A stretch of 64,000 nucleotides of DNA. It comes from a virus. A model generated the notes under the pieces. That model made no database searches. It worked only from the letters and a program-made list of their open reading frames with translations, and had not been told where the DNA came from. Positions 1-64,000 of this stretch are shown here, piece after piece. Every line of letters begins with the position of its first letter. The stretch's first letter is position 1. Position numbers and translations under genes: made by a program. The stretch is taken from positions 1 to 64,000 of the IMG/VR virus record IMGVR_UViG_3300010367_000050, one strand, 5' to 3'.

Positions 1-794
1 CATTGGTGGCACTTTCCAAACAGAGACATTAGCTTTACATTCTTAGCTAGTCTATCTCTCCCGGCGTCACAGAGAATAGCCTGACCGAGTTTGGATTTTT
101 GTAATGCCTCATTGGGATTCGTTAGCAACTCGGCCAAGTCAAAGTTGTGTTCTGACAGAATCTTCAAGGCGCTAACCTCACCACAACCCCTGATGCCAGG
201 CACGTTGTCGCCATTCGCTGGCTCTCCCATCAGGCACTTGGCAGCTAACCACGCTCTGGGATGTGGATACCCTTGCGTGTATTCTTTGAAGTTATCCACA
301 GTACAGTACTTGTTACCGCTAGGGGAATAAATGCTGACGTACTTGTCAACGACTTGTAGCAAGTCGCGGTCTCCTGTGACGACCAAGCACCGACGTTTCA
401 CCTTTGACGACACAGCAGCTAACATAGCCATAATATCATCAGCTTCATATTTGTGGGAAGTATGCCAGTGAATGGGCAGGAATTGTCCAAAGTTGGTCCA
501 GAAGTCTTCCACCTGAGCATACATTAGTGTGCGCTTCTCTTTGTCTTCTGGAGAATCCCCGCGATGTATCTTGTATACAGGGTCAACCTTCTGACGAATC
601 TTTTTGCTACCGCTCCCATCCCATACCACGTGACAATCAGCAGCAGGATTCTCCCGGAGAACGGCGGATAAGAGACGCAGCAGACCAAACATTACTTCCA
701 CACGTTCTCCTCTTGAGTTTGTTAGCGGGGGGTGGGTTGACGCTAGGCGGTGAGCAGCGTTGCTACCGTCAAAAACAATAACATCAGTCTTCAT
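1..794 (-). CDS. 5'-3' exonuclease / flap endonuclease (Pol I N-terminal or T4 RNase H-like), truncated at window edge
   Basis: Not in ORF track. Manual translation from ATG 794: MKTDVIVFDGSNAAHR...VVWDGSGSKKIRQKVDPVYK...YEADDI...VTGDRDLLQ...GDNVPGIRGCGEV. The ATGA overlaps the HNH gene stop. Confidence 0.92.
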   Translation of the reverse strand, partial: MKTDVIVFDGSNAAHRLASTHPPLTNSRGERVEVMFGLLRLLSAVLRENPAADCHVVWDGSGSKKIRQKVDPVYKIHRGDSPEDKEKRTLMYAQVEDFWTNFGQFLPIHWHTSHKYEADDIMAMLAAVSSKVKRRCLVVTGDRDLLQVVDKYVSIYSPSGNKYCTVDNFKEYTQGYPHPRAWLAAKCLMGEPANGDNVPGIRGCGEVSALKILSEHNFDLAELLTNPNEALQKSKLGQAILCDAGRDRLAKNVKLMSLFGKCHQ

Positions 795-1183
795 CCGTTT
801 CCTCTGTTCCTGGCCCACCAATCCCTCCAGTTTTGTGAGGGAGTTCCCATTTTGATATTGCCGGGCCGATTGTTATGACGATCTGTGTCCAAGTGCCTGA
901 CGTGCTTGCCGCGTTCAAACGCTGCGTTTCCAAACTTGACAAACGCAGCGAACTTGTGTACAGGGACTGGAAAGGTCTGCTTGTTCCTGCTTCTTACACG
1001 TACTTCCAAATACATGTTCCTTGGATTGACCCGCGCCACTAAAGGCTTGCCAGATGCGCTGATGACCTCACCGTCGGGAGTGATTGAATATCCCTTGGAG
1101 ACCATGTCGATACAGCACCAATGAGCGTGGGTGATACAAATCAACCCTTTGTCCAACACTAAAGCTCGCATTCGTGAAAACAC
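791..1183 (-). CDS. HNH endonuclease (free-standing, homing-type)
   Basis: VHKFAA...HVRHLDTDRHNNRPGNIKMGTPSQN HNH motif; exact start uncertain. Confidence 0.85.
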   Translation of the reverse strand: MFSRMRALVLDKGLICITHAHWCCIDMVSKGYSITPDGEVISASGKPLVARVNPRNMYLEVRVRSRNKQTFPVPVHKFAAFVKFGNAAFERGKHVRHLDTDRHNNRPGNIKMGTPSQNWRDWWARNRGNG

Positions 1184-1407
1184 CTGTCTGGGGGAGGTGC
1201 TGGACGCTTGCCCGCGTCCCTGTCTTTCAAAGCTTGATGAAACACTCCGGCAACCCTTCCAGCCTTAGCCCATCTTGGAATGGGTTTGTAGCTTGCCCAT
1301 CTGTAAGTGCCGTCCTTGGCTTTGTAAATGGTCTTGTACCGCTCATAATACTCGGCATCGAGCAGTATCTGCGGCTGAGGCGGATTGGATGTACCGGAGG
1401 GAATCAT
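1159..1407 (-). CDS. hypothetical protein
   Basis: 82 aa ORF abutting the recA stop, in operon orientation. Confidence 0.55.
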   Translation of the reverse strand: MIPSGTSNPPQPQILLDAEYYERYKTIYKAKDGTYRWASYKPIPRWAKAGRVAGVFHQALKDRDAGKRPAPPPDRCFHECEL

Positions 1408-2505
1408 TTAGTTGTCCTCTTCAACACCAGCACGTTTCAAAGCCTCCAAGTATCTTGTGATGTTGATGTCTGTGTGTTTGACATCATAGCAGCGAGCCAA
1501 TGCTGCCTTGGTCCAGTTGGGATTCTTTGCCATAAAGCCAGGCAAGGTATGTACGGTGATGCTTTTATCTTTTATCTTGTAGATACCGCCAGTGCCGCCC
1601 GTGACAAGCTTCTTGGCTTTCAGAGTCTCCAAGAAGTTGAACACCATGTCAATGCCGCGGTGGTCAAACATGATGCGGAACGTGATCTTGCGAAGTGGCG
1701 GGCCAACCTTATTCTTCACAACTTTGGCTTCAGTCTTCATGCCGATAATCCGACGTTCCTTGTCCTTCTTGTTATTGTCGACCTGCCCTGCCTTCTTGAA
1801 CAGAATTCGCACGGAGCACCAATGCTTCACAGCACGACCACCAGGCGTGTCAATGTTACCTTCTTCTGTGAAAGCCATGGCGCCAATCTTGTCTCGCACC
1901 TGATTGATAATGATCACGGACATATGATCAGGGACAGCTTGAGCCAACTTGGGTAAATTGCGGCTATTACAACGAGACGCTACACCCACCAGCTGATCAT
2001 CAGTATCAGCTTCGAGTTCAGCCTTCGGTATCAGGGATGGAAGCGAGTCAATACCCATAAGAATCAAGGCATTCGGTGGCATGGACTTCTTCTGAGCCCA
2101 CTCTGCTATGAGCAGTGCTCGTTCATAAAACTCTTCTAAGGTATCCACAGCGATAATGTGAAGCTGCTCTGGATCACCGCCCATCTGACGATAACGATCT
2201 GAATCAAAGGTTCCTTCGCCATCCACAACAAAGTTGATCCCACCGTTGCGAGCATTCTCAATCATGGTCATCATCAAAGCTGTGGTCTTGCCACTGGATT
2301 CCGCCCCAAAGAATTCAATGAGACGCTTCCCAGGTATGCCCCAGCTTGTTGCGTCATCGAGTTCATAAACGCCTGTACTCGTGTGGTGCGTGATGGCAGA
2401 ATTGCGGTTGTCCTTCAAAGGCACAATTGACCCAGCCCCATATTTCTTATGGAAGGACTGGGTCAAGTCGCCTATACCGTTGCTGGTAGAGGTCTTTGTT
2501 GTCAA
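1408..2505 (-). CDS. recA: RecA/UvsX recombinase
   Basis: GAESSGKTT Walker A, GIDSL, IINQVRDKIG, TPGGRAVKH, KVVKNKVGPP. Likely start TTG 2505 with AGGAG upstream, right after the dUTPase stop. Confidence 0.95.
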   Translation of the reverse strand: MTTKTSTSNGIGDLTQSFHKKYGAGSIVPLKDNRNSAITHHTSTGVYELDDATSWGIPGKRLIEFFGAESSGKTTALMMTMIENARNGGINFVVDGEGTFDSDRYRQMGGDPEQLHIIAVDTLEEFYERALLIAEWAQKKSMPPNALILMGIDSLPSLIPKAELEADTDDQLVGVASRCNSRNLPKLAQAVPDHMSVIIINQVRDKIGAMAFTEEGNIDTPGGRAVKHWCSVRILFKKAGQVDNNKKDKERRIIGMKTEAKVVKNKVGPPLRKITFRIMFDHRGIDMVFNFLETLKAKKLVTGGTGGIYKIKDKSITVHTLPGFMAKNPNWTKAALARCYDVKHTDINITRYLEALKRAGVEEDN

Positions 2506-2506
2506 G

Positions 2507-2965
2507 TTACGCTCCTGTGGAACCGTGTCCACCTTCACCACGTTCGGTTTCATCCAGTTCATCTACCTGGATGGCTTCTCCCATAAAGAATGGGATATAG
2601 CCAATCTGGCAGATACGGTCTCCGGCTTCCCATTCAAAAGGCTCCGTTCCCCGATTTTCCAGGTGAATGGTGATGTCACCGCGATAATCGTTGTCGATGA
2701 GACCTTCCCAGAACAGCCGGACACTCTTCTTGGAAGCCATGCCAGAGCGACTGATCATCAGACCGTGAAGCCTGAACTCATGACCCATGATGTGGGTGCC
2801 AACGTTTACACGGTGCTTTACGCCTGTGTTGACCCGTACCCTGTCTCCAGGAAAAACCACCCCATTGGTGGGAGCATACAGGTCAAAGGCGCCAGACCCT
2901 GGCGTGGATCTCTTGGGGAGAACCGCACCAGGGTGAGTGAGTTTGAATTCAATGCGCGCTGTCAC
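2507..2965 (-). CDS. dut: trimeric dUTPase
   Basis: Motifs AFDL, SRSGMA, GLIDNDYRGDI, GDRICQ, RGEGGHGSTG. Start GTG 2965 immediately after the SSB stop. Confidence 0.95.
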   Translation of the reverse strand: MTARIEFKLTHPGAVLPKRSTPGSGAFDLYAPTNGVVFPGDRVRVNTGVKHRVNVGTHIMGHEFRLHGLMISRSGMASKKSVRLFWEGLIDNDYRGDITIHLENRGTEPFEWEAGDRICQIGYIPFFMGEAIQVDELDETERGEGGHGSTGA

Positions 2966-2966
2966 G

Positions 2967-4139
2967 TTATTTTGTCTTTCCTTTCTTGTGCTTTTCCAGT
3001 ATTTCGTCCAGGCTGTCAAGGTCATCGTCATCGTCGTCAGCCACCGGCTTCTTGGGGGTTGTCTTGGCCTTAGTCTTGGTCTTGGGGGTTTCTTCCTCTT
3101 CCTCCTCAACCTCCTCTTCCTCATCCACAGGCTCAGGGAATTCCTTCAGGTATTCCTTTGCCGGCTTGGATGGACGCTTACCCTCTTCAAGAGGCGGCGC
3201 ATCACCGTGACCGTTGACGCAGACATTGCCGGATGGGCTCTTGTATCGGTTCAGTCCGCAAACGGAGCAACGAGACTTCAGCTTAGGGAACTTGGTGACG
3301 TCCACCTCATCCTCTTCACTTTCGTCTTCATCCGGTTCGGGCTCAACCACCTTTGGTTTCTTCGCCGGAGCCTTCTCCGGGGCCTTAGACGTGGACTTTG
3401 CCGGCTTCTCATCTTCATCCTCATCGTCTTCGTCCTTGGCAGCGTCCTTGAGAGCAGCCCAGCCCTCATCCCAGACCAGCTTGGCCTTCTCAGGCTCGCC
3501 GCCGAACTGACTAAGCAAGTCCGTGAGATCGACAATCTTGGTGTCCTCAGCATCTTTGCCGATGAATGCCTTGATCTTCTTGGGGTCCTCGAAAAGTGGA
3601 CTGGGACGACGCTTGGGAACAACCTTGTACTCGGTGTTCAGGTCTTTGCCACTCTTCTTGACAATAAGGTCCACGCCCTCGTTGACGTCCAACAAATCGG
3701 CGTAGTCATCGGACGCGAGCAGAGTCAGAATCTCCGTGAGAAGCTGAGGACCACACTCCACGGTCTTCTGCTGGTCGTCATCGTCACGGTCGAGCACGTT
3801 GAAAAAGTACCGGCTCTTGCCCTGCTGATCACGACCCATCTGCTGGTCTTTCTTGTCCTTGGAGTTCAACAGTTCCTTGATCTCAGGGCAAATCTCGCAG
3901 GTATCACCCTTGGTTCCATCCTCGCCGTTGAGGCAGATGACCTTGACGCGGTCTTTCTTGTTCCCCTTGGAGTGGAACATGACTTCAACATAGAAGCCAT
4001 CCATATTGGGGTGTCCGGGCACGATACGGATGTTGTTGTCGCCGTCCTGGAACTCCATGTAATTCTTCTTGTACTTGGAGTTCTTGGACTTCAACTTCTC
4101 CAAAACTTTTTTGTATTTGAGCTGTTCTTCAGTTGCCAT
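2967..4139 (-). CDS. single-stranded DNA-binding protein (T4 gp32-like) with long acidic tail
   Basis: NNIRIVP, CL...CEIC, YFFNVLDR, GVDLIVKKSG..TEY, acidic C-terminus DDDDDDLDSLDEIL; replication context. Confidence 0.8.
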   Translation of the reverse strand: MATEEQLKYKKVLEKLKSKNSKYKKNYMEFQDGDNNIRIVPGHPNMDGFYVEVMFHSKGNKKDRVKVICLNGEDGTKGDTCEICPEIKELLNSKDKKDQQMGRDQQGKSRYFFNVLDRDDDDQQKTVECGPQLLTEILTLLASDDYADLLDVNEGVDLIVKKSGKDLNTEYKVVPKRRPSPLFEDPKKIKAFIGKDAEDTKIVDLTDLLSQFGGEPEKAKLVWDEGWAALKDAAKDEDDEDEDEKPAKSTSKAPEKAPAKKPKVVEPEPDEDESEEDEVDVTKFPKLKSRCSVCGLNRYKSPSGNVCVNGHGDAPPLEEGKRPSKPAKEYLKEFPEPVDEEEEVEEEEEETPKTKTKAKTTPKKPVADDDDDDLDSLDEILEKHKKGKTK

Positions 4140-4654
4140 TAGGCGTCATCTCTCTTTCCTGGAAATTTGCCGATATTACGGGTTGAAGCGTCAGGACGGA
4201 TTCGAGGCTCCGATTCCTGAAACATGTTGTTGTTGGACTTGGTGTACAAAGCCACAAGCATATCTCTGCGTTGCTGAAACGCCCACACCAAAGATTCCAG
4301 TGTGGCAGCGGTTACCTTGAAGTTGATGTACGCGTCCTGAGCATCACGAAAAGTCTTGGAGGCACGCACGGCGTACTTGATGCTTTCCTCAGTGATCTTG
4401 AACCCGTTGGGCAAGCCGTCTTTCCTGTACTTGTCATCCAAGCGAGCAAAAATCTGAGTCATGGAAGTCTCCAAAGCATCCAGCTGATTTTGTGCCTGGT
4501 CCCGGAGTGTGGCGTAGAACGCAAACGTGGACGCCTGTGTTTGTAGACACTCTCCCAAGTTGCCCATGTCAATTTCAAGGTCTTCCTCGGGGTGGAGCGT
4601 GTACTTCTTGCCGAATAGCTCCACCTCCAGTTCCTTCATTGGTTCAAACGCCAT
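4139..4654 (-). CDS. recombination mediator UvsY-like protein
   Basis: EDLEID...helical...AFQQRRDML pattern, adjacent to SSB and near RecA. Confidence 0.6.
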   Translation of the reverse strand: MAFEPMKELEVELFGKKYTLHPEEDLEIDMGNLGECLQTQASTFAFYATLRDQAQNQLDALETSMTQIFARLDDKYRKDGLPNGFKITEESIKYAVRASKTFRDAQDAYINFKVTAATLESLVWAFQQRRDMLVALYTKSNNNMFQESEPRIRPDASTRNIGKFPGKRDDA

Positions 4655-4709
4655 AAGTCTTCTCTCCTCTGTACTTTATAAAACATCTTGTCCTCGGTAA
4701 AAGTCGGTA

Positions 4710-7373
4710 TTACGCGGCTTGTTTCCATACTTCCTCTACAATGACCGGAAGTTCACTGAGCTTCTTGACGTCCTTCAGCTGACCCCAGTTCTTGCCAATA
4801 GAGCAATCTGCCACTACTGGAACTCCATCGAGCCATCCGTCATGCGGCGGATTCTCCATGATCCTCTTCACGGCATCGCATACAGCCTCCATCTCTTCCA
4901 TCTTGACAAGCAGGATGATAGAATCATGTACCGTGAGGATGATCTTGGACTGCATCTTGTTCTTGATCAACCAAGCCCGAATGCTAGCGATGGATTGTAA
5001 CGTCCAATCTGAAGCTGTAGCCTGAATGGGCGAGTTGACTCCTTGACGTTCAGCTTTGGCAACAATGTCCTCTTCAGGCGAGAACACAGAGGCCAACCGT
5101 CTGCGGCGTCCGTAAGGAGTGTCAATGTAACCTTGCTCACGCACAAGCTTCTTGGTGTTGTTGATCCAAATCTTGACGCGCTTGAACCGCTTGAAGTAGA
5201 TGCGGATGAATTCCTTGGCTTCTTCCACAGAGCAGCCAATTGTCTTCGCAAGCTTCCTCGGACCCTGACCGTATACAAGACCAAAGTTGATAGTCTTGGC
5301 GACGTTACGTTGGTAGTCAGTAACATCTTCAATAGCAACATTGAATGCCTCAGCTGCAGCACGGCGGTGAATGTCTTCGCCGTCCTGGTAGGCTTTCATC
5401 AGCACAGGGTCTCGCGTCAACGCAGCGAGTACACGAAGCTCAGCCTGAGAATAATCGAATTGAACTATAGCATATCCAGGAATGGCCGCGAACATCTTCT
5501 TGATGGACGGCCAATTACCATCCACAAACGGCTCTCGGGGGTCTGCCTTGAGATTCTTCGGAATCTGCTGGAGGTTGGGATTAGACATAGACAACCGTCC
5601 AGTTTCTGTCCCGGCCACGTTACATGATCCACGAAGTCTCCCATCATCGCAGATCATATCATCCAAGTTCTTGACGAACATGGAATACAACGTGCTCATC
5701 TTGATATAACGGCCCAGCCCCATAATGATATCGTGTTTGTGTTCAAACCACAGAGACTTCATTGTCTCTTTGTCTGTACTGGGGCTTTTGCCACTCTTGG
5801 CAAGCTTGATAGGCTCGAAGCCTAGCAACTCGAACAACAATCTGCGCTTCTGATGCGTGGACTTGGGGTTGAATGTTACAGGCTTGACGGTTACAGGCTT
5901 GAGCTTAGCTCGCTCAATGTCTCCCCGCAACCTGCGTAACTTGGTAGAAGCCTTGTCTGGGTCTACCTGTTCAAGCTCTTGAATCTCTTCAAACCGCTTT
6001 TCAAACCTGGCCTTGCGCTCAGCCTTTTTCTTCTTGATCTGAGTCTTTGTAATCTCATTTTCAATCTGAAGTACCTCGGGGAACTCCCGAAGCCTGGTGA
6101 GCTCTTCATCCAGAAGACGTTCGTATTCAGTCTTGCAATGTTTATGCCAGTCTCTATCAATCGGTGCGCCGGTGTAATATAGATCAGCCAATGCCCTGGT
6201 AGCGGGCATAACAACCTTGTAGAAGACATCCTTGAAGCCCTCATCAATAATAGGCTGAAGCTTCTCATACACACGGTAGGTAACGTCAGCGTCAGCAGCT
6301 GCGTACGTCCACAGGATATCCAGCGGTATATTGCCATATGATCCACCTTGGTCAGGATCAGCTTCCGGGTGACTTGCTTTATAAGCATCCAAGGCATCAT
6401 CGTAGCCACCCATATCTGTATATTCCCACGCGAGAATCTTGAGGCCATGGGTGCCCTTCTCCTCTGTAACTCCGATGTGATGAGCCAGCAGGGTATCAAA
6501 GTCAAACTTAGCGACTCTGATCTTCAGCACTTTCCGGATGTACATCGTATCGAACTGCCCATTATGAGCAATCTTACGAATATGCGTTGTCTCGAATAGT
6601 GACCGGAGTGTTCTGATTATGTAACTGTGCTGCTCCTTGGTCCACGGACTATCCTTATGATCAACCGGAACAACCCAAGCCTTTCCAGCTTTATTTGAGA
6701 AGGCTATAACCTCGACCTTAGCTGGATGAGGCTTGGAGCGAAACGGATTGAGGCTTGAAGACTCAATATCAAACGAAAAGCTCTTAGAGTTCCAGAGCTC
6801 AAACACCATCTTCTTGAACTTGCTAATCGAGTCCACAAGAAGATGATTCGTGGACATAGGTTTGGCTATCTTACCAGCGCCAGCATCCTGAATCTTTTGG
6901 AGGTCAGCTACAAACGTAGCCAGAGAATCGGGGTAGGCAATAACTTGAGTTGGTTGTAGAGTCGGTACACATACGTGCCCGTTTACTTCAAGCACAGCGC
7001 CGTGAGCCATCAGAATTGACTTCTGCTTGGCTACAACCTTACAAGCTGTAGCGCCCATGGGAATCAAGATGGCGGATGGGGATACTCGCTCCAAGAGGGC
7101 GTCTAACAGCGGCCTACACCGTTCAGCCTCTTTGATCTGCGCTTTGAGGTCTTGACCTCCCTGGCATCGAGTCAGGAAGGCCACCTCTACATCGTCTGTG
7201 GGAAAGTCGCACTGCTTCAGCAACTTGACAAGGGTCTTCCTCGCACTATGGGAGTACTGCTCCATAATGAAGAGATACTTGGGGCTGTAATTGAATTCGA
7301 GCGGTGGCAACCACGTAACCGCTGCGCAAGACATCTTACATCCCTGGCACCCAGGATGATTTTTTACTGACAA
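4710..7373 (-). CDS. family A DNA polymerase with N-terminal UDG-like domain and 3'-5' exonuclease
   Basis: FDIESS, AHNGQFD, YAAADAD (exo I-III); TGRLSMSNPNLQQIP, DYSQAELR, AKTINFGLVYG, TVHDS (pol A motifs); N-terminal Cys-containing UDG-like region (MGATA, PTLQP). Confidence 0.96.
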   Translation of the reverse strand: MSVKNHPGCQGCKMSCAAVTWLPPLEFNYSPKYLFIMEQYSHSARKTLVKLLKQCDFPTDDVEVAFLTRCQGGQDLKAQIKEAERCRPLLDALLERVSPSAILIPMGATACKVVAKQKSILMAHGAVLEVNGHVCVPTLQPTQVIAYPDSLATFVADLQKIQDAGAGKIAKPMSTNHLLVDSISKFKKMVFELWNSKSFSFDIESSSLNPFRSKPHPAKVEVIAFSNKAGKAWVVPVDHKDSPWTKEQHSYIIRTLRSLFETTHIRKIAHNGQFDTMYIRKVLKIRVAKFDFDTLLAHHIGVTEEKGTHGLKILAWEYTDMGGYDDALDAYKASHPEADPDQGGSYGNIPLDILWTYAAADADVTYRVYEKLQPIIDEGFKDVFYKVVMPATRALADLYYTGAPIDRDWHKHCKTEYERLLDEELTRLREFPEVLQIENEITKTQIKKKKAERKARFEKRFEEIQELEQVDPDKASTKLRRLRGDIERAKLKPVTVKPVTFNPKSTHQKRRLLFELLGFEPIKLAKSGKSPSTDKETMKSLWFEHKHDIIMGLGRYIKMSTLYSMFVKNLDDMICDDGRLRGSCNVAGTETGRLSMSNPNLQQIPKNLKADPREPFVDGNWPSIKKMFAAIPGYAIVQFDYSQAELRVLAALTRDPVLMKAYQDGEDIHRRAAAEAFNVAIEDVTDYQRNVAKTINFGLVYGQGPRKLAKTIGCSVEEAKEFIRIYFKRFKRVKIWINNTKKLVREQGYIDTPYGRRRRLASVFSPEEDIVAKAERQGVNSPIQATASDWTLQSIASIRAWLIKNKMQSKIILTVHDSIILLVKMEEMEAVCDAVKRIMENPPHDGWLDGVPVVADCSIGKNWGQLKDVKKLSELPVIVEEVWKQAA

Positions 7374-7391
7374 AACTCTCCCCTTGAGTTA

Positions 7392-7967
7392 CTAGACCGT
7401 GTGGTGTACGCCGTGAGGACGGCAATGATCACAAATTTCAGTTATGCCGTGATCGCAGCTGGGTTCACTAACCTCACGCGGAGCCATCATCTTGGCTTTC
7501 TCCAGTTCAGCAGTTACAGACACCAAGAACCGTTTGTATAGGTCCGGACGCCGTACAAACACCCAGGCGCATAGTTTCATGGCGTACGCAGCTAGATCGA
7601 CACACGTGTCCACAAAGGTCTCGCCATTCTCTTCACGGAGTTCCTCCATATACGCTGTAGATGTAATCTGCGAGGCTATACGCTCCCACTTACGCTCCAT
7701 ATTGAAGAACATAGACAGCAACCCGCGCTTAGACCAGCTGTTGTCGTAATACACATTCTTGGCCAATTGGAGGAGGTTGACATACTTGGAAACACGCATA
7801 AAATCTTCTTCAATGCGGTGATCGCGCTTGGCTTCAGCATTGAGATGAGTGAGCTCTGGAACCTTTGAGATTGAAATGTGATTAGCAGCATAGTCCATAG
7901 CAATCTCAAGCTCTGTGATCTGGTGTTTTAGGGCAGGCAAAACGTCTTTATGTCCAACGTTTATCAT
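7392..7967 (-). CDS. nucleotide modification-associated domain 1 (Nmad1/DUF1599-like) protein
   Basis: KNVYYDNSW..RG...RKWERI...ETFVDTCVDLAAY pattern, inside the modification cluster. Confidence 0.7.
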   Translation of the reverse strand: MINVGHKDVLPALKHQITELEIAMDYAANHISISKVPELTHLNAEAKRDHRIEEDFMRVSKYVNLLQLAKNVYYDNSWSKRGLLSMFFNMERKWERIASQITSTAYMEELREENGETFVDTCVDLAAYAMKLCAWVFVRRPDLYKRFLVSVTAELEKAKMMAPREVSEPSCDHGITEICDHCRPHGVHHTV

Positions 7968-8560
7968 AGGCGGGATTGAGCCTCCATAAGCAAGTAATCG
8001 ATACTGAGGGGAGATACGCCAAACAGCCCTTCCAACGACTCCTTAGCGGCCTCCAATCTGCGTTTGTAGCTCGTGAGCACAAGATGTAGTGCCGTGTTCC
8101 CCAAATCCATTTCATCCAAACAAAACAGGATACCTTCGGCGCAATCTGCTGCGTCGATCAAGACTCCCACTCCTGTGTGATATGACTCTGTAATCAGTAG
8201 ATTACCCCATAGCTCGTGTAGGTAGTTTGCCTCAGCTGTCTCTATCTGGGGGAACAACTGTTTGATATCCCAAGTGACATCTCCAAACTTGGATTCGCCC
8301 ATATCGTGTTTGATGATCCCAAGAAGAACCTCTCTGGAAATCACCCTCCAATATTCCACGCCCTTAGTGTGATTCATCCCTGCGTTATGGGCGGCATAGC
8401 GCACTTGGAGGTCTGATACAAACAACAGAGCCAACTGACAAGCCCTTCCAACGTGTTCGGCATCGCTCTGCTTACGATGGACTAACAGGCGACTGTACCT
8501 GAACACGTGTGACTGAGCACGTATTACTTGTATGATTTCAGATATGCGAATGTCTGACAT
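7964..8560 (-). CDS. HD-domain 5'-deoxynucleotidase (YfbR-like)
   Basis: RY...QSDAEH...HDMGESKFGD...ADCAE. Confidence 0.8.
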   Translation of the reverse strand: MSDIRISEIIQVIRAQSHVFRYSRLLVHRKQSDAEHVGRACQLALLFVSDLQVRYAAHNAGMNHTKGVEYWRVISREVLLGIIKHDMGESKFGDVTWDIKQLFPQIETAEANYLHELWGNLLITESYHTGVGVLIDAADCAEGILFCLDEMDLGNTALHLVLTSYKRRLEAAKESLEGLFGVSPLSIDYLLMEAQSRL

Positions 8561-8561
8561 G

Positions 8562-9707
8562 CTAACCTTTCTGTGCGTCGAAGTCTTTGATCATCCAAGC
8601 CATATGATACGGTAGAGTTTCCAGGATGCTATTGTAAACATCCACCGCGTTCTTGGACTTTCGGCAATGATACATAAACATGACTCGGAACACAGCTTGC
8701 CAATACTCCGGGACATTGAACCGTCCAAAGAAGTCTTCCAGCATCATGAACTTGCTCTGATAGAAAGCTCCGATGGTACTTGGAGATATGTCCTCTTCCT
8801 TGATGCGTTTCAGCCATTGACGCAATAGCTTTTCAAAGGGATTCCAAGCCTTGACCATGAACAGATCGAATGCCTTCAAATCCCATTCCATGGGAGCCAG
8901 GCCGTCGAACATAGTTCGGCTGACAAAATCCAAGTCAACCTTGCGAGACTCAACGCTCTCTGCCCACCCAATCACAGACTCCAGAGCATCAGGGTAGAGG
9001 TTTTTGTAGTAATGGAGGTTGGAGCACATTACTGTGAATGTTCCAACAGTTAGCCCCAATGACCCAGCAATTAGAGCCTGAAGGTGAACAAACTGGCACA
9101 TATTGTAGGGAGTGCCCCACACGAGGTCATTCGAGCGAATTACTACGACCACATTCAGCTTGCCTTCACGCTGAGAGAAATAGATTATGTTGTTGCAGGG
9201 GTAATCCTTGGAGACGGTGTAGTTGTCCTTTACAACGTCCCACAGGCACACGGCTGCTTGCCTCGTATGCTCGTCACCCTGTATCTTGCGGATCACGTGG
9301 TCCAACTGATCGATCTCAACGGACTCTGGAGCCTGACCGGTGCTTACCAGGTATGGCAGTGACCTCCAGGGTTCTTCACGGTAACCCCAATGACGAACAC
9401 GCTTCCCATAAGCCGCGTTGAAGTATGGGATACCAGGGTCCAAGAACTGGCTAATACTGCTGTTGTAGAATGTAATGAAGTCTGCGCCACCCATTCCCGA
9501 CCACATCCAAACAACTTCCGCCAGGGCAAAGAACGGATTGAGCCTACGGCCAGAGATACACAGAGCCCATTCCTGTGGATGTGTCAGGGTCCACGCCTGG
9601 GGATACGCAGCCTCTATACACTCCTGACCCCTAGGGATTACCAGGTTACCATTGCGTACACGTTGAACTAACTGGGGGTAGACAGTCATAATGTTGCGAG
9701 AAATCAT
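8562..9707 (-). CDS. thymidylate synthase-family enzyme, probably dUMP hydroxymethylase
   Basis: AYGKR, TRQA, DYPCN catalytic Cys, RSNDLVWGTPYN (Asn = dUMP-type specificity), NLHYY; next to 5-hmU kinase/transferase genes. Confidence 0.85.
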   Translation of the reverse strand: MISRNIMTVYPQLVQRVRNGNLVIPRGQECIEAAYPQAWTLTHPQEWALCISGRRLNPFFALAEVVWMWSGMGGADFITFYNSSISQFLDPGIPYFNAAYGKRVRHWGYREEPWRSLPYLVSTGQAPESVEIDQLDHVIRKIQGDEHTRQAAVCLWDVVKDNYTVSKDYPCNNIIYFSQREGKLNVVVVIRSNDLVWGTPYNMCQFVHLQALIAGSLGLTVGTFTVMCSNLHYYKNLYPDALESVIGWAESVESRKVDLDFVSRTMFDGLAPMEWDLKAFDLFMVKAWNPFEKLLRQWLKRIKEEDISPSTIGAFYQSKFMMLEDFFGRFNVPEYWQAVFRVMFMYHCRKSKNAVDVYNSILETLPYHMAWMIKDFDAQKG

Positions 9708-9761
9708 GTGCTAAGCTTATCCTCTACGATTAGAAACGATTGAACCCCTTAGAGGTTCTAG

Positions 9762-9795
9762 ACACGAATAGCTGCCCTAGGGCAGCTATTCGTGT
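9762..9795. repeat. perfect 34-bp palindrome (hairpin)
   Basis: ACACGAATAGCTGCCCT|AGGGCAGCTATTCGTGT, intergenic. Confidence 0.9.
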
Positions 9796-9812
9796 AGTCT
9801 GATTGGAATGAT

Positions 9813-10100
9813 TTAGGTGGTCTTTTCTTCCTGTTCGTCAGCCTCTTCGGACTCAGGCACGGCAGGCTGTTCCATCTGTTCGCGATCTGCGGCTGTCGCC
9901 ACGTCACCAAGGTCAGTGATAAACTTAGGGAACTTGGACAGGGCGGATTGAATGGAGCCGTTGATTGCTGTAGCCAACTCCGGACTGATCTGTTGTCCGT
10001 TTGACAATTGAGCGCGCAGGGTGGCAATATCGCCGCTTACACGAGCCAACTCAGAGGATGCCTCGGTACACACACTGATTACTTTCTGTACATTTGCCAT
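9813..10100 (-). CDS. hypothetical protein, acidic C-terminus
   Basis: 95 aa, AAGGA upstream, operon orientation. Confidence 0.7.
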   Translation of the reverse strand: MANVQKVISVCTEASSELARVSGDIATLRAQLSNGQQISPELATAINGSIQSALSKFPKFITDLGDVATAADREQMEQPAVPESEEADEQEEKTT

Positions 10101-10105
10101 GGAAT

Positions 10106-11095
10106 TTATCCTTTCAATCTGTTGAACGTTTTGCTTCCCGGCTTGGCTTTCGCCGTGAACTTATTGCGAGGTCGCCCCGTTTCGTTCAAGGCCTTGAAGT
10201 ATTTGAAACACTCGCATAAACAATGCTCAATGTTTCGCAACGTTAGGTCTCTTCCGAGATACGCAATGGAATCAAACGGAAGATTTAGGCGCTTGAATTC
10301 TCTCTTCTGTATGAATCTTAGGACACGGATCATACCATCGCAATCGCCCGTAGGTAGACCCTCAAAGATGAATTTCAATCCTCGCTGGCATCCAGGTCCA
10401 GGGTTCACCCACTCATCCTCACTAAGATTGTTCCATTTGGCATAGGATATATCCACGGCGATCTCATACGCCAAGAACGGACCAATGCCAGGAAACTTGG
10501 TGAGAGCCTTGTGGATTACCTCCAGAGACTTAGCCTTCTTGATGATATTCATCAACGCGGGTAGACCCTTGAAGACACCCTTGAAAATGTATTCAAACCT
10601 CTCCAACTTGTCCTTGCCAGGGAAATGCTCATAGGCACACACCATATGGGCGTCTGTGTACAGGGGCTGGCCCTTCACCATGGCACAACGCCAAATATCA
10701 AAACATTCATAGTGTTTCCAGGACCACACTGGATTATCCGGAGTGCCAGACCTTGCGTAGATGTTCTGGTACCCTACAAGCTGGTAGGTGCTGATACGAT
10801 TGAACATCCTATATATGATGATGTTGAACACATCCTCCATCGGAGTACCTTTTCCAAGGATATTGTCAATCAAGAACAAGGTGCCACGGTCAAGTTCGCG
10901 GTACACGTTGGTGAACTTGTACTCCTTGAGAATAGGATCATCTGTCCACGGCGCAGGCTGCTCAAGCTTGAACCTCTTGTACCAAATCATATGGCGTTGG
11001 AAGATGAATTTCCAAAACAAGTCCAGGTTCTTTTGGTTTACAACAACGCCCTTATCAGCCAAGGCCTGAGCAATAACATTCGTGAGAGTCGCCAT
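10106..11095 (-). CDS. aGPT-Pplase1 / 5-hmdU DNA kinase helical-domain family protein
   Basis: PWTDDPILKEYKFTNVYRELDRGT, YRMFN, GIGPFLAYEIAVD, GPGCQRGL, IEHCLCECFKY. Confidence 0.85.
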   Translation of the reverse strand: MATLTNVIAQALADKGVVVNQKNLDLFWKFIFQRHMIWYKRFKLEQPAPWTDDPILKEYKFTNVYRELDRGTLFLIDNILGKGTPMEDVFNIIIYRMFNRISTYQLVGYQNIYARSGTPDNPVWSWKHYECFDIWRCAMVKGQPLYTDAHMVCAYEHFPGKDKLERFEYIFKGVFKGLPALMNIIKKAKSLEVIHKALTKFPGIGPFLAYEIAVDISYAKWNNLSEDEWVNPGPGCQRGLKFIFEGLPTGDCDGMIRVLRFIQKREFKRLNLPFDSIAYLGRDLTLRNIEHCLCECFKYFKALNETGRPRNKFTAKAKPGSKTFNRLKG

Positions 11096-11781
11096 CAGAA
11101 CAATCCTTTCAGTTCAGGATACAGTTCCAGGAACTTCTGGAACACTTCCTGTTTCGATCCAGTAGTATCAAGGACTGTACAAGGCACGAGTCCTTCATCC
11201 AGGTAGTGCTGTAGATGTTTGGCTGAGTTTTGATACTTCTGCCTCACCATCTCCTCGTTGATGGACTTACCGCCGTTGCGACTCTGGATACGACGCAGGC
11301 ATTCCTTGAACTTGGTGCCCATGAAACAAAAACTCAACTCTCTGGTGTGTATAGCTCGGAATTCCAACATAATCCTGTAGAAGGTCTCGCGGATGTCTCC
11401 AACAATCACGCCCTCGTACAGAATGTGCACATCCTTTCTCCACAGGTGTTTCAACACATCCTTTACAACCTGAGTGTTTCCGAGAGAATCACACCCGCCA
11501 CAATTGGTGAGATAGGTTCCAATCAAAGCTGTGTTGAACTTGCGGCAATATACTCCAACTGGCTTGACATCATTCTTAGACATAGTCAGGAACGTCCAGG
11601 ACTGATCATTATCGATCATCTGCATAGGGACAGTAGACTTACCGCTACCGTTAGTACCCTTCAGATTGATAGCCAGCCTGTGGTAGGTCGAGGCTTTGTC
11701 CAAGTCTTGAATACGCTTGACCTTTCGCAGATCATACTGCTGGAGCCACCCTTCGCTGTCTCTACTGCTTGATCTTCGCAT
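11095..11781 (-). CDS. P-loop nucleotide kinase, 5-hmU DNA kinase-associated type
   Basis: INLKGTNGSGKST Walker A, IGTY...CGGCD, LYEGV, CLRRIQSRNG. Confidence 0.8.
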   Translation of the reverse strand: MRRSSSRDSEGWLQQYDLRKVKRIQDLDKASTYHRLAINLKGTNGSGKSTVPMQMIDNDQSWTFLTMSKNDVKPVGVYCRKFNTALIGTYLTNCGGCDSLGNTQVVKDVLKHLWRKDVHILYEGVIVGDIRETFYRIMLEFRAIHTRELSFCFMGTKFKECLRRIQSRNGGKSINEEMVRQKYQNSAKHLQHYLDEGLVPCTVLDTTGSKQEVFQKFLELYPELKGLF

Positions 11782-13693
11782 CTGTGATCTCCGTCTTGGG
11801 TAGCAGTCCGCGCTTGATCATAGGCCATGTACCAATCATGTGACCTGTTTCAATCAAAGTCTTTCTCCATTTGGCAACCACTTTCAACCTCTGCGGTGAG
11901 GCGTACTCTCCAAGGTACTCCCACGGCATAGTCTCCCGCCGGAATTGCCATAGCACCTTCCAGTCAACTCCGCTTGCTATTTCTTCATTCTCCATCTGCA
12001 GAATCTCGTCTGCCATGCGGTCCAGGTAGTATCCCAGGTACCGCCCATTGGCGAAGAAACCCTTGTAAGCGCACAAGCAGGATTCCATAAACCAGTGATC
12101 AACCTTGACGCTTGGATACTCATGCCTCAACTCGGCCATCAAACAATCGAGCTCAGCTTCCAGGTAGCTCCAATGTTGTTTCTGTAAGGTAGCCTTTGCC
12201 CAATCTGGTTTCTCCAACACGTAGCATAGTCCTGCCCGTGGAGAGCTTGCCTCTTTGAGAAACACGGTATCGGCCTCCATCGGTAAGCCCATACACCGGG
12301 CTAGGCACTCCGTGTATATGTAAACCGAGTACCTTCCAAAGCGCAACAATTTCGTGAGGGCTTGTGTTACTTGATGGAAGTTCTGGACGGGAGTTCCCTT
12401 CAACATTCGGCCAAAGAATTCGTCTTGAGACGTGGGGGTTTGCGATCCAATCAGGTCTATGTAGCTCTTGACCATCTGAACAAAGTGGCCTTTCTCATAC
12501 TTGCGATCTTTGTTGTACCGTAGCTGCCTCCAGTTTTGATCGTGCCATCGCTGGAGCCGTCCCAGGTCCACCTTCTCAAACTCAGGGAACTCTTGCATTA
12601 CATAGAACACTGTGCCAGGGTGATAGAATACACCATACAAGAAGCAAGCCCAGTATTCTTGAGACTTGGACAACTCGTACCGTTGGAACAAGTAGTTCAT
12701 CAGCGGGTAGTTGGGATCAATCTCCCATGATCGAATAGCTGCAGCTGAATATCTCTTGAAGGATTCGCGCTTGTTTTTCCGGTGGTCTCCGGCCTTAGCT
12801 TCCGGGTTGTCGAGGTTCAAATCGGAGCCTCTCAACGTAATCTCAGAGTTATTGAGAAACGCTCGGTCGATAAGCTTAGGACGGAAAAACGTCACGTCTG
12901 GAGCGTGGGGCACATCAAACGTGTAAGCGCCATTCTCCGCTTCATAATTGAGCTGCCCCAGCTTACAGATCGTGTACGGGTCCAATTTACCCCACGCCGC
13001 AGCCTCGTGTAAACTCTTCCATTTCATCTTACTGAACGCACGAGACAATATGTCTTCCGTGGATCCAAACCCGTGCATCCCATAGTTGGGAACTTCAAAC
13101 ACCCATAGCGGTCGAATATGATCCCGTGTTAGCAAGATATCGCCGTTGGATTGTAGCAAAGCCAAGGCAAATATGGGAGTATCCACTTTGTACAAGGTAC
13201 GCAGAGCAGCAGCTAACACATCCTCTGGCTCATACTCGTCATTGCCAGAGGAATACAACTTGTCCCAAATCTTCTCCATTTTGGCAAGGATGACCTCACT
13301 GTCATTCTCTGTCTTAGTCTGTACCTTATACAATTTCTGGAACTCATCCTTGGTAGCCATAGACACTAGCCCGTTGTGAGCCAATGACATAGTGCCGTAC
13401 GTGATGGGCTGGTTGTTCCAGTTATTGGAGGCATCACCGCTGGTGGAGTACCGGCAATGAGCTATCATAGACGTGGGCCGTTCATCCTTGATCTGCTTCC
13501 ACTTATCTGACTTGATAAAATCTTCAGCGGGCATGGGAGCTTTAGCAGCTACAACCTTTGTACCGCGTACCCACGAGACTCCCGTGGCGTGCTTGCCCCT
13601 GATCTGGCTCTGTACCAGCAGGTGCTCGAATACTTCAAACGCTTTGTCCAGATTACCGCCTGGGGCTAACTTGAAACCAGCTATTCCACACAT
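11762..13693 (-). CDS. fusion of class II (Ntn) glutamine amidotransferase and amino acid:DNA transferase (aGPT-Pplase2-like)
   Basis: True start MCGIAGF at 13693 with GGGAGAG RBS. RGKHATG, AHCRYST, NNQP, HNG, DSEV, RDHIRPL = GATase II. C-half DPNYP..WACFLYGVFY..FGRYSVYIYTECL..ESCLCAYK..YLGYYLDR = HhH-derived DNA transferase. Confidence 0.85.
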   Translation of the reverse strand: MCGIAGFKLAPGGNLDKAFEVFEHLLVQSQIRGKHATGVSWVRGTKVVAAKAPMPAEDFIKSDKWKQIKDERPTSMIAHCRYSTSGDASNNWNNQPITYGTMSLAHNGLVSMATKDEFQKLYKVQTKTENDSEVILAKMEKIWDKLYSSGNDEYEPEDVLAAALRTLYKVDTPIFALALLQSNGDILLTRDHIRPLWVFEVPNYGMHGFGSTEDILSRAFSKMKWKSLHEAAAWGKLDPYTICKLGQLNYEAENGAYTFDVPHAPDVTFFRPKLIDRAFLNNSEITLRGSDLNLDNPEAKAGDHRKNKRESFKRYSAAAIRSWEIDPNYPLMNYLFQRYELSKSQEYWACFLYGVFYHPGTVFYVMQEFPEFEKVDLGRLQRWHDQNWRQLRYNKDRKYEKGHFVQMVKSYIDLIGSQTPTSQDEFFGRMLKGTPVQNFHQVTQALTKLLRFGRYSVYIYTECLARCMGLPMEADTVFLKEASSPRAGLCYVLEKPDWAKATLQKQHWSYLEAELDCLMAELRHEYPSVKVDHWFMESCLCAYKGFFANGRYLGYYLDRMADEILQMENEEIASGVDWKVLWQFRRETMPWEYLGEYASPQRLKVVAKWRKTLIETGHMIGTWPMIKRGLLPKTEITDAKIKQ

Positions 13694-13710
13694 GCTCTCT
13701 CCCAAATAGC

Positions 13711-13741
13711 AAAAGTGGGGAGCCTGTTTTGGTCTCCCCAC
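13711..13741 (-). terminator. Rho-independent terminator
   Basis: minus strand GTGGGGAGACC-AAAACA-GGCTCCCCAC-TTTT. Confidence 0.7.
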
Positions 13742-13774
13742 TTCACTCACGACTTCCTGCCGGCGCGAATCGAA

Positions 13775-14785
13775 CTACTTGCCGCCCAGGGCCTTCTTGA
13801 CTTCCATCACGCGCCGCATGTGGTCGATTCGGGCATCGCCCTTCTCTTCCACCTTCAGCTTGAGCTGCTTGGTGAACTTCGCCGAAACCTTGTACTTGTC
13901 TTCGCCCTTCACAGCGTCCAGAGCGTCCTGGAACTCCTGCTGCTTGGCATTGAGCTTCGGCTTTTCCTTCTTGGGCTTCTCGGCCTTGGCCGGAGCAGCG
14001 GTCTCCTTGGTCTTACCCGCAGACTTCTTGGACTTGGGAGCTTCCTCCTCTTCCTCATCCTCATCTTCTGCGTCGTCCTCGGTCTCCTCAGCCTCTTCTT
14101 CGTCGGCCTCAAGCTCCTCGTCTTCGCCCTCGGTCTCCTCGTCAAGCTCCAGTTCGTCGTCAATCTCTTCGGGTTCCGGCTTGCTCTTTGCTTTCGCCAT
14201 GTCGACAGTCTCCTTGGTTTTCACCTTTTGGTTCGTCGTGTTCACGGTCACGATACGAAGTTTGCCGTTGTACACAATGAGCGATACCTTGTCACCGGAA
14301 GTCAAGGCTTTGGCTATTTGCCCGCTCTTGCGCGTAATAACATCAGACACCGTGTCGGGATTGTCCTTAGACACCTTGTACGATGGCTTGATCTGGACCA
14401 AGCTAACAGCACCATCACTGTTACCTGAATTCCTTGAACCGCACTTACTGCGGCACAAAACTCTGTCGAGACACGCCGCACACTCTTCCGTGGTCTTGTC
14501 GTAGAATTTTCCAAAACAACCCGGAATAACTGACGTGCCTGGCATATGTGCTCCTAAAATCTGTGCAATCTTGAAGCCCTCCGCAGCTTTGTGCGTGTGA
14601 ATCCAACGCATCAACACAATTGAAGGCTTCCTTGGAATCCCTTTCGACAGCATGCTATCAATCACGCTGTCTAACTGCTTGGAGTCCATATTGTCATGGG
14701 CAATTCCGCCTAACTCATAGACAATCCCACGAAGCACGAATGATCGTTGCGCTTCTACTTGGATGTCCGATACCGGCTGTCCCAT
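13775..14785 (-). CDS. hypothetical protein with Cys-cluster N-domain and acidic/Lys-rich C-domain
   Basis: GCFG...ECAACLDRVLC motif; E/D-rich then K-rich tail; probable internal start at 14200. Confidence 0.7.
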   Translation of the reverse strand: MGQPVSDIQVEAQRSFVLRGIVYELGGIAHDNMDSKQLDSVIDSMLSKGIPRKPSIVLMRWIHTHKAAEGFKIAQILGAHMPGTSVIPGCFGKFYDKTTEECAACLDRVLCRSKCGSRNSGNSDGAVSLVQIKPSYKVSKDNPDTVSDVITRKSGQIAKALTSGDKVSLIVYNGKLRIVTVNTTNQKVKTKETVDMAKAKSKPEPEEIDDELELDEETEGEDEELEADEEEAEETEDDAEDEDEEEEEAPKSKKSAGKTKETAAPAKAEKPKKEKPKLNAKQQEFQDALDAVKGEDKYKVSAKFTKQLKLKVEEKGDARIDHMRRVMEVKKALGGK

Positions 14786-15354
14786 GCTAACTGTAACTCC
14801 TTCATTACCCTTTTGGTCTTACTCGGTGTAAATCCCAAAACTTGTCCCACCAACTTGTGGGTTATCTTCTGTGGAATCCTGACGGTCATGCCCTGCGACC
14901 GTAAGTGTTCCCGTCTCATCCGCTGTATGTTGTGAAGGTGGTACACTGCGGGCGTTGGATTCAATAACAACTCCAACATGTTTACAGCATCACTACTCAA
15001 CCCTTCAACAAAAGCGTCTCTACAATGATCCGAGTATAAATCGAGGAACGCATCATAACCCCTCACCTCGGTAACTTTTTCTACATCAACCTCTACATCA
15101 ATTACAGCAATCTCTGCCCTGCTCTCCCGGTACATGTCTCTGAACATATTGTACAAAGATGTCCGAAAGATAGCATCAAGTACCACACCAGTTTTGTCTT
15201 TGTATCTAGCCGATGTGTAAATCTCGTAAAGCTTGATTACCCCTTCTTGAAACAGGTCATCGGCCTCTTGACCGTGTATGCTGACCTTGAACTTGTGAGC
15301 CATGTACCAGATATGTTTTTCGAGTCTCTTCAGTGCTACATCAAACCCGGTCAC
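14755..15354 (-). CDS. phage RNA polymerase sigma factor (sigma70/ECF-like)
   Basis: Region 2 EADDLFQEGVIKLYE...FRTSLYNMFRDMYR; C-terminal HTH ITHKLVGQVLGFTPSKTKR. Confidence 0.75.
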   Translation of the reverse strand: MTGFDVALKRLEKHIWYMAHKFKVSIHGQEADDLFQEGVIKLYEIYTSARYKDKTGVVLDAIFRTSLYNMFRDMYRESRAEIAVIDVEVDVEKVTEVRGYDAFLDLYSDHCRDAFVEGLSSDAVNMLELLLNPTPAVYHLHNIQRMRREHLRSQGMTVRIPQKITHKLVGQVLGFTPSKTKRVMKELQLAWDSRYRTSK

Positions 15355-15386
15355 CGGCTCTCTCCATCTCCTCTTGCAACTCCCTT

Positions 15387-15415
15387 AGTATCTCCGTGTT
15401 GCACCTGCAAGTAAA
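15387..15415 (-). promoter_or_regulatory. sigma70-type promoter upstream of the sigma gene
   Basis: TTTACT-N17-GATACT. Confidence 0.55.
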
Positions 15416-15451
15416 GCCCTCTTGGGCCATTGGGAGAAAGAAATCGCTCAA

Positions 15452-16450
15452 CTACAAATTAGTTGCACGTTTTCGTCGGACTACGACATTGTGTTCTAAG
15501 CAATAACGTATGTGCGCCTCTTTGGAATAGGTAATGGCGTTTCTGAATGATTCGTTTAGGACTTTCTTGGTTACTTCGTTTGGGTCTCCCGTGGTCAGGA
15601 AGCTTAGCAGGGTTGTCTTATACGCACTCAGCTGCTCCGCTATCTCCCAAGTGAATCTCTCCGCACCTGGGTCCAATAGCACTACAAATATGGATGCGTC
15701 AAGTTGAACCAGCTTGGACAATTGTCTCGCACTGAGGCGCTGCCCATTGATCCCAACAGCCTGGGCTCCCACTCCAAGTGCGCTGCCCCACGACTCCGTA
15801 ATGACAACCAAAGGTAATGTCTCCACTCCGTCGTAATTGAAAATGACTTCGGACTTTCCATTAGGGAAATCATCCATGGGAGGATTGAGAATCTTTTTCT
15901 TCGGGTCGGCAGTTCCTGTAAAGTCACGGGCTTGCCAATATACCAATCGACCTTCTTCAAACGTGGGTACGATGATTCTGTTCGCATATCGGCCTGTAGC
16001 ACAATAGCCAAACTCCATTCGCATAAGCATCTCGATATCAAACCCTCGACCTTCAAGGTATTTGATGGCTTTCTTGCCGACAACAGAGTTGCGTCCGTCC
16101 CTGAGTGATCTATACTCATCTGGAAAATTGACCTCCTTCAATTGCTTCTCAAGCTGGCCCCCACCTAACAATGCCTCAATTACAGAATCTCTGAATCCAA
16201 CACGATGACGCTCTTCAGCCCTGAAGTCAGCCAGGAACTGTTCGATTGACTGAAGTGGAATCCCGGCTAGGTGTCTAGCTATGTCTTGAACCCTAACAGT
16301 GCGTTCACACTTGACACACCAACCAACGGCTTTGTCTGTGTTGAAGTAAATCTTGTCTTGATCACAAACCCAACAATGGACTATGTACTCGCTCCCTTTG
16401 GGAGTTTGTTTACCACCGACAGTACTGAGAAGTTCGGATAGCCCCTTCAT
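15452..16450 (-). CDS. DNA primase (Zn finger + TOPRIM)
   Basis: CWVC..WCVKC, YLEGRG, RIIVP, YWQAR, VITES, LLDPG. Confidence 0.88.
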   Translation of the reverse strand: MKGLSELLSTVGGKQTPKGSEYIVHCWVCDQDKIYFNTDKAVGWCVKCERTVRVQDIARHLAGIPLQSIEQFLADFRAEERHRVGFRDSVIEALLGGGQLEKQLKEVNFPDEYRSLRDGRNSVVGKKAIKYLEGRGFDIEMLMRMEFGYCATGRYANRIIVPTFEEGRLVYWQARDFTGTADPKKKILNPPMDDFPNGKSEVIFNYDGVETLPLVVITESWGSALGVGAQAVGINGQRLSARQLSKLVQLDASIFVVLLDPGAERFTWEIAEQLSAYKTTLLSFLTTGDPNEVTKKVLNESFRNAITYSKEAHIRYCLEHNVVVRRKRATNL

Positions 16451-17727
16451 CCCGGTAGGTATGTACTCCGCTCGAAGTCTGTGATCAGATCGAAACTGCC
16501 AAACTTTCTACCAACGCGGTTTTTTAGCCATACCAATCTGGCTTTGTCCTCTTCAGCTTCTTTCTTGGTCTGATTAATGGACGCTAGAGCGTCAGCAGTA
16601 GCCAGCTTGGTGAAATCTCCAGCGATGTCATCTCCCATGGCTGTCTCCTTATTGACACCGCCTCTGTTCGTCTGAGTGACTGTGGCTCCAGCCAGATTCA
16701 TGGAACCGCACAACCCACGTAGTTCCACACCTAACCAGGCCAACTGTTTGACCTCATCTTTGATGTGTGTAGGCATCTCTAGCAGGTCCAAATAATCCAG
16801 TAGAAGCAAGTCTACATCAAAGCCATCCCTGGCTTTTAGCAGCATCAAGTGAGCTCGCAAGCCAGAAATGGAAAGTTTGTGAGCCGGGAACTCCTTGATG
16901 TAGACATCTGCTCCAATGTTCTTCCGCAGATTCTTCATCCACTTGGACAGTTTCCGTTTGCCTTCTTCAGTCAATCCGGCTAGATCGTCATCTGTTTTAC
17001 CCAATAGGCATTGATCATACCGGCCTCTGGTAATGTTCATAGCCAATTCCAGAGTGATGTGAGCTACCCTCTTACCACGCTTGGCTGCACCAGTGCCTAT
17101 GTTTATGAGCCAATTGGTCTTACCGACGTTGGGAGCAGCCATGAATATAGCCAATTCGCGCTTGCCTAGTCCTCCACGCAAGGGTCCGTCGACACAATCG
17201 AATCCTGTTGGAACCACTACACGTGATTCCTCAATGGTCTGACGGGTGTCAGCATCGGCAAGGAGATATGTGCCCTTGCCATCCACTTCTGCTCCTATGG
17301 TCTGGGCTTTTTGAATGCGGGCTGTTACCTCGGAGAACTTGCCATTCTGAATGTCTTCAACAGATTCCAACAAGGCTTCTTTCATAGCCTCTCGTTGGCA
17401 AAACCCAATCAGAGTATCCTGGATGAACTCCATTTGCTCAGCAGCATCATCCTGGAGATCAGTGACAATGTCAAGCAGCAGATCGAAATCGTCAGCCGCG
17501 CTTTTCTTGTTGGACTTGTCAAAGTACGTATGGGCCTGGTCGTAGATAGCCATACGTGACGGGTGCTTTTGATACTTGCGATAGTGCTCCAGGATGAACC
17601 GGCAGAGATGTTGTTCACTTGGAGTCTCAAAATATCTTGGCTGAATCACACTCGAAGCCAAAACAGAGAACTCCGTGCTAACCATCATCAACGAGAGCAC
17701 GTGATGTCTAAATGCGTCAGTTTTCAT
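16447..17727 (-). CDS. replicative DnaB-like helicase (T4 gp41 type)
   Basis: AAPNVGKT, ITLEL, LLDYLDLL, TQTNR, KNRVG. Confidence 0.92.
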   Translation of the reverse strand: MKTDAFRHHVLSLMMVSTEFSVLASSVIQPRYFETPSEQHLCRFILEHYRKYQKHPSRMAIYDQAHTYFDKSNKKSAADDFDLLLDIVTDLQDDAAEQMEFIQDTLIGFCQREAMKEALLESVEDIQNGKFSEVTARIQKAQTIGAEVDGKGTYLLADADTRQTIEESRVVVPTGFDCVDGPLRGGLGKRELAIFMAAPNVGKTNWLINIGTGAAKRGKRVAHITLELAMNITRGRYDQCLLGKTDDDLAGLTEEGKRKLSKWMKNLRKNIGADVYIKEFPAHKLSISGLRAHLMLLKARDGFDVDLLLLDYLDLLEMPTHIKDEVKQLAWLGVELRGLCGSMNLAGATVTQTNRGGVNKETAMGDDIAGDFTKLATADALASINQTKKEAEEDKARLVWLKNRVGRKFGSFDLITDFERSTYLPG

Positions 17728-18487
17728 AGTCGTTCCACTTCAGTGGCCCATGTTCTGTGATAGCAATCATCAGGGCTTCCAGGCAAGCTCCCTGTATGAC
17801 TGAACTGCGGTTGAACCTCTTCAGCTGGTCTTGAATCCTGGGATTGTCAATGATTCCAGCCTCAACTAACTCTCTAAACTCCGGATAACACAACAAGTAC
17901 CAGGACTGAACTTGAGGATACAGGTACCACAGAGCCTCTGCCAGTGACGGCGTTTGAAGCTCTATCAACCTGTCCGACCACTTCAAGGCTTCCACGTGAC
18001 CCTTGGATACTCTGTTTCTCAGGTTGCGTTCCAATGAATTGGTTACAGCCTTCTTATCCTCCGTCCGGATAAACTTGCGTTCCTGTCTCTTCTCCCAATC
18101 CTCATATCGCTTCTGCGCCGACTCTCCGAAGCAATGATACAATGTGAAATACTGGATGCGGATACAATCAGCCTGCGCGAGCATCCATCTATCAATGTCA
18201 ATATTACTGGCAGTTATGTAATTCAATAGCGCCAATGCTGTAGGAGTGTACTTCCCGCCTACATAGTTTTCTGGAGTTTTGAACGGTGGAAGGTACCCAC
18301 GTTTCTTCTTGAGATACGCAATTTTATTGAATGACCTAGACACTAACCCGTAGTTGTGTGTAACACGGAGGGCATGTATGTAAGTGGTCCTGATGTCTTT
18401 GGGAATCTTAGATTTGCGAAGCTGTGACAAGTGCTTTAGTCGGATAGTCTGCTCTTTGCGAGCCTGGTTCCAGGGGTGCGGTGTCAC
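17717..18487 (-). CDS. hypothetical replication-associated protein (possible loader/initiator)
   Basis: 256 aa basic protein overlapping the helicase start; function inferred from position only. Confidence 0.55.
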   Translation of the reverse strand: MTPHPWNQARKEQTIRLKHLSQLRKSKIPKDIRTTYIHALRVTHNYGLVSRSFNKIAYLKKKRGYLPPFKTPENYVGGKYTPTALALLNYITASNIDIDRWMLAQADCIRIQYFTLYHCFGESAQKRYEDWEKRQERKFIRTEDKKAVTNSLERNLRNRVSKGHVEALKWSDRLIELQTPSLAEALWYLYPQVQSWYLLCYPEFRELVEAGIIDNPRIQDQLKRFNRSSVIQGACLEALMIAITEHGPLKWNDYEN

Positions 18488-18502
18488 TTCTTGCCTCTTG
18501 CT

Positions 18503-19078
18503 CTAAGTAACGGGTTGGGAGTCTAAAGAGACCGCTGCCACTTTCTCAATATACTTCCGGAGTGAGATTAGTTGGAAGAAAAGCCAATCATCAAAGGAAA
18601 GGTTGCTTCCAGACTCCTTGTACTCCAGTTCAATCTTCTTGACCCAGTGCTTGACTTCTTCAACCTCTGTAGGCTTGAACTTCATGGGATTCCGCTGTTG
18701 ATTCAAGCAGTCCATCGCTACACGAGCCCGCTTGTCCAAGAGTGTTTCCCACTCCCGTACGAGGTTGGACACCACAATACGCCGATCCAGGGTTGTGTTC
18801 AAGTCCAACCACTCCTGAACATAACCGGCGCTTTGGTCTTTGTGACACAGTTGAATGTCCACAGGCTGTAGAGGCTTGTTGTTAGTGTGAACAAACAGGA
18901 AGATATCACACTCACCCATCAGTCTCTCACGATCTTCGTCTGTGAGCTTCCAGCGTGTTGCCACGAGTCCAGCCGGGCTTCTGAGAGCAGGCAAGGGTGT
19001 GAACTCGGGTTGGTCTTCAGCATAGACAACTTCATACGGTTCAAGACCGGTGACGACAGGTGATACTGGATTTGGCAT
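18503..19078 (-). CDS. phage hypothetical protein
   Basis: Start MPNPVSP at 19078 with AAGGAG RBS; AEDQPEFTPLPA..TRWKLT motif. Confidence 0.7.
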   Translation of the reverse strand: MPNPVSPVVTGLEPYEVVYAEDQPEFTPLPALRSPAGLVATRWKLTDEDRERLMGECDIFLFVHTNNKPLQPVDIQLCHKDQSAGYVQEWLDLNTTLDRRIVVSNLVREWETLLDKRARVAMDCLNQQRNPMKFKPTEVEEVKHWVKKIELEYKESGSNLSFDDWLFFQLISLRKYIEKVAAVSLDSQPVT

Positions 19079-19314
19079 TTCATCTCCTTGTGAAGCAAGC
19101 CACGAAGTGGCGAAGCTTAGTGCGAAGCACACAGGCCCTATTTTTCATTTATGAAAAATAGAAACATATAAAACATATCCCTGTTATATAACCGGGGGCC
19201 AATAGTTTCCCGCGCCTAGGGCGCGTCCGAGGCGCGCGCGGCACTCAACCCCCAGTCAGTGTATTACGTGAGAATTCGATAATCGATCTATTACAGTACG
19301 ATAATCGGACGGCT

Positions 19315-19575
19315 CTATGGCCATGTGAATTTCTTGCAGAACTCATCAAGGTTGCGGACGAATGTATCGCCGTCAACTCCAAAGAGGCTCACAGACTTAT
19401 ATACCACATAGTCCTTGCCTTCGCGTGCACCATTGTCGGCGCAGACCGCAAGATGAACAACCATGTACCGGTTATTGCTTTTGATGTGACGAAAGAACAA
19501 ACCTTCGTTGACGTCTACAGGTTTGAGGTGATCAGGTTTTGGGGTGGGTTTGTCTTTTGGAGCTTTCTTGGGCAC
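19315..19575 (-). CDS. DUF1653-like small protein
   Basis: FRHIKSNNRYMVV...VVYKS...FVRNLDEFCKKF; start GTG 19575. Confidence 0.7.
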   Translation of the reverse strand: MPKKAPKDKPTPKPDHLKPVDVNEGLFFRHIKSNNRYMVVHLAVCADNGAREGKDYVVYKSVSLFGVDGDTFVRNLDEFCKKFTWP

Positions 19576-19576
19576 G

Positions 19577-21031
19577 TTACATCCTTTCTTGTAGATAAGC
19601 GTATACGTCCGGTGGCAAGGACGGGAAGCCCTCTGCCATCTTGAAACCTTTTGTAGACTCAATAATGATTTGGCGACCTCTGGAGTGCTTGGCACATACA
19701 GAGTTGAACTCATCGTCAAAGTCCACATACCAGGCTGTCTTGTTGCCTGTGTTATTCTGGCGAAGTGTTCTGCCAATAGACTGTTTGATGCTGATCTCGT
19801 TACAACCTCCACCAGCATAGATAAGTGCTTCAATGTCAGGAACATCTATGCCAGTATCAAAGATGGGAGTGCATATACAAGCAAACTTCTCTCCTGACTC
19901 CAATCTCTTCAGAGTCTTTACACGGTTGCTTGCTTGACTATGAGTTAGGGTTGCTCCAGGGTAGTGTCTGTGTATACGCTTTCCATGATCAGTGTGCCTT
20001 ACCAGCACTACAGTCTGTCGTCCTGTGGCTACAAAGGCTTCAGCTAACAAGGCCACAAGTCTGTTGCGCTCGTCAGCCATCTCCACTACACCCCAGTCTA
20101 ATCCATACTTGCAGGTGGAAGCTAGGCGAGTAAGGTTCACAGGTAGAAAGACCGCATTTAGATTTGCGCTGATTCCTCTCTCGATAAGCGTATCATTCCC
20201 GAGGTTGGCTAGAACCGGACCCGTAAGACCCAATACGAAATGCTTCTGAACATTACCCTCTCGGAAGGGCGTACCCGAGAAGCCTACGCGCACGTCGCCC
20301 GTAGTGCCTTCAACCGAATTGAAATACCTATCGTCGGATAGGCAGTGACACTCGTCAGGGAACACAAACTCTGCGTCTTTCAAGAATCGAATGGTCTTGG
20401 AGAGCTTTGGAGTTTTCTTTCGCTTGGCTATGGTGTGGTACATAGCAACAGTGATATCGTCAGGCTGGAACGTTCCATCTCCAACAATTCCAATGTTACG
20501 TTCCAGAGCAAACGAAAGCCTGTGAGCTGTCTGAGTCAACAACTCCTTACGAGGAACATACACCACACCCTTTTGAAATTTGCCAGCCTTTATTGTGCCG
20601 GCCATGATCTCAGTCTTGCCGCCGTTTGTGGCAACCTGAATGACACCTCTGCTGTATCGGAGAATCTTCCACACGGCTTCCAGCTGATAATCGCGGAGTT
20701 CAATCTGACCCAGCTTGGGATGGGGTAGGACAAGCTGTGCTATGGACTCCACAGCCTTGGGCTCGGGATAACCTATGACCTCAACATCGTGCCCGTTCTT
20801 GCGCAGAACGGTGACAGCTTTGGAGATCAATCCGCTGTAGAACTTGCCAGTCTGTAGAGAGAAGAAGTGCTGTTTGCCGTCCCACATTCCACTCTGGTAC
20901 AAGGGACTGAAGAAGTAACCTTCCTTATGGAATGACAAATTATCATCCAACAGCTTGTAGGCATGCCGGAGGTCTCGTGGGTCATCGGCGGATAGCTCAG
21001 ACCTCACACGGTCATATGTGATTGTGATCAT
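19577..21031 (-). CDS. SF2 DNA helicase (UvsW-like)
   Basis: LRDYQ, ATNGGKT, DECH, SGTP, TGIDVP, QSIGRTLR; likely start ATG 21031. Confidence 0.92.
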   Translation of the reverse strand: MITITYDRVRSELSADDPRDLRHAYKLLDDNLSFHKEGYFFSPLYQSGMWDGKQHFFSLQTGKFYSGLISKAVTVLRKNGHDVEVIGYPEPKAVESIAQLVLPHPKLGQIELRDYQLEAVWKILRYSRGVIQVATNGGKTEIMAGTIKAGKFQKGVVYVPRKELLTQTAHRLSFALERNIGIVGDGTFQPDDITVAMYHTIAKRKKTPKLSKTIRFLKDAEFVFPDECHCLSDDRYFNSVEGTTGDVRVGFSGTPFREGNVQKHFVLGLTGPVLANLGNDTLIERGISANLNAVFLPVNLTRLASTCKYGLDWGVVEMADERNRLVALLAEAFVATGRQTVVLVRHTDHGKRIHRHYPGATLTHSQASNRVKTLKRLESGEKFACICTPIFDTGIDVPDIEALIYAGGGCNEISIKQSIGRTLRQNNTGNKTAWYVDFDDEFNSVCAKHSRGRQIIIESTKGFKMAEGFPSLPPDVYAYLQERM

Positions 21032-21083
21032 TTTTCCGTCCCTAGGAATAGGGACGATTTTGGGAGTGTAAAGGTTTTCTGGA

Positions 21084-21111
21084 AAAGAGAAAAGGCCCAC
21101 AACCGTGGGCC
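21084..21111 (-). terminator. Rho-independent terminator ending the late/lysis operon
   Basis: minus strand GGCCCAC-GGTT-GTGGGCC-TTTTCTCTTT. Confidence 0.8.
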
Positions 21112-21117
21112 AATCCC

Positions 21118-21324
21118 TTATGACTGTTGGTTGAGATCAGCCTCAGCCTTGGCAATCTCAGAATCAGCAAAATCTACGATCTGGTTTGCTTTGGTCTCAG
21201 CCATTTTGTGGAAGTCATCAAACGATAGTGCCGTCTGACCCTTTACAGCCTGGTTTGCTTTGTATTCAGCGTACAGCTGAACGGCCAGGGTAACGGCAGC
21301 AAGTACAAGCTGCTGTGTATTCAC
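21118..21324 (-). CDS. small lysis-cassette protein
   Basis: 68 aa, hydrophobic N-terminus, AAGGAGG RBS. Confidence 0.65.
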   Translation of the reverse strand: MNTQQLVLAAVTLAVQLYAEYKANQAVKGQTALSFDDFHKMAETKANQIVDFADSEIAKAEADLNQQS

Positions 21325-21336
21325 GAGCCCTCCTTG

Positions 21337-21807
21337 TTAGTGGTTGGACAGCTGGACAACAGTGGAGATGGTGTTGAAGCCCAGCTGAATGGACGAAAGC
21401 AACTGGTTGAACTTCGCCAGGGAGTCCGGGTCCAAGCCGCCGACGGAGTTGACGATGACTTGAATATCAGCCAGACCTTGAGCAACTTGTGTACGAATGT
21501 CAGCCGCACTCGCGTGGGACTTGATCAATCCGCTGAGTACAGGCTCCATCTGGCCGATTTTCTTGAAGGCTGATTGGATGACGATGTGATCCTGTGGCTT
21601 GATCAACTTCAGGGAGTACACGTCAGCTTCAGCCTGTTGAGCCAGTGAAGTGTAATTCATGACGTCATTCAGAACCGATTCGGCCTTGGCATAGGGGTCA
21701 AGGGTTGGGGCAACAACTCCAGTTGTGGAGGTGGAAGCCCGGTGAGCGCAACCGACTGTCGAGAAGACCAGAACGGCTGTAATGGTCAGGGCAAAAATCC
21801 TGCGCAT
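21337..21807 (-). CDS. lipoprotein, candidate spanin / outer-membrane disruption protein
   Basis: MRRIFALTITAVLVFSTVG-C lipobox, helical body, in the lysis cassette; AAGGAG RBS. Confidence 0.7.
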   Translation of the reverse strand: MRRIFALTITAVLVFSTVGCAHRASTSTTGVVAPTLDPYAKAESVLNDVMNYTSLAQQAEADVYSLKLIKPQDHIVIQSAFKKIGQMEPVLSGLIKSHASAADIRTQVAQGLADIQVIVNSVGGLDPDSLAKFNQLLSSIQLGFNTISTVVQLSNH

Positions 21808-21820
21808 GGGTTGCTCCTTG

Positions 21821-22180
21821 TTATTCGTATTTGGGAATTTCCCTGGACAGACCCTTGGGAAGCTTGGAGTCCAGGAAGTCCAAGACATCGTCGGCCAGAT
21901 ACCCGGCGAACACCGCGGTCAGCTTTGTGATGGGAGCGGCGTATGTCAATGTGATACCAGCCCAGGCAAACAACTTGTTGGCGAGTGTTGGGTCCCCCAC
22001 GTAGATAAGAAACAGACCCAGGAAGATGCCGAAGCGGATCACAAGCGGCACCCATAGCTTGATGAACCACGCTCCCATGGAAGGAGAAACGCCAGCCTTG
22101 ACAGCGTTCTGCGCTCCCTTGAGACAGTGAAAAAGGAATCCCAGCAGCAGTAGCAGGGACAGAATGACGAGGTTGTTCAT
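21821..22180 (-). CDS. putative holin (2-3 TM segments)
   Basis: Hydrophobic segments with a charged C-tail, directly after the endolysin. Confidence 0.65.
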   Translation of the reverse strand: MNNLVILSLLLLLGFLFHCLKGAQNAVKAGVSPSMGAWFIKLWVPLVIRFGIFLGLFLIYVGDPTLANKLFAWAGITLTYAAPITKLTAVFAGYLADDVLDFLDSKLPKGLSREIPKYE

Positions 22181-22193
22181 TATGATCTCCTTG

Positions 22194-22772
22194 TTAGATT
22201 GTGGGCCTTGTGTCAGCCCGTCTCAACCACCCATTCAGAAAAACCTTCTGCGTTGGGTCTCGTGCGACGATTGCGTTGTAATGGATTTTAGCCACTTGTA
22301 CCAAATTGGTGTAAACCTGCTCTGGCGTGCACAGGTGAAGAGTGCTCAGAGTGGTAGGCCCGAGGTCTCCATCCAACGTGAGATGAACGCCAGAGCAAGC
22401 AGTGATGGCGGTCTGTAGCATAATCCTGCCAACCTTGGGTCCACAATTGTATCCCAGATCGAAGGTCTTCACTGCTAACAGAGGGTCCATCTGCTCGAAT
22501 GCAGGTACATAAAATTTCAGTACCTTTGCAATTTCTCTAACATCAGAGCGACTCAGCTTGCGCAGATCATCAATGTCTACATCACCGTCTCCGTCCTTGT
22601 CAAAGGACACTGCAAAGTGATAAGCCATAGCGACCTTGCTGGCGTTGATCAAAGTTTGAAGGGTGACCCCCATCATTGTAGGGCCACCCTTGTCCAGAGG
22701 GTGATTTGAAAAACCACCCTCTATGTCCGGCCTCAGAGTGAAATCAAGGCACTTGTCCAGTATGTCTGCCAT
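22194..22772 (-). CDS. endolysin, glycoside hydrolase family 108 with PG-binding C-domain
   Basis: EGGFSNHPLDKGGPTMMGVT, FDLGYNCG, DGDLGPTT, FLNGWLRR. Confidence 0.92.
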   Translation of the reverse strand: MADILDKCLDFTLRPDIEGGFSNHPLDKGGPTMMGVTLQTLINASKVAMAYHFAVSFDKDGDGDVDIDDLRKLSRSDVREIAKVLKFYVPAFEQMDPLLAVKTFDLGYNCGPKVGRIMLQTAITACSGVHLTLDGDLGPTTLSTLHLCTPEQVYTNLVQVAKIHYNAIVARDPTQKVFLNGWLRRADTRPTI

Positions 22773-22781
22773 GTTATTCTC

Positions 22782-23384
22782 CTAGTGCATTTGAGACAGG
22801 GAGTGGGTGTAGAACCGGAAGAGTAGCACGCACACAGTGATTACAAGTCCCAGCGCAACAGAGGCAAACACGACAAGCGCACCAAACACCTGTGTAACCA
22901 ATATGGCTCCGATCCCTCGCTGTACAAGCTTCTCGTGCTTGTTGAGGTCCATACGGAGTTCGTGATGACCTCTCATCATATCTTCACGAAGCTTTTCAAG
23001 AGCTTGCTCGTTCTTCTCCATGCGCCGCTCGTTGGCTACGTGCATTTCTATTGTTTTTTCTTCTTTGTCTTTCACCATCTTCTCCACGAGGAATTTGGTG
23101 TCAACATTAGCTTGTTGCCAGCCTTTGTCGTAATGCTGACGTCTGGCTGGTTCCCCCTGAATGAAGGACTCAACCTTTGAGGCCCAACCTTCAACCTTGG
23201 CAGTAAGTTCATCAATCTTGCCTGTCAATACTTTCTCAAGTTTAGTCAAAAGTCCATCCGTCCCGCTGTGATCAAAGAGCATATTCATCCGCAACTCCGT
23301 CTCAGCTTGAAAGGTTTTCAGGCTCTCGATATCTTTGTCATGAGATATGTCGAGTGAACGCCCGCTGGCTCTGGTTGTGCCCAT
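22782..23384 (-). CDS. coiled-coil membrane protein (holin/antiholin-like)
   Basis: Coiled coil followed by a long C-terminal hydrophobic segment, just upstream of the endolysin. Confidence 0.55.
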   Translation of the reverse strand: MGTTRASGRSLDISHDKDIESLKTFQAETELRMNMLFDHSGTDGLLTKLEKVLTGKIDELTAKVEGWASKVESFIQGEPARRQHYDKGWQQANVDTKFLVEKMVKDKEEKTIEMHVANERRMEKNEQALEKLREDMMRGHHELRMDLNKHEKLVQRGIGAILVTQVFGALVVFASVALGLVITVCVLLFRFYTHSLSQMH

Positions 23385-23415
23385 TGTAACTCTCCTCTAA
23401 AGCATCGCCTGCGAA

Positions 23416-24273
23416 CTATTGAACGTCAGTCTCATACCAGGATTGGCTTAGATACGTTGTGGTGCCTCCGCGATTGATCTGATACCACCAACCAGCAGGC
23501 ACCATACACCGGAATCCAACTGGTTGATTATTTGTGGTAGCTCCATATTGATTCGCGTCTATTCTCATAGAGGGAAAGCTTGGACCTACAGTACAGTCAA
23601 CCCAAGACCAGTTGGAACCATTTACGTTGAACCACCCTGATACAAAAATCATGTGGTTGGTGTTATTCTGATACGGAACCCCTGACCCGCGTGAACCACT
23701 CACGTCGTGAACATTTCCACCGATAACTGTGGGGGCTGGCGTGTCACAATTAGCTGATCCAGTGGTAGTTACTCCAGTAGCGAATTGACCAGCGCTGCAC
23801 TGGTTAGGTGGATTGGCCAAAGCAGACGCGGTGTTAGCTGTATTGGCACTCCCAGCAGTCGTAGCGTTTCCGGCGTTCGTTGCATTGTCTGCGTTATTGG
23901 CGTGTCCAGCGTTTGTAGCATTTGCTGCATTCGTCGCATTCGTAGCGTTGACGGCATTCGTAGCGTTTGTAGCAGTTGTGGCACTGCCCGCACTACTGGA
24001 GTAGTCCGCGTTGGTAGCATGACCAGCGTTGGTAGCGGAACTTGCGTTTCCATTCAGTGAACCATTGAACACAGACGCTGTAACACTCGTTGCCACGTTC
24101 AAAGCATTAGCTACCAAGCTTGTAAACCCGCCGCTTGATGGCACGTTGTTACCGATTGGAGTGCTGTTGATCTGTGAAAGAGTGAGGTCCACTCCGCGTT
24201 GAGGAGTCAACCCAAAGGCAACTCCCAAGACAACGAGGATAACGGTAGCTCCAAATAATGTCTTGTTACGCAT
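23416..24273 (-). CDS. tail-fibre-like protein with N-terminal signal peptide
   Basis: MRNKTLFGATVILVVLGVAFG; FNGSLNGNASSAT followed by NAT/NAG/NAD tripeptide repeats; C-terminal domain SRGSGVPYQNNT...VPAGWWY. Confidence 0.75.
   Translation of the reverse strand: MRNKTLFGATVILVVLGVAFGLTPQRGVDLTLSQINSTPIGNNVPSSGGFTSLVANALNVATSVTASVFNGSLNGNASSATNAGHATNADYSSSAGSATTATNATNAVNATNATNAANATNAGHANNADNATNAGNATTAGSANTANTASALANPPNQCSAGQFATGVTTTGSANCDTPAPTVIGGNVHDVSGSRGSGVPYQNNTNHMIFVSGWFNVNGSNWSWVDCTVGPSFPSMRIDANQYGATTNNQPVGFRCMVPAGWWYQINRGGTTTYLSQSWYETDVQ
23820..24050 (-). repeat. 9-nt-period coding repeat (Asn-Ala-Thr/x)n
   Basis: ATNATNAVNATNATNAANATNAGHANNADNATNAGNATT. Confidence 0.8.
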
Positions 24274-24282
24274 AATGTCTCC

Positions 24283-25185
24283 TTAGATGGCTGTCATAGC
24301 CGTGAGAGGGTACAATTCCAGGTTGTCATGAGCCTTGAATTTCTGCTGCGATCTACTGTTGGCATCTGGAGCGACAAGGCCGAACCCGTGAACTGTGCCG
24401 GGGTTGGCAACGCCTCGGTTACCTAATCCGTCCTGTTGGAATATCAGGGTGATCTCCATACCTTCCTTCAGGTTGCTGAATCCGAAGGTGGCTACATCAC
24501 TTGATAACAGGATATGGAATGTTCTTCCCAGAGAGGCGTCCATAGTCATACCGGTAGCACCATTCACGTGGACTGTGGTTTCCAGTAGCTTTGCGGTCAA
24601 CAACGCGCTGGTGATGAGGGCCAGGATAGCCGGGATGGACTGGAAGAATTGTGTGCGTTCAAACTTGATTTGATCAGCTGTGATAGCTGTTTGCCCAAAT
24701 TCTCGCTTGACATCGCAAAGAAGACTTCCCACGAATCCGGCTGGGGGAGCTACTGGGTACACCGGTTCGTAGTCTTCATCGCCGACGACGAAAATGTATT
24801 GAACGTCGTCGTATGTTCTGTAGTTGATTACGTCACCCGCAGGAGTGGTGAGGGGAGTATCTGAAGTTTGCTTCGGGCAAGCGTACACTGTGACCCAGCG
24901 AGATTTACCGGCTGCTGACACTGTGCCAGTCTGGGATAGATCGAGTGCCGTTGCCAGTGATGTTACCACTATGGTTCCGTCCTCCAGTACAATCTTGCCC
25001 GGCTGGACTAGCACAGACATGGAGTTGACTGGAGTGGTAGGAAGCGTTCCGAACCCATTGACGATGCCTTTGTTTCCAAATGACACGAGGACATCACGGA
25101 TTCCATTCTGAGGAACGGTCTCCACGGCTGTCATGTCTGGTACGCCGATGAGTTGTTCAAAATAGTAATTGTGCCGTTCCATCAA
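24283..25185 (-). CDS. baseplate-attached short tail fibre / adaptor
   Basis: MERHNYYFEQL..GIVNGF..VLVQPG N-terminal baseplate-fibre motif; no signal peptide. Confidence 0.65.
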   Translation of the reverse strand: MMERHNYYFEQLIGVPDMTAVETVPQNGIRDVLVSFGNKGIVNGFGTLPTTPVNSMSVLVQPGKIVLEDGTIVVTSLATALDLSQTGTVSAAGKSRWVTVYACPKQTSDTPLTTPAGDVINYRTYDDVQYIFVVGDEDYEPVYPVAPPAGFVGSLLCDVKREFGQTAITADQIKFERTQFFQSIPAILALITSALLTAKLLETTVHVNGATGMTMDASLGRTFHILLSSDVATFGFSNLKEGMEITLIFQQDGLGNRGVANPGTVHGFGLVAPDANSRSQQKFKAHDNLELYPLTAMTAI

Positions 25186-25194
25186 ATCTCCTCG

Positions 25195-25953
25195 TTATTG
25201 AAAGACAAAGCGCCAGTTGTACCTGGCGGGCTTCATGAATTCCACAATGGTAGCGATCTCATCCAACAGATTGTCGTTGGCTCCAAACATGAAGTAGGGG
25301 TCCGCGTACAAGTCAGTGACTTCATCTGCAGACACAGTCCTATTCCAAATTCTCACGTATTCCAAAGCTGGATTGTTGTAGAAACTTTCCAATTCAGGAA
25401 GGTCTGAAAACTTTGAGATCGTAAGAAATCTGGCAGCTGGAGACTGAGTATCCGTTAGAATTCCATCGATGTAAGTGAATTGCCCAATTCCGGGGTCTTG
25501 TGAGATCACAACATGGCGTTGGTGATCAGAATTATCCCACGCTAAATACTCGATGGAGTATTTGCCGGCCAGGAAAACGTCCTCAGCTAAATTAGCATCG
25601 GCTCCCGAGAAGTCAATTCTCAGCGCAGGCCTCGCATCGGTTCCTACTGTAACCCAAGTTGCACCAGAACGAGTCGCGGTGTTCCCGCCAGCTACATCAT
25701 CAGCATTTCCTGCACCTTCCCATAGGGGCCAAAATTGCGGTATAAACTCTAATGATGGACCCTGCGCTATGGTCAGACTGGATGACGCGGGTTTAGCCCC
25801 GGCTATCCTACGCTTGACATAAACAATGAAAGTTGGAGAGTTGGGGTCATACAGAATTGTAGCCCCTTCTTCGACAGGGGGCGAAGAAGGGTCATAACCA
25901 CCCCACCCACCTTGACCCCAGCCGCCTTGACCCCATCCAATATTTGGACTCAT
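25195..25953 (-). CDS. baseplate wedge (gpI-like C-terminal part) with LamG/ConA-like insert
   Basis: GWGQGGWG N-terminal motif; YIDG, VRIWNRTVSADEVTDLY (LamG-like); ends IVEFMKPARYNWRF. Confidence 0.6.
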   Translation of the reverse strand: MSPNIGWGQGGWGQGGWGGYDPSSPPVEEGATILYDPNSPTFIVYVKRRIAGAKPASSSLTIAQGPSLEFIPQFWPLWEGAGNADDVAGGNTATRSGATWVTVGTDARPALRIDFSGADANLAEDVFLAGKYSIEYLAWDNSDHQRHVVISQDPGIGQFTYIDGILTDTQSPAARFLTISKFSDLPELESFYNNPALEYVRIWNRTVSADEVTDLYADPYFMFGANDNLLDEIATIVEFMKPARYNWRFVFQ

Positions 25954-25959
25954 GTGTAA

Positions 25960-25997
25960 CCCTCGGTTTGAAGTATATCACAATCTCAAACCGAGGG
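25960..25997 (-). promoter_or_regulatory. 12-bp inverted repeat covering the RBS, with an extended -10 in the loop
   Basis: minus CCCTCGGTTTGA-GATTGTGATATACT-TCAAACCGAGGG-TTACAC-ATG. Confidence 0.6.
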
Positions 25998-26044
25998 GTA
26001 GTTGATTCAGAATTACAGGCAACGCTGGTTACCATTGCAACAGG

Positions 26045-29000
26045 CTACCATGTCCAATAAATTGAAACATCGATTGTTGGAGCCGTTGCGCAAGTGCCAG
26101 AGCTTATAGCAATCCCATAATAATGTCCGCTTACTGTTGGAGTTACTCCTGATGCTTGGTAAACACCATCGGACGTACCTGTAAACAAGGTTTGTACAGT
26201 AGTTGCGGAACCATATACTGTTGATGGGCTTGTTCCTAAATCCATCAGGTTGATTGTGGGCGCAACCGTACAAGAAATCGAGCCTTCAAGACGCGCGGTG
26301 ATGAGCGGTCCAGTAGTACCGACATAGGTCGTATAAAATACATGACCTAGCATCGTTCCAGTTGCAAATACAGCAGGGGAAATAGTTGTACTGACATTCG
26401 TACTTATAAGCCCATTGTTAATTGCGTTTTGAACATATGCAGTTGTTGCAACTAACGTTGAACTATCAGCGCTTGTTTGAGTTGTGGCTGTTGTTCCATT
26501 AGGTAGCACTGTCGTATCGACAGCATTTAGGTTGGAATCTATTCCGACAATGTGGCCGCTGGTGAAGGTGCCCAACGCACTTAGTAATTTTGTGCCTGTT
26601 GTTCCTTGTACTCCTGTAAGTAGAGTGCTGCGACCAAAGAGTTCCAGACCTGTTTGCTTGAGGCCCCAGAGACGGTTGTTCAAGCTGTCGGAAAACAATG
26701 CTAAATAACCAGCAAATGAGGAGTCTGGTGATACAAAAATACCGCATCCGCCCGAAGGACAGGCACCACTGCTGCTGTTAGCCTTGATCCTGAAGATGGG
26801 AACAGTCCCAGTCATGAACCCAGTAGAAAAGGCAAAGTCCATGTTTGGATTGTTTGTGGCGGTTACTTGGAAATTGAATGGCTGAAGGCTAAGAACTCGG
26901 TCGTTTCCGTGAGTATTCCCGCACTGGAAAGCGTGAGACCAGCCATTGGTCATAATGTCAAATGAGCAATAATTGGCTCCGTTGGCTGCGTCTTGCGTCT
27001 TGATTCTCCAAGCTCCAGTACCGCCAAGTACGCTTCCCTGGGCGAAGTACACATTGTAGTTGTTGTCTGGAGTTTTGAACCCGGCCACTGTTCCAAAGTC
27101 TATTGGAGTAGCTGGAGAGTTCACTACAAGATAACCTGACGGGTTCCATTTGCTAGCTGTGTAAACTGTGCCAGCGCCACCAGTATCATACATACAAGGA
27201 TTGGTCTTTGTATTCGTGTAAAGGGCTGTGTCATAAACCACGATTGGACCAGAATATCCAGCTGTTCGAATCAAAGAGTAATAGAACGCCCCGAGAATGG
27301 GTCGAGGTAGACAAATTTGAATGTAATTGGTTGCACTCAGAGTTGCAGGCCCAGTAGTGACGTTGACTACAGGAGAACAACCACTGGGGTTGAGATTACC
27401 GCCTCCAGCTGCGCAAATCATGTAAGATGCTGAGGTACTTCCTACTGCCGCTGGAGGAATATAAACAGTAGGAGTTGTAAGAGTGTCCGGTTGGGTGACG
27501 AGAGCGCCTTTGCTAATAATTCCACCCAGTGCTGTTATTTGATGAAGTGCAGGATCAAAATACAATCCAACGCCTCCAGTCCTGGTAAACTTTACTGAAG
27601 GGGCTGTTACGGACCCTTGACCAACTTCAATAGCAGTGAATGCCTTAGTCGCAAAAAGATCCTGCGGCGGAATTCCTCCAACTTGTTGAGCAATCGAATT
27701 TAGCAAAGCTCGCCCACCAGGACCAATGTGGGTGGTAGGGTCACTAACTCCAAATAACAACCTGGTGAGTCCATCATGTGAGTTGGGTTGAGCAAAACCT
27801 ACATCAAGAAACATCGCGTTGCCGCTTACGCCACGATTGATCTGGTTTACTTGAGCCATTATTGCTTGATCTAAAGGACCAACCGCGTTTACAGTGGAAG
27901 TATTGCCTGCTTGGTACGCATCAACCCAAACTAAATCTGCGGTGTACGCTCGGCATTGCGTATCCCACCCGTAACCAGCTGCGTTACAAGCTGTCGATGT
28001 GCCATAGGTAGCTGCTTTGGTTACGTGTTGAGCGTTTGTGCGATCGTAGTCCTTTTGGAAGTAGGTTTCGATTCCATTCCCAGCTTCAGTCCTGTTATCG
28101 AAGTACTGCACATACGTTGTGTCTGGAATTGGCATTCCATTGTACCACGGAGCAGTATACGAGTCTGGAGCCGCAAACAAGCTATCATAGCTCGAACCGC
28201 CGAAGCCCATGTCTTCAATAACAATACCACTCTGGTTAGGGTTGTAAAGACCAAATCCCACGATCTTCACCGCATCGCCAGAGTTTGTTACCTTCACATA
28301 GCCAATTCCATCATGAGTGACCCTAGCTTCTTGAATGCTTATGTTTGATGTGAGAAGATTCCCCCATGTTGGCAATGAACCAGTACAACTTCCCCCGGTT
28401 ACAGTTATGGTAGATGTGTATGGGTTATATCCACTGCCCTGACTGGTAACAGTGACATGATCAATCTGACCTAGAGAATTAGGAAACGCAGTACCAACGA
28501 ATCCTGTGCCTCCAGTAGCTCCAAGAGTGAGTGTTCCACATCCAGACCCGCTGCCTACACCAAGCACTCCAACAGCAACAATACCTCCAGTAGCAGCGCA
28601 TGAACTTGGTTGGGTGCTAGAGAGAGTTTCGTTGAAATAGTTGAGACCGTCAGAAGACGTTTGAATATTGATGGTAGATGGCTTACCGTCGCACAGATAG
28701 AAGACGGAAGCCTGCTGCATATTGCGCTGTCGTGTATCTGTGCCCATTTGCGCTGAAACAAGATTGAATGTCAGAGTACCAGTAGTACTGGACGAACCCA
28801 GGATAAGGGACGAACCATTTGGAGTTGTGGGGTCTGGTGCCCCGTTAGGGGAAAGCGTTACAGAACCACTGGTACCGGAATTCAGATTGATTGAGCCCTG
28901 ACCGAGTCCATAGAAACCTTCATTGTTAGCTCCACCAGTATGCGCTGTACTAGTGAAATATCCAGCTACACCCAATCCAAAAGACTGCTGCATAATGGAA

Positions 29001-29839
29001 TAAAAGGTTGCAAAAGCACTTACGGAGTCACCGTGAAATCTAACAGCCCACTGAACAAGGGAGGGTATTCCTGTGATAGAGGGAGTTACGCCGTTGTTGA
29101 GGAGATCAATCCAGTGGGACTTGATGGTCCCCTCACGCGGGTAATAATCTTTGCGTTGAGTGGTAGGCTGGAAAAAGTTATTGCCTCGACTTCCAAACGT
29201 CTTCCCAGCGCGGTCATCCACAACCTGTGTCGTGCATGTTGGCGTCATGTAGTTTGGAGTATTGTCAACTGTATCAGTAACAGTTGAGTTCGCAGGTACA
29301 TACACATTCAAATTTGTGGCTGGTGCGCAAGCTGCTGTGTAAGCCGCTTGGATAGTGGCGTATGTTACGCCATCAGCTATTACCAGTCCTAATGCCGAAG
29401 TTGAACCTCCATTGGATGTTGAAATAACGTTGTACCCGGAGGTATCCGAAAAGGCCACTCCACTCTGTCCGTTAGCAAAGACAGCAGATGAGCCCGTTGT
29501 AGCCTTGACGCACACATTCTTACCGCCCAGTGTATTGTTCTTGACGTACACCGCCCTGCCAGGAGAGATTGGAAGAATCAAGCACCTGTCTGCAGTCAAA
29601 GAGACAGAGCTTGAAACGATGAAGGTGCCACGGAAGGGTCCGTCAGCGGCAGGAACAGTGCATCCGCTGGGAGATACGATATCGCAATCCGCATTGCCAA
29701 TCACAATAGACGACAACCCGTGATCGCTGTCCGTGGGCGAGTTTACTGTTGAGTGGGCACTCAAGCCGATACCCTGAGCATAGCTCATTGTCCCAGCAAA
29801 GGCCAACAGCAGAGCAAGAAATAATTTGCGCATTTTCAC
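26045..29839 (-). CDS. large tail spike / receptor-binding protein with signal peptide and probable SGNH esterase domain
   Basis: MRKLFLALLLAFAGTMSYA-Q; FHGDSV...GFGGSS...DPTTH SGNH-like blocks; ATTQTSADSSTLVATTAYVQ fibre motif; 22 Cys. Confidence 0.75.
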   Translation of the reverse strand: MKMRKLFLALLLAFAGTMSYAQGIGLSAHSTVNSPTDSDHGLSSIVIGNADCDIVSPSGCTVPAADGPFRGTFIVSSSVSLTADRCLILPISPGRAVYVKNNTLGGKNVCVKATTGSSAVFANGQSGVAFSDTSGYNVISTSNGGSTSALGLVIADGVTYATIQAAYTAACAPATNLNVYVPANSTVTDTVDNTPNYMTPTCTTQVVDDRAGKTFGSRGNNFFQPTTQRKDYYPREGTIKSHWIDLLNNGVTPSITGIPSLVQWAVRFHGDSVSAFATFYSIMQQSFGLGVAGYFTSTAHTGGANNEGFYGLGQGSINLNSGTSGSVTLSPNGAPDPTTPNGSSLILGSSSTTGTLTFNLVSAQMGTDTRQRNMQQASVFYLCDGKPSTINIQTSSDGLNYFNETLSSTQPSSCAATGGIVAVGVLGVGSGSGCGTLTLGATGGTGFVGTAFPNSLGQIDHVTVTSQGSGYNPYTSTITVTGGSCTGSLPTWGNLLTSNISIQEARVTHDGIGYVKVTNSGDAVKIVGFGLYNPNQSGIVIEDMGFGGSSYDSLFAAPDSYTAPWYNGMPIPDTTYVQYFDNRTEAGNGIETYFQKDYDRTNAQHVTKAATYGTSTACNAAGYGWDTQCRAYTADLVWVDAYQAGNTSTVNAVGPLDQAIMAQVNQINRGVSGNAMFLDVGFAQPNSHDGLTRLLFGVSDPTTHIGPGGRALLNSIAQQVGGIPPQDLFATKAFTAIEVGQGSVTAPSVKFTRTGGVGLYFDPALHQITALGGIISKGALVTQPDTLTTPTVYIPPAAVGSTSASYMICAAGGGNLNPSGCSPVVNVTTGPATLSATNYIQICLPRPILGAFYYSLIRTAGYSGPIVVYDTALYTNTKTNPCMYDTGGAGTVYTASKWNPSGYLVVNSPATPIDFGTVAGFKTPDNNYNVYFAQGSVLGGTGAWRIKTQDAANGANYCSFDIMTNGWSHAFQCGNTHGNDRVLSLQPFNFQVTATNNPNMDFAFSTGFMTGTVPIFRIKANSSSGACPSGGCGIFVSPDSSFAGYLALFSDSLNNRLWGLKQTGLELFGRSTLLTGVQGTTGTKLLSALGTFTSGHIVGIDSNLNAVDTTVLPNGTTATTQTSADSSTLVATTAYVQNAINNGLISTNVSTTISPAVFATGTMLGHVFYTTYVGTTGPLITARLEGSISCTVAPTINLMDLGTSPSTVYGSATTVQTLFTGTSDGVYQASGVTPTVSGHYYGIAISSGTCATAPTIDVSIYWTW

Positions 29840-29848
29840 AATTCCCCT

Positions 29849-30973
29849 TTAGTTATTTGGCCTCGGGCTATAGGACCCAGAGATGTAAGTATTGACAGTT
29901 GCGTACAGGCACATACCCACCGAATCGCTGTGTTGATTGGTGAACGTGAATGAAGTGCCAGAGTCCATAACGAGAGCAAACCCCGATACTGTGTCTGTCC
30001 ATGATGAGTGGGTACAGCTGCCCGGAGTCGCAACGTAAATCTTCTGACCTCCAGTTGGAGAGTATGGACCGTACACCTTGTTTACAACAGTCGTTACTAC
30101 CCCAGCGTCTGTCAGAGTTCCCGACGTGTTTAGAGTACAGTTGTTGCTACTGGCAGAACACGAGGTGGCTCCAGTAGTTCCAACTCCACCGAACGTACGG
30201 GCGTTCCAACTTACAGTCGTTGATTGTGTCTTGGGAACTCCGTTCCCGGTCGCGTTCAGGGTGAACGTTGTTGAACTCGCTGAATGTTTTACAAATGAGC
30301 CTGTTACCGAGCCGCTGGTGAACGGGCTACTGAGAGTTGTAGGAGAACTGATGCTGTCGGTATTGGTGATGGTAGCGACCGTTGGCGTCACCGAATACGC
30401 TGCGCTGAACGTTGGATTTGTCAGCGTTGTTCCAATCTCCAGCAACGTTGTAGGCGTCGTAAAGCTGTTGATGGTGAACGACGGACCTGACGAAATTGTG
30501 GTGGTACCCCCACCAGTGGAGATAGCAATGCCGTCACCGGCTACCAAGTTAGGAACATGATTGTCCACATATTGCTTCGTGGTCGCTTGCAACCCCGTAG
30601 TTGGGTCAGCAGGCAGCACAATTGCTCCGGTCATAGTACCACCAGCCAACGGCAAGTAGCCTGCAATGGTTCCGCTGAAGGAGCCAGTGAGAAGGCTCAG
30701 ATTTCCGCTTTGATCAATGGACAAAAGGTGGGTTCCGTCATTCTTGTCGATGTAGAAGGTTCCTGAATTGCGCAACCTCCACGGAGCGGAATTGTCTCCT
30801 GTGAGATAGCCTTCCAGCATCGTCATATTGCCATTGGCCACCACATCCCAATTTGGGTAGCCTTTGGGTGGTATGTAGAACTTCAACTTGGGAGTCTGGT
30901 ACTGAGGCCCAAGCTGCGCCTGGGCTGATAACAGACCAAACAATAGTGTGATGGCAAATACAATCCGTCGCAT
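29849..30973 (-). CDS. tail-fibre-like protein with signal peptide
   Basis: MRRIVFAITLLFGLLSAQA-Q; TPKLKFYIP..W..ANGNM anchor-like motif; YLPLAGGTMTG..ATTKQYVD fibre repeat; Ig-like Thr/Ser-rich region. Confidence 0.75.
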   Translation of the reverse strand: MRRIVFAITLLFGLLSAQAQLGPQYQTPKLKFYIPPKGYPNWDVVANGNMTMLEGYLTGDNSAPWRLRNSGTFYIDKNDGTHLLSIDQSGNLSLLTGSFSGTIAGYLPLAGGTMTGAIVLPADPTTGLQATTKQYVDNHVPNLVAGDGIAISTGGGTTTISSGPSFTINSFTTPTTLLEIGTTLTNPTFSAAYSVTPTVATITNTDSISSPTTLSSPFTSGSVTGSFVKHSASSTTFTLNATGNGVPKTQSTTVSWNARTFGGVGTTGATSCSASSNNCTLNTSGTLTDAGVVTTVVNKVYGPYSPTGGQKIYVATPGSCTHSSWTDTVSGFALVMDSGTSFTFTNQHSDSVGMCLYATVNTYISGSYSPRPNN

Positions 30974-31029
30974 GGACTCTCCTTTGAGTCAGGTCTGACG
31001 GAGAGTAGGACACGCTGTCAATCAACAGA

Positions 31030-31494
31030 TTAGGACGTTGTAGTGCCGCCCAAAGTGCTTACACCGAGTCTCCAGCAGTACTCTAGGTCCACACGGATAG
31101 TCACGTTTGCCCCGGTGAGATAACGGATTGCTGAGATCATACCCTGCTTCGTACCCCTGCGAGCATAGATGTCTGTCAACTGTTCCAGCTTGTTGCCAGC
31201 TTTCCAGCGTTCAGGAGTCATGAATGGAAACGGGGTGCCCAGCTTTTGAGCATTGTACGGGATGAAGTCCACGGGCGAATTTCTGACAACGCCGATCTGG
31301 CTCAATAGAACAGTAGCATCCTGTACCTCTTGTTGCTGGGAAGTGTACGCTTCAGCAAAATCCACAAGAGACCCGTCGTCCACTGTGATGTAGATTCCAG
31401 GTATGATCTCAAGTATGTCAATGGGGGTTGCTGAATAGCCCCCATAGCCACCTTCGCCCCATCCGCCCTCGCCCCATCCGCTTTGTGGTGTCAT
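31030..31494 (-). CDS. baseplate wedge, P2 gpI-like (N-terminal part)
   Basis: IPYNAQKLG..IYARRGTKQGMISAIRYLTG; follows baseplate J. Confidence 0.75.
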   Translation of the reverse strand: MTPQSGWGEGGWGEGGYGGYSATPIDILEIIPGIYITVDDGSLVDFAEAYTSQQQEVQDATVLLSQIGVVRNSPVDFIPYNAQKLGTPFPFMTPERWKAGNKLEQLTDIYARRGTKQGMISAIRYLTGANVTIRVDLEYCWRLGVSTLGGTTTS

Positions 31495-32921
31495 GAGAAA
31501 GTAACCGTCCCCAATACTGGAAATTCATTTACAGCTAGCTGTGTATCAGCAGGAGCAAGAATGGCAAGATTGCGAACCCCAGCAAGTTGCTGAAGAATGG
31601 CGATCTGAACAGATGTATAGATTCCCATACCGAACTCGGGTTTGAATCCGGAGTACCCATTGACTGGATCATACGCTGGATCATACATATTGATGAGAGC
31701 CTGGCGGATCACATTCTGTACGCTAACCTGTGTATAGCCTGTAGACACATTCAGCTGAATGTTGTAGTTCATCGTCCTGTACGTCGGGCCCATAACCACG
31801 ATCTCATGGCCAAGCACAACTGGCTTCGTCACTGTTAGCAGAGTGATTACGTCAGACTTCAACTGATCTGAAGGTTGTCCACCGCCCACCGGAACAATAA
31901 ACACTTCAATCATCTGACGTGGCAAGCTGGAAAGCGTCTTCCAGTTCACGGCCTGAGCTACCTGAACTCCAGGAATCTGAGTCACGGCGGACTCAATGTC
32001 GTCCAAAGTCAGCAGGGCTTGCGGAACCCGCAGATTGTCTACTGCGTGATAACGTACCTGATCCATGGTTTCCACATCGCCACCCGGAGTAGCCGCAAGA
32101 GCATTGATAGCCGTCAAACTCAAGGGCTGAGCGCTGCCAGCATCGTTGACGTCAGATACGGCATTGGTCAGCTGCTGAGCACCAATGGCTCCTTTGGATC
32201 CACCTCCTGTTTTGTATGACATTTGGATGTTGGCATTCACAGGCGGCTTCTTGCCAGTAGCTCCATTTCCAAAGATAACTGTCGACACGCCGTTTGAATT
32301 GGTATAGGTCGAGTAATGCGTGTCTGTAGCAAGGGAGTCGACAAAGTTTTTCACGAATGTCCAAGTTACCCCATTGACAACGACAACCACTTCGTCCGGC
32401 ATAACAGGGTAGTTGGTTAGATCGTACATCTGGTTAGCAGCACCAGTGCCGGTTGCGTTGTCAGTATATGACACCCACTGCTTCATCAAGACAGCGTCTG
32501 ATAGTGTGGCTCCGGCACGAATTACAACGGGCTCAGTGGTCTCATACACAATCCCAGGCAGGGTGGTGTTGAACTGAGTTCCGGCGGGAATTTCTGTATC
32601 TGCCGTGACTGCTGTTGCTGACTGAATCACCGCTGAAACATAGGAGGGTGTTTGCCAGCGTGGCGTGTATCCAAGGCCACGAGCGTGAGCAAACACATTC
32701 CTTGGATCCAATGCCTCCATGATGAAAGCTTCACGGGCCATACGATTGATGTATGCGAAGTTCATCTCTGCTACCATAGAGATGGCTTCAAGCAACATGA
32801 TCATATTGTTGGAGTCTTGGTTGTCGGTCCACTCCGGAAACTTGATGGTGAGGCGTGCGATCAACTCCTGAAGGAGACTGTCAGCAGTAACTGATGTCAA
32901 AGGAAGCTGGTCAACTGGCAT
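31491..32921 (-). CDS. baseplate J / T4 gp6-like wedge protein
   Basis: PEWTD, INRMAREAF, LGY, IPAGT, FGNGATGKKP, GGDVET, LTLDDIE. Confidence 0.92.
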   Translation of the reverse strand: MPVDQLPLTSVTADSLLQELIARLTIKFPEWTDNQDSNNMIMLLEAISMVAEMNFAYINRMAREAFIMEALDPRNVFAHARGLGYTPRWQTPSYVSAVIQSATAVTADTEIPAGTQFNTTLPGIVYETTEPVVIRAGATLSDAVLMKQWVSYTDNATGTGAANQMYDLTNYPVMPDEVVVVVNGVTWTFVKNFVDSLATDTHYSTYTNSNGVSTVIFGNGATGKKPPVNANIQMSYKTGGGSKGAIGAQQLTNAVSDVNDAGSAQPLSLTAINALAATPGGDVETMDQVRYHAVDNLRVPQALLTLDDIESAVTQIPGVQVAQAVNWKTLSSLPRQMIEVFIVPVGGGQPSDQLKSDVITLLTVTKPVVLGHEIVVMGPTYRTMNYNIQLNVSTGYTQVSVQNVIRQALINMYDPAYDPVNGYSGFKPEFGMGIYTSVQIAILQQLAGVRNLAILAPADTQLAVNEFPVLGTVTFS

Positions 32922-32930
32922 GAAGGACTC

Positions 32931-33329
32931 CTACAGAGAGAATTGAACCTGCGTGTTTGCTGTGGACTCCGTAAAGTCCGGATTGATAACTGTGTAGTTG
33001 ATGGTGATATTGAAGTTGTTGGAAGTATCTGTATCAATGGTTATGTCAGACGCTTCAACCTTGACCCTGGGCTCCCATTTCTTGATAGCTTCCAGTATTA
33101 GGTTTGTAATCAATTGCTTGGTCGAATCCGAGGTGTCCTCAAACTGCATACGGCACACGCGGCAGCCGAATGTGGGATTCCAAGGACGCTCTCCAGGAAA
33201 CGTTTGGAGAATCTGCAACAATGAGGAGTTGATCAATGCAATAGTATTATTGCGGACATAGGTCAACCTGCCTACCGCAGCCTTGCTGATCATCGGAAAT
33301 GGGAATCCAGACTGTTGACTCAGACTCAT
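32931..33329 (-). CDS. baseplate gp25/gpW-like sheath initiator
   Basis: ILQTFPGERPWNPTFGC..IKKWEPRV. Confidence 0.92.
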   Translation of the reverse strand: MSLSQQSGFPFPMISKAAVGRLTYVRNNTIALINSSLLQILQTFPGERPWNPTFGCRVCRMQFEDTSDSTKQLITNLILEAIKKWEPRVKVEASDITIDTDTSNNFNITINYTVINPDFTESTANTQVQFSL

Positions 33330-33350
33330 ATGGACCTCGTTGGATTATAT

Positions 33351-33938
33351 CTACACCATGCTAATAATGAGACCGCTCCGCACAGTAATCACCTTCCCAC
33401 TAGCCGTAAACACGCCGCTGGCTCCGGTAGCAAAGTCGGCGTTACCCTCCACGGATAGCTCGCCGGTTAGCGAGAGGTCACCATTTATAGAGAGATTCCC
33501 TTCCACTTGAATTCCTGCCGTAGCGACCTTGATGGACGTTTCCTCTACCCGTAACGTGATAGAATTATCAGAACGGTCTAGTACAATCCTAGCGCCCTCT
33601 TTGGTAATCAAGAGAATCTTGGAATTGGAAGCCTCGTCAGGGCTTTCTCCGGTACCCCACCACCCGCCAGACCAGAGCGGATATTCGGCTCTGCCATGAT
33701 CAAACTCTACGTACACCCAGTCTCCAACATCTGGAATATGCCATAATGAGAACGCGCCGGCAGCAGAGGCTATTGGTAGAGCCCACGTGTCAGGGTAGTC
33801 TTGAATGCCATGAACTTGTGGACAGTGCACCTTGATACGTCCAAGGTTGTTCGGGTCACTGTTATCAATAACTTTGGCCCTGTACTTGCCGTAGAACAGC
33901 CCACAATACTCTAGGCCATGTATAATCTCTTGGCTCAT
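33351..33938 (-). CDS. baseplate spike gpV / gp5 OB-fold protein
   Basis: YGKYRAKVIDNSDPNNLGRIKV..WA..PDVGDWVYVEFDHG. Confidence 0.92.
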   Translation of the reverse strand: MSQEIIHGLEYCGLFYGKYRAKVIDNSDPNNLGRIKVHCPQVHGIQDYPDTWALPIASAAGAFSLWHIPDVGDWVYVEFDHGRAEYPLWSGGWWGTGESPDEASNSKILLITKEGARIVLDRSDNSITLRVEETSIKVATAGIQVEGNLSINGDLSLTGELSVEGNADFATGASGVFTASGKVITVRSGLIISMV

Positions 33939-35191
33939 TTGATTGATCCTGTCTCTGCGTCCACGCTGACAGTCCTGTCTTTGGACTTGGTGTTTGAAGG
34001 CAGCTGCTTGTTCAAGGGTTCCTTGTTCTTCTCGCCGGTCTTGGTGTTATTACCGTGACGGGCTAACTCAAACTGAGTTGTAAATCCGGATTCTTGTCCT
34101 ATGCGATGTTCCACGCAGCAAGTGTACCAATTTCCTGAATCGCGCTTGGCCAGGCCTCGCACGTGTACAATATCCCGAGCTTTGGCCGAAGGGATGCCCT
34201 CTGTATAAATAGTTAGCTCACCTTTCTTCTTGCGTTTCTTGGTAAGCTCTCCTGTTGCCATAGCAGCTGTGTTATTGCCGAAGTAGTCTGGAGTGGACAT
34301 CACGTTCCCGACATCAGGAGGAATTTGTGAGATGTCAGTCTTGGATAATTCTGTCCATTTCAGAGCACCAGACTTGTAATTCTTGCCTTGAGCAGTTGTA
34401 GGGCTGGGCGAAGTTAGCCACGAATGTCCGTCCTCCCCGGAGATAGCCAAGGCCCTCGTGTCTCCTGATCCTTGACCTTTCACCACTTCCTTGGTGTATG
34501 GATTGATGCTTATGGCAGTAGTGGCGTTGTCGCCAAGAGACTTCTTGGCGTCCACATTCACAGTGGCAGTAAGTATGTTGCTATCCTCGCCCTGGCCAAA
34601 CACAAGTTCCAATCTTGGCACGGCTCCATAGTCTCGACGAGCAAACACAATAGTGTCATTTTCAAAGGATAGCTGATATCCAAACCTATCTGCTAACACC
34701 CGGAGAACTTGTCTATCGCTCCAGTTGGCGTGGGAGAAGGCTGGAACACGTTCAGAGCCTCCTGAGATGCTACTGTTCAATCCATTGCGAGCAGCAATCT
34801 CAGACACGATGTTGCGCAAAGAGGTTTCGCCATAGCTCTTTTGTGCTCTACGCGCTGCCAAAGTAGCTGACTTGGTGGTCGCCTTGATATGGCTGTAGAT
34901 ACCATCCATGGAGTAATGAGTGGATGGCTTCATGATTACATATCCAGAGCGTTCAGCGCTGAGGTCACCTCCGGTGTACCCCCATTTGATTCCAAGAATT
35001 CCTCCCACCTTGATGATAGCAGAATCGGCAATCTTGAATTTGGAGTCTTCACAAATCAGGGTAACCTCATTGTCACCTTCGTCTTCATCACGCACGTGTA
35101 CCTCTTCCAACTGTAAATCTGCTGGAAGAAAAAGGTGCCCGTCAATAGTGACGAACACCTCGACTCCTGAGAAACCTTTATATGTTGGCAT
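33935..35191 (-). CDS. baseplate hub (P2 gpD / Mu gp44-like)
   Basis: IVSEIAARNGL, SDRQVLRVLADRFGY, SGNWY..VEH; position before the spike. Confidence 0.85.
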   Translation of the reverse strand: MPTYKGFSGVEVFVTIDGHLFLPADLQLEEVHVRDEDEGDNEVTLICEDSKFKIADSAIIKVGGILGIKWGYTGGDLSAERSGYVIMKPSTHYSMDGIYSHIKATTKSATLAARRAQKSYGETSLRNIVSEIAARNGLNSSISGGSERVPAFSHANWSDRQVLRVLADRFGYQLSFENDTIVFARRDYGAVPRLELVFGQGEDSNILTATVNVDAKKSLGDNATTAISINPYTKEVVKGQGSGDTRALAISGEDGHSWLTSPSPTTAQGKNYKSGALKWTELSKTDISQIPPDVGNVMSTPDYFGNNTAAMATGELTKKRKKKGELTIYTEGIPSAKARDIVHVRGLAKRDSGNWYTCCVEHRIGQESGFTTQFELARHGNNTKTGEKNKEPLNKQLPSNTKSKDRTVSVDAETGSIK

Positions 35192-35495
35192 CCAACACCT
35201 CCATCTCCACGGCTCGTTGGCTGGGGATGCGTAAGGTGACGCCTACAGGTAGAAACAAAGGATGGTCCAATAACTGTGAAGCGTTAGAGTCATAGATGAC
35301 CCACCACAATCTTACATCCTTGTAAAACTTGTAAGCAAGCACCGGCAGACGGTCACCTAGCTTAGTGACATACTGGATGTCATCCACGCGTTGCTGCTCC
35401 AACAGTGGAACCCGTGTGCTGAACTCCAGGCTTCCATTCACGTTCAAAAGTGGACACCGGCTCGGAAGCTCATAAACTGAAATGTTCAAACTCAT
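35178..35495 (-). CDS. LysM-like tail protein (gpX-like)
   Basis: YVTKLGDRLPVLAYKFYKDVRLWWVIYDSN..GVTLRIP. Confidence 0.85.
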   Translation of the reverse strand: MSLNISVYELPSRCPLLNVNGSLEFSTRVPLLEQQRVDDIQYVTKLGDRLPVLAYKFYKDVRLWWVIYDSNASQLLDHPLFLPVGVTLRIPSQRAVEMEVLDANI

Positions 35496-35941
35496 TGAAT
35501 ACCTCCCAAGCCTGTATAAACTGTGTCGTCCTCAATCTCATCCAGCCGTAGTCTCACACGAGTCTCTTGTATGGACATACCATCAGCGTATGTAAAGATG
35601 GGCGGTTAGTTGTCTACCTCCAGCAAAAGATAACGCTTGCCCACGTATTGAGAACCAATGTTGATGTAGAACGGGTGAGGCGCTCCTGTGTCTGATTGCG
35701 CCCGTAGCCAACTCTTTAGCAGAGCTACCTTGGAGTCTGTATCAGGTCCCAACAAGAAAATCTCAAGCTGTAACTCGCTGTCACCGCATCCTACCCACAA
35801 GTGATTGGATAACCTGCGGCCAATTACATCGCGCTTGGCAAAGTTTGTGCGTTGCCGCTCCTTTGTAACCGGCTCGAAGTCAAATTCAAACTTTGTAAGG
35901 TTGACAACATCAACGATGCTACCCCGCTTTCTGTCACTCAT
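35492..35941 (-). pseudogene. tail tube initiator (P2 gpU-like) interrupted by an in-frame TAA at 35606-35608
   Basis: After TAA the same frame continues PPIFTYADGMSIQETRVRLRLDEIEDD... to a TGA overlapping the next ATG. Confidence 0.7.
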
Positions 35942-35944
35942 GCT

Positions 35945-38302
35945 CTATCTCCCAGATGCAGTCTCACCCTGCTGATGAGTTGTAACCGCGTTACCCACCG
36001 CACGCCCGTCAAGCTTGACTGTGCTGTTGACTTGGATAGGCCGTCTGCTCATGTCTCGGGTAGCAGTAGCCAGCTGTTGAACATGCTGCTGTGTAATCGC
36101 GTGCTGCGAGTCTTGTCTATTCTGATTAGCTGATTGCGGTCCAATCAGAGCATCAGCGTGTTCACGCGGGAGAGTTCCTTGTGGAGTCAACAGAGTCATC
36201 GTCTCTCCGGCCATTGCTGCCCCAATGCCAGGGATGATCGATAAGGCTGCTCTGACAGCCACGCCCAGAGCTTCAAATTTGGAGATGATCCAGTCAATGG
36301 CTTTCTGAAACGTGTTGCTTATCCAAGATGTGAACTCTCCAAACCAAGACTTGAGCAACCCCCAGTTCTGAATAATGAGGATGGGCAGAGCAAACCACGG
36401 AGCTAACATCGTGATGGCTGTCTTAGCCGCCGTCCCAAGCCCGGTGAACCATCCAACAATCTCATTGCGGTATCGCAAGAACGCGATAATGCCTACAACT
36501 AGCGCAGCAATAGCGGCAATCACTAATCCAATCGGATTGGCAGTCATAGCCGCGTTCCACGCCCATTGTACGGCTGTGGCAATTCTGGCGGCTGCGGTGA
36601 AAGCAATGGTGACAGCGTTAGCGATTCCTACAGCTACAGCACCGGCTGCGGTAGCCACTCTCCATACAGCAATAGCCGCCGTCCAAGCTATCTGAGCGGC
36701 TGTCGCCACAATAACTCCAACACGGTAGGCGGCTACAGCAAAGATAAGGGCACCCATTGTGACCCCAAATGCTTTCCAAACGCCGGAGCCCATGCTGGTT
36801 CCGAGAAGTCCCAAAGTTTCAAGCAGACGCATTCCGGCCCATACCAATCCCCACAGAGGCGCGGTGACCCACAGAACTGCTGATGTTAGGTATCCCATCA
36901 CCTCGATAGCAATCTGGATACCTTCAACTAAGCCAGTAACAAACTTGTATGCTCTGTAGAAGATCATGAACAACTCTGTAACAATACCGGTCAACCCGTT
37001 CTTGGCTAAGGCATCGGCTGTTGAGCCTGACAATTGACCAATTCCATTCTTCATGGACATCACAAGCTGTACCATAGCTGTGCCTACAAGAATGGTCTTA
37101 TCCCAGAAGCTCTTCAGCACGTCACCAATTCCAAGGAAATTGTTCTTGACGGCTACATAGATCAATCCTGCTGCTACCAAGAACCAACCCACGGGTCCGG
37201 AGAGCGCGAGTAGGCTCTGGCCTAGAGCAGCTACCTGTTGCGCTCCCATGACGAACTGAACGAACTTCCATACGCCCAGCAGAATAAGTGTCGCGCCTGC
37301 TGCGTTGAGAACTGCTCCAGTCAAAGCTATCACAGCTATAGCCAACTTAGTAAAACCAGGATGCTGTTGGGCTAGTGTCATAAACCAGATAGCCAGCCGC
37401 CCGATGGGAGCTAGCAGAGCCGTTGCGCCTTTGAGAACCCACGCCAGTCCATCACCTACCGCCTTTGCGAATGGGATTACCACAGATGGGTCGAACACGT
37501 CCAGTACAGCCTGTAGAATCTGCTTGATCTGGGGTTTGATGCGGTCACCGATCTGAGCCCCAAGAATGATCAACTGATCCTGAACGTTGGACCACATACC
37601 AGGGATAGTGCCCATGTACATCTTCATGCCACCGGCAAACTTGGCTTCAATAACCTTGTTGACTGCGGCCAAGAATTTCTCTGGGTCAGCACCCTTGACG
37701 GTTCTGTGAGTCTTGGGGTCAATTGGGCCTCCAGCTTCCTGAATATCCTGGTAGCTAATGCCACGTACCTGCATAAACCGCATGGCCTGTGCGTAGGCTC
37801 CGGTGCGGACCTTACCAAGGATCATGGCAGCATAGTCAATGGGCATCTGCATCATCGAGGCCCATTCTCCGGCGGTCTGAAGTTCCTTCATGACTCGTTG
37901 AGACGTAAAACCAAACGCCAATAGGTTCTTGGCGCCAGCCATGACCTGTGGAATAGTGAACGGGGTCTTCACAGCGAATGTCGTCAGCTGCTCAAACAGA
38001 TTGTCGCCCACAGTCGCGTCCCTAGCCATCAACCTGATCTGATTACGCAATATTTCCAAGTCATTTGACGACTTGAGGGACACCTTACCGATGCCCCCCA
38101 AGAACGCCATGAGTCCAGTACCAAGGAACATAAGGCTGCTTCCGGCTCCCATCAACTTCCAACCATTGTTGATCTGATTCTGGTTGTTGATGATAGCATT
38201 GGTGAGGTTCTTGGATGAACTCACAATGGCCTGGCTAGGGGCAGAGAACATGTTGCGTAGTTGTACCGTCACTCCCATTCCCAGCATATCTGTCAAAGCC
38301 AT
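35945..38302 (-). CDS. tape measure protein
   Basis: FAVKTPFT, TIPGMWSNVQD, AWNAAMTANPIGLVIAAIAAL; follows the tail chaperone. Confidence 0.93.
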   Translation of the reverse strand: MALTDMLGMGVTVQLRNMFSAPSQAIVSSSKNLTNAIINNQNQINNGWKLMGAGSSLMFLGTGLMAFLGGIGKVSLKSSNDLEILRNQIRLMARDATVGDNLFEQLTTFAVKTPFTIPQVMAGAKNLLAFGFTSQRVMKELQTAGEWASMMQMPIDYAAMILGKVRTGAYAQAMRFMQVRGISYQDIQEAGGPIDPKTHRTVKGADPEKFLAAVNKVIEAKFAGGMKMYMGTIPGMWSNVQDQLIILGAQIGDRIKPQIKQILQAVLDVFDPSVVIPFAKAVGDGLAWVLKGATALLAPIGRLAIWFMTLAQQHPGFTKLAIAVIALTGAVLNAAGATLILLGVWKFVQFVMGAQQVAALGQSLLALSGPVGWFLVAAGLIYVAVKNNFLGIGDVLKSFWDKTILVGTAMVQLVMSMKNGIGQLSGSTADALAKNGLTGIVTELFMIFYRAYKFVTGLVEGIQIAIEVMGYLTSAVLWVTAPLWGLVWAGMRLLETLGLLGTSMGSGVWKAFGVTMGALIFAVAAYRVGVIVATAAQIAWTAAIAVWRVATAAGAVAVGIANAVTIAFTAAARIATAVQWAWNAAMTANPIGLVIAAIAALVVGIIAFLRYRNEIVGWFTGLGTAAKTAITMLAPWFALPILIIQNWGLLKSWFGEFTSWISNTFQKAIDWIISKFEALGVAVRAALSIIPGIGAAMAGETMTLLTPQGTLPREHADALIGPQSANQNRQDSQHAITQQHVQQLATATRDMSRRPIQVNSTVKLDGRAVGNAVTTHQQGETASGR

Positions 38303-38478
38303 CACTTACCTCCGGATGCAACTGATTCCTCGTACTCCAACTGCTTTTTGTGAATGTGTAGCAAGATTGCTCGTTCCGTTACTGTAAGCTCAAGAAAGTC
38401 ATTCCAACCCAACGGGGCTCCACCTTTGGCAAGAAAATACCAATCGGCTAGTAGTCCATGTTGGGGGTTATAAAATTT
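38302..38478 (-). other. -1 frameshift extension of the tail chaperone (gpGT equivalent)
   Basis: Slippery A AAT TTT at 38478-38472; -1 frame open (YNPQHGLLADWYFLAKGG...ASGGK) to a TGA overlapping the tape-measure ATG. Confidence 0.85.
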
Positions 38479-39197
38479 GGCTGCTCAATCAGGTTGAACA
38501 CGACTTCAGCACCGCAACTTGGGCAAGGCAGTTTCACCGTGGAGTCAAGCTCGCCTTCATTGGCACGGACCTGCTTGCGAAGTTCATTCAAGTACTTCTC
38601 TTGCATCTTGCCGAGTTCCAGCGGAACCCAGGTTTCTTCCACTTTGACATGGACGCTGCGAAGGGACAAGTCAGTTAGGCTGTCCGCATTCTGGCGCATA
38701 CGCAGGATACGCATCTCATCGTTTCCATCAAGCGGTTTGAACTTCATCTTCATCCCAAGCACGTCAATCTCGATGATCCGGGAATCCCCATTCGGGTAAG
38801 GGCGAACTTGGAACGCTGTGGGGTCGTTGAGATCCACTTCCCAATCATTGCGAACCTTGCACTGTGGGCACTCAGTGGCAAACTCGAATGAGTCCCCAAT
38901 ACTGTGTCGCCGAATCTGGAACAACAGGGTGGTGCGGTCTCCCGACAGCATGTCGAGAACAAATTGTAACCGCTTGTTGTCATCGGCAGGCAGGGCGTCT
39001 TCACCCACCGTCTCAGTGCAGTTAGCCAGGAGTTCCTGAATCGCCATACCGTTCATGAGCTTGGAGCGATTCATGAAATTCCGCTGGTCCGCGCCGGTCA
39101 TCTCCCGCACAGTAGCTTTCTTGCCGCTTGGAAGGGTTACGTCAACCGGAGCACGATTGCCGTACAATGCTGCTAAGATTTCGTTCTGTTCTGTCAT
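38448..39197 (-). CDS. tail assembly chaperone / T4 gp26-like hub assembly protein (gpG equivalent)
   Basis: VTLPSG..VREMTG, CPQC and CPSC pairs; between tube and tape measure. Confidence 0.8.
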   Translation of the reverse strand: MTEQNEILAALYGNRAPVDVTLPSGKKATVREMTGADQRNFMNRSKLMNGMAIQELLANCTETVGEDALPADDNKRLQFVLDMLSGDRTTLLFQIRRHSIGDSFEFATECPQCKVRNDWEVDLNDPTAFQVRPYPNGDSRIIEIDVLGMKMKFKPLDGNDEMRILRMRQNADSLTDLSLRSVHVKVEETWVPLELGKMQEKYLNELRKQVRANEGELDSTVKLPCPSCGAEVVFNLIEQPNFITPNMDY

Positions 39198-39207
39198 GTA
39201 TTCCTCG

Positions 39208-39243
39208 CAAAAAGTAAGGGTCAGGATGGTTGTCCTGACCCTT
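39208..39243 (-). terminator. terminator after the tail tube gene
   Basis: AAGGGTCAGGA/TCCTGACCCTT stem followed by ACTTTTT on the minus strand. Confidence 0.75.
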
Positions 39244-39269
39244 TTGTAATGTGAGGATTGAAATCAGCA

Positions 39270-39806
39270 CTAGGAAAGAACGACGGTGCTCCCGATGTTC
39301 ATGCCATTCGAGCTAACCCCGCCACTGACTTGAACCGAGCCAGACGTGGGAATGTAGCGGTCCACGTTGAACTTCAGCTTGTCGATGGCGTTACCCTCAC
39401 CAAGCTTGTCGAGGTCAGCCAGATCGATATCAGCCGGATAAACTCCCCAGAGTTCATGGCGCTCCACAATCGTGACACCATCAGCAGAGTACTCCACGAT
39501 TGAGATGTTCTTCTTGTAAATCTCCGGAGTTGCCATGGCGCCGGATTGAAGATTGACGATGAGAGCAAGCCAATCCTTCCACCAGACAGCTGCTGACTCC
39601 GAGGGTTTGAGGGTTTCCATCTCAAGCTGCCCGAAGTTGACGCGGGAAGCTGTGTTGACGGTGAAGGGGCCATCGCCATGCTTGGCGGAGGCGACTTCAA
39701 ACTTGGGAAGCTTGACCTTCTGCGCATAAGCAGTATCAAGTCCTTCCACTTCCACCGCAAAGCGGTAGACTTTGCGCGGATTGATTTGACGTCCAATTGC
39801 TGCCAT
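39270..39806 (-). CDS. tail tube protein (T4 gp19-like)
   Basis: YRFAVEVEG, WWKDW, YKKNISIVEY, GVYP..DLD. Confidence 0.9.
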   Translation of the reverse strand: MAAIGRQINPRKVYRFAVEVEGLDTAYAQKVKLPKFEVASAKHGDGPFTVNTASRVNFGQLEMETLKPSESAAVWWKDWLALIVNLQSGAMATPEIYKKNISIVEYSADGVTIVERHELWGVYPADIDLADLDKLGEGNAIDKLKFNVDRYIPTSGSVQVSGGVSSNGMNIGSTVVLS

Positions 39807-39833
39807 TTTACAGTATCTCCTTAGTGGACTTGT

Positions 39834-41321
39834 TTACTGCTCGCTCACAGAAGCCTGGAACAGGCTCTGAAGGTTGTTGACCTGGATGGTGAACAGAATA
39901 TTGCGGATGTAGCCGATGGGGGTGAACGCGATGAGCGTCTTGTAGGTTCCCACGGCCAGATCATCAGGCTGGTTGTACTGGGCGTCAGTCACAACCGAAG
40001 CTTCCTGATCACCAATATAGCTCCATCCCGAATAGATGGCGCGGTTGGCTTCGTAGTTCTGAAGGATTGGAAGTGCCTTCAGGTACGCTTTCCGCCAGCT
40101 GACCGGGTCCATCGGGTCAAACAGGATGCTCTTGAACAGTGGAGTCAGCTTGCGGTTCATGTCCACCAACAGGCGACGGACATGAATTTGATTGAAGGCT
40201 GATCCATTGGTGTCCTTCAGGAAAGTGTCAGCACCCCAGACACACGCTCCAAAGTCAGGGTCATTGCCGACAATGTTGATACCCAGAGTGGAAAGGTTAT
40301 CAGCATCGTCAACGTTGGCCGGAGAAAGCAGGTTGTTTGCAAAGCTCTTGATGTTGGGAATCACCCCACGAGTTCCGCCTGCCGGCGCACGGTAGATGTT
40401 GCCAGACAGAGTATCGCTGTAGGACCACACTGCTGCGACATCCAGCAGGCAAGGGCCAGCTACGTCTGCTTGATCTTCCACGCTGAACGCCGTTGTTAGC
40501 GAACTGCGGTATCCAGCAAGGTAGCTGGAGTTGAAGTTGAGTCCGGCAGCAAAGGTGGTAGCCTGGGCTGCGGACGAAGCCGGGTCAACCTCGAACAAGC
40601 CGATCACGTCACCACGACCCTCAGCGTAAGCCTTCAGGTTCTGAATGTGGGTTGAGGTGTAGATGCCCATGGCAAACACCGAGGTCAAGCCGACAACGTC
40701 ATCGAACTTGGTTAGCAAGTTGTTGATGGCAGTTGCCTTCGCGGTGTCATCAGCAAATGCTCCATCGGTTCCGGTTGCGAGATACACCGGGACGCCGGCA
40801 GTGGCAGGGGGCTCCGTATAGCCAGCTGTGGTGGTGATTACGATGCGCTGAGATTTGGCGTTCACCGTGGCAATAAGGTTATCTAAGCTGGTGCCCGTGA
40901 AGGTCTCCTCCAGCGAAGGGTTGGTGGGATACCGGACAATCAGCTTGTTCACGCCGCTGGCAACCGGGAAGTATTCAATCCCCAGCTTGGCGTTGGCCCA
41001 GCTTCCCAAATCCTTGGCAGTCACAGTGACCTTGGGGCCAACCCAGGTGTACAATGCCGCTGTTGCGCCGGTGGCGATGAGGCGAACGATGTAAAGTGTC
41101 GTACCGCGTACAAGTGCACGGCGAATCTGAGGATAGAATGGGGATTGAGTCCCATTCGCACCGAATAGTCGCTTGAACTGATCGACCGTGCTGACCTTAT
41201 ATGCCTTGTCAGCCTGGCCAAACAGAGTGGGGACGACGACACCATGGATTCCTGACAGGGACACTGCCGGAACCAGGGAGTTGTCTATCGTCAAAGATGA
41301 TGTTTTCGGAAGTCCTGCCAT
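39834..41321 (-). CDS. contractile tail sheath protein
   Basis: FKRLFG, APAG..RG, GINIV..VWGADT, IHVRRL, LFDP. Confidence 0.93.
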   Translation of the reverse strand: MAGLPKTSSLTIDNSLVPAVSLSGIHGVVVPTLFGQADKAYKVSTVDQFKRLFGANGTQSPFYPQIRRALVRGTTLYIVRLIATGATAALYTWVGPKVTVTAKDLGSWANAKLGIEYFPVASGVNKLIVRYPTNPSLEETFTGTSLDNLIATVNAKSQRIVITTTAGYTEPPATAGVPVYLATGTDGAFADDTAKATAINNLLTKFDDVVGLTSVFAMGIYTSTHIQNLKAYAEGRGDVIGLFEVDPASSAAQATTFAAGLNFNSSYLAGYRSSLTTAFSVEDQADVAGPCLLDVAAVWSYSDTLSGNIYRAPAGGTRGVIPNIKSFANNLLSPANVDDADNLSTLGINIVGNDPDFGACVWGADTFLKDTNGSAFNQIHVRRLLVDMNRKLTPLFKSILFDPMDPVSWRKAYLKALPILQNYEANRAIYSGWSYIGDQEASVVTDAQYNQPDDLAVGTYKTLIAFTPIGYIRNILFTIQVNNLQSLFQASVSEQ

Positions 41322-41372
41322 GTTCCACTTCTCCTCTCACAGATATTGCTTCGTGGATTGTTAGAGTTGGCC

Positions 41373-41984
41373 TCAAGATTGAGGAGTGTATTCAAAATCA
41401 ACGTTGATTGTCTTGATCGCCGGAACAGTTTCGGTGGCTGTCGGAAAGTCAAAGACCTCAAAGCGGATATTGAAAATTCTGGAGTAAAACTCCTGATCGG
41501 GCTGGTCTCGGTTGATGTAGCCTGCGTAGTTGTAATTTACAAAGCTGCTTGTGAACCCTCCGACAGCATCTCCATTTCCGTCAGTGATAGTGGAATCCCA
41601 CACGTGCATAATTCCCCTGGGGGGGAACGTGTCGTGTACAATTTGTTGAAATTGGCGCATCCAGGTTACAGAATCCGTCTGAATCTCGATCTGATAAATG
41701 CGGTCATACGCCTTGGGCCAGTCTGACCTCACGTAGCTATCAACCTTGTTGTTCACTACAACAGGATCAAGAAACTGAGCTTTGGTACCGCCGCCATTGC
41801 CCGGATTGAATACATCAGTCACCTGCATAACGCTGAATACCGCGTGCTGGTTCTTCAAGTCGGCTTTGGTCACCATGCTGTTCAGAACTGGCTTATCGAT
41901 GTTCTTGGCAGCGAGAGCTTGCTTCAACTTCTGTTGAATACTCCGTTCGATCTCTGTGTAGCAGTCCAGTAGTTCAGGCATCAT
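41373..41984 (-). CDS. tail terminator / completion protein (putative)
   Basis: Position immediately before the sheath; YQIEI..beta-rich pattern. Confidence 0.55.
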   Translation of the reverse strand: MMPELLDCYTEIERSIQQKLKQALAAKNIDKPVLNSMVTKADLKNQHAVFSVMQVTDVFNPGNGGGTKAQFLDPVVVNNKVDSYVRSDWPKAYDRIYQIEIQTDSVTWMRQFQQIVHDTFPPRGIMHVWDSTITDGNGDAVGGFTSSFVNYNYAGYINRDQPDQEFYSRIFNIRFEVFDFPTATETVPAIKTINVDFEYTPQS

Positions 41985-42526
41985 CTTTCTCCTAAAGGCT
42001 TTCCAGTAGCCATCGCTTTGATATCCTGCGTGGCCCAGTACACAGCTGTCCCAATTCGGCTTTGGTTCACGCGCTTGTTATGCTCGTTCAGAGGTCTCCA
42101 GAGGGGTCTCGGAGGAATCTTGACATTGAACTCCTCCCAGCCATACTCCAACAGTTCAGCAATGTTGTACAAGGGAATGTCGTTCTTGTTCATGGGACCC
42201 TCAGTACGCATCAAACCGACAGTACCAGTGATTACAGACCCTTCGTCTGCTACTTGGTTGGTTATGGCCTGTAAATACGTGGAGGTCATTATGTAAATCT
42301 GCTCAGAGTAACCCTTGTGTTTTTTCCACTCTACATACCATTCCTGGAGAGCAGTCCAGCTGGTTCCGTCAGCGGCAACCTGATTCTGGATGGATAGGAC
42401 AGCATCGCGCTCCATAGCCTGTACGATCTGCTGTACGGCTCTGATCAAACGTGCTTTGATCTTTGGCTCCAGTTGCTGGAGTAATGGGAGATTGTTATTG
42501 TCAATGGTGAGTTCAACTGTGTACAC
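41981..42526 (-). CDS. neck / virion morphogenesis protein
   Basis: DGTSWTAL, LEYG..IPPRPLWRP. Confidence 0.75.
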   Translation of the reverse strand: MYTVELTIDNNNLPLLQQLEPKIKARLIRAVQQIVQAMERDAVLSIQNQVAADGTSWTALQEWYVEWKKHKGYSEQIYIMTSTYLQAITNQVADEGSVITGTVGLMRTEGPMNKNDIPLYNIAELLEYGWEEFNVKIPPRPLWRPLNEHNKRVNQSRIGTAVYWATQDIKAMATGKPLGER

Positions 42527-42527
42527 C

Positions 42528-42965
42528 TTACTCCACCCATTCCAATTCCACTTCCCACAAGAGCGTGCCTAGATCGCTGAACTGCGCAGAGGGTGTTGCC
42601 ATCCTGATCTCGTACTCTTTGCCAGCGTATGGGCCATCCGAGAAGAGGATGCAGTCAGCTTCGCTGTCAATGACAATGTTTTGCGCGTCCAGGTCGGCTT
42701 TCCAGAAGTACAGGCGCCAAGTTTCCTGGCCTCGCTGACCCATATCTGATTTTGCTACGTTCTTGTACCTACCCGATTCACCAACGCTATACTCGAAAAG
42801 CGCGACGAGAGGTTTATCAGAGGTAGTTGAGACAGGATGTTCGCCATACGTATCGACTCCGGTAACCCGCTTTCGCAGGACGACGTTCTGCTTGAAGAAC
42901 GTATCTCTGACGTCCTTGAGGGCACTAAACACAGTTTGGAGGTCATCTGTAGACAAGAGGTCCAT
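42528..42965 (-). CDS. head closure protein (putative)
   Basis: Beta-rich 145 aa, position in the neck module. Confidence 0.55.
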   Translation of the reverse strand: MDLLSTDDLQTVFSALKDVRDTFFKQNVVLRKRVTGVDTYGEHPVSTTSDKPLVALFEYSVGESGRYKNVAKSDMGQRGQETWRLYFWKADLDAQNIVIDSEADCILFSDGPYAGKEYEIRMATPSAQFSDLGTLLWEVELEWVE

Positions 42966-42966
42966 G

Positions 42967-43455
42967 TTAGCAATCCTTTATGAAGTAGGCACCGGCCTGT
43001 ACAATGTAACCTTCTGACGGCCAGCAGTCTCCAGAGACAATCGACTGTAGGTACGCTGGCGGAATGGGCTCCTGCTGGAAGAACACGTTCTCAGCAGCTT
43101 CGTACATCACAAGTTCTTCAGTCCACAGAGGCAACAGAACCTTGTACAGGGAAGACACATTCTGGAATTCTACTTGGGCGGGTCCAGCGCCAGCCTTAGC
43201 CAGGACGCGGCCGGAAAACAGCTTGTTCACTACACCAATCACACTGATGGCGGCACGGAGAGCAATCATAACCTTCTGACGTTCATCAAGACGTGTCTCG
43301 TCAAGAGTGATGGGAGGAACGTCTTCTGGAAACAGGTATGTCCAGTAAAGAGCCATGGCCCCGTTCAACGCCGCTGCTATGTTGTACGAAGGCATCAACG
43401 TAGCAACATCAGGGATGTATGTCTGAAAGTAATCCTGAAGCGTGAACTGGGCCAT
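42967..43455 (-). CDS. head-tail adaptor (putative)
   Basis: Helical 162 aa with AGPAQVEF hairpin, position after the capsid. Confidence 0.55.
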   Translation of the reverse strand: MAQFTLQDYFQTYIPDVATLMPSYNIAAALNGAMALYWTYLFPEDVPPITLDETRLDERQKVMIALRAAISVIGVVNKLFSGRVLAKAGAGPAQVEFQNVSSLYKVLLPLWTEELVMYEAAENVFFQQEPIPPAYLQSIVSGDCWPSEGYIVQAGAYFIKDC

Positions 43456-43478
43456 GGCTTATCTCCGCTGGTTAGGGG

Positions 43479-43958
43479 TTAATTGTCGTCGCCAGATTCT
43501 TCTGCCTTGGCGCTCTTCTTGACCTTCTTGATGGCCTTGCTCTTCTTGGGGCTGTCTTCGTCGTCGTTGAGAGCTTCATCCAGTTCATCCACGTCCTCTT
43601 CGTGGTCGTCGCCAGCCGGAGGGTTGGGGCTCTCATAGAGGTCTTCGGCAGTCTCAACAGGTTCGGTTTCAACGTTCTCACCCTCCTGAACAGCCTTCTC
43701 GGATTCAGCCTCTTCTTTCTTGGCCTTCTTGAGCTCTGCCTTGAGGTCAGCCACGTACTGCTTGGCCTCAGTAAGAGTCATGGGAATCAGACCACCGTTT
43801 TGGATCCACTGACGCATATGATGGCTGACGGTGCTTTCCACCTTGGCAACCTTTTTGCCAGTGACGTTGATGCCGGTCTGGGTGTCCAGAAAATTGTGCT
43901 CGGTGTTGGCGAGGCGAATCCAGAACGGCGTTTGCAGGTTGTGTGCTTGTTTTGCCAT
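43479..43958 (-). CDS. hypothetical protein, acidic C-terminus
   Basis: Strong RBS, follows the major capsid gene. Confidence 0.7.
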   Translation of the reverse strand: MAKQAHNLQTPFWIRLANTEHNFLDTQTGINVTGKKVAKVESTVSHHMRQWIQNGGLIPMTLTEAKQYVADLKAELKKAKKEEAESEKAVQEGENVETEPVETAEDLYESPNPPAGDDHEEDVDELDEALNDDEDSPKKSKAIKKVKKSAKAEESGDDN

Positions 43959-43979
43959 CTTTTCCTTCTCCTTGATACT

Positions 43980-44011
43980 AGAAAAGCCCAGAGTTGGAGT
44001 CTCTGGGCTTT
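43980..44011 (-). terminator. terminator after the major capsid gene
   Basis: AAAGCCCAGAG-7nt-CTCTGGGCTTTTCT on the minus strand. Confidence 0.8.
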
Positions 44012-44032
44012 CCTGTGTTGTGTTCGAGTGGG

Positions 44033-45109
44033 TTAGTACAGAGGCGCCAGGAAGCTGGGGAACGCCGCCGTGCTGGACTTGTCGAGGATAACGCGCGCAT
44101 CACGGAACACGTTCATGAATCCCGTGGTGGTGGACACGTATGTGGAGTTGATCTGGCGCTGAACAATGCGGTCGGACTCCACGGTGAGCGGAACAGCGGT
44201 CAGCTGAACGGCGGCCAGGGTGGGGTCAACCATGAGCAGTTGGTTGGCGGGGATGGTGTTATGGGTGTAGGCGTCGATGTCACGCGGAACCGGGGTCTTG
44301 GTGTTCAGGCCCAGTTCGGAGTTGCCCACCTTGGCGGTCTTGCGGAACTCATCCATGTTCAACATGTAGTTGATCATGTCCTCGTTGCCGATAACCTTGG
44401 TCCACTTGCGGTTGCGGAGCGAACCACGTACGAACACCTTGATCAGGTCAGCATAGGTCATCGTGCCGTTGACGGCCACGCCGACTGTGCCCGAAGACTC
44501 GGAACCGTCAGCCTGATCGCCGTTGATGAGAACGCTGATCAGATCGCGGGTCAGGCGCGAACCCAGCTTGATGCCCACATCCTGGAGGAAGATGGATAGC
44601 ATGGAGACGCTGGTGTAACGGATGGCTTCGTCAACCAGTTCCAGGCCGATGCCGCGCTTGCCAATGTGTACGGTCTTCTGACCGTACTTCAGCGAACCCA
44701 GTTCCATGGACTCGCCGGCACCGAGGTCTTTGGGCTCGTTGTTGAGGCCAGTGGTGTCCCAGAACGGGGCAACCTGCGTGGGCTGCGCCACGGTCTCTTC
44801 ACGGATGATGAAGTCACGATAAATGGGGCTGTTGATGAAGCCCTTGCGAATGGCGTCACGGAAAATCTCCGGCACCAGCCAGCGTACGGCCTCGTCTTGG
44901 CGGTCCAGAATCTGGGTGACGGTCACGTTGGTAGGATCAATGGCCAGTTCCTCGTACAGTTTTTCAACTGTATAGGGCGTGGTATTGTCGCAGTCCATCG
45001 TGTAGTTGTCCTTCAGGTGCTGGGACAAAGTAACGTCAAAACCCTTCTGACGCTTCGCCTCCATCTCCTTGTGGAGTTTCTTGGGTGAAAGCTGTTCCTT
45101 CCGTTCCAT
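44033..45109 (-). CDS. major capsid protein (HK97 fold, putative)
   Basis: Start MERKEQ with AAGGAG RBS; WLVPEIF, KRGIGLELVDEA, LINGD; strongly biased codons; terminator downstream. Confidence 0.85.
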   Translation of the reverse strand: MERKEQLSPKKLHKEMEAKRQKGFDVTLSQHLKDNYTMDCDNTTPYTVEKLYEELAIDPTNVTVTQILDRQDEAVRWLVPEIFRDAIRKGFINSPIYRDFIIREETVAQPTQVAPFWDTTGLNNEPKDLGAGESMELGSLKYGQKTVHIGKRGIGLELVDEAIRYTSVSMLSIFLQDVGIKLGSRLTRDLISVLINGDQADGSESSGTVGVAVNGTMTYADLIKVFVRGSLRNRKWTKVIGNEDMINYMLNMDEFRKTAKVGNSELGLNTKTPVPRDIDAYTHNTIPANQLLMVDPTLAAVQLTAVPLTVESDRIVQRQINSTYVSTTTGFMNVFRDARVILDKSSTAAFPSFLAPLY

Positions 45110-45161
45110 GTTTGCTTGTCTCCTTGAATGAGGTTGAAGTTGCGTTGAGGGTGGGAAGGAA

Positions 45162-45542
45162 CTAGCCCCTGGGGACCACTGAGATGGTTGCGCCGGTGGC
45201 TCCACCGTTGAGAGCGATGCCGAAAGCAAGTGGAATATCCGTGGCGACTGTTGCCGGAGCCGCCGGAATCACTGTGTTTGCGGCAGACATCTTGACATTG
45301 TTGCCGGCAACGACAGCGGTTGCTCCAACCGTGACCTCGAAAATCTGAGCAGCAAAGAGTTCAACAACCACAGTGCCCTTGTACTTGTCGATGGTGATGA
45401 CGCGGCCAATGGCCCGGCCAGTCGTTGCGGTGGTAACCGTGAGGTCGCCGCTGATCTGGACCAGGTCATTCACCGCAGCCGTTGAGATGCTGGCGTGGGT
45501 GAAGCTCTGGGCTACAATCCCCTGACGCTGAAACTTGTTCAT
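45162..45542 (-). CDS. capsid decoration/cement protein
   Basis: 126 aa Ala/Thr/Gly-rich, FGIALNGGATGATISV, upstream of the capsid gene. Confidence 0.7.
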   Translation of the reverse strand: MNKFQRQGIVAQSFTHASISTAAVNDLVQISGDLTVTTATTGRAIGRVITIDKYKGTVVVELFAAQIFEVTVGATAVVAGNNVKMSAANTVIPAAPATVATDIPLAFGIALNGGATGATISVVPRG

Positions 45543-45593
45543 GTCTTTGTCTCCTGTTTCAAAGCTGGTTGAGTGTTGTTCGTTCAGTGAATA

Positions 45594-46871
45594 CTAGTCG
45601 TGGATGGAAGCCACACTTGCCGTCACACGACGAGCTTCCAGCTTGGTCTGCTTTGCGGGCTCGGTCACTTCCTGCTTGGACGAACGACGGGAAAGTTCCG
45701 TTGCGCCGCACTTGGTGCAGGACAGAGGAGCAATGGTGTTTGCGCGCTCCGTGTACGAGGTGATGAAGCTCTGGGCTACTTCCAGGGACGCCGTATTGAG
45801 CATGGTGCGCATGGCATCGCTGGCCTTGTCGCCTTCGACCAGATTGTACAGACGCAGGGCTTCGGTGCGACGGTCTTTGACGATGAGCTCCAGGGAGTCC
45901 TTGGAAACCTTGAGGCCGTCAACTTCCGTCTTCAGGGTGGTGTTCTCGGTTGAGAGCGTGGTGACCTTGGCAGTCTCGGCTGCGAGTTCCGCCGTCTTGG
46001 TCTCAGCCTGAGTCTTGAACGTATCACGTTCCGTGGTCAGAGTCACGATATTGGCGTTGGCGGTTGAAATCTGAGTATTGAAGTTGGCAATCGCGGCGAA
46101 TACTTCTTCGTCGCTGGGTGCTTCCTTCTCAAGCTTCAGAACGGCAGCGAGTTTCTTGATATCCAAGGTTTCCTCCAGGGATTGTGAATTGGATGTAGTG
46201 CCTGGAACAGTGATGGACCCATCTTGACCAATCTGCTTGGCGTACGGGTCTGCTCCCTGCCACACAACACTGTATTCATATGTACGAGTAATCTTGGTGA
46301 CCAAAGCCTGTACCATACGGCCATCGACAGTGGAGCCAAGTTTCCACGCAAACTCTTCATCCTTCATCTTTGGATGAGATTTTACGTAGTCGAACTCAAT
46401 TGTTACAGAGCCTGAGTTCAGTGCGCCTGAGACCAACCCCCGAGCTACCTTGGGGTCAGCCTTAGAATCAACCTTGAGCATGAAGTTCACACCGTGAGGA
46501 ACGCCGGGTGTCTTCTCATCCCAGTAAGCGTCCTGCGTGGTGCCAATCCAGTTATCCACGTTCATGTCGTGGTTCTTGAGGATAACCAGGCTGTTGAACA
46601 TTCCAACAGCGTCCTTCAGAGCCTGTCCGTTGTTGTAGCTAAAGTCAATTGCTCCATCACGAACAGTGGTAGCTGACAGCGCACGAAACGGAACAAGGAT
46701 GTAATCTTCAGGCTTGACTGTTAGGAAGTCACGAAGCTCAGCCTCACTCATGGAGGAGAAGTCCTGGCTCAGGGACTCCGACAAATGAGCCTTCAAACCC
46801 TCAGAGCCCAGAGGCAGCAGGCTACCGCTCACCTGCATCCTGCCGCGTCCATCTTGTAGACGGATTTTCAT
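45594..46871 (-). CDS. prohead protease-scaffold fusion
   Basis: NHD..WIG, SGSV, EYSVVWQGAD protease motifs followed by a long coiled coil. Confidence 0.8.
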   Translation of the reverse strand: MKIRLQDGRGRMQVSGSLLPLGSEGLKAHLSESLSQDFSSMSEAELRDFLTVKPEDYILVPFRALSATTVRDGAIDFSYNNGQALKDAVGMFNSLVILKNHDMNVDNWIGTTQDAYWDEKTPGVPHGVNFMLKVDSKADPKVARGLVSGALNSGSVTIEFDYVKSHPKMKDEEFAWKLGSTVDGRMVQALVTKITRTYEYSVVWQGADPYAKQIGQDGSITVPGTTSNSQSLEETLDIKKLAAVLKLEKEAPSDEEVFAAIANFNTQISTANANIVTLTTERDTFKTQAETKTAELAAETAKVTTLSTENTTLKTEVDGLKVSKDSLELIVKDRRTEALRLYNLVEGDKASDAMRTMLNTASLEVAQSFITSYTERANTIAPLSCTKCGATELSRRSSKQEVTEPAKQTKLEARRVTASVASIHD

Positions 46872-47011
46872 TTTTCCTTGGTCTCCTTGCCCTTGTCCTT
46901 CTTTTCTTCAGGGGTGAACACCTTATCGGGGTTGTGACGCATGGCCTCACGACCAATAACGCCTGCCTCGTTGGAGCCCACTGTGATCTTCATTGAATTG
47001 ATCTTTCCCAT
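46868..47011 (-). CDS. small hypothetical protein (47 aa)
   Basis: GAGGTG RBS, MGKINSMKITVGSNEAG...; TGA overlaps the protease ATG; below ORF track cutoff. Confidence 0.65.
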   Translation of the reverse strand: MGKINSMKITVGSNEAGVIGREAMRHNPDKVFTPEEKKDKGKETKEK

Positions 47012-47058
47012 AATCACCTCACTGTTAGATTGAAAGTTGAAACTAGGCCCTCAAACCA

Positions 47059-47910
47059 TCATTCAACAGAGTACGCCGGTGTTTCATTTTCAGCATAAAA
47101 ATCCTTGAATACTGTACGGTGGCGGCACTCCGGGTGGAATGGGGGCACTTCATAACCGAGGGCTTGTAACTCTGCGTCAGAGGAGTTTTGCAAGTCTTCA
47201 TAACTGATCTTGCCTTTCAAGAACGGCATGAATGATTCATAGTCCTGGCTTTGGGTCAGAGAGTCCAACCGCGACAATGACGACGATAACGTGAATACAC
47301 GTCCAATCATGTTACGGCAAAACTCACAGGTCTTCAGATCGTCAGGGCCAGCAATCTCAAACGTCTGAACATGGGCTTGGCGCATGTTGTTTAGCTGACC
47401 AAACACCCTGGACCTCGACACGGTTGTGTTCACGATCTGACGAATCTTGGCTCTGTCATTGCCTAGTAGGTCTCCAAAAGTGGAGATGAATGCGTCCATC
47501 TCCTTACGGTCAGTTGCGATCGATCTACCGTTTTCAATAAATGCCTTCCGTATGTAATCCATCACCTTGGTCTTCAACTCTTCGCTTTCAACGTACTTGG
47601 CAATATAGCTCTGAGAAGCGAGGTCTAGGAACTTGATGGCACGATAGTCAGGGAGACGCAGAAACGAGCGAGGCAATTGTGAATCAGAGGCCACCAAAGC
47701 CCTGTAAATCTCCGAAGTCTGTGACGCTATCATGTTCTTGAACCGGCGAGAGTTCAACTTGATGCCGTATTCCTGGGTCAAAATGGAGTACAAGCTATTG
47801 GATATCTGCGTAAGGTCAGCCGGATTGAGCTCAGCTGAGCCAAGATAGTGTATGATTCTATCAAAGGCCGAGGCTTCGGCGTCATCGAGTTGTGCCAGAA
47901 TTATGCTAAA
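47059..47910 (-). CDS. MuF / SPP1 gp7-like head morphogenesis protein, probably reached by +1 frameshift from portal
   Basis: IVNT..SR..G, DLKTCEFC..MIG, PPFHPECR; frame open from 47910 with no ATG/GTG/TTG before an SD-less TTG at 47793. Confidence 0.8.
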   Translation of the reverse strand, partial: FSIILAQLDDAEASAFDRIIHYLGSAELNPADLTQISNSLYSILTQEYGIKLNSRRFKNMIASQTSEIYRALVASDSQLPRSFLRLPDYRAIKFLDLASQSYIAKYVESEELKTKVMDYIRKAFIENGRSIATDRKEMDAFISTFGDLLGNDRAKIRQIVNTTVSRSRVFGQLNNMRQAHVQTFEIAGPDDLKTCEFCRNMIGRVFTLSSSLSRLDSLTQSQDYESFMPFLKGKISYEDLQNSSDAELQALGYEVPPFHPECRHRTVFKDFYAENETPAYSVE

Positions 47911-47919
47911 GATACCTCC
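47905..47919 (-). promoter_or_regulatory. prfB-like +1 programmed frameshift cassette
   Basis: GGAGG TAT CTT TAG C at the portal stop. Confidence 0.7.
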
Positions 47920-49498
47920 GATATTTGGATTTTAGTTCGTCTTCCTGTTTGGACAGAGACACAGGCGGCATTCCAGCATCCGTGCGAAGCGTGTTGAGTA
48001 CCTCAATAGGAGTGTCCCGCTTGAAGTAGTATTGCTTCATCTCCTTGTTGTAGGCGAACTGAACAGACGCTTGTTCCTTGGGCTGCTTTTTCTTGGGGTT
48101 CTTTGGGGTGTTGTCTGTCTTTCCACCGGTACTCGGGCGTTGATCCAGGTTCTTGTCTTGAGCATTCGGGTCCACACGGGGTTCAGCTTGGTCAGGCACA
48201 GCATAACCAAGTCTGTTTGCCTTCTCCGTCTGGTCAATGACGCCACCGTTGTACAGAGCTTCGGCGTTGGCGATGTCGATCATCTCAGCCTGAGCCTTCT
48301 GAAGGTTACTCAAGGCCTGTGATTCGTTGAAGCCTACGCAAACTTGCGCTGTGATGCCAGCCATTAGCAAGTCCAAGCCCCATCCAAAGTCCAAGCTCTT
48401 ACCCACTAGTCTCTGATAGTTGGTAAGCTGAGACACCATCTTGGAGTGCACCACGCTGGCATATGTTTCTGTAGTGCTGTACGTTCTGCCGTGCATGGCG
48501 GGGTCTGCCATGATCGCAGAGAACAGCTGTTCCTCGTTCATCTTGAACAGATCGTTGATGCCGCGCACGTCACTAGTGACACTCTTCACGTCGAACTCAA
48601 ACGCACCCTGAAACCCAGCGGCGATGCCGTCTCCAAAGGAAGTCTTCAGGTTATCTGTAACCTGGTTCAAATAGGCCAAGCAGCGAGCAGTGTATCTGTC
48701 CTGATTCTCACCGGGGTTCTGTTTTGGAGGAGTGACCTTGTAAGTCATCAGACCCATGATACCAACCTTCTTGATAACCTTGTTGATGTTACGAAGCATC
48801 GCCTGCTGTAGAGCTACCGGCTGGAGAGCAGCAATGAATGGAGGAACAGCGTATGGGCTGTCTTCGATAGTCTCAGCGTTGGCGTAGAAGTAGGTCTTGA
48901 GGTTGAGCTTTACAGCGTTGCGGTAGTTATCCAAGGCCAAGACAGTGTTACGGGGAACCTGCACGGGATAATATCCCATACCGTCCTGCCTAGGTACCCA
49001 CCGAATGTCTCGCACGGGTACAAAGAACACTTTGTCAATACCAGATAGATTGTTGGTAGGCACCCACTCAGTGGAGATAGCTCCCATGCGAGCGACCTGA
49101 GCAAAGATACCGTTGATCAGTCCGTCTGGGCCTCCGCCAAACGGATACATGACGTCAGCGCGGTCGCGGATACGCTGTACCGCAGCTTCGATCACTGTGT
49201 CACTCTCGCCCTTGACGCTCAACAGATGACCCGTGTTCCCTAGTTGCACGATGTGACCCACAGCCTGCCGGATATCGGGATTGATCAGGCTGAGATTGGC
49301 GATGGCTTCATAGATAGCGATAGGCCACTTGCGGGGCAGAGTGAAGTCATACTCACCCTTCAACTCTGAGATTAGCAGTCCAGGGTCATCAGGTGCCGAT
49401 ACGCGAGTGACAGGCAGTCCACTAACGTCCGTTGTCTGCGTCACTGACTTCGTTGTATTTTTGGCTCGAAGCCCTGTTATCCAATCTCGAAATCCCAT
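47906..49498 (-). CDS. portal protein
   Basis: 530 aa directly after the large terminase; SPYAVPP, LYNGGVIDQTE..LGY. Confidence 0.85.
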   Translation of the reverse strand: MGFRDWITGLRAKNTTKSVTQTTDVSGLPVTRVSAPDDPGLLISELKGEYDFTLPRKWPIAIYEAIANLSLINPDIRQAVGHIVQLGNTGHLLSVKGESDTVIEAAVQRIRDRADVMYPFGGGPDGLINGIFAQVARMGAISTEWVPTNNLSGIDKVFFVPVRDIRWVPRQDGMGYYPVQVPRNTVLALDNYRNAVKLNLKTYFYANAETIEDSPYAVPPFIAALQPVALQQAMLRNINKVIKKVGIMGLMTYKVTPPKQNPGENQDRYTARCLAYLNQVTDNLKTSFGDGIAAGFQGAFEFDVKSVTSDVRGINDLFKMNEEQLFSAIMADPAMHGRTYSTTETYASVVHSKMVSQLTNYQRLVGKSLDFGWGLDLLMAGITAQVCVGFNESQALSNLQKAQAEMIDIANAEALYNGGVIDQTEKANRLGYAVPDQAEPRVDPNAQDKNLDQRPSTGGKTDNTPKNPKKKQPKEQASVQFAYNKEMKQYYFKRDTPIEVLNTLRTDAGMPPVSLSKQEDELKSKYRRYL

Positions 49499-49540
49499 CG
49501 TTGTCTCCTAATCTAGTCCATACTGTAAAGGTTCAAGGCA

Positions 49541-51166
49541 CTAACTGAACAATACCGGTAGGTTCACTGAATGCTTGTAGCGGGCTCTTGCTAGCTGTGC
49601 TATCAACCAGGCCAACACCAAGTCGTCGTTGTACCCGTCATTAGCTCTTGGGTTAGGCTTGCGAGTTTCCTGAAAATTGAACACCAACATCTCGTTGAGC
49701 AAACGCAAACTGTTTATGAGAAGAACTGCTTCAGGAATATGCCCTTTCTGGCGTAATTCCTCATGCTCTCTGATGAGCTCTTCACCTGCTGAGATAAGTA
49801 CCGGGCGGTTGGCTGAGGTCGTGGTAAATCCAACAATCAGTGTCTCTTCATTGGTAACCGTTTGAGTGTTCGCCTCTTCATCGATGGTAGCATCTTCCTT
49901 GATGTAAGTGTACAGATTGGGATAGTTCTTGTCAATCATCTTCTGTACAGTTACAAGACCAACACCGTTCCGCTCGATTACAACCTGTCCCCAGTTGTAG
50001 TACTTTCCAATAGCGAACAGATACGACGCAAACACGTTTGGCTTGCAATGAACCCGCATCTCTGCCGCTTGCTCGCCGGTCTCCCACTCCACTACTTGTA
50101 TAGCATGAAAATCACTTCCGTCTCCAGTAGCGGAGTCCGCTCCAATGATGTATAGCTTTCCAGGAACAGGCTTCTTGAAGATGTACAGCCCCTCGGCCTT
50201 CTTCCCATAAAGTCCATCGTAGTCATCAAATCTCTCTGGGGCATACAACACTTTACCAATTTTACGAGTGCGAAGCACCTCAGACCAATCAGATAAAATG
50301 GTAGTGTCGAACACAGGACGGCCAGAGTTCAAAAAGTCGCAGTCAACCTCCTGAGCGCATAGTGCCGGGCCAAGTTCCCGCCTCTGCATAGCATACCACT
50401 TCTCATCCCGCTCAGGGTGCATCTTCCAATGAAGCCTTATGGGATTGAAGTCTGACAGCTTACCTACGGCGTCTCTCCACTTGCCAGCAAACCAATTGCC
50501 TAGGCCATTAGCTGTAGAGATAGCAATGGCTTGTCCGCCCGTCGACAGAGTGGGAAAAGCCGCACCCCAAATCTTGTCAATCCACCTTACAAAGGCAGCT
50601 TCGTCAATGATCAGAAGTGATAGACCTTCTGAACGGCCTGCCTCTTCAGAAGTCGGCACAGACATGATTCTGGAGTTGTTCTCGAACACAATTGTACTGG
50701 TGTTCCACTGCGCTGCGAGAGGGCCTTTTAGCCACAACGGTAAATGACGGTAGGCATACTTGATTTTGTCGAGGAAGCGTTTCGCAGTCTCTTCCTTGAT
50801 CGAGATGATGACCACGGTCTTATCCGCACGAAACATCGCGTACCAGAGAGCAAATAGAGCTACAAGCCAGGATAGTCCCATCTGACGAGGCTTCAACACG
50901 ATGTTGAAGACGTGAAGCAGAAACTGCTTCAGAGCAATCCTCTGGAAGGGATACAGCTTCATAGGGATACGGCCCTTGACTGGGTCTTGTATGTAGCAGT
51001 AATTATGTATGAAATGAATGGGGTTGGCCGCACACCGTAGCCACTCCTCGACCTCTGGACCCTTTGGGTCTCTACCAGGTAGTTCAGAGAATCCCCACGA
51101 TAACCGCGTGGAGTCAAACTCTATCTCATATTTTTTGATCTTGATCTTGCCTAGCAGCTTTTTCAC
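49541..51166 (-). CDS. terL: terminase large subunit (T4 gp17-like)
   Basis: LYPFQ, KPRQMGLSW, LIIDEAAF, STANG, GADSATG, NDDLVLA. Confidence 0.96.
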   Translation of the reverse strand: MKKLLGKIKIKKYEIEFDSTRLSWGFSELPGRDPKGPEVEEWLRCAANPIHFIHNYCYIQDPVKGRIPMKLYPFQRIALKQFLLHVFNIVLKPRQMGLSWLVALFALWYAMFRADKTVVIISIKEETAKRFLDKIKYAYRHLPLWLKGPLAAQWNTSTIVFENNSRIMSVPTSEEAGRSEGLSLLIIDEAAFVRWIDKIWGAAFPTLSTGGQAIAISTANGLGNWFAGKWRDAVGKLSDFNPIRLHWKMHPERDEKWYAMQRRELGPALCAQEVDCDFLNSGRPVFDTTILSDWSEVLRTRKIGKVLYAPERFDDYDGLYGKKAEGLYIFKKPVPGKLYIIGADSATGDGSDFHAIQVVEWETGEQAAEMRVHCKPNVFASYLFAIGKYYNWGQVVIERNGVGLVTVQKMIDKNYPNLYTYIKEDATIDEEANTQTVTNEETLIVGFTTTSANRPVLISAGEELIREHEELRQKGHIPEAVLLINSLRLLNEMLVFNFQETRKPNPRANDGYNDDLVLAWLIAQLARARYKHSVNLPVLFS

Positions 51167-52071
51167 TGGCCTTTCCTCTCATTGATGCCGATCTGCATAA
51201 TCTCATCGTCCTCATCGGTCATCTGTATGGCTTTAGGCACAGCTAAGTCTCCAGCCCTGCGTGCAGACGGCAAAACCCCAGCGAATTCCTTGGATACAAA
51301 CTCTTGAAGCATTTTCACCGGCATTACATTGAGATTGTTGTTATTGATGACCAGCGAATGAGCCTTTACAATAGCCTGAAGCTTGGCTCCTGAGCCGGTG
51401 ATCTTGAACAGGTCATCCATGCCCTTTGTGGCTCTGTTGGCCATATCAAGAGCAGCTAAGGCAGCGCTGTACATTGATGCACGGTCTCTTCCTGTTAGAG
51501 CATCAATCTTTACATTTGAGGCTATCTTGCCGTCTTTCCTCATCTGTATGAGCTCTTTAGTCTGAGCGTCAGACCGTTCAATGTCGTTGCGTATAATGTT
51601 GAATAACGCCAACGCCCGGCCTCTGTCCTGAAACCGCATCTCCATCAAGGCAAAAGCCAGAGCAGGCAAATCGCGCTCGTCATTTCCCAAAAAGAATTTG
51701 GAGTGCTGATCCTTCAATTCCTTGATGTCAATCTGGACGGTCTTCAATGGTACGTTCAAACACTTGGCTAGTTCTGACTCAGTAACCAGAACACCATTAT
51801 GGGTGTGGCCGTTCATCATCCAGGCACGAACCTCTTCCCGTCGCATCTGGGTGTGCTCGCCTTTGGCCATTGCCTCGTCACCTGTGATTGCCATTTCACT
51901 GTACATGGCTGCTACATGCTGCTCATGACGTGCCGGGGTCAGACGGGGTTCTCTCACAATCTGTTCGGGAGGTAACACCTGAGCCTGCGGAGCCTCAACG
52001 GGCTTCTTTTTCTTGACTTTCTTAGCCTTTTTGCCAAGGGAATCCACTCCACGCAATGCTACTAGTGCCAT
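51163..52071 (-). CDS. terminase small subunit (putative)
   Basis: HTH (ESELAKCLNVPLKTVQIDI) plus helical body, directly upstream of terL. Confidence 0.6.
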   Translation of the reverse strand: MALVALRGVDSLGKKAKKVKKKKPVEAPQAQVLPPEQIVREPRLTPARHEQHVAAMYSEMAITGDEAMAKGEHTQMRREEVRAWMMNGHTHNGVLVTESELAKCLNVPLKTVQIDIKELKDQHSKFFLGNDERDLPALAFALMEMRFQDRGRALALFNIIRNDIERSDAQTKELIQMRKDGKIASNVKIDALTGRDRASMYSAALAALDMANRATKGMDDLFKITGSGAKLQAIVKAHSLVINNNNLNVMPVKMLQEFVSKEFAGVLPSARRAGDLAVPKAIQMTDEDDEIMQIGINERKGQ

Positions 52072-52182
52072 ACGGTTCTCCAATCGACATTTATGTAGCT
52101 ATTTGCTACAAATGATAAACATTTTCTATTCAAAGGTTTCGTTTCGGACTACTTTAGAGTAGTATTGAATTCGGAGGTTTAC

Positions 52183-52410
52183 ATGGCTCGACCAACTAAA
52201 ATGACCGGATGGTGGAAAGAACTGCTCGAACAACGAGCGAGTGGCCGGGTTGATCTGCTTGCCACCTTGTGCGGGGTTGATGTGCGCAGTGTGCGGAGGT
52301 GGAGCCAAGGTACTAAGCTGCAAGGGGAACACTTGACCAAGCTCCGGAAGGTGGCTGGTAAAGAATTGCTTCAGACTGCCCCAAGTCATATCAGGGGTAA
52401 CCATGGCTAA
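52183..52410 (+). CDS. Cro/XRE-like HTH protein
   Basis: LATLCGVDVRSVRRWSQG; GGAGGT RBS. Confidence 0.8.
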   Translation: MARPTKMTGWWKELLEQRASGRVDLLATLCGVDVRSVRRWSQGTKLQGEHLTKLRKVAGKELLQTAPSHIRGNHG

Positions 52411-52984
52411 GGTCACCCCCATTCCAATCTCTTGGATAAACAAGAAGGCCAAGAAGACCTTGATAAAGATGTATGGCAAGCAGAGACTCATGATACAAGC
52501 GTTGCCCAACATCGTGAGTCCTGATGACTTCCCCCACCAGGCCTGTTTCGATGTGGAATTCATGATAGCTCTGCTCAGCCATGGAGCGTGGATAACCAAG
52601 GATTGGAAACCGTACGCCAGGTACACCATAGCACAAAGACTCAAGACCAACAAAGAGGCAATATTCGTTGAACCCTTTGACAAGATAGCTGATGACTTCT
52701 TGAACTTCCAGCTATACGGAGGCACATTCCAGGCCGCAGCAGCCCTCCGCAAACAAGCTGTTGCTACCATGAAATCTGGCGGAAGGACAGCAAGACAAAT
52801 GGCTGCGGCCAAGTTGATACTGAGTACCATGGATGAGATACAATTCAACACGTTGGTCCAACCCTTTCACTGGATACGACTGGCTAAGGCTGTGGAAGAA
52901 CAGTGCCCTGTCTATTCGCTAGCAGCCTACGCCATAGAGAAGCACAAACAGAAGTTGACGCTTGTAAGGCTGTTACAGTCCTAG
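52403..52984 (+). CDS. hypothetical protein
   Basis: 193 aa overlapping the HTH gene stop. Confidence 0.65.
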   Translation: MAKVTPIPISWINKKAKKTLIKMYGKQRLMIQALPNIVSPDDFPHQACFDVEFMIALLSHGAWITKDWKPYARYTIAQRLKTNKEAIFVEPFDKIADDFLNFQLYGGTFQAAAALRKQAVATMKSGGRTARQMAAAKLILSTMDEIQFNTLVQPFHWIRLAKAVEEQCPVYSLAAYAIEKHKQKLTLVRLLQS

Positions 52985-54324
52985 CCTTCAGCCATCAACA
53001 TCTCTTGTCTCTTGGTCATGACAACCTTTTGAGCTTGTAACAGACTCTTGGTCTCAAACGAGAGCCGTTGCTGTATATCTGTCAATACCACAAGATTCCT
53101 GCTGGTGTTGAACTTGCCAAAGGGCTGCTTGATGTCAGATAGGAACGCAGATACAGTAGCCTTAGCAGCTGATTCTGTGCCTCCGAACCTATCCTTCACC
53201 TGCTTGACCAAGTCATTCCGGGTGCACTTACCTGTAACAATCAGCGTGTAAATCAAGCTGTTTCTACAGCCCAATTGAAAACCCATGCTATCTGTGTTTC
53301 CAAGACGACGCCGGGGTGGAGTTTTGCGTTCTCCAAAGGATGGAATGGGTTTCTTCTTGATCTTCTGAGACTCTGCGCTCTCGTATCCAGGTATTTGATC
53401 CAAGCTAATGCGTTTGGACACAAGCTCCCTGTACTCATGGTCTGTATGAAGCTTGTGTAGGCAGGTCTTATACACTGCCTTGATACCTTCAGGACTAATG
53501 TTGTGTTTCTTGGACAAGGTTGGGCCACAAGTCCAATCTCGGGACAACGCCTTGAGTATCTCCAAGTCCCTGTCGATGGCATCAATCTGATCCACAGACG
53601 GCACAGTAAAGGTCAGTCCACCAAAGAAGTGTATGAGTCTTTCAAATGCCCGTTCTCCAAGCAGTCCACGTAACTCTGGAATCATGGAATGCTTGAACCT
53701 GTTGGAGAACATCTTGTCGTCCCTGACTGGCTTCACTCCCTTGGAGTACTCCGTGCGGAGAGTCACCAACACATGGTCTAACAGGAATCTGGCGTGCTTT
53801 GGGTTGACGTCGAAGCCCTGGACCACGGTTTTCAATACTCGTGTGCGGTTACTCTCGAAATCATTGGAACTAAGAACGCCGAATACATATTTTGCAGCCT
53901 CCTCTGCACCCGGTTCGGTTCTCAGCTTCTTCAAGGTTTTGTCACTAAGTTCCAGCTGAGGTATCTCATGGATGTTAGCCTTGGAGGGTTGGGCTATGGC
54001 GTCGAACTCGTACTCATCAGGGGTCCGCTTGTGATCCAGAGGTCTCAGTTTAGCCTCATACCACAGAGCCCTCTTGATGACTTGAGTGGCATATACGAAC
54101 AGGTTACCCTGATTGGGATTGAATTGATCGATAATGTCTCCACACTTGATCAGTGCGATCTGTACCAAGTCATCTTCTGACTGGTTACGCTGGTCATACA
54201 CAACATTGTTGCGTGCTATGTTTTGTATGAGTGGGACAAAATGAGGCAGAATAGCCTCTTTCCGCATGCCAATTCCAATCATGCGGGAGACCTTATGTGT
54301 ATCAAATACGTCAGGATGCTTCAT
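52981..54324 (-). CDS. multidomain transcription regulator: sigma region 2-like + Mor-like + winged-helix-like
   Basis: EDDLVQIALIK..FNPNQGNLFVYATQVIKRAL; LLGERAFERLIHFFGGLTFTVP..RDLEI..LSKKHNIS; C-domain similar to 62801..63385. Confidence 0.7.
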   Translation of the reverse strand: MKHPDVFDTHKVSRMIGIGMRKEAILPHFVPLIQNIARNNVVYDQRNQSEDDLVQIALIKCGDIIDQFNPNQGNLFVYATQVIKRALWYEAKLRPLDHKRTPDEYEFDAIAQPSKANIHEIPQLELSDKTLKKLRTEPGAEEAAKYVFGVLSSNDFESNRTRVLKTVVQGFDVNPKHARFLLDHVLVTLRTEYSKGVKPVRDDKMFSNRFKHSMIPELRGLLGERAFERLIHFFGGLTFTVPSVDQIDAIDRDLEILKALSRDWTCGPTLSKKHNISPEGIKAVYKTCLHKLHTDHEYRELVSKRISLDQIPGYESAESQKIKKKPIPSFGERKTPPRRRLGNTDSMGFQLGCRNSLIYTLIVTGKCTRNDLVKQVKDRFGGTESAAKATVSAFLSDIKQPFGKFNTSRNLVVLTDIQQRLSFETKSLLQAQKVVMTKRQEMLMAEG

Positions 54325-54330
54325 GATCGG

Positions 54331-54720
54331 CTACCTCTTCTCAGACGGAACAACCGTGGGATTGCTCGACAAGGCATCCAACTTCTCTTTGGCCCTTGTT
54401 CTGAGTGTGTCGTTCAGCTTCTCTGACTTCTTGAAATGCAGGATAACGCTGGGTTTGCTCAAGTATCGAACGCCCTGCGTGCGGTTGAACCGCATCCTGG
54501 GGGCCAACTCACGAGCCTCAAACTTTCCAAGACCTTTGAGTTGTACGCTGTAGCCCTCAGCAAGAGCGTCAATCATACCCTCAATCAAAAGACGGGTGGC
54601 TCTGGACATGGCTACTGATGACACGCCATACCGCTTCGATACCCAACGGGCAAACTGAATGTTAGAGAGGGTGACTTTTCCAGGAAGGATTCGTGTTACA
54701 GGCTTATACGGATCTGGCAC
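54331..54720 (-). CDS. HU/IHF-family DNA-binding protein
   Basis: ALAEGYSVQLKGLGKFE..RMRFN..HFKKSEKL; start likely GTG 54720 because ATG 54747 lies in a -10 box. Confidence 0.88.
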   Translation of the reverse strand: MPDPYKPVTRILPGKVTLSNIQFARWVSKRYGVSSVAMSRATRLLIEGMIDALAEGYSVQLKGLGKFEARELAPRMRFNRTQGVRYLSKPSVILHFKKSEKLNDTLRTRAKEKLDALSSNPTVVPSEKR

Positions 54721-54742
54721 AGGGATTCTCCAATCACCACTA

Positions 54743-54771
54743 AGCATAGCCGTACTTGCTGAGCGAGTAAA
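54743..54771 (-). promoter_or_regulatory. sigma70-type promoter
   Basis: TTTACT-N17-TATGCT. Confidence 0.6.
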
Positions 54772-54828
54772 TGGAAAAATCCCCTAGCCTACTGGGTTAT
54801 GATAAATTGAGTGGGACGAAGAAACCGC

Positions 54829-55395
54829 TCAATTGAGACGGATGCGTTTTACAACAGAGGCGTCACAGTTTTCAATAAACGACTGTAATTGGAACATATG
54901 AAGCGTATGGTCCACAGTTGACCGATGAAAGGTCAGACTGATCCTGCGAGCCTTCTTGATATCTGTGAACTTATTCAACAACTTGAATGTGCGCTCGTCG
55001 ATGGCAACCAACGTCTGCTTGCGGTTCTCTTTGAACACAAGCAAGGGCAACTTGCCTACTGATTTGGCGTCGTCTTCACACTGTTTCCACCAGTCATACA
55101 CCGGCGATTTGCCGTACAAGCACTGATACAGTTCAACGCAAGCATAAGTCTTGCACTCCACAGAGAAAGGAAACCTGGCATCTGGCGGAGCTACAATATC
55201 ACCGTGGAAGTCTCTCGTGGCATCGCTGGCCTTACTGAACCTGGATTGGCCTTGTTTGCCCCAGGCTCCAGATCCAGGTGTACGTCTGAATGTGCATCCA
55301 AACCAAGCTCCAAGGCTCTTGGCTACAACGCGCTCAAATTCTTTCCAATCTTTTGCCACGTCTGTTTGTTCTCCTGTCAACCCTAATAACGTCAC
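54829..55395 (-). CDS. Holliday junction resolvase (PD-(D/E)xK)
   Basis: FERVVAKSL..RRTPGSGA..GDI..FSVECK..WWKQ. Confidence 0.85.
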   Translation of the reverse strand: MTLLGLTGEQTDVAKDWKEFERVVAKSLGAWFGCTFRRTPGSGAWGKQGQSRFSKASDATRDFHGDIVAPPDARFPFSVECKTYACVELYQCLYGKSPVYDWWKQCEDDAKSVGKLPLLVFKENRKQTLVAIDERTFKLLNKFTDIKKARRISLTFHRSTVDHTLHMFQLQSFIENCDASVVKRIRLN

Positions 55396-55481
55396 AATCT
55401 CCTTAGAAGTTCTCAGAATGGAGATAAACTCAAAGCTTTCCTTGAATTATAACGTCCGATACTCTAATAGCCGGAGGTAAC

Positions 55482-56045
55482 ATGAATGCTGACGAAATGA
55501 AAGCTCTGCGTAATGCTCGCAGAGAGAAGTGGGACATGAGGTTTCTCCAGATGGCCTGTATGCTAGGCAAATGGAGCAAAGACCGCAGTGATCGCACTCC
55601 TGGGGTTGGGTCCGTTATTGTCGACCGATCTACTCTGCGAGTTGTGTCTGTTGGGTACAACGGGTTTCCGGCAGGGATCAACGATGATATAGCCGGACGG
55701 CACGAGCGTCCAGAGAAATACCAGTGGACCGTTCACGCTGAAGCCAACGCTATTGCCGGAGCAGCACAACTTGGAATTCGCCTGGCTGGAACCTCACTCT
55801 ACAGTACACAAATCCCATGCTCAGGTTGTATGGCTCTGCTTATTCAAGCGGGTATTCAATTTGCCATATTTCCCAATTTCACTGATCTTCCGGAGAAATG
55901 GTTACAAGACTGTGCTATTTCTATACAAATGGCCCAAGAGGCAGGAGTGATAACAAGAATCTATGAGTCAATCGCGCCAATATCTATTGAGCATCGTCGC
56001 CCAACTTCCGGAACACTTCAGAAAGCTTTGTCGTCACGTAGTTGA
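55482..56045 (+). CDS. dCMP deaminase
   Basis: SKD..VGSVIV..GYNGFP..HAEANAI..PCSGC. Confidence 0.93.
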   Translation: MNADEMKALRNARREKWDMRFLQMACMLGKWSKDRSDRTPGVGSVIVDRSTLRVVSVGYNGFPAGINDDIAGRHERPEKYQWTVHAEANAIAGAAQLGIRLAGTSLYSTQIPCSGCMALLIQAGIQFAIFPNFTDLPEKWLQDCAISIQMAQEAGVITRIYESIAPISIEHRRPTSGTLQKALSSRS

Positions 56046-56484
56046 TAACAGTGAGTTCCAACTTGTTGCCGCTTCCAGAACACAACATCACAACTATGTC
56101 GGGGGCTTGGAAGAGCACACCGCAGAAGTGCTCCAATTTGGAGTGAAACAGATAGGCGTTGATCCCGTATTTGTTGTGGCTGCAATCTGGCACGACTTCG
56201 CCAAGATTTTTGAATACGAGTTCATAACAGCCGACGAGACAAGTGCTGACCTTGTTGTTGTTTCCAAACCTTACAGAGACCTTATAGGACACATTGTGGG
56301 CAGCTACACAGAATTCGTACAAGTAGCTCAGTCCTTCGGCTACCCTGATTCGTTCATAGCCAGCGTTGGTCACTGTATATTGGCTCACCACGGCAGAAAA
56401 GAATGGGGTTCTCCAGTAGAACCCAGAACTCCAGAAGCCTGGATGCTACACTCTTGCGACATGATGTCTGCGCAGCGCAAGTAA
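55963..56484 (+). CDS. HD-domain phosphohydrolase (YhaM-like)
   Basis: AAS..HHNYVGGLEEHT..HDFAK..GHI..HCILAHHGRKEWGSP. Confidence 0.9.
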   Translation: MSQSRQYLLSIVAQLPEHFRKLCRHVVDNSEFQLVAASRTQHHNYVGGLEEHTAEVLQFGVKQIGVDPVFVVAAIWHDFAKIFEYEFITADETSADLVVVSKPYRDLIGHIVGSYTEFVQVAQSFGYPDSFIASVGHCILAHHGRKEWGSPVEPRTPEAWMLHSCDMMSAQRK

Positions 56485-56528
56485 ACCTTTTAGACTTCAC
56501 AACCGTTACAGTACTACAGGAGAATTTC

Positions 56529-56912
56529 ATGAAATTCGCGTCATGCGCTATGTTCCTATTGTTAGCTGTGTCGTCCATCGCTCAAACTCCGACTGCCAAA
56601 CCGAGCCCCAAAACGCCAAATACACAGACTGCTTCAACTCAATCTGTCGATGGCCAAGATCGAGCTCAGCTGCTTCAGCAAGCTTCAGCCATGTACCGCG
56701 AGAATGTGATGCTGAAGATGAAGCTCAACAAAGAACGCCTCTTGCGCCTTCAAGAGCAAGCTCTGCCGCTACAACAAGAGCGCCAGGAAATGATTCAGGA
56801 ACTCAACCAGTCCAACCCCGGTTATCACTGGGATGAAGGCTCGGAGTCTATGGTGAAGAACCCCGAACCCGAAAAGCCTGCTCCGGCTCCCGCGCCGCCT
56901 GCCACGAAATAA
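56529..56912 (+). CDS. secreted coiled-coil protein
   Basis: MKFASCAMFLLLAVSSIA-Q signal peptide; AGGAG RBS. Confidence 0.7.
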   Translation: MKFASCAMFLLLAVSSIAQTPTAKPSPKTPNTQTASTQSVDGQDRAQLLQQASAMYRENVMLKMKLNKERLLRLQEQALPLQQERQEMIQELNQSNPGYHWDEGSESMVKNPEPEKPAPAPAPPATK

Positions 56913-56932
56913 CGATTCTTCTCTCATTGTTA

Positions 56933-56980
56933 CGGGGTGCCATGGTTTCCGGAAGGGGAACGGGCACCCCGAATCCTTTT
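56933..56980 (+). terminator. long hairpin / probable terminator
   Basis: CGGGGTGCC...GGCACCCCG stem followed by AATCCTTTT. Confidence 0.55.
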
Positions 56981-57007
56981 AGCAATTCTCAGCGCAACGG
57001 AGCGATA

Positions 57008-57433
57008 ATGCACAGAGTACCCTTCACCAAGCACCATGTTAGGCTCTTTCTGGATGCCAAACTAACAGAATTGAGCACTAAGAAAGCCAGACTTGGACTA
57101 GTGATTGATCTATCCAACAATGAGCACATTCAAACTGAGATTGATCGTACCCAAGCTCAAATAGCTGTTTTGGAGTCCGTCAGGGGAGCCATTGTGGGTC
57201 CCAGAACCTCCCTCAAGCCTTTGAACACAAGACTTTGCCGGTTCACCCGAGACGGCAGCACCTGTGGGCGACCTATCGCACCTCACAACAAGACTGGAAT
57301 CTGCACCTACTGTTGGAAGCGTAACTCTGAAGGTGTAAATAACCTGTTGGCTTCCGAAGGGTGGGACAGAGAAGATCCAAGTACACACTATAAAGACAAG
57401 AGCTTACTGGGTCTTCCGTCTCGCCTACAATAA
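57008..57433 (+). CDS. hypothetical protein with C4 Zn finger
   Basis: CRF....TC...ICTYC. Confidence 0.6.
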   Translation: MHRVPFTKHHVRLFLDAKLTELSTKKARLGLVIDLSNNEHIQTEIDRTQAQIAVLESVRGAIVGPRTSLKPLNTRLCRFTRDGSTCGRPIAPHNKTGICTYCWKRNSEGVNNLLASEGWDREDPSTHYKDKSLLGLPSRLQ

Positions 57434-57437
57434 TAGC

Positions 57438-57731
57438 ATGAACCGGCCTCCAGTACAAGTAACCTTTGGCAAGATAAACCACATCGATGAGGCTGATAAG
57501 CACCCTGACGAGCAGTTCCAACATGCGCTGGACTGGGCCACCGGAGACAACACTCCAGGCATGTGGCGGAAAGACGAATTCAAGCCAGAAAGCGACTGTG
57601 GACTGTGGTACATAGTCAAGTTTTCGTTCCTCGTTTACATCATCGGGTGTGGTACAGCCCTGAATGAAGTGCTAAACGACATTACGGCCAAGTACGGGCC
57701 TGTGAGAGAATGGATTCAATTAGGAGATTGA
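57438..57731 (+). CDS. hypothetical protein
   Basis: Tightly packed plus-strand ORF. Confidence 0.55.
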   Translation: MNRPPVQVTFGKINHIDEADKHPDEQFQHALDWATGDNTPGMWRKDEFKPESDCGLWYIVKFSFLVYIIGCGTALNEVLNDITAKYGPVREWIQLGD

Positions 57732-57995
57732 ATGGACAGTATTGAACTCGACAAACAAAAGATCATCGACGGGCTGCGTATACAGGAAACCCCTGTATCG
57801 GCCAGCAATACAGACTGCGCGCATCCCGAAATTCAACCAAGGTTCGTGAGCCATATGTTCGATGGACCTACTGTTGTACTGATGGGCTACACCTGTCTCA
57901 AATGCAAACATACCTTTGACGTTTGCCACGCTTGCACGGCTACCATTGGGCTCCCGGCTTTCCATGTTGGAGGCGACAAATGGCACAACAGCTAA
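57732..57995 (+). CDS. hypothetical Cys-rich protein
   Basis: CAH..CLKC..CHAC; AGGAG RBS. Confidence 0.6.
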   Translation: MDSIELDKQKIIDGLRIQETPVSASNTDCAHPEIQPRFVSHMFDGPTVVLMGYTCLKCKHTFDVCHACTATIGLPAFHVGGDKWHNS

Positions 57996-58423
57996 TCTCG
58001 TATGTAACAGGATTCATGGTGTGCTGTGGAAAGGTCTTGCTTATCAATAAGGTACGACCAGTTTGGCAAGAAGGACTGGCAAATGGGGTGGGCGGTAAGA
58101 TCGAACCAAATGAAACCCCGTTACAAGCCATGATAAGAGAATTCCAAGAAGAAACAGGGTATCATCAACCTGTTTGGGAAGAGTTCTGCGAACTCAGCGA
58201 CGGGGCAAATTTCAAAGTTCACTTTTTCGTTTGTGTATTGCCGTTTCAACCCAAGGTAAGATCAGTCACTGACGAGACAGTATTCTGGGTTGACCACAGT
58301 CCATTTCCTCCCGGTACATTTGTAATTCCTAATCTGAGATGGTTACTGCCCATGGCGTTCAATAGACTAGACGCAAGGCACACTATCGAGAAATTCACTG
58401 TCCTAGAACAAGTGCGAAGGTAA
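57980..58423 (+). CDS. Nudix hydrolase (MutT-like)
   Basis: GGKIEPNETPLQAMIREFQEETG Nudix box. Confidence 0.92.
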   Translation: MAQQLISYVTGFMVCCGKVLLINKVRPVWQEGLANGVGGKIEPNETPLQAMIREFQEETGYHQPVWEEFCELSDGANFKVHFFVCVLPFQPKVRSVTDETVFWVDHSPFPPGTFVIPNLRWLLPMAFNRLDARHTIEKFTVLEQVRR

Positions 58424-58425
58424 CT

Positions 58426-58656
58426 ATGCGTCCTGACCTGGAGATCGTCAACGGCAGACCGAAACAGCGCAAGCTTACACCAAAACAGAAATACATCAAC
58501 AAATATCGTGAAGAGGCTCTGAAGGAACTCAAATGCCACATACATGTTACTGGCAGTAACTCTGACGTGGTAGCTTGTGTCAGAGCCGTGATGAGGTTTA
58601 CAGAGACTATGTGGCCGGGCGTTTGGAGTGAGGATGATCGTTTATCGCAAGACTGA
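58426..58656 (+). CDS. hypothetical protein
   Basis: GAAGGT RBS, packed ORF. Confidence 0.55.
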   Translation: MRPDLEIVNGRPKQRKLTPKQKYINKYREEALKELKCHIHVTGSNSDVVACVRAVMRFTETMWPGVWSEDDRLSQD

Positions 58657-59096
58657 CGTTGGGAAGATAGTGTTTCATGGATCGTCTTCTGTGTTTGATG
58701 AATCCATAGCGCAAGGCTGGAAGGGCACAGTTCATGTAACTGATGTACCCCGTCTTGCGGTTATGGAGGCTGTATGGAAGTGCTCTGGAGATGGGTCGCA
58801 TATAGATGACTCTCTCAAGAAAGTACACGTTGGTGGGCGTCCTACTCTCTACATGCTTGTTGTCAATCCACGCAAACTACGTTGGGATGACGCATGGTGT
58901 AAAGAAGACGGACCCCCACTTTTGCTGGTCGTTACCGGCTTCTGCCATTTGGGATACAGTAAAGTTAGACCGCGCGTGCTTGAAACAATTGATACAGGAG
59001 TTGTTGGAGAAACGCACGTACCACGACTACAACAAGATTACACTTATCAACGACACCGAAAGTCTGAATCAGATACGTGTGGTCCAAGGAGAATAA
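58634..59096 (+). pseudogene. hypothetical gene with an apparent +1 frameshift
   Basis: Two overlapping frames (58628.. and 58806..59096) join into one ORF if one C of the C5 run at 58913-58917 is removed. Confidence 0.45.
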
Positions 59097-59099
59097 CAC

Positions 59100-60119
59100 A
59101 TGTCGCAAAGCCCCTACGCATCCTGGCTTCCTCCCCTTGCACGCATGACGAAGTCATTCCTGAAACAGAACATTCCTGGTACCAAACGCACCTATGCTGT
59201 GACTTCCAACAAATTCACAGCCCTTGGAAGCGCCGCAATAACCGGACTCAACACTCCCGGTGTTGGCAATGGAGTTGCTATCATAACTGGTCCTGGACCA
59301 TACCAAGGTAAGCAGGCGCGCAGGTTGTCTGTTATGGCTCCAGATGGTCAACAAGCCAATGGAATTGCCTACACTATGTTGGACGCCACTATGGGCCTGC
59401 CACCGTCTGCTACTGTTTCCAATGGCGCACTCATTATCACAGCCGCTGTAGACAGTGTCAACGCCGATGGCTCTGTGAATATGAGAGTTACAGCTACCAA
59501 TGTAAACGCGGTTCAGCTGTACGTTAGCAACAAGCTGATCACACAACAGGACTACAAAGGTTCCCCAATAAATTTCACCATCAACACGCAAGGGAACAAT
59601 AATGTCGGGTTCCAGGGATGGAACGGGAACAACAGCGTACTTGTAAACGTGCAAGTGTCGGTAAACGTCCCTATCCTTCCCGACATCAAGAGCGGAACAA
59701 TCAGAGGCAGTTTCCTTGCAGACAAAATGCCACAAGCGTTCGAGTTCCTTCTGGAACTGCAGATGAACGGGTGGAATGCTCCTGTAAGTGGGCAGATTAG
59801 GCCAACCACGTTCCACGAATGGAAGGATGAAACAACAGAATGGGTAGATGTTGGTATCGACACCGGATTTGTTCCAGGACAGTGGAACACATTCGAGCTT
59901 CATGCCTCATTCGATATGGCCAACCGCAAGTACTACTATGAGTGGTTGTACATCAACGATGTTCCTGTATTCATCGACCGTCACGTGGGGTACAACTACA
60001 CTCCAGCAGTCATGCCTAACAGAGAGCCCAAGAACGGAACTGGAATCTATGTCGCTGTTCAACAGGACTGGGTAGGTGCTGTATGGGTTGCCGATCTGGA
60101 GATTGACATTTACAGCTAA
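59100..60119 (+). CDS. beta-rich protein (Ig-like plus lectin/ConA-like), possible virion accessory
   Basis: AAGGAG RBS; Asn/Thr/Gly/Val-rich, GQWNTFELH..LYIND. Confidence 0.6.
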   Translation: MSQSPYASWLPPLARMTKSFLKQNIPGTKRTYAVTSNKFTALGSAAITGLNTPGVGNGVAIITGPGPYQGKQARRLSVMAPDGQQANGIAYTMLDATMGLPPSATVSNGALIITAAVDSVNADGSVNMRVTATNVNAVQLYVSNKLITQQDYKGSPINFTINTQGNNNVGFQGWNGNNSVLVNVQVSVNVPILPDIKSGTIRGSFLADKMPQAFEFLLELQMNGWNAPVSGQIRPTTFHEWKDETTEWVDVGIDTGFVPGQWNTFELHASFDMANRKYYYEWLYINDVPVFIDRHVGYNYTPAVMPNREPKNGTGIYVAVQQDWVGAVWVADLEIDIYS

Positions 60120-60127
60120 CAACTCAG

Positions 60128-60167
60128 GGCTATCCTTGGTAACAATACAGGGATAGCCTATTCTTTT
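60128..60167 (+). terminator. Rho-independent terminator
   Basis: GGCTATCC...GGATAGCC followed by TATTCTTTT. Confidence 0.65.
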
Positions 60168-60254
60168 GGAGGCATAGATGCCTGAAGAATGACATATCAG
60201 GCAGGTGCGACGCGGGACCACATCCGGTTAGTGAAACCACCAGCTGCGTAGACT

Positions 60255-60635
60255 GTGGCAAGGAACTACACTGGAAAGATGGGAATTGGTGGACATGGGA
60301 TGCAGACTTATTTCCTCACAAGGAGCCACAACACGGAGGAACTCCAAGGAGAGACAATGCCAAAGTGGAATAGGTACAACCGCAAAGATCACGTCATACA
60401 GTATGCACTGATGACACCCAGGGCTTGGATACAGGGTCAGCCTGACTTCAACAGTAGATGGTGGTCCGGAGACCATAATGGAGCTTCGCATTGTATACTC
60501 ATGAGAGATGATGGAAAGCTCATGGCTGTAACCTGTGATGAAGCTAGGCAGTACGGATGGGAAACAGCCATGATGTATGACTTTGGAAAGAACCCTGTAA
60601 TCGTCAAGCACATGTACGTGAGGATGGTAATATGA
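60255..60635 (+). CDS. hypothetical protein
   Basis: Plus-strand ORF; start uncertain (AAGGAG precedes the internal MPKWNR). Confidence 0.5.
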   Translation: MARNYTGKMGIGGHGMQTYFLTRSHNTEELQGETMPKWNRYNRKDHVIQYALMTPRAWIQGQPDFNSRWWSGDHNGASHCILMRDDGKLMAVTCDEARQYGWETAMMYDFGKNPVIVKHMYVRMVI

Positions 60636-60886
60636 CAATGTGGAACAAGTTCAAGACCAAGCTACGCCTGTGGTGGAACGGCCGTTGCCCAGGGTGTTAC
60701 ATAAATGATGGCGTTATCATGGCGTTGGACTCCAGAGGCAAGTGTATTCGTTGTACCGATGGGAACGGCAACAGCAAGCAAGACCCTGGTGAGGTATCTC
60801 CAATTGTGACTTGGCTTGAAAACGCAAGAACAAATGACGACAAGCCGGGTCCAACTCCACGCCCCAGGAACAAGCAAGGATATTGA
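60632..60886 (+). CDS. hypothetical Zn-ribbon protein
   Basis: CPGC..CIRC; ATGA overlap. Confidence 0.55.
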   Translation: MTMWNKFKTKLRLWWNGRCPGCYINDGVIMALDSRGKCIRCTDGNGNSKQDPGEVSPIVTWLENARTNDDKPGPTPRPRNKQGY

Positions 60887-60983
60887 CGTCTATTGGGCAA
60901 TTTTCCACTAAAAATTTTATTCAACATTACCTCCTGTCTACAAGAAGGAGTTAGTCTATCCCCTAGAGGGAGAGGAGAGTGAG

Positions 60984-61208
60984 ATGACTGTTGTGAGTCC
61001 CAATCCCGTTGTGGTTGTGTCTGTTATGGGCGTTGTATTGTCCAGTCTTGTCCTTTGTGCCCGTGGAATTCATATGGCAGTGACAGATTGGCCCAATACC
61101 CGCCATGTTGTACGGATTGTGTTCATCTTGTTGGTGACACTGTTGTCAGTTTTGTTATTGGATGTGTTTGTCATTTGTTGGCATAGTCTTGTGGGGATAC
61201 AGCAGTGA
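60984..61208 (+). CDS. small membrane protein (2 TM)
   Basis: AGGAG RBS, two hydrophobic stretches. Confidence 0.55.
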   Translation: MTVVSPNPVVVVSVMGVVLSSLVLCARGIHMAVTDWPNTRHVVRIVFILLVTLLSVLLLDVFVICWHSLVGIQQ

Positions 61209-61395
61209 TTGACAAGGCGTATCCACGGTTGAAATCCATAATGACAGGCAAGTGGTATGTTGTACTTATGAAGCGGCCACGGTGGTCGTGGGAAACTACT
61301 GGAGCTTGGAATGTCTATGGAGTTAGCATGGGCATTCGCACATCGCTATCTGTACGTGCAGCGTAGTACTCCCCCTAGGGAAGAGGGAGGGAGCC

Positions 61396-61802
61396 TTGGG
61401 AAATAGTATCAGCGCTGTATCAGTTGCAATGGTAGCGTGTACGGTGTGTGCTCTCTTGTCTGCTAACACGGCTTCACGCCTGTACAAGAGAGGTGGAGAC
61501 GGTATGGACGCTTGGATTACAGTTACAGCGATCATGTTGATGTCTGTCTTTGGCTTTGCATCCTTGTTATTGATGGGGGCGGTGTTGTCGTTATGTCTGT
61601 GAATAGCTTGATCTGCACGGTTGGAGTGGCTTCCTTGGGTATCCTGTTGGAGAGTCGTGTCTTCAAGGACAGGGTGCTTGTCTCCATGGATGTGTTGTGT
61701 GTTGTGGCTATGTTGTTGCTCCTGTCGTATTGGAGCCTGGTCCATTCTGCTATGCATGTTTGTACCGAGTTGTTGTGGAGGATATATGTGGCTCTTGGGT
61801 GA
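61396..61802 (+). CDS. two small tandem 2-TM membrane proteins (61396..61602 and about 61593..61802)
   Basis: Hydrophobic ORFs resembling 60984..61208; boundaries uncertain. Confidence 0.4.
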
Positions 61803-62288
61803 TGTATTGGCGTCTTATGTCAAAATTTGTGTTTGCGAGGTTGGGCAGCCAGTTTCCGCACGTCCTGAGTGCTGAGCCTGGGAGGCCATGGGGAGGTGTG
61901 GGGCCCCTTGTGTGCTGTGTGTCAGCGGCTGTGCTCCGATGCATTCAGTCAAGCTACAAGCACAACAGACAACTGGGCACGTGGGAAACAACCTCAAAGC
62001 CCAGAGACGCAATCCTACGGAGGGGATTCTAGGGAGCAGGTGCTGTTCTCTGGACTTGTCTCTATGGGAACTGTAGGGACTATCAGGACTGGTCTCTGCT
62101 CCCTCCCTAGGGGCTTTCTAGAGCAATACACAGACGGTTGTGGGTCCCAGTTACAACAAGGAATGGACTAGGTGGGATTCTCAACACGAGGCTGTACTCT
62201 CCTGTGTTCACTCCCATGCGTCCCTCCCTAGGGGTAGCTAGAGGGTATTTCTAACAGTACTTGCAGACGCTGGTCAGTTCTGACAATA

Positions 62289-62312
62289 CAAAAGGCACCC
62301 CGAAAGGTGCCT
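62289..62312 (-). terminator. terminator with TTCG loop
   Basis: minus AGGCACC-TTTCGG-GGTGCCT-TTTG. Confidence 0.8.
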
Positions 62313-62338
62313 AGTGGCGCTGCGATCTGAGCTGTGTA

Positions 62339-62615
62339 CTATAGGCTGGGCGTAGTTCGTCCAGCTGTAAAACTGCAATGGTTGCCCGTTCCGATGGGAT
62401 GCCGATGGCCGCAATAGCAAGGATATGTACTGTTGATGTGCGCCCTCATGGCGATGGCTGTGTTGACTGCGTCTTGCGCGTCATTCGTGAAGTAGACCGC
62501 TGGATGCTGCCAACCTTTGTCCCACTCTTGGAGACGTACCTGGAATTCCCCTTCGACGACTCGGATAACTTACGCCGTGCTCTTTCGCGATTGCTTTTGC
62601 CTGAGCCTGTGTCAT
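62339..62615 (-). pseudogene. small early gene with an apparent 1-nt insertion
   Basis: MTQAQAKAIAKEHGV continues in the +1 frame as VIRVVEGEFQVRLQEW..YFTNDAQDAVNTAIAM..; span is 3n+1. Confidence 0.55.
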
Positions 62616-62644
62616 AAATGTCTCCCTGCCGCGTTCCTATCGGA

Positions 62645-62740
62645 CTAAAGGTTGGAGGCTTCGCTGAGGTTGGACCGTACTTCGAGGGTTACAAAGACGG
62701 CTGCGATGACGATGAGGTATGCGATAAAAAGGTGTTCCAT
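62645..62740 (-). CDS. 31-aa single-TM peptide
   Basis: AAGGAG RBS; MEHLFIAYLIVIAAVFVTLEVRSNLSEASNL. Confidence 0.6.
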   Translation of the reverse strand: MEHLFIAYLIVIAAVFVTLEVRSNLSEASNL

Positions 62741-62800
62741 AAAATTGTCTCCTTTGAGCTTTGAGGGACAGGGGAGTCGTACGGACCTCCCCTCCGGACC

Positions 62801-63385
62801 CTACTTGACGCTGAGGTTGTACTGCGAGAGAACCTTGGCGTACTTCCCGGCTTGGCGCTTCGGGCTGATACCGCGAAGGTCTTTGAGGATTCCCTTGCCG
62901 AGGGCCTCTACTGCCTTGTTGAGGGATTCGTCCTTGACGGAGATGACTCCGCTGTCCTCGTTGACGTTGAGCTCCAAACCGCGTGAGGCGTGATAGGTAC
63001 CGATCGAACGCTTGATGTCGCTGAAGAATACGCTGGCCGTGGTCTTCTTGCGGCGGTTGTCTCCGTCCGTACCGTCGCTGAACTTTGCGAGGAAGGAGTC
63101 AATAATCTCCTTCTTGGTCGAAGTACCGGCGATGAGGAGTTCGCTGAGGAAACCCGTTTCGGTGGCCGCGCCGAATCCGAGTGCGTTGAGCTCGCGTGCC
63201 GGAGTTGCTTCCGTGGTGGTTTCGGTCTCGGTGGACTCTTCGGTAGGCGCGGGTGTCTCTTCCGGGGTTACGTTGACCGGAACGAGTTCGTTGGACTCGA
63301 CGGTATCGACCGTTTCGATGGTCTCTTCCGCTACGGCTACGTGCTGTTCGATGCTCTTGGACGACTTGCGAATCTTCTTCGACAT
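62801..63385 (-). CDS. probable early DNA-binding protein (acidic N-terminus plus winged-helix-like domain)
   Basis: AAGGAG RBS, own promoter, biased codons; domain similar to the C-terminus of 52981..54324. Confidence 0.7.
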   Translation of the reverse strand: MSKKIRKSSKSIEQHVAVAEETIETVDTVESNELVPVNVTPEETPAPTEESTETETTTEATPARELNALGFGAATETGFLSELLIAGTSTKKEIIDSFLAKFSDGTDGDNRRKKTTASVFFSDIKRSIGTYHASRGLELNVNEDSGVISVKDESLNKAVEALGKGILKDLRGISPKRQAGKYAKVLSQYNLSVK

Positions 63386-63478
63386 TTTTGTTCTCCTTCC
63401 CCGGTATCCGCCGGAGTTCGGGTTAGAGGTTTCGCGTGGACTTCGGTTGCTTCCGTTGCCCTTTCGATTACAAATACA

Positions 63479-63534
63479 AGGTTATCGTAGTTTCGGACTA
63501 AAGTAAAGCGAAAAACGAACTATTTTTCATTTAT
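63479..63534 (-). promoter_or_regulatory. strong early sigma70-type promoter with AT-rich UP element
   Basis: TTTACT-N17-TAACCT, upstream ATAAATGAAAAATAG. Confidence 0.65.
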
Positions 63535-64000
63535 TTCGTCAGCGGAAGGGTCCGAACTGCCGCGAACGTATCGGACTATATAAGAGAAAGAGACCCACCG
63601 ATTGCTCTGAACCCATCCTAGCGCGATTACGGGGTATTCTCATTTCACCACGCTTACCCTTGGAGACTAGCCTTTGCGTTGCACCTAGGTGTATCCTAGA
63701 CGTATATGGTTTTTCATAGATTTTTGAAGAGTCTATGGGATATGAAAGCCACCTATGAGAAATGGTATCACTATTAGGAACTGGCGAGACGGTATCGGAC
63801 GTTTATTAACGCCCATCTCCATCGCTCATAGAGAATCGCCGTTCGCTAATGCGATTCGCCAAATGCCATTCGCCAATCCTCATTCACATCGGTCATACGC
63901 GCAGGGCCATTTTCAACGCCCAGGCCGACTGGCTCTACGCAAATTGCGTAGACTAAAAAGTGGATAACATGTTGTGATGGGGAGGGCTTTGTAGCGTCTC

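Follow-up and report, generated by a model that had tools for sequence, protein, structure and literature searches.

The window was a stretch of 64,000 nucleotides (positions 1 to 64,000 of the IMG/VR virus record IMGVR_UViG_3300010367_000050); the whole virus record was 80.5 kb long and 99% complete according to CheckV. The window encoded a protein in which a glutamine amidotransferase (GATase) was joined to an amino acid:DNA transferase (AADT), and the following features were located in it:

11762..13693, minus strand: GATase-AADT fusion gene, 643 amino acids plus stop (open reading frame and translation; Pfam GATase_6 and ADDT; AF2 model)
12914..13693, minus strand: class II (Ntn, PurF-type) glutaminase domain, residues 1-260 of the fusion (PDB profile search, VIA-align, residue conservation)
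11765..12790, minus strand: AADT (aGPT-Pplase2) domain, residues 302-643 (PF18724, gp46 fold match, active-site alignment)
13705..13745, minus strand: hairpin GGGGAG...CTCCCC followed by TTTT, and a Shine-Dalgarno-like stretch before the ATG (direct reading of the sequence)
11095..11781, minus strand: 5-hmdU DNA kinase, P-loop subunit, 228 amino acids (Pfam HMUDK_HMUD1, E 9.8e-19; homologue of gp49 of Pseudomonas phage PaMx11)
10106..11095, minus strand: 5-hmdU DNA kinase helical protein (formerly aGPT-Pplase1), 329 amino acids (Pfam HMUDK_hel, E 5.8e-65)
9813..10100, minus strand: open reading frame of 95 amino acids inside the cluster, without assigned function
8562..9707, minus strand: thymidylate-synthase (TS) family enzyme, probable dUMP hydroxymethylase, 381 amino acids (Pfam Thymidylat_synt, E 1.3e-23; phrog_5131)
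7964..8560, minus strand: HD-domain / YfbR-like nucleotidase, 198 amino acids (weak Pfam YfbR-like match, E 2.1e-5, below the cut-off; position of PaMx11 gp52)
4710..7373, minus strand: family A DNA polymerase with 3'-5' exonuclease (Pfam DNA_pol_A, E 8.8e-100; exo1, E 1.7e-19)
2507..3124, minus strand: dUTPase, feeding dUMP (Pfam dUTPase, E 5e-23)
55482..56045, plus strand: dCMP deaminase, feeding dUMP (Pfam dCMP_cyt_deam_1, E 4.9e-17)

The ATG at 13693 was the true start of the fusion gene and gave the N-terminal Met-Cys-Gly. Directly 5' of this ATG there was GGGAGAGAG, which was Shine-Dalgarno-like. An alternative start, the GTG at 13750, adjoined the hairpin on its upstream side, and the hairpin itself was not flagged by a consensus terminator scan. 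The translation contained the motifs MCGIAG, HCRYSTSG, HNG and NDSE, in line with the initial annotation, which had described an intact Ntn-GATase (Met-Cys-Gly, HCRYST, HNG, DSE) fused in frame to an AADT-like half. Pfam assigned residues 74-141 to GATase_6 (E 3.8e-9) and residues 330-545 to ADDT/PF18724 (E 9e-26, 91.5 bits, cut-off 26.2), and Pfam, fold and catalytic residues agreed for both halves. The AF2 model of the fused protein had a pLDDT of 93.2 and a pTM of 0.92. The census of the fusion suggested at that time returned at least 57 full-length metagenomic protein clusters with the same architecture, at 30-60% identity. Since the architecture was conserved across these independent homologues, we rejected a chance open reading frame or a mis-assembly.

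The order from the fusion gene onwards was kinase, helical partner, TS-like enzyme, HD protein and DNA polymerase. The kinase and fusion genes shared 20 nt, the kinase ATG lying within the 3' end of the fusion gene, and the helical partner came next. Pfam confirmed the run that had been read from the sequence, namely the fusion followed by a P-loop kinase, an aGPT-Pplase1/HMUDK-helical protein and a dUMP hydroxymethylase-like enzyme. The helical protein was 28% identical to PaMx11 gp50 (E 1.5e-28), and the TS-like enzyme belonged to the same BLAST cluster as the PaMx11 gp51 homologues and carried PCNN and TPYN motifs. We rejected a dCMP or hmC pathway on account of the Asn of the PYN motif together with the dCMP deaminase and the dUTPase. 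The N-terminal region of the DNA polymerase was weakly UDG-like (Pfam E 7.7e-4, below the cut-off). For the 95-residue reading frame, neither a Pfam family above the cut-off nor a BLAST relative in the related loci was found, and a second reading frame of the cluster without assigned function encoded 191 amino acids.

Six-frame searches of the whole 80.5-kb record revealed no GNAT, radical SAM, DAO-type flavoenzyme, PLP decarboxylase or TET/JBP, and a Pfam tally that covered 42 non-structural ORFs showed no accessory tailoring enzymes either. Acyltransferase, ligase and methyltransferase families were likewise undetected in this 99%-complete genome. Thus, the absence of accessory PLP, radical SAM, flavin and acetyl enzymes, first noted for the window, extended to the whole record.

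Profile and structure searches of both halves, which had been proposed along with the census, identified the N-terminal half as PurF-type and the C-terminal half as having the PaMx11 gp46 fold. For the N-terminal domain, the PDB profile search led to PurF (8w7d/1ecb, E about 1e-13), and VIA-align matched PurF 8w7d with a Z-score of 24.7 (rmsd 2.7 A, 235 residues) and GlmS 1xff with a Z-score of 23.7. The Ntn alpha-beta-beta-alpha fold was also found by Foldseek (E 4e-9). Residues R32/G33, R81, Y82, T84, N107/G108 and D131 aligned with PurF R26/G27, R73, Y74, T76, N101/G102 and D127 and were invariant in the 57 homologues (30-60% identity). The catalytic Cys2, the counterpart of PurF Cys1, was present in all 52 fused homologues with an intact N-terminus and had a counterpart in 63 of 64 GATases from split systems, where the two domains were encoded separately. 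Since the catalytic residues were invariant, we rejected an inactive glutaminase. The N-terminal domain was therefore predicted to be an active glutaminase built for free glutamine.

The same fold search also matched stand-alone hydrolases (EgtC, an amidohydrolase, Z 20.8), which would suit a different order of events. In this case, the AADT would install glutamine, or another amino acid bearing a gamma-glutamyl or amide group, via its alpha-amine, and the Ntn domain, as an amidohydrolase, would then cleave the adduct on the DNA and could, for instance, convert N-alpha-glutaminyl-T to N-alpha-glutamyl-T, the base of phage SP10. Characterised AADTs do transfer amino acids or amines (Lee 2021, PMC8989533), and the genome had no other tailoring enzymes. 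However, D131, R81 and T84 were invariant, and their PurF/GlmS counterparts hold the free alpha-amino and alpha-carboxylate groups of glutamine, so that an N-alpha-substituted, DNA-tethered glutamine would not fit. We consider such trimming of an appended residue quite unlikely.

The fold search with the fusion model found the two-helix-bundle AADT fold. The C-terminal domain (model residues 302-591) matched PaMx11 gp46, the glycine:DNA transferase, with a Z-score of 18.2 (8z2m_A, rmsd 3.3 A, 253 of 287 residues), and the next unrelated match had a Z-score of 9.3. This fold match, together with the PF18724 assignment, spoke against a C-terminal half unrelated to AADTs. A sequence search of the PDB with this half found no AADT, hhalign against gp46 gave a probability of only 5%, and Foldseek with the whole fusion model returned GATase matches only, so the fold search alone linked the half to gp46. 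Residues E537, C541 and K544 aligned with gp46 E243, C247 and K250 and were invariant, and the Glu/Cys pair of the ExxxC motif (E537/C541) also aligned with the enzyme of SFP10 (ViI-like). The Cys and Glu of this motif were essential in M6 gp51 and ViI gp247, and the AADT methylene intermediate could be trapped by foreign nucleophiles (Lee 2021, PMC8989533). The C-terminal half was predicted from these alignments to be an active AADT.

Among cultured phages, the closest sequences to the C-terminal half were the ViI serine:DNA transferase gp247 and its Ackermannviridae relatives, which had about 27% identity to fusion residues 297-640 (E about 1e-15) and shared the EFP and ExxxC motifs. In contrast to the fusion, these enzymes were stand-alone, with serine as their nucleophile and a subsequent PLP decarboxylase step. 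No cultured phage covered at least 80% of the fusion in tblastn, and the cluster had no megablast match among 50,697 phage genomes.

The best described relative of the cluster as a whole was the 5-AcNmdU pathway of PaMx11, which consisted of gp46 (glycine:DNA transferase/PUGT; structures 8Z2M/8Z2N, PMC11472151), gp47 (FAD lyase/NGTO), gp48 (acetyltransferase), the gp49/gp50 kinase and the TS-like gp51 (Lee 2021, PMC8989533). The gene order of gp46-gp55 was matched in our phage, minus gp47 and gp48, and the kinase, helical and TS proteins were homologous. The AADT domains had a common fold and a common Glu/Cys/Lys active-site motif, although their identity was only about 15% and they did not match in BLAST. 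In addition, the AADT of the fusion phage bore the N-terminal glutaminase domain, whereas the gp47 lyase and gp48 acetyltransferase were lacking. No DAO family match occurred in the phage's own genome, and BLAST found no gp47 homologue in 79 related loci or in the window. In both systems, 5-aminomethyl-2'-deoxyuridine (5-NmdU) was the predicted intermediate or product. The predicted nitrogen source of the fusion was glutamine-derived ammonia, used in one step, as opposed to glycine followed by oxidative cleavage in PaMx11.

Gene contexts drawn from IMG/VR and GTDB provided further insights. In addition to the fused forms, which formed their own clade in a quick AADT tree, about 65 further viral loci had separate GATase and AADT genes that were adjacent and often overlapping. 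A sister fusion locus (L004) encoded a GNAT of the gp48 type and no gp47, and a split locus (L018) also carried a gp48-type GNAT. The relatives of the L004 GNAT among the 50,697 phage genomes (tblastn) were only the gp48-type acetyltransferases of 17 PaMx11-like phages. It has been reported that gp48 accepts 5-NmdU and not glycinyl-T (Lee 2021, PMC8989533). A gp48-type acetyltransferase would thus fit a primary aminomethyl product, which argued against trimming of an appended amino acid. The GNATs near split systems were diverse, with close gp48 likeness in only some of them. HMMs of the neighbouring GNAT clusters all matched gp48 in a 10-protein database, and we rejected these matches as non-specific; the gp48 link therefore rested on the tblastn search with the L004 GNAT across the phage genomes. 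The GNAT argument for 5-NmdU came from relatives and not from this phage.

A GNAT adjoined the module in about 30 of 78 related loci, and this frequency favoured another possibility, namely that ammonia was delivered but 5-NmdU was an intermediate, to which a host enzyme or the product of an unannotated small ORF would add an acyl or alkyl group. The 95- and 191-residue reading frames inside the cluster could hide such a tailoring activity. In a variant of this scenario, only a sequence-specific subset of hmU would be converted, the rest being T or hmU; in known hypermodifying phages, some of the hmU escapes conversion (Lee 2021, PMC8989533). Against the intermediate stood the lack of detectable acyltransferase, ligase and methyltransferase families described above, and we regard this possibility, in either form, as rather unlikely.

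Separate GATase, P-loop kinase and AADT genes also occurred in metavirome TET/JBP (5mYOX) ParB-dependent clusters, where the function of the GATase was listed as unknown (Lee 2021, PMC8989533; PMC13229309). These clusters had the same GATase and AADT families, the same invariant catalytic residues, and adjacent or overlapping genes. In contrast to the fusion, they encoded two separate proteins, and their 5-hmU was made post-replicatively by a T-dioxygenase with ParB. In the fusion phage, a single polypeptide was encoded in a cluster that lacked TET, ParB and GNAT and had a dUMP hydroxymethylase for pre-replicative synthesis.

The split systems allowed prediction of the complex between the two proteins. 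One GATase/AADT pair gave an ipSAE of 0.92, against 0.00 for the best control. Among 80 solved complexes, 58 scored as high, as did 2 of 110 mismatched pairs; this calibration held only roughly because the prediction was built on custom alignments. At least 94% of the contacts agreed between runs, and the pLDDT of the partners was at least 93. The interface contained the glutaminase loops equal to R32-G33, Y82-T84 and G108 of the window protein, and it was enriched in positions whose conservation among the fused proteins was 90% or more, both in the GATase (15 of 26 against 24 of 219, p = 2e-7) and in the AADT (14 of 24 against 73 of 277, p = 0.002). The ViI gp247 group differed from the predicted GATase-docking surface at several positions (R338, S342, V375, D376, G575 and W578). 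The catalytic Cys541 and Glu537 were absent from the list of interface residues. According to these models, the active-site face of the glutaminase was predicted to be set against the AADT. Such a face would be buried and not exposed to DNA, which again argued against an amidohydrolase acting on a DNA-bound adduct.

The interface also bore on whether the glutaminase feeds the transferase at all. It might instead provide local glutamate for N-alpha-glutamyl transfer, serve as a glutamine sensor or regulator, or be a relic. We found nothing specific in favour of these roles, apart from the fact that the ammonia channel was only predicted. The conserved and confidently predicted interface involved active-site loops, and the invariance of the catalytic residues across 57 fused and 34 split homologues argued against a relic. 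Moreover, glutamate is abundant in cells, so a dedicated supply would be unnecessary. An uncoupled glutaminase therefore appeared very improbable.

Instead, we propose that the fusion protein would be a bifunctional glutamine-dependent amidotransferase with a base in DNA as its acceptor. The first two steps of the pathway were inferred from family membership, and the third step was new and also inferred. At step 1, dTTP would be replaced by 5-hmdUTP through the dUTPase, dCMP deaminase, TS-like dUMP hydroxymethylase and HD protein, and the phage's own PolA would replicate the DNA. At step 2, the P-loop kinase and its helical partner would phosphorylate 5-hmdU in DNA to 5-phosphomethyl-dU (5-PmdU). 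At step 3, the AADT domain would flip out 5-PmdU, and Cys541 and Glu537 would expel the phosphate, leaving an electrophilic exocyclic methylene. In the glutaminase domain, the N-terminal Cys would hydrolyse free L-glutamine, and the ammonia would cross the domain interface and attack the methylene, yielding 5-NmdU, glutamate and phosphate. The glycine and FAD-lyase route of PaMx11 would thereby be bypassed. On the strength of the sequences and models, we consider it fairly probable that glutamine-derived ammonia displaces the phosphate of 5-PmdU to form 5-NmdU directly.

The initial annotation had offered three roles for the GATase. One-step supply of ammonia was favoured because of the invariant PurF-type glutamine-site residues, the predicted active-site interface facing the transferase, the PaMx11 synteny without the FAD lyase, and the gp48-type acetyltransferase of the sister locus; supply of glutamate, and amidation or cleavage of a transferred Glu or Gln, were less favoured. 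The predicted chemistry was of the same kind as in PurF, the best sequence and fold match of the N-terminal domain, where glutamine-derived NH3 displaces pyrophosphate, a phosphate-type leaving group on an activated carbon. Unlike PurF, the acceptor domain of the fusion was an all-helical, HhH-glycosylase-like DNA enzyme rather than a phosphoribosyltransferase, its putative acceptor was a base in polymeric DNA, and its ammonia channel was only predicted. The ammonium route of tRNA MnmEG to nm5U is a parallel reaction. With neither an acetyltransferase nor any other tailoring enzyme in the phage, modification probably stopped at 5-NmdU, a base with a positive charge.

The association of GATase, AADT and kinase had already been published with function unknown (Lee 2021, PMC8989533; PMC13229309). 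Thus, the earlier suggestion of an uncharacterised pathway variant did not apply to the gene association, and it stood for the ammonia chemistry and for the covalent joining of the two domains within an hmU-type cluster. Neither was reported in the papers covered. The aGPT-Pplase neighbourhoods were reportedly first described by Iyer et al. 2013 (NAR 41:7635), who may already mention the fusion architecture or a role of ammonia. To our knowledge, the AADTs characterised so far all take an amino acid or polyamine, 5-NmdU is known only via the glycine and flavin-lyase route, and 5-aminomethyluracil has been documented only as a pathway intermediate. The fusion could be the first glutamine amidotransferase with a nucleobase acceptor in polymeric DNA, forming 5-NmdU in one step and leaving the bare cationic 5-aminomethyluracil as the final virion base; for this combined claim, our doubt slightly outweighed our belief.

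Thymidine hypermodification shields phage DNA from restriction and supplies enzymes with which DNA can be functionalised at specific sites. With stoichiometry and complex formation built in, the fused form would be the easiest representative of the family to assay. If our proposal is true, kinase and fusion would provide a compact two-enzyme tool that puts primary amines on hmU-containing DNA. Moreover, ammonia would join the AADT nucleophiles, the amidotransferase superfamily would be extended to a DNA acceptor, and the GATase genes of unknown function in hundreds of viral hypermodification clusters would be explained.

The fusion gene, which encodes a class II (Ntn, PurF-type) glutaminase (GATase) joined to an amino acid:DNA transferase (AADT), was one uninterrupted reading frame of 643 codons (window 11762-13693, minus strand). 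Its longest ORF version started at GTG 13750. However, this GTG lay shortly after the stop of the upstream gene, with a GGGGAG...CTCCCC hairpin and then TTTT just downstream of it, while GGGAGAGAG preceded ATG 13693, and the fusion protein was therefore taken to start Met-Cys-Gly, as is required of class II glutamine amidotransferases. The translation contained MCGIAG, HCRYSTSG, HNG and NDSE, the motifs read by the initial annotation. The in-frame fusion that it had described was also borne out, since Pfam found both families in the one ORF: GATase_6 at residues 74-141 (E 3.8e-9) and ADDT/PF18724 at residues 330-545 (91.5 bits against a cut-off of 26.2). Directly upstream, a 336-aa protein (window 13775-14785, minus strand) carried an extended stretch of Glu/Asp, then a tail rich in Lys, and matched no Pfam family; its homologue (cluster c109) occupied the same position ahead of the fusion in the related locus L003.

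Profile and structure searches of both halves identified an Ntn glutaminase and an AADT fold, respectively. The AlphaFold2 model, built on 57 homologues, was confident throughout (mean pLDDT 93.2, pTM 0.92), and the high pTM implied that the two domains would be held in a fixed arrangement. In an all-against-representatives structural search with this model, residues 2 to ~260 matched PurF (8w7d; Z 24.7, rmsd 2.7 A, 235 residues), the GlmS glutaminase domain (Z 23.7) and other Ntn amidotransferases. Residues 302-591 matched gp46 of Pseudomonas phage PaMx11 (8z2m_A; Z 18.2, rmsd 3.3 A, 253/287 residues), a 5-phosphomethyl-dU glycinyltransferase of known crystal structure, followed by queuine-salvage DUF2419 (Z 9.3) and HhH glycosylases (Z 6-8). 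With sequence methods alone, no link between the C-terminal half and gp46 emerged.

Catalytic residues were compared among 57 full-length homologues with 30-60% identity to the window protein. R32, G33, H79, R81, Y82, T84, N107, G108, D131 and E133 were invariant, and Cys2 was found in all homologues with an intact N-terminus (52/52). A PDB profile search aligned the glutaminase residues with PurF Cys1, R26/G27, R73, Y74, T76, N101/G102 and D127. Judged from sequence, the GATase half keeps the full residue set for free-glutamine binding and thioester stabilisation. In the C-terminal half, E537, C541 and K544 were invariant and aligned with E243/C247/K250 of gp46 and with the matching motif of a ViI-like serine transferase. 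M6 gp51 and ViI gp247 have been reported to require this Cys and the Glu next to it, and the AADT reaction to pass through an exocyclic methylene that outside nucleophiles (e.g., mercaptoethanol, borohydride) can trap (PMC8989533). Ammonia would thus be acceptable to this chemistry in principle.

Physical coupling was predicted for one natural split pair (related locus L029), with a 34-row alignment per chain. The complex had an ipSAE of 0.92 against 0.00 for the best control, a mark reached by 58/80 solved complexes and 2/110 mismatched pairs, figures that calibrate it only roughly because we used our own alignments. Contact agreement between runs was at least 94% and partner pLDDT at least 93. 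We know of no solved GATase/AADT-type complex, so recall of a memorised structure was unlikely. The predicted GATase interface included Met1, R30-H33, Y72-T74, G98, R159-P160 and S174-D177, which mapped to M1, R32-H35, Y82-T84, G108, R194-P195 and S211-D214 of the window protein, namely the active-site loops, among them the residue corresponding to PurF Tyr74. The interface was strongly enriched for positions with at least 90% conservation among the fused forms, both on the GATase side (15/26 vs 24/219, Fisher p = 2e-7) and on the AADT side (14/24 vs 73/277, p = 0.002), where R338, S/N342, V375, D376, G575 and W578 were conserved in GATase-linked AADTs but different in the ViI-like enzyme. The prediction supports, although it does not prove, an amidotransferase-type layout with the glutaminase site opening toward the transferase. 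If an amino acid were instead appended to the DNA and then trimmed (e.g., glutaminyl-T to glutamyl-T), the glutaminase would act on the DNA-linked product. This route was disfavoured, since the residues that would hold a free alpha-amino and alpha-carboxylate group in the pocket were invariant and the active-site face was buried against the AADT in the predicted complex. A glutaminase serving glutamate supply or regulation found no specific support.

The kinase, aGPT-Pplase1/helical and dUMP hydroxymethylase-like run that the initial annotation had placed after the fusion was recovered by Pfam on the same strand.

Genes following the fusion gene in the window
11095-11781, minus: P-loop protein, 5-hmdU DNA kinase; its ATG overlaps the last 20 nt of the fusion gene
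10106-11095, minus: helical kinase-family protein (HMUDK_hel, E 5.8e-65)
9813-10100, minus: 95-aa ORF, function not assigned, between the helical protein and the TS-family gene
8562-9707, minus: thymidylate-synthase (TS) family enzyme with PCNN and PYN motifs
after the TS-family gene, minus: HD protein (placed by downstream run order)
7392-7967, minus: 191-aa ORF, function not assigned, between the HD protein and the DNA polymerase
4710-7373, minus: family A DNA polymerase, 887 aa, exonuclease and polymerase domains

Neither the 95-aa nor the 191-aa ORF matched any family significantly; at their positions, related loci carried non-homologous small ORFs. Near its N-terminus (residues 40-154), before the exonuclease and polymerase domains, the DNA polymerase weakly matched uracil-DNA-glycosylase (E 7.7e-4, below cut-off), an arrangement resembling the UDG-fused PolA enzymes known from phages whose genomes are T-modified (PMC13697223). 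The virus record was an 80.5-kb genome rated 99% complete that also encoded dUTPase and dCMP deaminase. In agreement with the earlier reading that accessory enzymes were missing, no DAO, GNAT, radical SAM, PLP decarboxylase or TET was found in this genome.

The gene order was that of PaMx11, where the gp46 AADT is followed by gp47 FAD lyase, gp48 acetyltransferase, gp49 kinase, gp50 helical protein, gp51 TS-like enzyme, gp52 HD protein and, further on, gp55 DNA polymerase. However, the window had neither gp47 nor gp48, and its AADT carried a glutaminase domain, unlike that of the PaMx11 cluster. Homologues of gp49, gp50 and gp51 were present in the window and related loci, and none of gp47 was found in any of 79 related loci. 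In the sister fusion locus L004, the order was fusion, kinase, 159-aa ORF, GNAT, helical protein, TS-like enzyme and HD protein. This GNAT was 35% identical to gp48 (E 2e-23), and its only matches among 50,697 phage genomes were the acetyltransferases from 17 Pseudomonas phages of the PaMx11 type. It has been reported that gp48 acetylates 5-aminomethyl-dU (5-NmdU) and not glycinyl-thymidine (PMC8989533). Since a gp48-type enzyme stood beside the GATase-AADT and the lyase was absent, the simplest explanation of the L004-type gene content would be that 5-NmdU is delivered by the GATase-AADT itself. Some GNAT lay beside the module in ~30/78 related loci; the more distant of these GNATs were taken as weak evidence only. 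The 159-aa ORF (L004:9856-10335), between the kinase and the gp48-like acetyltransferase, had no relatives in other loci.

A census of the fusion, as the initial annotation had suggested, yielded at least 57 clusters of full-length fusions in a large protein collection, all metagenomic and none with a functional name. No cultured phage among 50,697 records covered 80% of the fusion protein. Among 185,579 species genomes, a full-length fusion occurred on one MAG contig only (L083:8001-9880, 41% identity). This contig, 125 kb long and assigned to a Candidatus Sulfotelmatobacter MAG, has the fusion gene at its end; it could be a prophage or phage DNA placed in the wrong bin, and might point to a host. 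When ORFs were clustered across the 79 related loci from IMG/VR, seven fused proteins were found (the window's own and those of L001-L006), and an eighth fused GATase-AADT (L014:44-1324) was truncated at the contig end. Separate GATase (~200 aa) and AADT (~293-330 aa) genes, usually adjacent and often overlapping, were present in ~65 loci, and the split GATases kept the catalytic set M1, C2, R30, G31, R71, Y72, T74, N97, G98 and D121. Most split loci were cassettes of ParB, P-loop kinase, GATase, AADT and TET/JBP, the "ParB-dependent 5mYOX" neighbourhood (PMC13229309), whereas the fused forms belonged to clusters of the dUMP-hydroxymethylase type. A quick maximum-likelihood tree of the AADT domain showed the window's clade, with six fused forms, to be monophyletic (SH-aLRT 99); the L014 form grouped apart from it with the split L012 and L018. 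Thus, at least two fusion or fission events would be needed by this tree. A conserved ~306-aa protein (cluster c17; e.g., L024:10082-11002) lay beside or between split GATase/AADT genes in 11 loci, in many cases together with a GNAT (cluster c39). The ~306-aa protein had no Pfam match and might be a tailoring enzyme that has so far escaped recognition.

That GATase genes occur together with those for AADT and kinase has already been published, and GATases were listed among the machinery linked to thymidine hypermodification (PMC13229309 and its preprint). No experimental product, ammonia route or covalent fusion was found in the literature surveyed, which did not cover Iyer 2013. Particular to the window locus were the single-polypeptide form, its place inside a PaMx11-like pre-replicative hmU cluster and the complete absence of downstream tailoring enzymes.

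In the pathway that we propose, hmdUTP would be made and incorporated, as suggested by the TS-like enzyme (PCNN, PYN), dUTPase, dCMP deaminase and HD protein. From family membership, the kinase pair would then phosphorylate hmU in DNA; hmU-DNA kinase activity was shown for homologues of this pair (PMC8989533). Next, glutamine would be hydrolysed at Cys2, and ammonia would cross the domain interface and attack the methylene generated by Cys541/Glu537, giving 5-NmdU, glutamate and phosphate. This would be analogous to PurF chemistry, where NH3 displaces pyrophosphate. In tRNA, the ammonium branch of MnmEG leads to nm5U without the glycine and MnmC detour, and the last proposed step can be likened to it. 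Products of the small ORFs with no assigned function, or host enzymes, might modify 5-NmdU further. Since the genome lacked a tailoring enzyme, 5-NmdU was probably the end product in this phage, and we infer that the transfer of glutamine-derived ammonia to a DNA base would be a new step.

Follow-up and report, generated by a model that had tools for sequence, protein, structure and literature searches.

The window analysed here, a stretch of 64,000 nucleotides, comes from an 80.5-kb metagenomic virus with a complete, colinear structural module of the myovirus type (contractile tail). Between its baseplate and lysis genes, inside a tightly packed late structural operon with short intergenic gaps, three genes encode the proteins P0001, P0002 and P0003, originally predicted to be fibre or spike proteins starting with signal-like peptides. 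The ORFs and their translations confirm these three genes and N-termini of that kind. The features of the region are the following:

31491..32921, minus strand: baseplate J-like wedge protein of 476 aa (Pfam PF04865; phrog_219 and phrog_6), with no Cys and no signal
31030..31494, minus strand: 154-aa protein following J, with the start GWGEGGWGEGGYGGY and no signal; gpI-like by position only
29849..30973, minus strand: P0001, fibre-like protein of 374 aa at the gpH/fibre position
30917..30973, minus strand: part of the P0001 gene coding for the predicted signal peptide, MRRIVFAITLLFGLLSAQA
26045..29839, minus strand: ORF of P0002 (P0082), fibre- or spike-like, 1262 aa from the ATG at 29833
29777..29833, minus strand: part of the P0002 gene coding for the predicted signal peptide, MRKLFLALLLAFAGTMSYA
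25195..25953, minus strand: 252-aa protein whose start, GWGQGGWGQGGWGGY, is similar to that of the 154-aa protein; it lacks a signal and Cys and matches no family
24283..25185, minus strand: 300-aa signal-less protein resembling phage tail-fibre or receptor-binding proteins, as a lead only
23416..24273, minus strand: P0003, fibre-like protein of 285 aa
22782..23384, minus strand: first gene of the lysis region, encoding a 200-aa protein with a coiled coil and a transmembrane segment at its C-terminus
22194..22772, minus strand: endolysin (GH108 and PG_binding_3), with no signal or SAR segment
21821..22180, minus strand: 119-aa protein with 2-3 transmembrane segments, holin candidate
21337..21807, minus strand: 156-aa lipoprotein, MRRIFALTITAVLVFSTVGC, with Cys at +1, spanin candidate

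Regarding the signal-less neighbours, the 154-aa protein returns no Pfam or PHROG match. That it and the 252-aa protein derive from a split gpI gene was considered and finds no support, the two having only ~16 N-terminal residues (GWG motif) in common and the rest giving an E-value of 0.28. The 300-aa protein (feature score 0.88-0.89) reaches TM values of 0.5-0.6 to viral clusters, some with Gp53-like_C or Phage_phiTE_241_C. With these three signal-less proteins in the module, the claim that all fibres here are exported was too strong, and since the 300-aa and 252-aa proteins are signal-less receptor-binding candidates, the virion might do without the exported ones. None of the genes here was recognised as a chaperone. 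Downstream, the endolysin has neither signal nor SAR segment and would therefore need a hole-forming holin.

Signal calls were made with a simple scan for n-, h- and c-regions, a crude heuristic and not SignalP, which flags 9 of the 109 ORFs of the whole genome; P0001, P0002 and P0003 are its best-scoring flags in real genes and cluster within 7.5 kb. The n-regions of the three proteins are positively charged (MRR-, MRK- and MRNK-, respectively), their h-regions span ~14, ~13 and ~18 residues, as compared with a Sec criterion of about 7-15, and the predicted cleavage sites (AQA/Q, SYA/Q and AFG/L, the slash marking the cut) have small residues at -3 and -1 and no Pro at +1. In P0001, the predicted signal covers residues 1-19, MRRIVFAITLLFGLLSAQA, followed by Q. 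The P0002 ORF opens with GTG; read from an ATG that lies two codons on (29833), the start used in the database record P0082, the protein begins with MRKLFLALLLAFAGTMSYA, again followed by Q. P0003 starts with MRNKTLFGATVILVVLGVAFG, followed by L, its residues 1-21 forming a signal peptide or a signal anchor: a hydrophobic core of ~18 residues together with a G/L site may make it an uncleaved anchor, and a core of this length is equally compatible with a membrane anchor and with a cleaved signal.

An AGGAG-type Shine-Dalgarno sequence lies at the right distance before each of the three starts. These sites, and the retention of the signals in relatives, contradict true starts downstream of the hydrophobic segments, a possibility raised along with the original prediction. 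The signal is found in 20/20 aligned relatives of P0001 (alignment A1), with Q20 nearly invariant, in 6 of the 7 members of the P0002 family (query included), the exception being P0087 of Terriglobus albidus, which has a short annotated start, and in 26 of 56 proteins with the C-terminal domain of P0003. Among relatives the signal sequences drift freely while the n/h/c layout is kept. A Tat signal was considered for P0001, which begins with MRR, and rejected, RR being replaced by KK, KF or KR in relatives; the signal also has only 19 residues and a very hydrophobic core. A lipoprotein signal (signal peptidase II) was likewise rejected, no Cys lying near the cleavage site of any of the three proteins.

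Another trait of the putative signals is Gln at +1, present in P0001 and P0002 and not in P0003 (2/3). In 400 kb of a Terriglobus genome, taken as a proxy and not as the proven host for the Gln +1 and cyclase comparisons, Gln occupies +1 in 39 of 77 predicted signals, against 4.4% Gln overall. The same genome encodes a glutaminyl cyclase (Glu_cyclase_2, 323 bits) and DsbA-like proteins. The N-termini of P0001 and P0002 look like genuine Sec/signal peptidase I signals of the kind that the host itself uses, an assignment supported by comparison, and we infer, with good support, that P0001, P0002 and probably P0003 would be exported.

Behind its signal, P0001 comprises an N-terminal fibre motif, a LAGGTMTG..TKQYVD repeat and, at the C-terminus, two beta-sandwich domains. 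Many fibre proteins that carry fibre Pfam domains and no signal match the LAGGTMTG..TKQYVD segment, and signal-less fibres have their Met exactly at the predicted cleavage position, followed by the common motif TPNLxLxxPxxGxxxW. Modelled with a pLDDT of about 90, the C-terminal half resembles predicted phage proteins, some of them named tail fibre (E 1e-16 to 1e-6), and against the PDB it returns only generic Ig/FN3/PKD-like sandwiches (residues 164-258, Z about 8). A predicted complex between the 154-aa protein at the gpI position and three copies of P0001 residues 20-150 scored 0.00, a result that counts neither way. Sequence and model together support P0001 as a true phage tail-fibre-like protein. 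The putative fibre identity of P0002 rests on an ATTAYVQ-type motif and on gene position; a search of the ESM Atlas returned no match, and the AlphaFold2 model of its residues 65-1264, built from 7 sequences, is unusable (mean pLDDT 35.8). P0003 contains an INSTPIG motif, NAT-type repeats, a C-terminal domain ending in WYET and 4 Cys, and this C-terminal domain also occurs in proteins opening with a canonical fibre N-terminus. No family was returned for P0001, P0002 or P0003 by sequence searches of Pfam, PHROGs and the PDB, and P0002 and P0003 gave no match when the phage collection was searched by tblastn.

The cysteine counts put forward for P0001, P0002 and P0003 (4, 22 and 4) were borne out, as was the absence of Cys from baseplate J and the 252-aa protein, and the motifs CDIVSPSGC, CPSGGC, CSASSNNC, LAGGTMTG..TKQYVD and ATTAYVQ as well as the NAT repeats are all present. 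The 4 Cys of P0001 (272, 279, 320 and 355) are common only to its closest relatives. In P0002, 15 of the 22 Cys are invariant among relatives at 42-66% identity; C1025 and C1030 are both replaced by Ala in the same two sequences, and C108 keeps a partner, at position 84 or 118. This pattern, in which pairs are lost or shifted together, supports the view that the P0002 cysteines behave as disulfide partners. The Cys density of the three proteins, 1.56%, is about 3 times that of the virion proteins (0.53%, Fisher p 3e-5) but not above that of the phage's non-structural proteins (1.58%). As for the suggested co-occurrence of signal and Cys among homologues, within the P0001 domain family, a set of related sequences, the median is 6 Cys with a signal and 1 without; the domain tree holds 3 well-supported independent pairs, too few for significance, in which the Cys count goes the same way in 2-3 and never the opposite way (sign test p 0.25). 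Given secretion signals and conserved Cys pairs, the three proteins probably fold in the periplasm and not in the cytoplasm.

The host is probably an Acidobacterium of the Terriglobus group, and all P0002 relatives bearing organism names are Terriglobus. A Terriglobus contig holds the P0001-P0002 gene pair in the same order with a lysozyme adjoining, and the genome with this pair returned no match to the window's baseplate J. The GC content of the three signal-bearing genes (0.48-0.51) equals the phage's own and differs from that of Terriglobus (0.58), on which ground a recent host origin was rejected. In 19 related viral contigs, the slot that closes the structural module is occupied by signal-bearing proteins, and any recognised endolysin comes after them. 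A search for related viral loci starting from baseplate J returned none, and blastn of the region against the phage collection gave no match. In a sequencing-run search, the stretch was present only in DNA runs of soil metagenomes from a single study, with no RNA run listed.

The original prediction, that receptor-binding proteins are secreted, folded oxidatively in the periplasm and docked onto the virion, is partly upheld: host-type signals, fibre-like proteins and paired Cys speak for it, and the export of all fibres goes too far. In our preferred reading, P0001, P0002 and probably P0003 would be true tail fibres or spikes that acquired Sec signals of the host's type, are exported, fold in the periplasm and dock at lysis, a proposal to which we give slightly less than an even chance. 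The three proteins would be produced late, at the same time as the tail genes, and would leave the cytoplasm via SecYEG. Signal peptidase I would cut P0001 and P0002 to leave an N-terminal Gln that the host glutaminyl cyclase could turn into pyroglutamate, and P0003 would be cut at G21/L22 or kept anchored in the inner membrane. Folding would take place in the periplasm with Dsb-made disulfides, while the tail with its J-type baseplate would be built in the cytoplasm. Once the holin has made holes that let the signal-less GH108 endolysin through the inner membrane, cytoplasm and periplasm would mix, and the fibres would then dock on the baseplate via the canonical N-terminal fibre motif behind the cleavage site. 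Export, cleavage, disulfides and docking are all inferred, docking the least securely; attachment to the virion once lysis is under way is plausible and no more.

The same signals and Cys pairs would fit any secreted protein, and the three proteins might be exported without ever joining the virion; masking or destroying the receptor is one activity that they might have in the periplasm, at the cell surface or in the surrounding medium. Such a factor would exclude superinfection, prevent progeny from adsorbing to debris, or loosen the matrix of exopolysaccharide. Accessory genes commonly occupy the slot between tail and lysis genes, the signal-less fibre-like proteins of the module could serve the virion, and the P0001-P0002 pair occurs in a Terriglobus genome that lacks a match to the window's baseplate J. 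What speaks against a role off the virion is that the motif found at the very N-terminus of signal-less fibres is retained at the mature N-terminus, and it is this end of a fibre that is generally virion-proximal; the genes also sit inside the tightly packed late structural operon with the GC of the phage and not of the host, and the 19 related contigs place signal-bearing proteins at the end of the structural module. We regard this alternative as unlikely, though serious enough to be kept in view beside docking of exported fibres on the baseplate.

Textbook assembly of tailed phages is cytoplasmic, and the N-termini might accordingly go unused for export, the proteins joining the virion in the cytoplasm with the segment buried in the baseplate, used to tether them to the inner membrane, or cut off by a phage protease; the 18-residue core of P0003 could indeed be a plain membrane segment. 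A mere structural segment sits poorly with the full n/h/c layout and its small residues at -3 and -1, with the host's Gln +1 habit in P0001 and P0002, and with segments that drift freely in sequence while keeping their layout. Signal-less relatives do without the segment altogether, and conserved, co-varying Cys pairs are unexpected in a cytoplasmic protein, so that we consider this account improbable. Farther still from our expectation is that the signals are an artefact of wrong starts, or that recent host genes lie in the phage contig, as the signal-less annotation of the homologue P0087 and the origin of the window in a soil metagenome assembly might suggest. A Shine-Dalgarno sequence before each ATG, short gaps between genes, signals conserved in relatives, a GC content of 0.48-0.51 as compared with 0.58 in Terriglobus, and a contig with a complete, colinear phage structural module make it very improbable.

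If exported fibres docking at lysis are the correct reading, phages of Acidobacteria of the myo-, podo- and siphovirus types might route their receptor-binding proteins via Sec, fold them oxidatively in the periplasm and finish their virions after the holin joins the two compartments, a generalisation that we offer tentatively and would sooner doubt than assert. Assembly would then be split between two compartments, a pathway that has not been described in tailed phages, and fibres that pass through the periplasm, if confirmed, would add a new last step to tailed-phage assembly. Adsorption proteins stabilised by disulfides and capped by pyroglutamate might explain persistence in acidic, enzyme-rich soils. 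For annotation pipelines, a signal peptide would no longer count as evidence against a virion protein, and a host-type signal with Gln at +1 could mark soil phages as Acidobacteria-infecting.

Compared with known systems, the gene order here is that of the P2/Mu-type myoviruses and R-type pyocins (P2 gpH, Mu gpS), with the same J-I-H position, and as in the fibres of that type, fibre motifs are combined with a C-terminal binding domain that varies. Fibres of the P2/Mu type are not known to carry a signal peptide, and they assemble in the cytoplasm. A full-text literature search returned no account of signal peptides on the tail fibres of tailed phages, and docking after export is, to our knowledge, without precedent among them. 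The g3p of the filamentous phage Ff is a receptor-binding protein with a signal peptide and disulfides made in the periplasm; however, the Ff virion is extruded through the envelope, so that periplasmic assembly is expected, whereas the particle here is of the tailed, DNA-packaging kind built in the cytoplasm. Tailed phages do send lysis proteins over the inner membrane by the host Sec machinery, such as the signal-peptide endolysin Lys44 of fOg44, SAR endolysins, T4 RI and spanins (PMC6116005). These are late and Sec-routed, as proposed here, but are not parts of the adsorption apparatus. The Q-rule, by which Sec/signal peptidase I substrates carry Gln at +1, has been described for the Bacteroidetes, with Acidobacteria not mentioned (PMC5837995). 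The A/Q sites of P0001 and P0002, the Gln +1 habit of Terriglobus and its glutaminyl cyclase are alike, while here the Gln falls on phage proteins of structural type. A further parallel is Tunturi_5 (PP885688), a cultured myovirus of Tunturiibacter, in which gp337-gp341, three annotated as tail fibre or virion structural protein and two as hypothetical, all start with signals ending in A/Q; the paper describing it mentions no signal peptides and contains no virion proteomics (PMC11924767). Tunturi_5 is a 309-kb jumbo phage otherwise unrelated to this 80.5-kb phage. Like the virus studied here, which probably infects Acidobacteria too, it is a myovirus with signals on tail-fibre-like proteins, and its gp337 aligns with P0001 residues 9-145 at 34% identity, the mature N-termini of the two proteins being homologous. 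As cultured Tunturi phages now exist, the question is directly testable.

The virus record is a single contig of 80,508 bases from a soil metagenome assembly, the window covering its first 64 kb. Its late genes all lie on the minus strand and include a complete myovirus module. Beyond baseplate J (31491-32921), a 154-residue protein in the gpI position is followed by the fibre-like proteins P0001 (374 residues) and P0002 (1262 residues), a 252-residue protein, a 300-residue protein, the fibre-like P0003 (285 residues), and then the lysis region.

Features of the late region
Minus strand: head genes of the myovirus module (large terminase, portal, protease, major head protein)
Minus strand: tail genes of the module (sheath, tube, tape measure)
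Minus strand: baseplate genes of the module (baseplate hub, gp25-like wedge, baseplate J)
29849-30973, minus strand: P0001, second gene beyond baseplate J
26045-29839, minus strand: P0002, directly beyond P0001
23416-24273, minus strand: P0003, last gene ahead of the lysis region
Lysis region, minus strand: GH108 endolysin, devoid of any signal
Lysis region, minus strand: 119-residue holin candidate with 2-3 membrane segments
Lysis region, ORF 21337-21888, minus strand: lipoprotein and spanin candidate, with a lipobox from the downstream start MRRIFALTITAVLVFSTVGC

The longest start of the 21337-21888 ORF lies 27 codons upstream of the much better start MRRIFALTITAVLVFSTVGC, from which the product is a lipoprotein; it adjoins the holin candidate and is likely a spanin. 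Residues 439-690 of the tape measure protein (35945-38305, minus strand) also match the endolysin PHROG phrog_971, which suggests an internal wall-degrading domain. The 154-residue (31030-31494, minus strand) and 252-residue (25195-25953, minus strand) proteins, for which no family match was found, have in common an N-terminal motif, GWGxGGWGxGG(W/Y)GGY, that may be an attachment element; outside it, their similarity is not significant (E 0.28).

Translation of the ORFs returned the N-termini and fibre motifs of P0001, P0002, and P0003 as described in the original prediction, and a recount gave the same 4, 22, and 4 cysteines, respectively. Each start is preceded by an AGGAG-type ribosome-binding site at the correct spacing, the likelier P0002 start being the ATG two codons past the GTG, as in its database record. 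A simple home-made scan for n-, h-, and c-regions flagged 9 of the 109 ORFs of the genome, with these three proteins scoring highest among real genes. P0003 is the weakest case, since its hydrophobic core of ~18 residues and its G|L site mean that the segment could be an uncleaved signal anchor. Signal-like N-termini also occur in a 96-residue ORF of the early region (58806-59096, plus strand; MTLSRKYTLVGVLLSTCLLSIHA|NY) and in a 401-residue ORF (2937-4142, plus strand) that is antisense to a 390-residue ORF (2967-4139, minus strand) and is probably not a gene.

The signals are conserved among relatives. A search with P0001 returned 75 other proteins; 20 of these, which match its last 210 residues, were aligned, and each carries an N-terminal signal peptide whose sequence diverges while its layout is kept and the glutamine after the cut is nearly invariant. 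In the P0002 family (seven sequences including the query), six have a predicted signal ending in A|Q or G|Q. The seventh, P0087 from Terriglobus albidus, lacks it, its annotated methionine falling ~40 residues into the alignment, probably because the start was annotated too far downstream. The C-terminal domain of P0003, ending in WYET, was found in 56 proteins, of which 26 were flagged with signals; those without mostly start as canonical fibres do, with an N-terminus like MATTNLQQWNP.

Four lines point to P0001 being a fibre. Its gene occupies the fibre position of P2/Mu-type phages, in the baseplate context of a P2/Mu-type myovirus. Its LAGGTMTG..TKQYVD segment has matches in many proteins lacking a signal, some of them with fibre Pfam domains. 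Its model comprises the signal helix, a poorly predicted stretch (residues 18-142), and two β-sandwich domains (pLDDT ~90) whose matches are predicted phage proteins, several of them bearing the name tail fibre (E 1e-16 to 1e-6), and, among solved structures, only generic Ig-like sandwiches. The N-terminal alignment is the most telling: the methionine of signal-less fibres falls exactly at the predicted cut of signal-bearing ones, and both share the motif TPNLxLxxPxxGxxxW...N...LD past that cut, so the signal is an add-on before an ordinary fibre N-terminus. For P0002, the AlphaFold2 model has a mean pLDDT of 35.8, and family and PDB searches returned no match.

The P0001 domain also occurs on 19 IMG/VR viral contigs, at the end of the structural module and usually past two large cysteine-free proteins. 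On most of them it is followed by at least one cysteine-rich, signal-bearing protein of about 290-2000 residues, with the recognized endolysins just beyond. Since these contigs show no similarity to the baseplate of the present phage, and one encodes a podovirus-type internal virion protein, the cassette moves between tail types. In the cultured Tunturiibacter myovirus Tunturi_5, all five proteins gp337 to gp341 (three annotated as tail fibre or virion structural protein, two as hypothetical) bear signals ending in A|Q, and gp337 aligns with P0001 residues 9-145. The Tunturi phage paper contains no virion proteomics and no report of signals (PMC11924767).

Both P0002 relatives with organism names are from Terriglobus, and a Terriglobus sp. 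contig carries, in the same order as here, homologues of P0001 and P0002 (50% and 66% identity) and then a lysozyme-like gene; the host is therefore most likely a member of the Terriglobia (Acidobacteriota), judging from these sequences. That locus (8338-15207) also encodes a signal-bearing 303-residue protein, and the phage baseplate J has no match in the genome of this contig; the locus is a remnant or else a prophage with a different type of tail. In 400 kb of the same genome (Terriglobus sp. 2YAB30_2), scanned with zero weight on position +1, glutamine occupies that position in 39 of 77 predicted signals and makes up 4.4% of the mature parts, so P0001 and P0002 appear to bear the host's own kind of signal. 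Three DsbA-like proteins are also encoded in this genome, as is a glutaminyl cyclase of the plant/Xanthomonas type (PF05096, 323 bits). Signals of this type are similar to those of the Bacteroidetes Q-rule, whose description makes no mention of Acidobacteria (PMC5837995).

Among P0002 family members, which share 42-66% identity, 15 of the 22 cysteines never vary. C1025 and C1030 are both replaced by alanine in the same two sequences, and Cys108 (P0082 numbering), present in six of seven, is accompanied by a second cysteine, at 84 (two sequences) or at 118 (another four), which looks like a partner that moved. Such paired loss and shifting is how disulfide partners would behave. As to whether signals and cysteines co-occur in homologues, counts are higher with a signal in the P0001-domain family (53 distinct proteins; median 6 with, n=40, and 1 without, n=13, three of the latter resembling truncated signals) and in the P0003-domain family (2.3 and 1.1 per 100 residues), both comparisons being inflated by relatedness. 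On the cysteine-masked P0001-domain tree, the signal is gained or lost at least 8 times, but only three independent pairs lie on supported branches; cysteines change in the same direction in two to three of them and in the opposite one in none (sign test, p 0.25). Cysteine content of the three proteins (1.56%) exceeds that of the virion proteins (0.53%, p 3e-5) but is no higher than that of the non-structural proteins (1.58%).

Export of P0001 and P0002 is, on these grounds, very probable: they would pass through Sec, be cut by signal peptidase I, be capped with pyroglutamate, and fold with disulfides in the periplasm. Because the endolysin has no signal, a holin must open the inner membrane to start lysis; cytoplasm and periplasm would then mix within a still intact outer membrane, and the fibres could dock onto finished tails via their conserved N-terminal motif. 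Docking is much less sure than export, and the whole chain is a tentative proposal, slightly more doubtful than not. The main alternative, that the proteins are exported yet act off the virion, e.g., as receptor-masking or matrix-degrading factors, gains weight from the coexisting signal-less 252-residue protein and signal-less 300-residue protein, the latter resembling phage receptor-binding proteins (a lead only). We consider it less likely than docking; the motif past the predicted cut is that of ordinary fibres. Docking of exported fibres is the reading we prefer.

To our knowledge, the adsorption proteins known to fold in the periplasm are those of filamentous phages. Our full-text literature search returned no account of signal peptides on the tail fibres of tailed phages. 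In tailed phages, the proteins known to be exported serve lysis: endolysins with a signal peptide or of the SAR type, T4 RI, and spanins (PMC6116005).

What the first reader, a model, noticed from the sequence alone, without database searches (positions are those of the whole stretch)
47059..49498. RF2 (prfB)-style +1 frameshift cassette joining portal to a MuF-like head protein
Seen: the portal ends CGG AGG TAT CTT TAG C (47920-47905, minus strand). Known: the bacterial prfB site is AGG GGG TAT CTT TGA C, i.e. an internal Shine-Dalgarno 3 nt before a CUU codon, then a stop and C; Leu-tRNA re-pairs CUU to UUU. Seen: the +1 frame here (TTT AGC ATA ATT CTG...) is exactly the frame of the MuF/gp7-like ORF. 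It is stop-free for 39 codons before the first TTG (47793, no SD) and is closed just upstream by a TAA. Inference: most ribosomes make the 530-aa portal and a minority make a portal-MuF fusion of about 812 aa. That would place a sub-stoichiometric number of MuF domains in the portal ring. Because the stop is UAG, the ratio would track host RF1 rather than RF2. I do not know a described case of this cassette at a portal gene.
Basis: partly seen in the sequence, partly recalled or inferred. Interest (0 to 1): 0.88.

Follow-up and report, generated by a model that had tools for sequence, protein, structure and literature searches.

The report
Frameshift site joining portal to MuF
The portal gene of this uncultured 80-kb soil phage ends in the same ribosome-slipping signal that bacteria use in their release factor 2 gene, and relatives indicate that some ribosomes shift one base forward there, so the next head protein (MuF-like), which has no start of its own, is very probably made as an extension of the portal.

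Summary
The reading as a programmed +1 frameshift is well supported by comparison, though not by experiment.

- **Site:** the 530-aa portal ends CGG AGG TAT CTT TAG C. The MuF-like frame is +1. It is closed 8 codons upstream by TAA and has no ATG/GTG/TTG for 38 codons downstream.
- **Nucleotide conservation:** five diverged lineages with DNA (55-61% nt identity) all place MuF at +1. They share an invariant 10-mer, GAGGTATCTT, the longest invariant run in 2.5 kb; the next longest is 6 nt.
- **Protein conservation:** all 28 portal clusters of the clade end in R-[Y/F]-L. A stop follows directly in 11, and an Arg, Gln or Cys codon in 17.
- **Relatives:** about 40 more distant relatives encode portal and MuF as one in-frame protein of 735-860 aa, and none has the cassette. 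The shifted window product (812 aa, 91 kDa) aligns with them without a gap. In L094, separate portal and MuF alignments meet on the same Leu codon. In a fold model of fusion L016 the junction lies inside one confident helix.
the stop is not conserved, so RF1 sensing is at most local. The product ratio is unknown.

This scan has noted many -1 portal-to-MuF frameshifts on other DNA, but no prfB-type +1 case there. I found no paper on it.

The parts
47906..49498 (-). Portal gene, frame 0 (530 aa, 58.8 kDa), ending ...KSKYRRYL then TAG
   Evidence: ORF list and translation. PHROG phrog_3753 portal protein, E 1.2e-79. No Pfam hit at E<=0.01. GGAG-type SD before ATG 49498.
47915..47919 (-). SD-like GGAGG inside the portal coding sequence, 3 nt before the CTT codon (the stimulator)
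   Evidence: Sequence. GAGG is invariant in 5 lineages. No start-capable codon at usable spacing is conserved after it. 27 of 30 late genes of this phage use GGAG-type SDs, so the host ribosome reads such sites.
47909..47918 (-). Invariant 10-mer GAGGTATCTT: SD core, E-site codon TAT, P-site slippery codon CTT
   Evidence: It is the longest invariant run in a 2,532-nt codon alignment of five lineages at 55-61% nt identity; the next longest is 6 nt. RYL is the only one of 43 invariant amino-acid triples with identical codons in all five.
47905..47911 (-). Shift site CTT TAG C: Leu codon CTT (47911-47909), the T (47908) that is passed over, stop TAG (47908-47906), following C (47905)
   Evidence: Sequence. 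The base after CTT is T or C in all five DNAs, so peptidyl-tRNA-Leu can re-pair on UUU/UUC. Stop directly after Leu in 11 of 28 portal clusters; R, Q or C in 17.
47059..47907 (-). MuF/gp7-like coding sequence in the +1 frame (282 aa after the shift, 32.2 kDa; stop 47061-47059)
   Evidence: Translation. Homologues of 40-47% identity cover 97-99% of it, including the 38 codons before the first TTG. PHROG 'head morphogenesis' and 'minor head protein' families, E 1e-10 to 1e-5. Pfam PF04233 only sub-threshold. Foldseek BFVD hits to minor capsid and head-morphogenesis proteins.
47932..47934 (-). TAA that closes the +1 frame 8 codons before the junction; with the TAG it limits the shift to a 26-nt window
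   Evidence: Sequence.
47791..47793 (-). First canonical start (TTG) in the +1 frame, 38 codons after the junction, no SD; not a plausible real start
   Evidence: The 38 codons before it are conserved coding sequence.
47731..47733 (-). Internal ATG (codon +58) used by the public gene call of 224 aa (P0003); a conserved internal Met, not the start

Best explanation
This is a programmed +1 ribosomal frameshift of the prfB type at the last sense codon of the portal gene. The ribosome holds peptidyl-tRNA-Leu on CUU in the P site and tRNA-Tyr on UAU in the E site. The GGAGG that lies 3 nt upstream pairs with the anti-SD of 16S rRNA. The A site holds a slowly read codon: UAG in a weak context (UAG C) here, UGA or a minor sense codon in relatives. 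Some ribosomes let tRNA-Leu re-pair from CUU to UUU, or UUC in relatives, and continue with AGC in the +1 frame. Two products result. One is the 530-aa portal (59 kDa). The other is an 812-aa portal-MuF fusion (91 kDa), in which a roughly 60-residue flexible tail of the portal runs on into the first helix of the MuF-like head protein. The fusion brings MuF into the procapsid covalently attached to some subunits of the dodecameric portal ring. SPP1 achieves the same by non-covalent gp6-gp7 binding, and most relatives of this phage by a plain in-frame fusion.

**Shown:** the sequence anatomy, conservation of the cassette, absence of a conserved start, and colinearity with natural fusions.

**Inferred:** that shifting occurs, its efficiency, and the role of mixed rings.
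For: 1. The anatomy is as described.
2. All five lineages with DNA (WIN, L001, L002/L080, L003, L059; portal 51-62% aa identity, MuF 37-47%) have MuF at +1 and AGGTATCTT at the junction.
3. GAGGTATCTT is the longest invariant run in 2,532 aligned nt. Only 11% of invariant residues keep one codon in all five lineages, yet R, Y and L all do, although AGG, TAT and CTT are not preferred codons.
4. 28 portal clusters of the clade all end R-[YF]-L. Leu530 is invariant in 27 aligned sequences, within an otherwise variable tail.
5. About 40 more distant relatives have portal and MuF in one ORF of 735-860 aa. None has the cassette at the homologous codons: Tyr is TAT or TAC, and the next codon is GCN, GTC, ATG, CAG and others.
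6. The conceptual shifted products align gap-free through the junction with these fusions.
7. In L094, separate tblastn alignments of the portal (to its last residue) and of the +1 protein abut on the same Leu codon.
8. In the AF2 model of the natural fusion L016, the junction (after residue 466) lies inside helix 457-490 with pLDDT about 90, after a disordered linker at 394-453.
9. There is no conserved start. WIN has none from -8 to +37 codons and L002 none from -22 to +17. The called N-termini of 24 MuF clusters scatter over at least 6 positions. 27 of 30 other late genes have an SD plus start.
10. [quoted passage not shown]
11. The sense codons found in the A site (CGG, TGT, CAA) are minor codons in their own contigs, at 3-9 per 1000. 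This fits pausing at a slow codon (PMC2790909).
12. It is not an assembly error: five lineages share the arrangement, and contigs from two samples are identical.
Against: - There is no protein or ribosome-level evidence; the phage is uncultured and its host is unknown.
- In 17 of 28 lineages the codon after CTT is a sense codon, so the strongest stimulator of the prfB mechanism is missing there. Shifting may be weak in those lineages.
- The clade is one group on the tree (100/100). The cassette therefore arose once, and its conservation is retention, not recurrence.
- 9 of 24 gene-called MuF proteins have an ATG/GTG/TTG upstream of the junction in the +1 frame, for example TTG in L001. Separate initiation cannot be excluded in those lineages.
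- Conservation of GGIF in the +1 frame would also be expected if both frames were translated across the overlap.
Confidence: 0.8

Rival explanations
1. MuF is a separate gene that initiates on its own. It would start at a non-canonical codon (ATA, ATT or CTG after the GGAGG, which would then be its ribosome-binding site) or at lineage-specific upstream starts overlapping the portal end. The invariant 10-mer would be kept because two reading frames overlap there.
For: - GGAGG is a perfect SD, and this phage uses SDs.
- ATA and ATT lie 10 and 13 nt after it.
- L001, L003 and L059 have TTG or ATG 5-16 codons upstream in the +1 frame, and 9 of 24 gene calls use such starts.
- GGIF is conserved in the +1 frame.
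- Outside the clade, L044 and L068 do have separate MuF genes with their own ATG.
Against: - The codon 10 nt after the SD is ATA, CTG, CAG, CAA and CAG in the five lineages. At 13 nt it is ATT, GTT, ATA, GTC and CTT. No start-capable codon is conserved at usable spacing.
- WIN and L002 have no canonical start at all near the junction.
- The upstream starts are at non-homologous positions without SDs. The TTG of the 'MRGIF' group is a by-product of the portal codons Phe/Leu-Ala.
- Upstream of GGIF the +1 frame is not conserved, and in WIN it is closed by TAA.
- A separately started MuF would lack the first 10 residues of a helix that is continuous in the natural fusions.
Confidence: 0.1
2. Termination-reinitiation coupling: ribosomes finish the portal at its stop and restart nearby in the MuF frame without an SD or a canonical start codon.
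For: In WIN and L001, and in 11 of 28 lineages, the portal stop lies directly at the beginning of the conserved MuF sequence. Overlapping stop-start coupling is seen in L044 (CTGATG).
Against: - No start codon lies at or near the stop in WIN, L002 or L059.
- In 17 of 28 lineages the portal stop lies 8-10 codons inside the conserved MuF N-terminus. Restarting there would delete conserved residues.
- This model does not explain the invariance of CTT and TAT.
Confidence: 0.05
3. It is not a functional feature. It would be a frameshift mutation or an assembly or sequencing error in an originally in-frame portal-MuF fusion, or a shift made by RNA polymerase slippage on the T run.
For: Most relatives are in-frame fusions, so a single extra base would create this arrangement. 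The site contains a short T run.
Against: - Five deeply diverged lineages and 28 protein clusters share the arrangement, and their MuF frames are intact and conserved.
- Contigs from two samples agree.
- The T run is only 3 nt, and 2 nt in L002 and L059. By established knowledge this is far below what transcriptional slippage needs.
Confidence: 0.03

Closest known systems
Bacterial prfB (release factor 2) programmed +1 frameshift: AGG GGG UAU CUU UGA C
   Same: - SD-like element 3 nt before the P-site codon.
- The same E-site codon UAU and the same slippery CUU followed by a pyrimidine.
- Here, a stop followed by C in the A site.
- No downstream RNA structure (PMC6815119, PMC2790909).
- Some clade members (portal tails ...ARGYL and ...TRGYL) are compatible with the literal AGG GGN TAT CTT.
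   Different: - The site lies at the 3' end of a 530-codon gene, not near codon 26.
- It extends a complete protein by a second module; it is not needed to make the only product.
- There is no autoregulatory loop, because the product is not a release factor.
- The stop is UAG here, and it is replaced by Arg, Gln or Cys codons in 17 of 28 lineages.
Natural in-frame portal-MuF fusion proteins: relatives L004-L069, L082, L094, L095 and L098 here; Microbacterium phage subclusters EA3, EA5, EA8 and cluster EB (PMC7302621)
   Same: The domain order and size (735-860 aa) are the same. The window's shifted product is colinear with the fusions in this family across the junction, to the codon.
   Different: Those are single ORFs that give only the fusion. 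Here one extra base and a slip signal would allow both free portal and fusion from one mRNA. The actinophage fusions were not compared by sequence here.
Portal-to-MuF programmed -1 frameshifts noted earlier in this scan on other phages (e1-5906449, e1-2163837, e1-5865576 and others; unpublished AI notes)
   Same: The logic is the same: a MuF without a start of its own is made as an extension of the portal through a conserved slip site.
   Different: Those are -1 shifts on heptanucleotides (A_AAA_AAG, T_TTT_TTC, C_CCA_AAA), often with a hairpin. This one is +1 on CUU with an SD stimulator. I did not re-test those notes.
Known phage +1 frameshifts, e.g. SPP1 tail tube gp17.1/gp17.1* at CCC UAA (PMC6316719)
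   Same: A +1 shift at the last sense codon overlapping the stop gives a short and a C-terminally extended structural protein in a set ratio (3:1 in SPP1).
   Different: The slippery codon differs (CCC against CUU), no SD stimulator is described there, and it is a tail gene, not the portal.
SPP1 gp6 (portal) and gp7 (MuF family) non-covalent complex
   Same: The gene order portal-then-MuF is the same. MuF is targeted to the procapsid interior through the portal in a few copies (PMC6316719).
   Different: gp7 has its own start and binds non-covalently. Homology of the window protein to gp7 or Mu F was not significant by hhalign against single sequences.

Membership tests
prfB-type +1 programmed frameshift cassette | SD-like purine run pairing with the anti-SD, ending 3 nt before the P-site codon | tested here: met
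   GGAGG 47919-47915, then TAT, then CTT. GAGG is invariant in five lineages. The phage's own genes use GGAG-type SDs.
prfB-type +1 programmed frameshift cassette | Slippery P-site codon CUU followed by a base that lets tRNA-Leu re-pair in +1 (CUU U) | tested here: met
   CTT T here; CTT T or CTT C in all five DNAs. Leu is invariant in 27 portals.
prfB-type +1 programmed frameshift cassette | [quoted passage not shown] | tested here: inconclusive
   Met in the window (TAG C), in L001 (TGA C), and by protein ends in 11 of 28 lineages. Not met in L002 (CGG), L003 (TGT), L059 (CAA) and 17 of 28 lineages.
prfB-type +1 programmed frameshift cassette | Weakly bound E-site codon (UAU in prfB) | tested here: met
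   TAT is invariant in five DNAs; Tyr or Phe in 28 portal tails. The effect of the E site is taken from PMC2790909 and PMC6815119.
prfB-type +1 programmed frameshift cassette | Autoregulation: the product is the factor that reads the stop | tested here: not met
   The product is a portal protein, not a release factor. The site works like prfB but is not the prfB regulatory circuit.
prfB-type +1 programmed frameshift cassette | Frameshifting shown at the protein level | not testable with these tools
   No proteomic or ribosome-profiling data; no RNA run is listed for this DNA.
Portal-MuF fusion proteins of this phage family | Homology to portal and to MuF continuous across the junction, without an indel | tested here: met
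   MAFFT with 34 fusions. Abutting tblastn alignments in L094. The junction lies inside helix 457-490 of the L016 model.
Portal-MuF fusion proteins of this phage family | A single uninterrupted ORF | tested here: not met
   MuF is in the +1 frame, and the portal frame stops at TAG 47908-47906.
MuF / SPP1 gp7 head morphogenesis family (Pfam PF04233) | Match to PF04233 above the gathering score | tested here: not met
   13.7 bits against a cut-off of 29.6, E 0.11. Relatives L044 and L068 are also sub-threshold, on the same part of the profile.
MuF / SPP1 gp7 head morphogenesis family (Pfam PF04233) | Remote-homology or fold-level similarity to MuF-type minor head proteins, and position right after the portal gene | tested here: met
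   - PHROG 'head morphogenesis', 'minor head protein' and 'minor head protein and DNA pilot', E 1.6e-7 to 5e-5.
- Foldseek BFVD top hits are 'minor capsid protein', 'phage head morphogenesis domain' and 'GpF-like', E 2e-7 to 1e-3, but TM-scores are only 0.3-0.5.
- One in-frame relative carries precomputed PF04233, and one is named 'SPP1 gp7 family' by JGI.
- hhalign against SPP1 gp7 and Mu F single sequences was not significant.
Phage portal protein | Profile match to a portal family and position after the large terminase | tested here: met
   phrog_3753, E 1.2e-79. TerL (PF03237, phrog_2) lies directly upstream at 49541-51166. No Pfam portal model matched at E<=0.01.

The most novel reading that the evidence does not exclude
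A whole clade of soil phages (at least 28 lineages) has taken over the bacterial RF2 frameshift signal (SD, UAU, CUU, slow A-site codon) at the end of the portal gene to set the number of MuF domains attached to the portal ring. The A-site codon would have evolved as a tuning knob. UAG or UGA would couple the portal-to-fusion ratio to host RF1 or RF2 activity. Minor Arg, Gln or Cys codons would couple it to tRNA supply. On this reading the composition of the portal vertex reports the translational state of the infected cell.
Probability: 0.3. Interest if true: 0.85.

Novelty: new variant of a known kind. Interest (0 to 1): 0.78.

Why it matters
- **Biology of the portal vertex.** The portal is the single special vertex of a tailed-phage head, and every structural model treats it as twelve identical subunits. 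A conserved recoding site at its stop codon would mean that some phages build mixed rings, in which a set fraction of subunits carries a covalently attached MuF (DNA-pilot or cargo) domain. This links three arrangements in one family: a separate MuF, an in-frame fusion, and frameshift-gated MuF.
- **Recoding.** It would show the prfB-type +1 signal working outside release factor genes, at the 3' end of a long structural gene, both with UAG and with sense codons in the A site.
- **Annotation.** Gene callers currently truncate these MuF genes at arbitrary internal Met codons (224 aa instead of 282 aa in this record), and they miss the 91-kDa product.
- **Testability.** The prediction is simple to test with a reporter or by expressing 2.4 kb of DNA.

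Tried and rejected
DNA of the 23 further lineages known only as proteins could not be fetched.
- **Close relatives.** A single-protein scan of IMG/VR and tblastn of cultured phages with the MuF protein found nothing. A junction DNA pattern scan and two portal-profile scans of IMG/VR gave no new split-clade lineage.
- **Solved structures.** A profile search of PDB sequences gave no meaningful hit.
- **hhalign** of the MuF alignment against SPP1 gp7 and Mu F single sequences was not significant. It aligned only on the short TE..R and PP..CR motifs.
- **RNA structure.** A conserved structure near the site was looked for and not found (-6 kcal/mol, covariation term unfavourable).
- **Phage-encoded tRNAs.** None in the window, so no phage suppressor or tRNA-Leu.
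- **TAG readthrough** was rejected. Frame 0 runs only 8 more codons to TGA.
- **Transcriptional slippage** was rejected. The T run is 2-3 nt.
- **Frame-specific amino-acid identity** upstream of the cassette does not discriminate between frames, because that part is a variable linker.
- **Motif statistics.** Motif frequency alone is at chance level. A first pattern with R before GGAGG was my slip.
- **RNA runs.** No RNA holder is listed for this DNA, so expression could not be examined.
- **Literature.** Searches for a described portal-MuF recoding event found none.
- **0-frame tails.** The apparent conservation of the 0-frame tails (..D.AGC[CS]) in lineages with a sense codon is a by-product of the conserved +1-frame QLDxAE. 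It is not a separate feature.
Full report
**1. Observation**

The window is 64 kb of an 80,508-bp IMG/VR virus record from a soil metagenome. CheckV rates it 99% complete.

- On the minus strand the large terminase (49541-51166; PF03237, phrog_2) is followed by a 530-aa ORF at 47906-49498. It matches the portal family phrog_3753 at E 1.2e-79.
- The +1 frame (TTT AGC ATA ATT CTG ...) runs open to 47059. It is closed upstream by TAA 47934-47932.
- Its first ATG/GTG/TTG is TTG 47793, 38 codons after the junction, and there is no SD before it.
- The motif as such is not rare. GGAGGNNNCTTY occurs twice in the window against 0.75 expected, and GGAGG occurs 66 times on this strand. A single-genome argument would be weak, so the case rests on comparison.

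**2. The +1 ORF is a real, conserved, MuF-like gene whose conserved part begins at the junction**

- Homologues of 40-47% identity (281-304 aa) cover 97-99% of the open frame, including the 38 codons before the TTG.
- The protein hits PHROG families annotated 'head morphogenesis', 'minor head protein' and 'minor head protein and DNA pilot'.
- It reaches Pfam PF04233 (Phage_Mu_F) only below threshold: 13.7 bits against 29.6.
- Its AF2 model (pLDDT 74) finds 'minor capsid protein', 'phage head morphogenesis domain' and 'GpF-like' proteins in BFVD at E 2e-7 to 1e-3, with modest TM-scores.
- I therefore call it MuF-like by remote and fold-level similarity and by gene position, not by Pfam membership.

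**3. Relatives fall into three architectures**

I ran tblastn of the portal and of the +1 protein against all fetched loci.

- (a) About 40 distinct, more distant relatives (portal 25-39% identity, MuF 24-38%) carry portal and MuF in one uninterrupted ORF of 735-860 aa. Many are prophages in Desulfobacterales or Desulfuromonadales MAGs.
- (b) A few have two genes with a proper ATG overlapping the portal end (L044, L068).
- (c) The window's own clade always has MuF in the +1 frame. It comprises WIN, L001, L002/L080, L003 and L059, with portal 51-62% and MuF 37-47% identity.
- On a portal tree the five split-frame rows form one group (100/100) with long internal branches of 0.34-0.49.
- In-frame portal-MuF fusions are also on record for Microbacterium phages (PMC7302621).

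**4. The cassette is conserved at the nucleotide level, and only where the frames are split**

| Lineage | Junction sequence |
|---|---|
| WIN | CGG AGG TAT CTT TAG C |
| L001 | GCG AGG TAT CTT TGA C |
| L002/L080 | AGG AGG TAT CTT CGG C |
| L003 | CGG AGG TAT CTT TGT C |
| L059 | CGG AGG TAT CTT CAA G |

- In a codon alignment of 2,532 nt (pairwise identity 55-61%), GAGGTATCTT is the longest invariant run. The next longest is 6 nt.
- Among 237 invariant amino-acid columns, only 11% keep the same codon in all five lineages. RYL is the only one of 43 invariant triples that does.
- AGG, TAT and CTT are not the preferred codons of these contigs.
- At the homologous codons of 34 in-frame fusions there is no such motif. 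Tyr is TAT or TAC, the Leu position is GCN, GTC, ATG, CAG, TTG and others, and no SD-like run precedes it.
- At the protein level, 28 portal clusters of the clade (48-64% identity, 528-565 aa for full-length ones) all end ...R-[Y/F]-L. A stop follows directly in 11. A non-conserved tail of 8-10 residues starting with R, Q or C follows in 17.
- Leu530 is invariant in 27 aligned sequences, within an otherwise variable tail.
- Tails such as ...ARGYL fit AGG GGN TAT CTT, the literal prfB sequence. This is inferred from protein only.

**5. The shifted product is colinear with the natural fusions**

- I built conceptual products: portal through CTT, skip one base, continue. They are 812 aa for the window and 819 and 825 aa for L001 and L003.
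- They align with 34 natural fusions without a gap at the junction. An example is ...KSKYRRYL|SIILAQLDDAEASAFDRII against L016 ...GDAARRYL|AEIREMLSEAGRIG and L014 ...RRDQSYV|AALEAVLEGPEEAAIAAAL.
- As an independent check, I aligned the two queries separately to the in-frame fusion L094. The portal query aligns to its very last residue (DELTNRVRKYL, ending at nt 2841). The +1-frame query aligns from its residue 8 (LNIVLPFNQAANAKATEVVIKYI, from nt 2839). Both meet on the same Leu codon, which in L094 is TTG without any SD.
- In the AF2 model of the natural fusion L016 (751 aa, pLDDT 75.7), the portal fold is followed by a disordered linker (394-453) and then a confident helix (457-490). The junction equivalent, after residue 466, lies inside that helix.
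- A MuF that started after the portal stop would therefore lack the first turns of its first helix. A continuous polypeptide explains the conservation on both sides.

**6. No start of its own**

- 27 of 30 late genes in the window have a GGAG-type SD 5-9 nt before the start. The MuF frame has none.
- WIN has no canonical start from -8 to +37 codons. L002 has none from -22 to +17. The starts present in L001, L003 and L059 are at non-homologous positions without good SDs.
- The codons at 10, 13 and 16 nt after the GGAGG are not conserved start-capable codons.
- Public gene calls for 24 MuF clusters of the clade begin at six or more different positions, from 20 codons before to 58 codons after the junction. 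The window's own call is 224 aa from an internal Met.

**7. Mechanism**

- The anatomy is that of the prfB site. An SD-like stimulator lies 3 nt before the P-site codon. The E-site codon is UAU. The slippery codon is CUU followed by a pyrimidine. The A-site codon is slowly decoded. No RNA structure is conserved.
[quoted passage not shown] In its reporters, shifting was 40-90% with the SD-like element and about 10% without it.
- In the three lineages with a sense codon and known DNA, that codon (CGG, TGT, CAA) is a minor one in its own contig, at 3-9 per 1000. CAA is 11 against 91 CAG in L059. This is suggestive only.
- The stop is therefore not the conserved element.
- The ratio of the two products cannot be derived from sequence.

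**8. Function (inference)**

In SPP1 the MuF-family protein gp7 binds the portal gp6 and is carried into the procapsid in a few copies (PMC6316719). Most relatives of this phage attach MuF to every portal subunit by fusion. The frameshift would give a mixture of free portal (58.8 kDa) and portal-MuF (91.0 kDa), and so mixed rings.

**9. Errors excluded**

The arrangement is shared by five independent assemblies. Logan contigs of two samples of one study are identical over the site, with no indel. One of those samples may be the source of the record. Transcriptional slippage is unlikely on 2-3 T's. TAG readthrough only adds 8 codons.

**10. Novelty**

- Full-text searches found in-frame portal-MuF fusions (PMC7302621) and phage +1 frameshifts in other genes, such as SPP1 gp17.1* at CCC UAA (PMC6316719). 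They found no description of recoding between portal and MuF.
- This scan's own notes list many -1 frameshifts from portal into MuF on other phages. They also list a prfB-type +1 site on a different phage head-region gene and a first-reader note of a prfB-like motif at another portal stop. None shares sequence with this clade. I did not test those notes.
- I rate this a new variant of known kinds: the prfB-type +1 shift, and portal-MuF fusion or frameshift.

**11. Limits**

- There is no experimental evidence.
- The cassette has one evolutionary origin.
- The host is unknown.
- Separate initiation cannot be excluded in the lineages that happen to have an upstream TTG or ATG.

Noticed in passing
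L044:2866-6126 (Sumerlaeia MAG prophage) and L068:2629-4680: In the two relatives with a separately started MuF gene, the MuF ORF is much longer (about 1087 and 684 aa). It carries extra C-terminal regions with weak kinase-like (APH, HipA_2) or SprT-like Pfam hits. This resembles the known MuF-cargo/toxin fusions. L028 also has a 1000-aa MuF ORF.
   Followed up: partly
window 47059-47733 and 47906-49363: The public gene calls for this record are both shortened. MuF is called as 224 aa from an internal ATG (P0003), and the portal as 485 aa (P0011) instead of the 530-aa ORF with a GGAG SD before ATG 49498.
   Followed up: partly
L016:1459-3711 (AF2 model m4397d0dc7802), residues 394-453: Natural portal-MuF fusions have a disordered linker of about 60 residues between the portal and the first MuF helix. 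In some relatives (L018, L062, L065) this linker holds Cys-rich inserts (for example CHCNICSC), possibly a metal site.
   Followed up: no
L045-L055 (genome contigs): The in-frame portal-MuF fusion form is common in prophage-like regions of Desulfobacterales, Desulfuromonadales and Desulfosarcinaceae MAGs. No split-frame member was found in the GTDB representative genomes, so the host of the window's clade remains unknown.
   Followed up: no
window 45229 (minus strand): The first possible start (TTG 45229) of the major-capsid-like ORF 44033-45229 has no SD, unlike 27 of 30 neighbouring late genes. The real start is probably further downstream.
   Followed up: no
window 39687-39698 (+): This is the only other GGAGGNNNCTTY in the window. 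It lies on the plus strand, opposite the minus-strand genes there, and is probably a chance match.
   Followed up: no
P0012-P0037 C-termini: The short 0-frame tails after RRYL in lineages with a sense codon look conserved (Q/R...D.AGC[CS], then stop). This is explained by the overlapping conserved +1-frame codons (QLDxAE; the stop comes from GCT GAx). It is not an independent peptide signal.
   Followed up: yes
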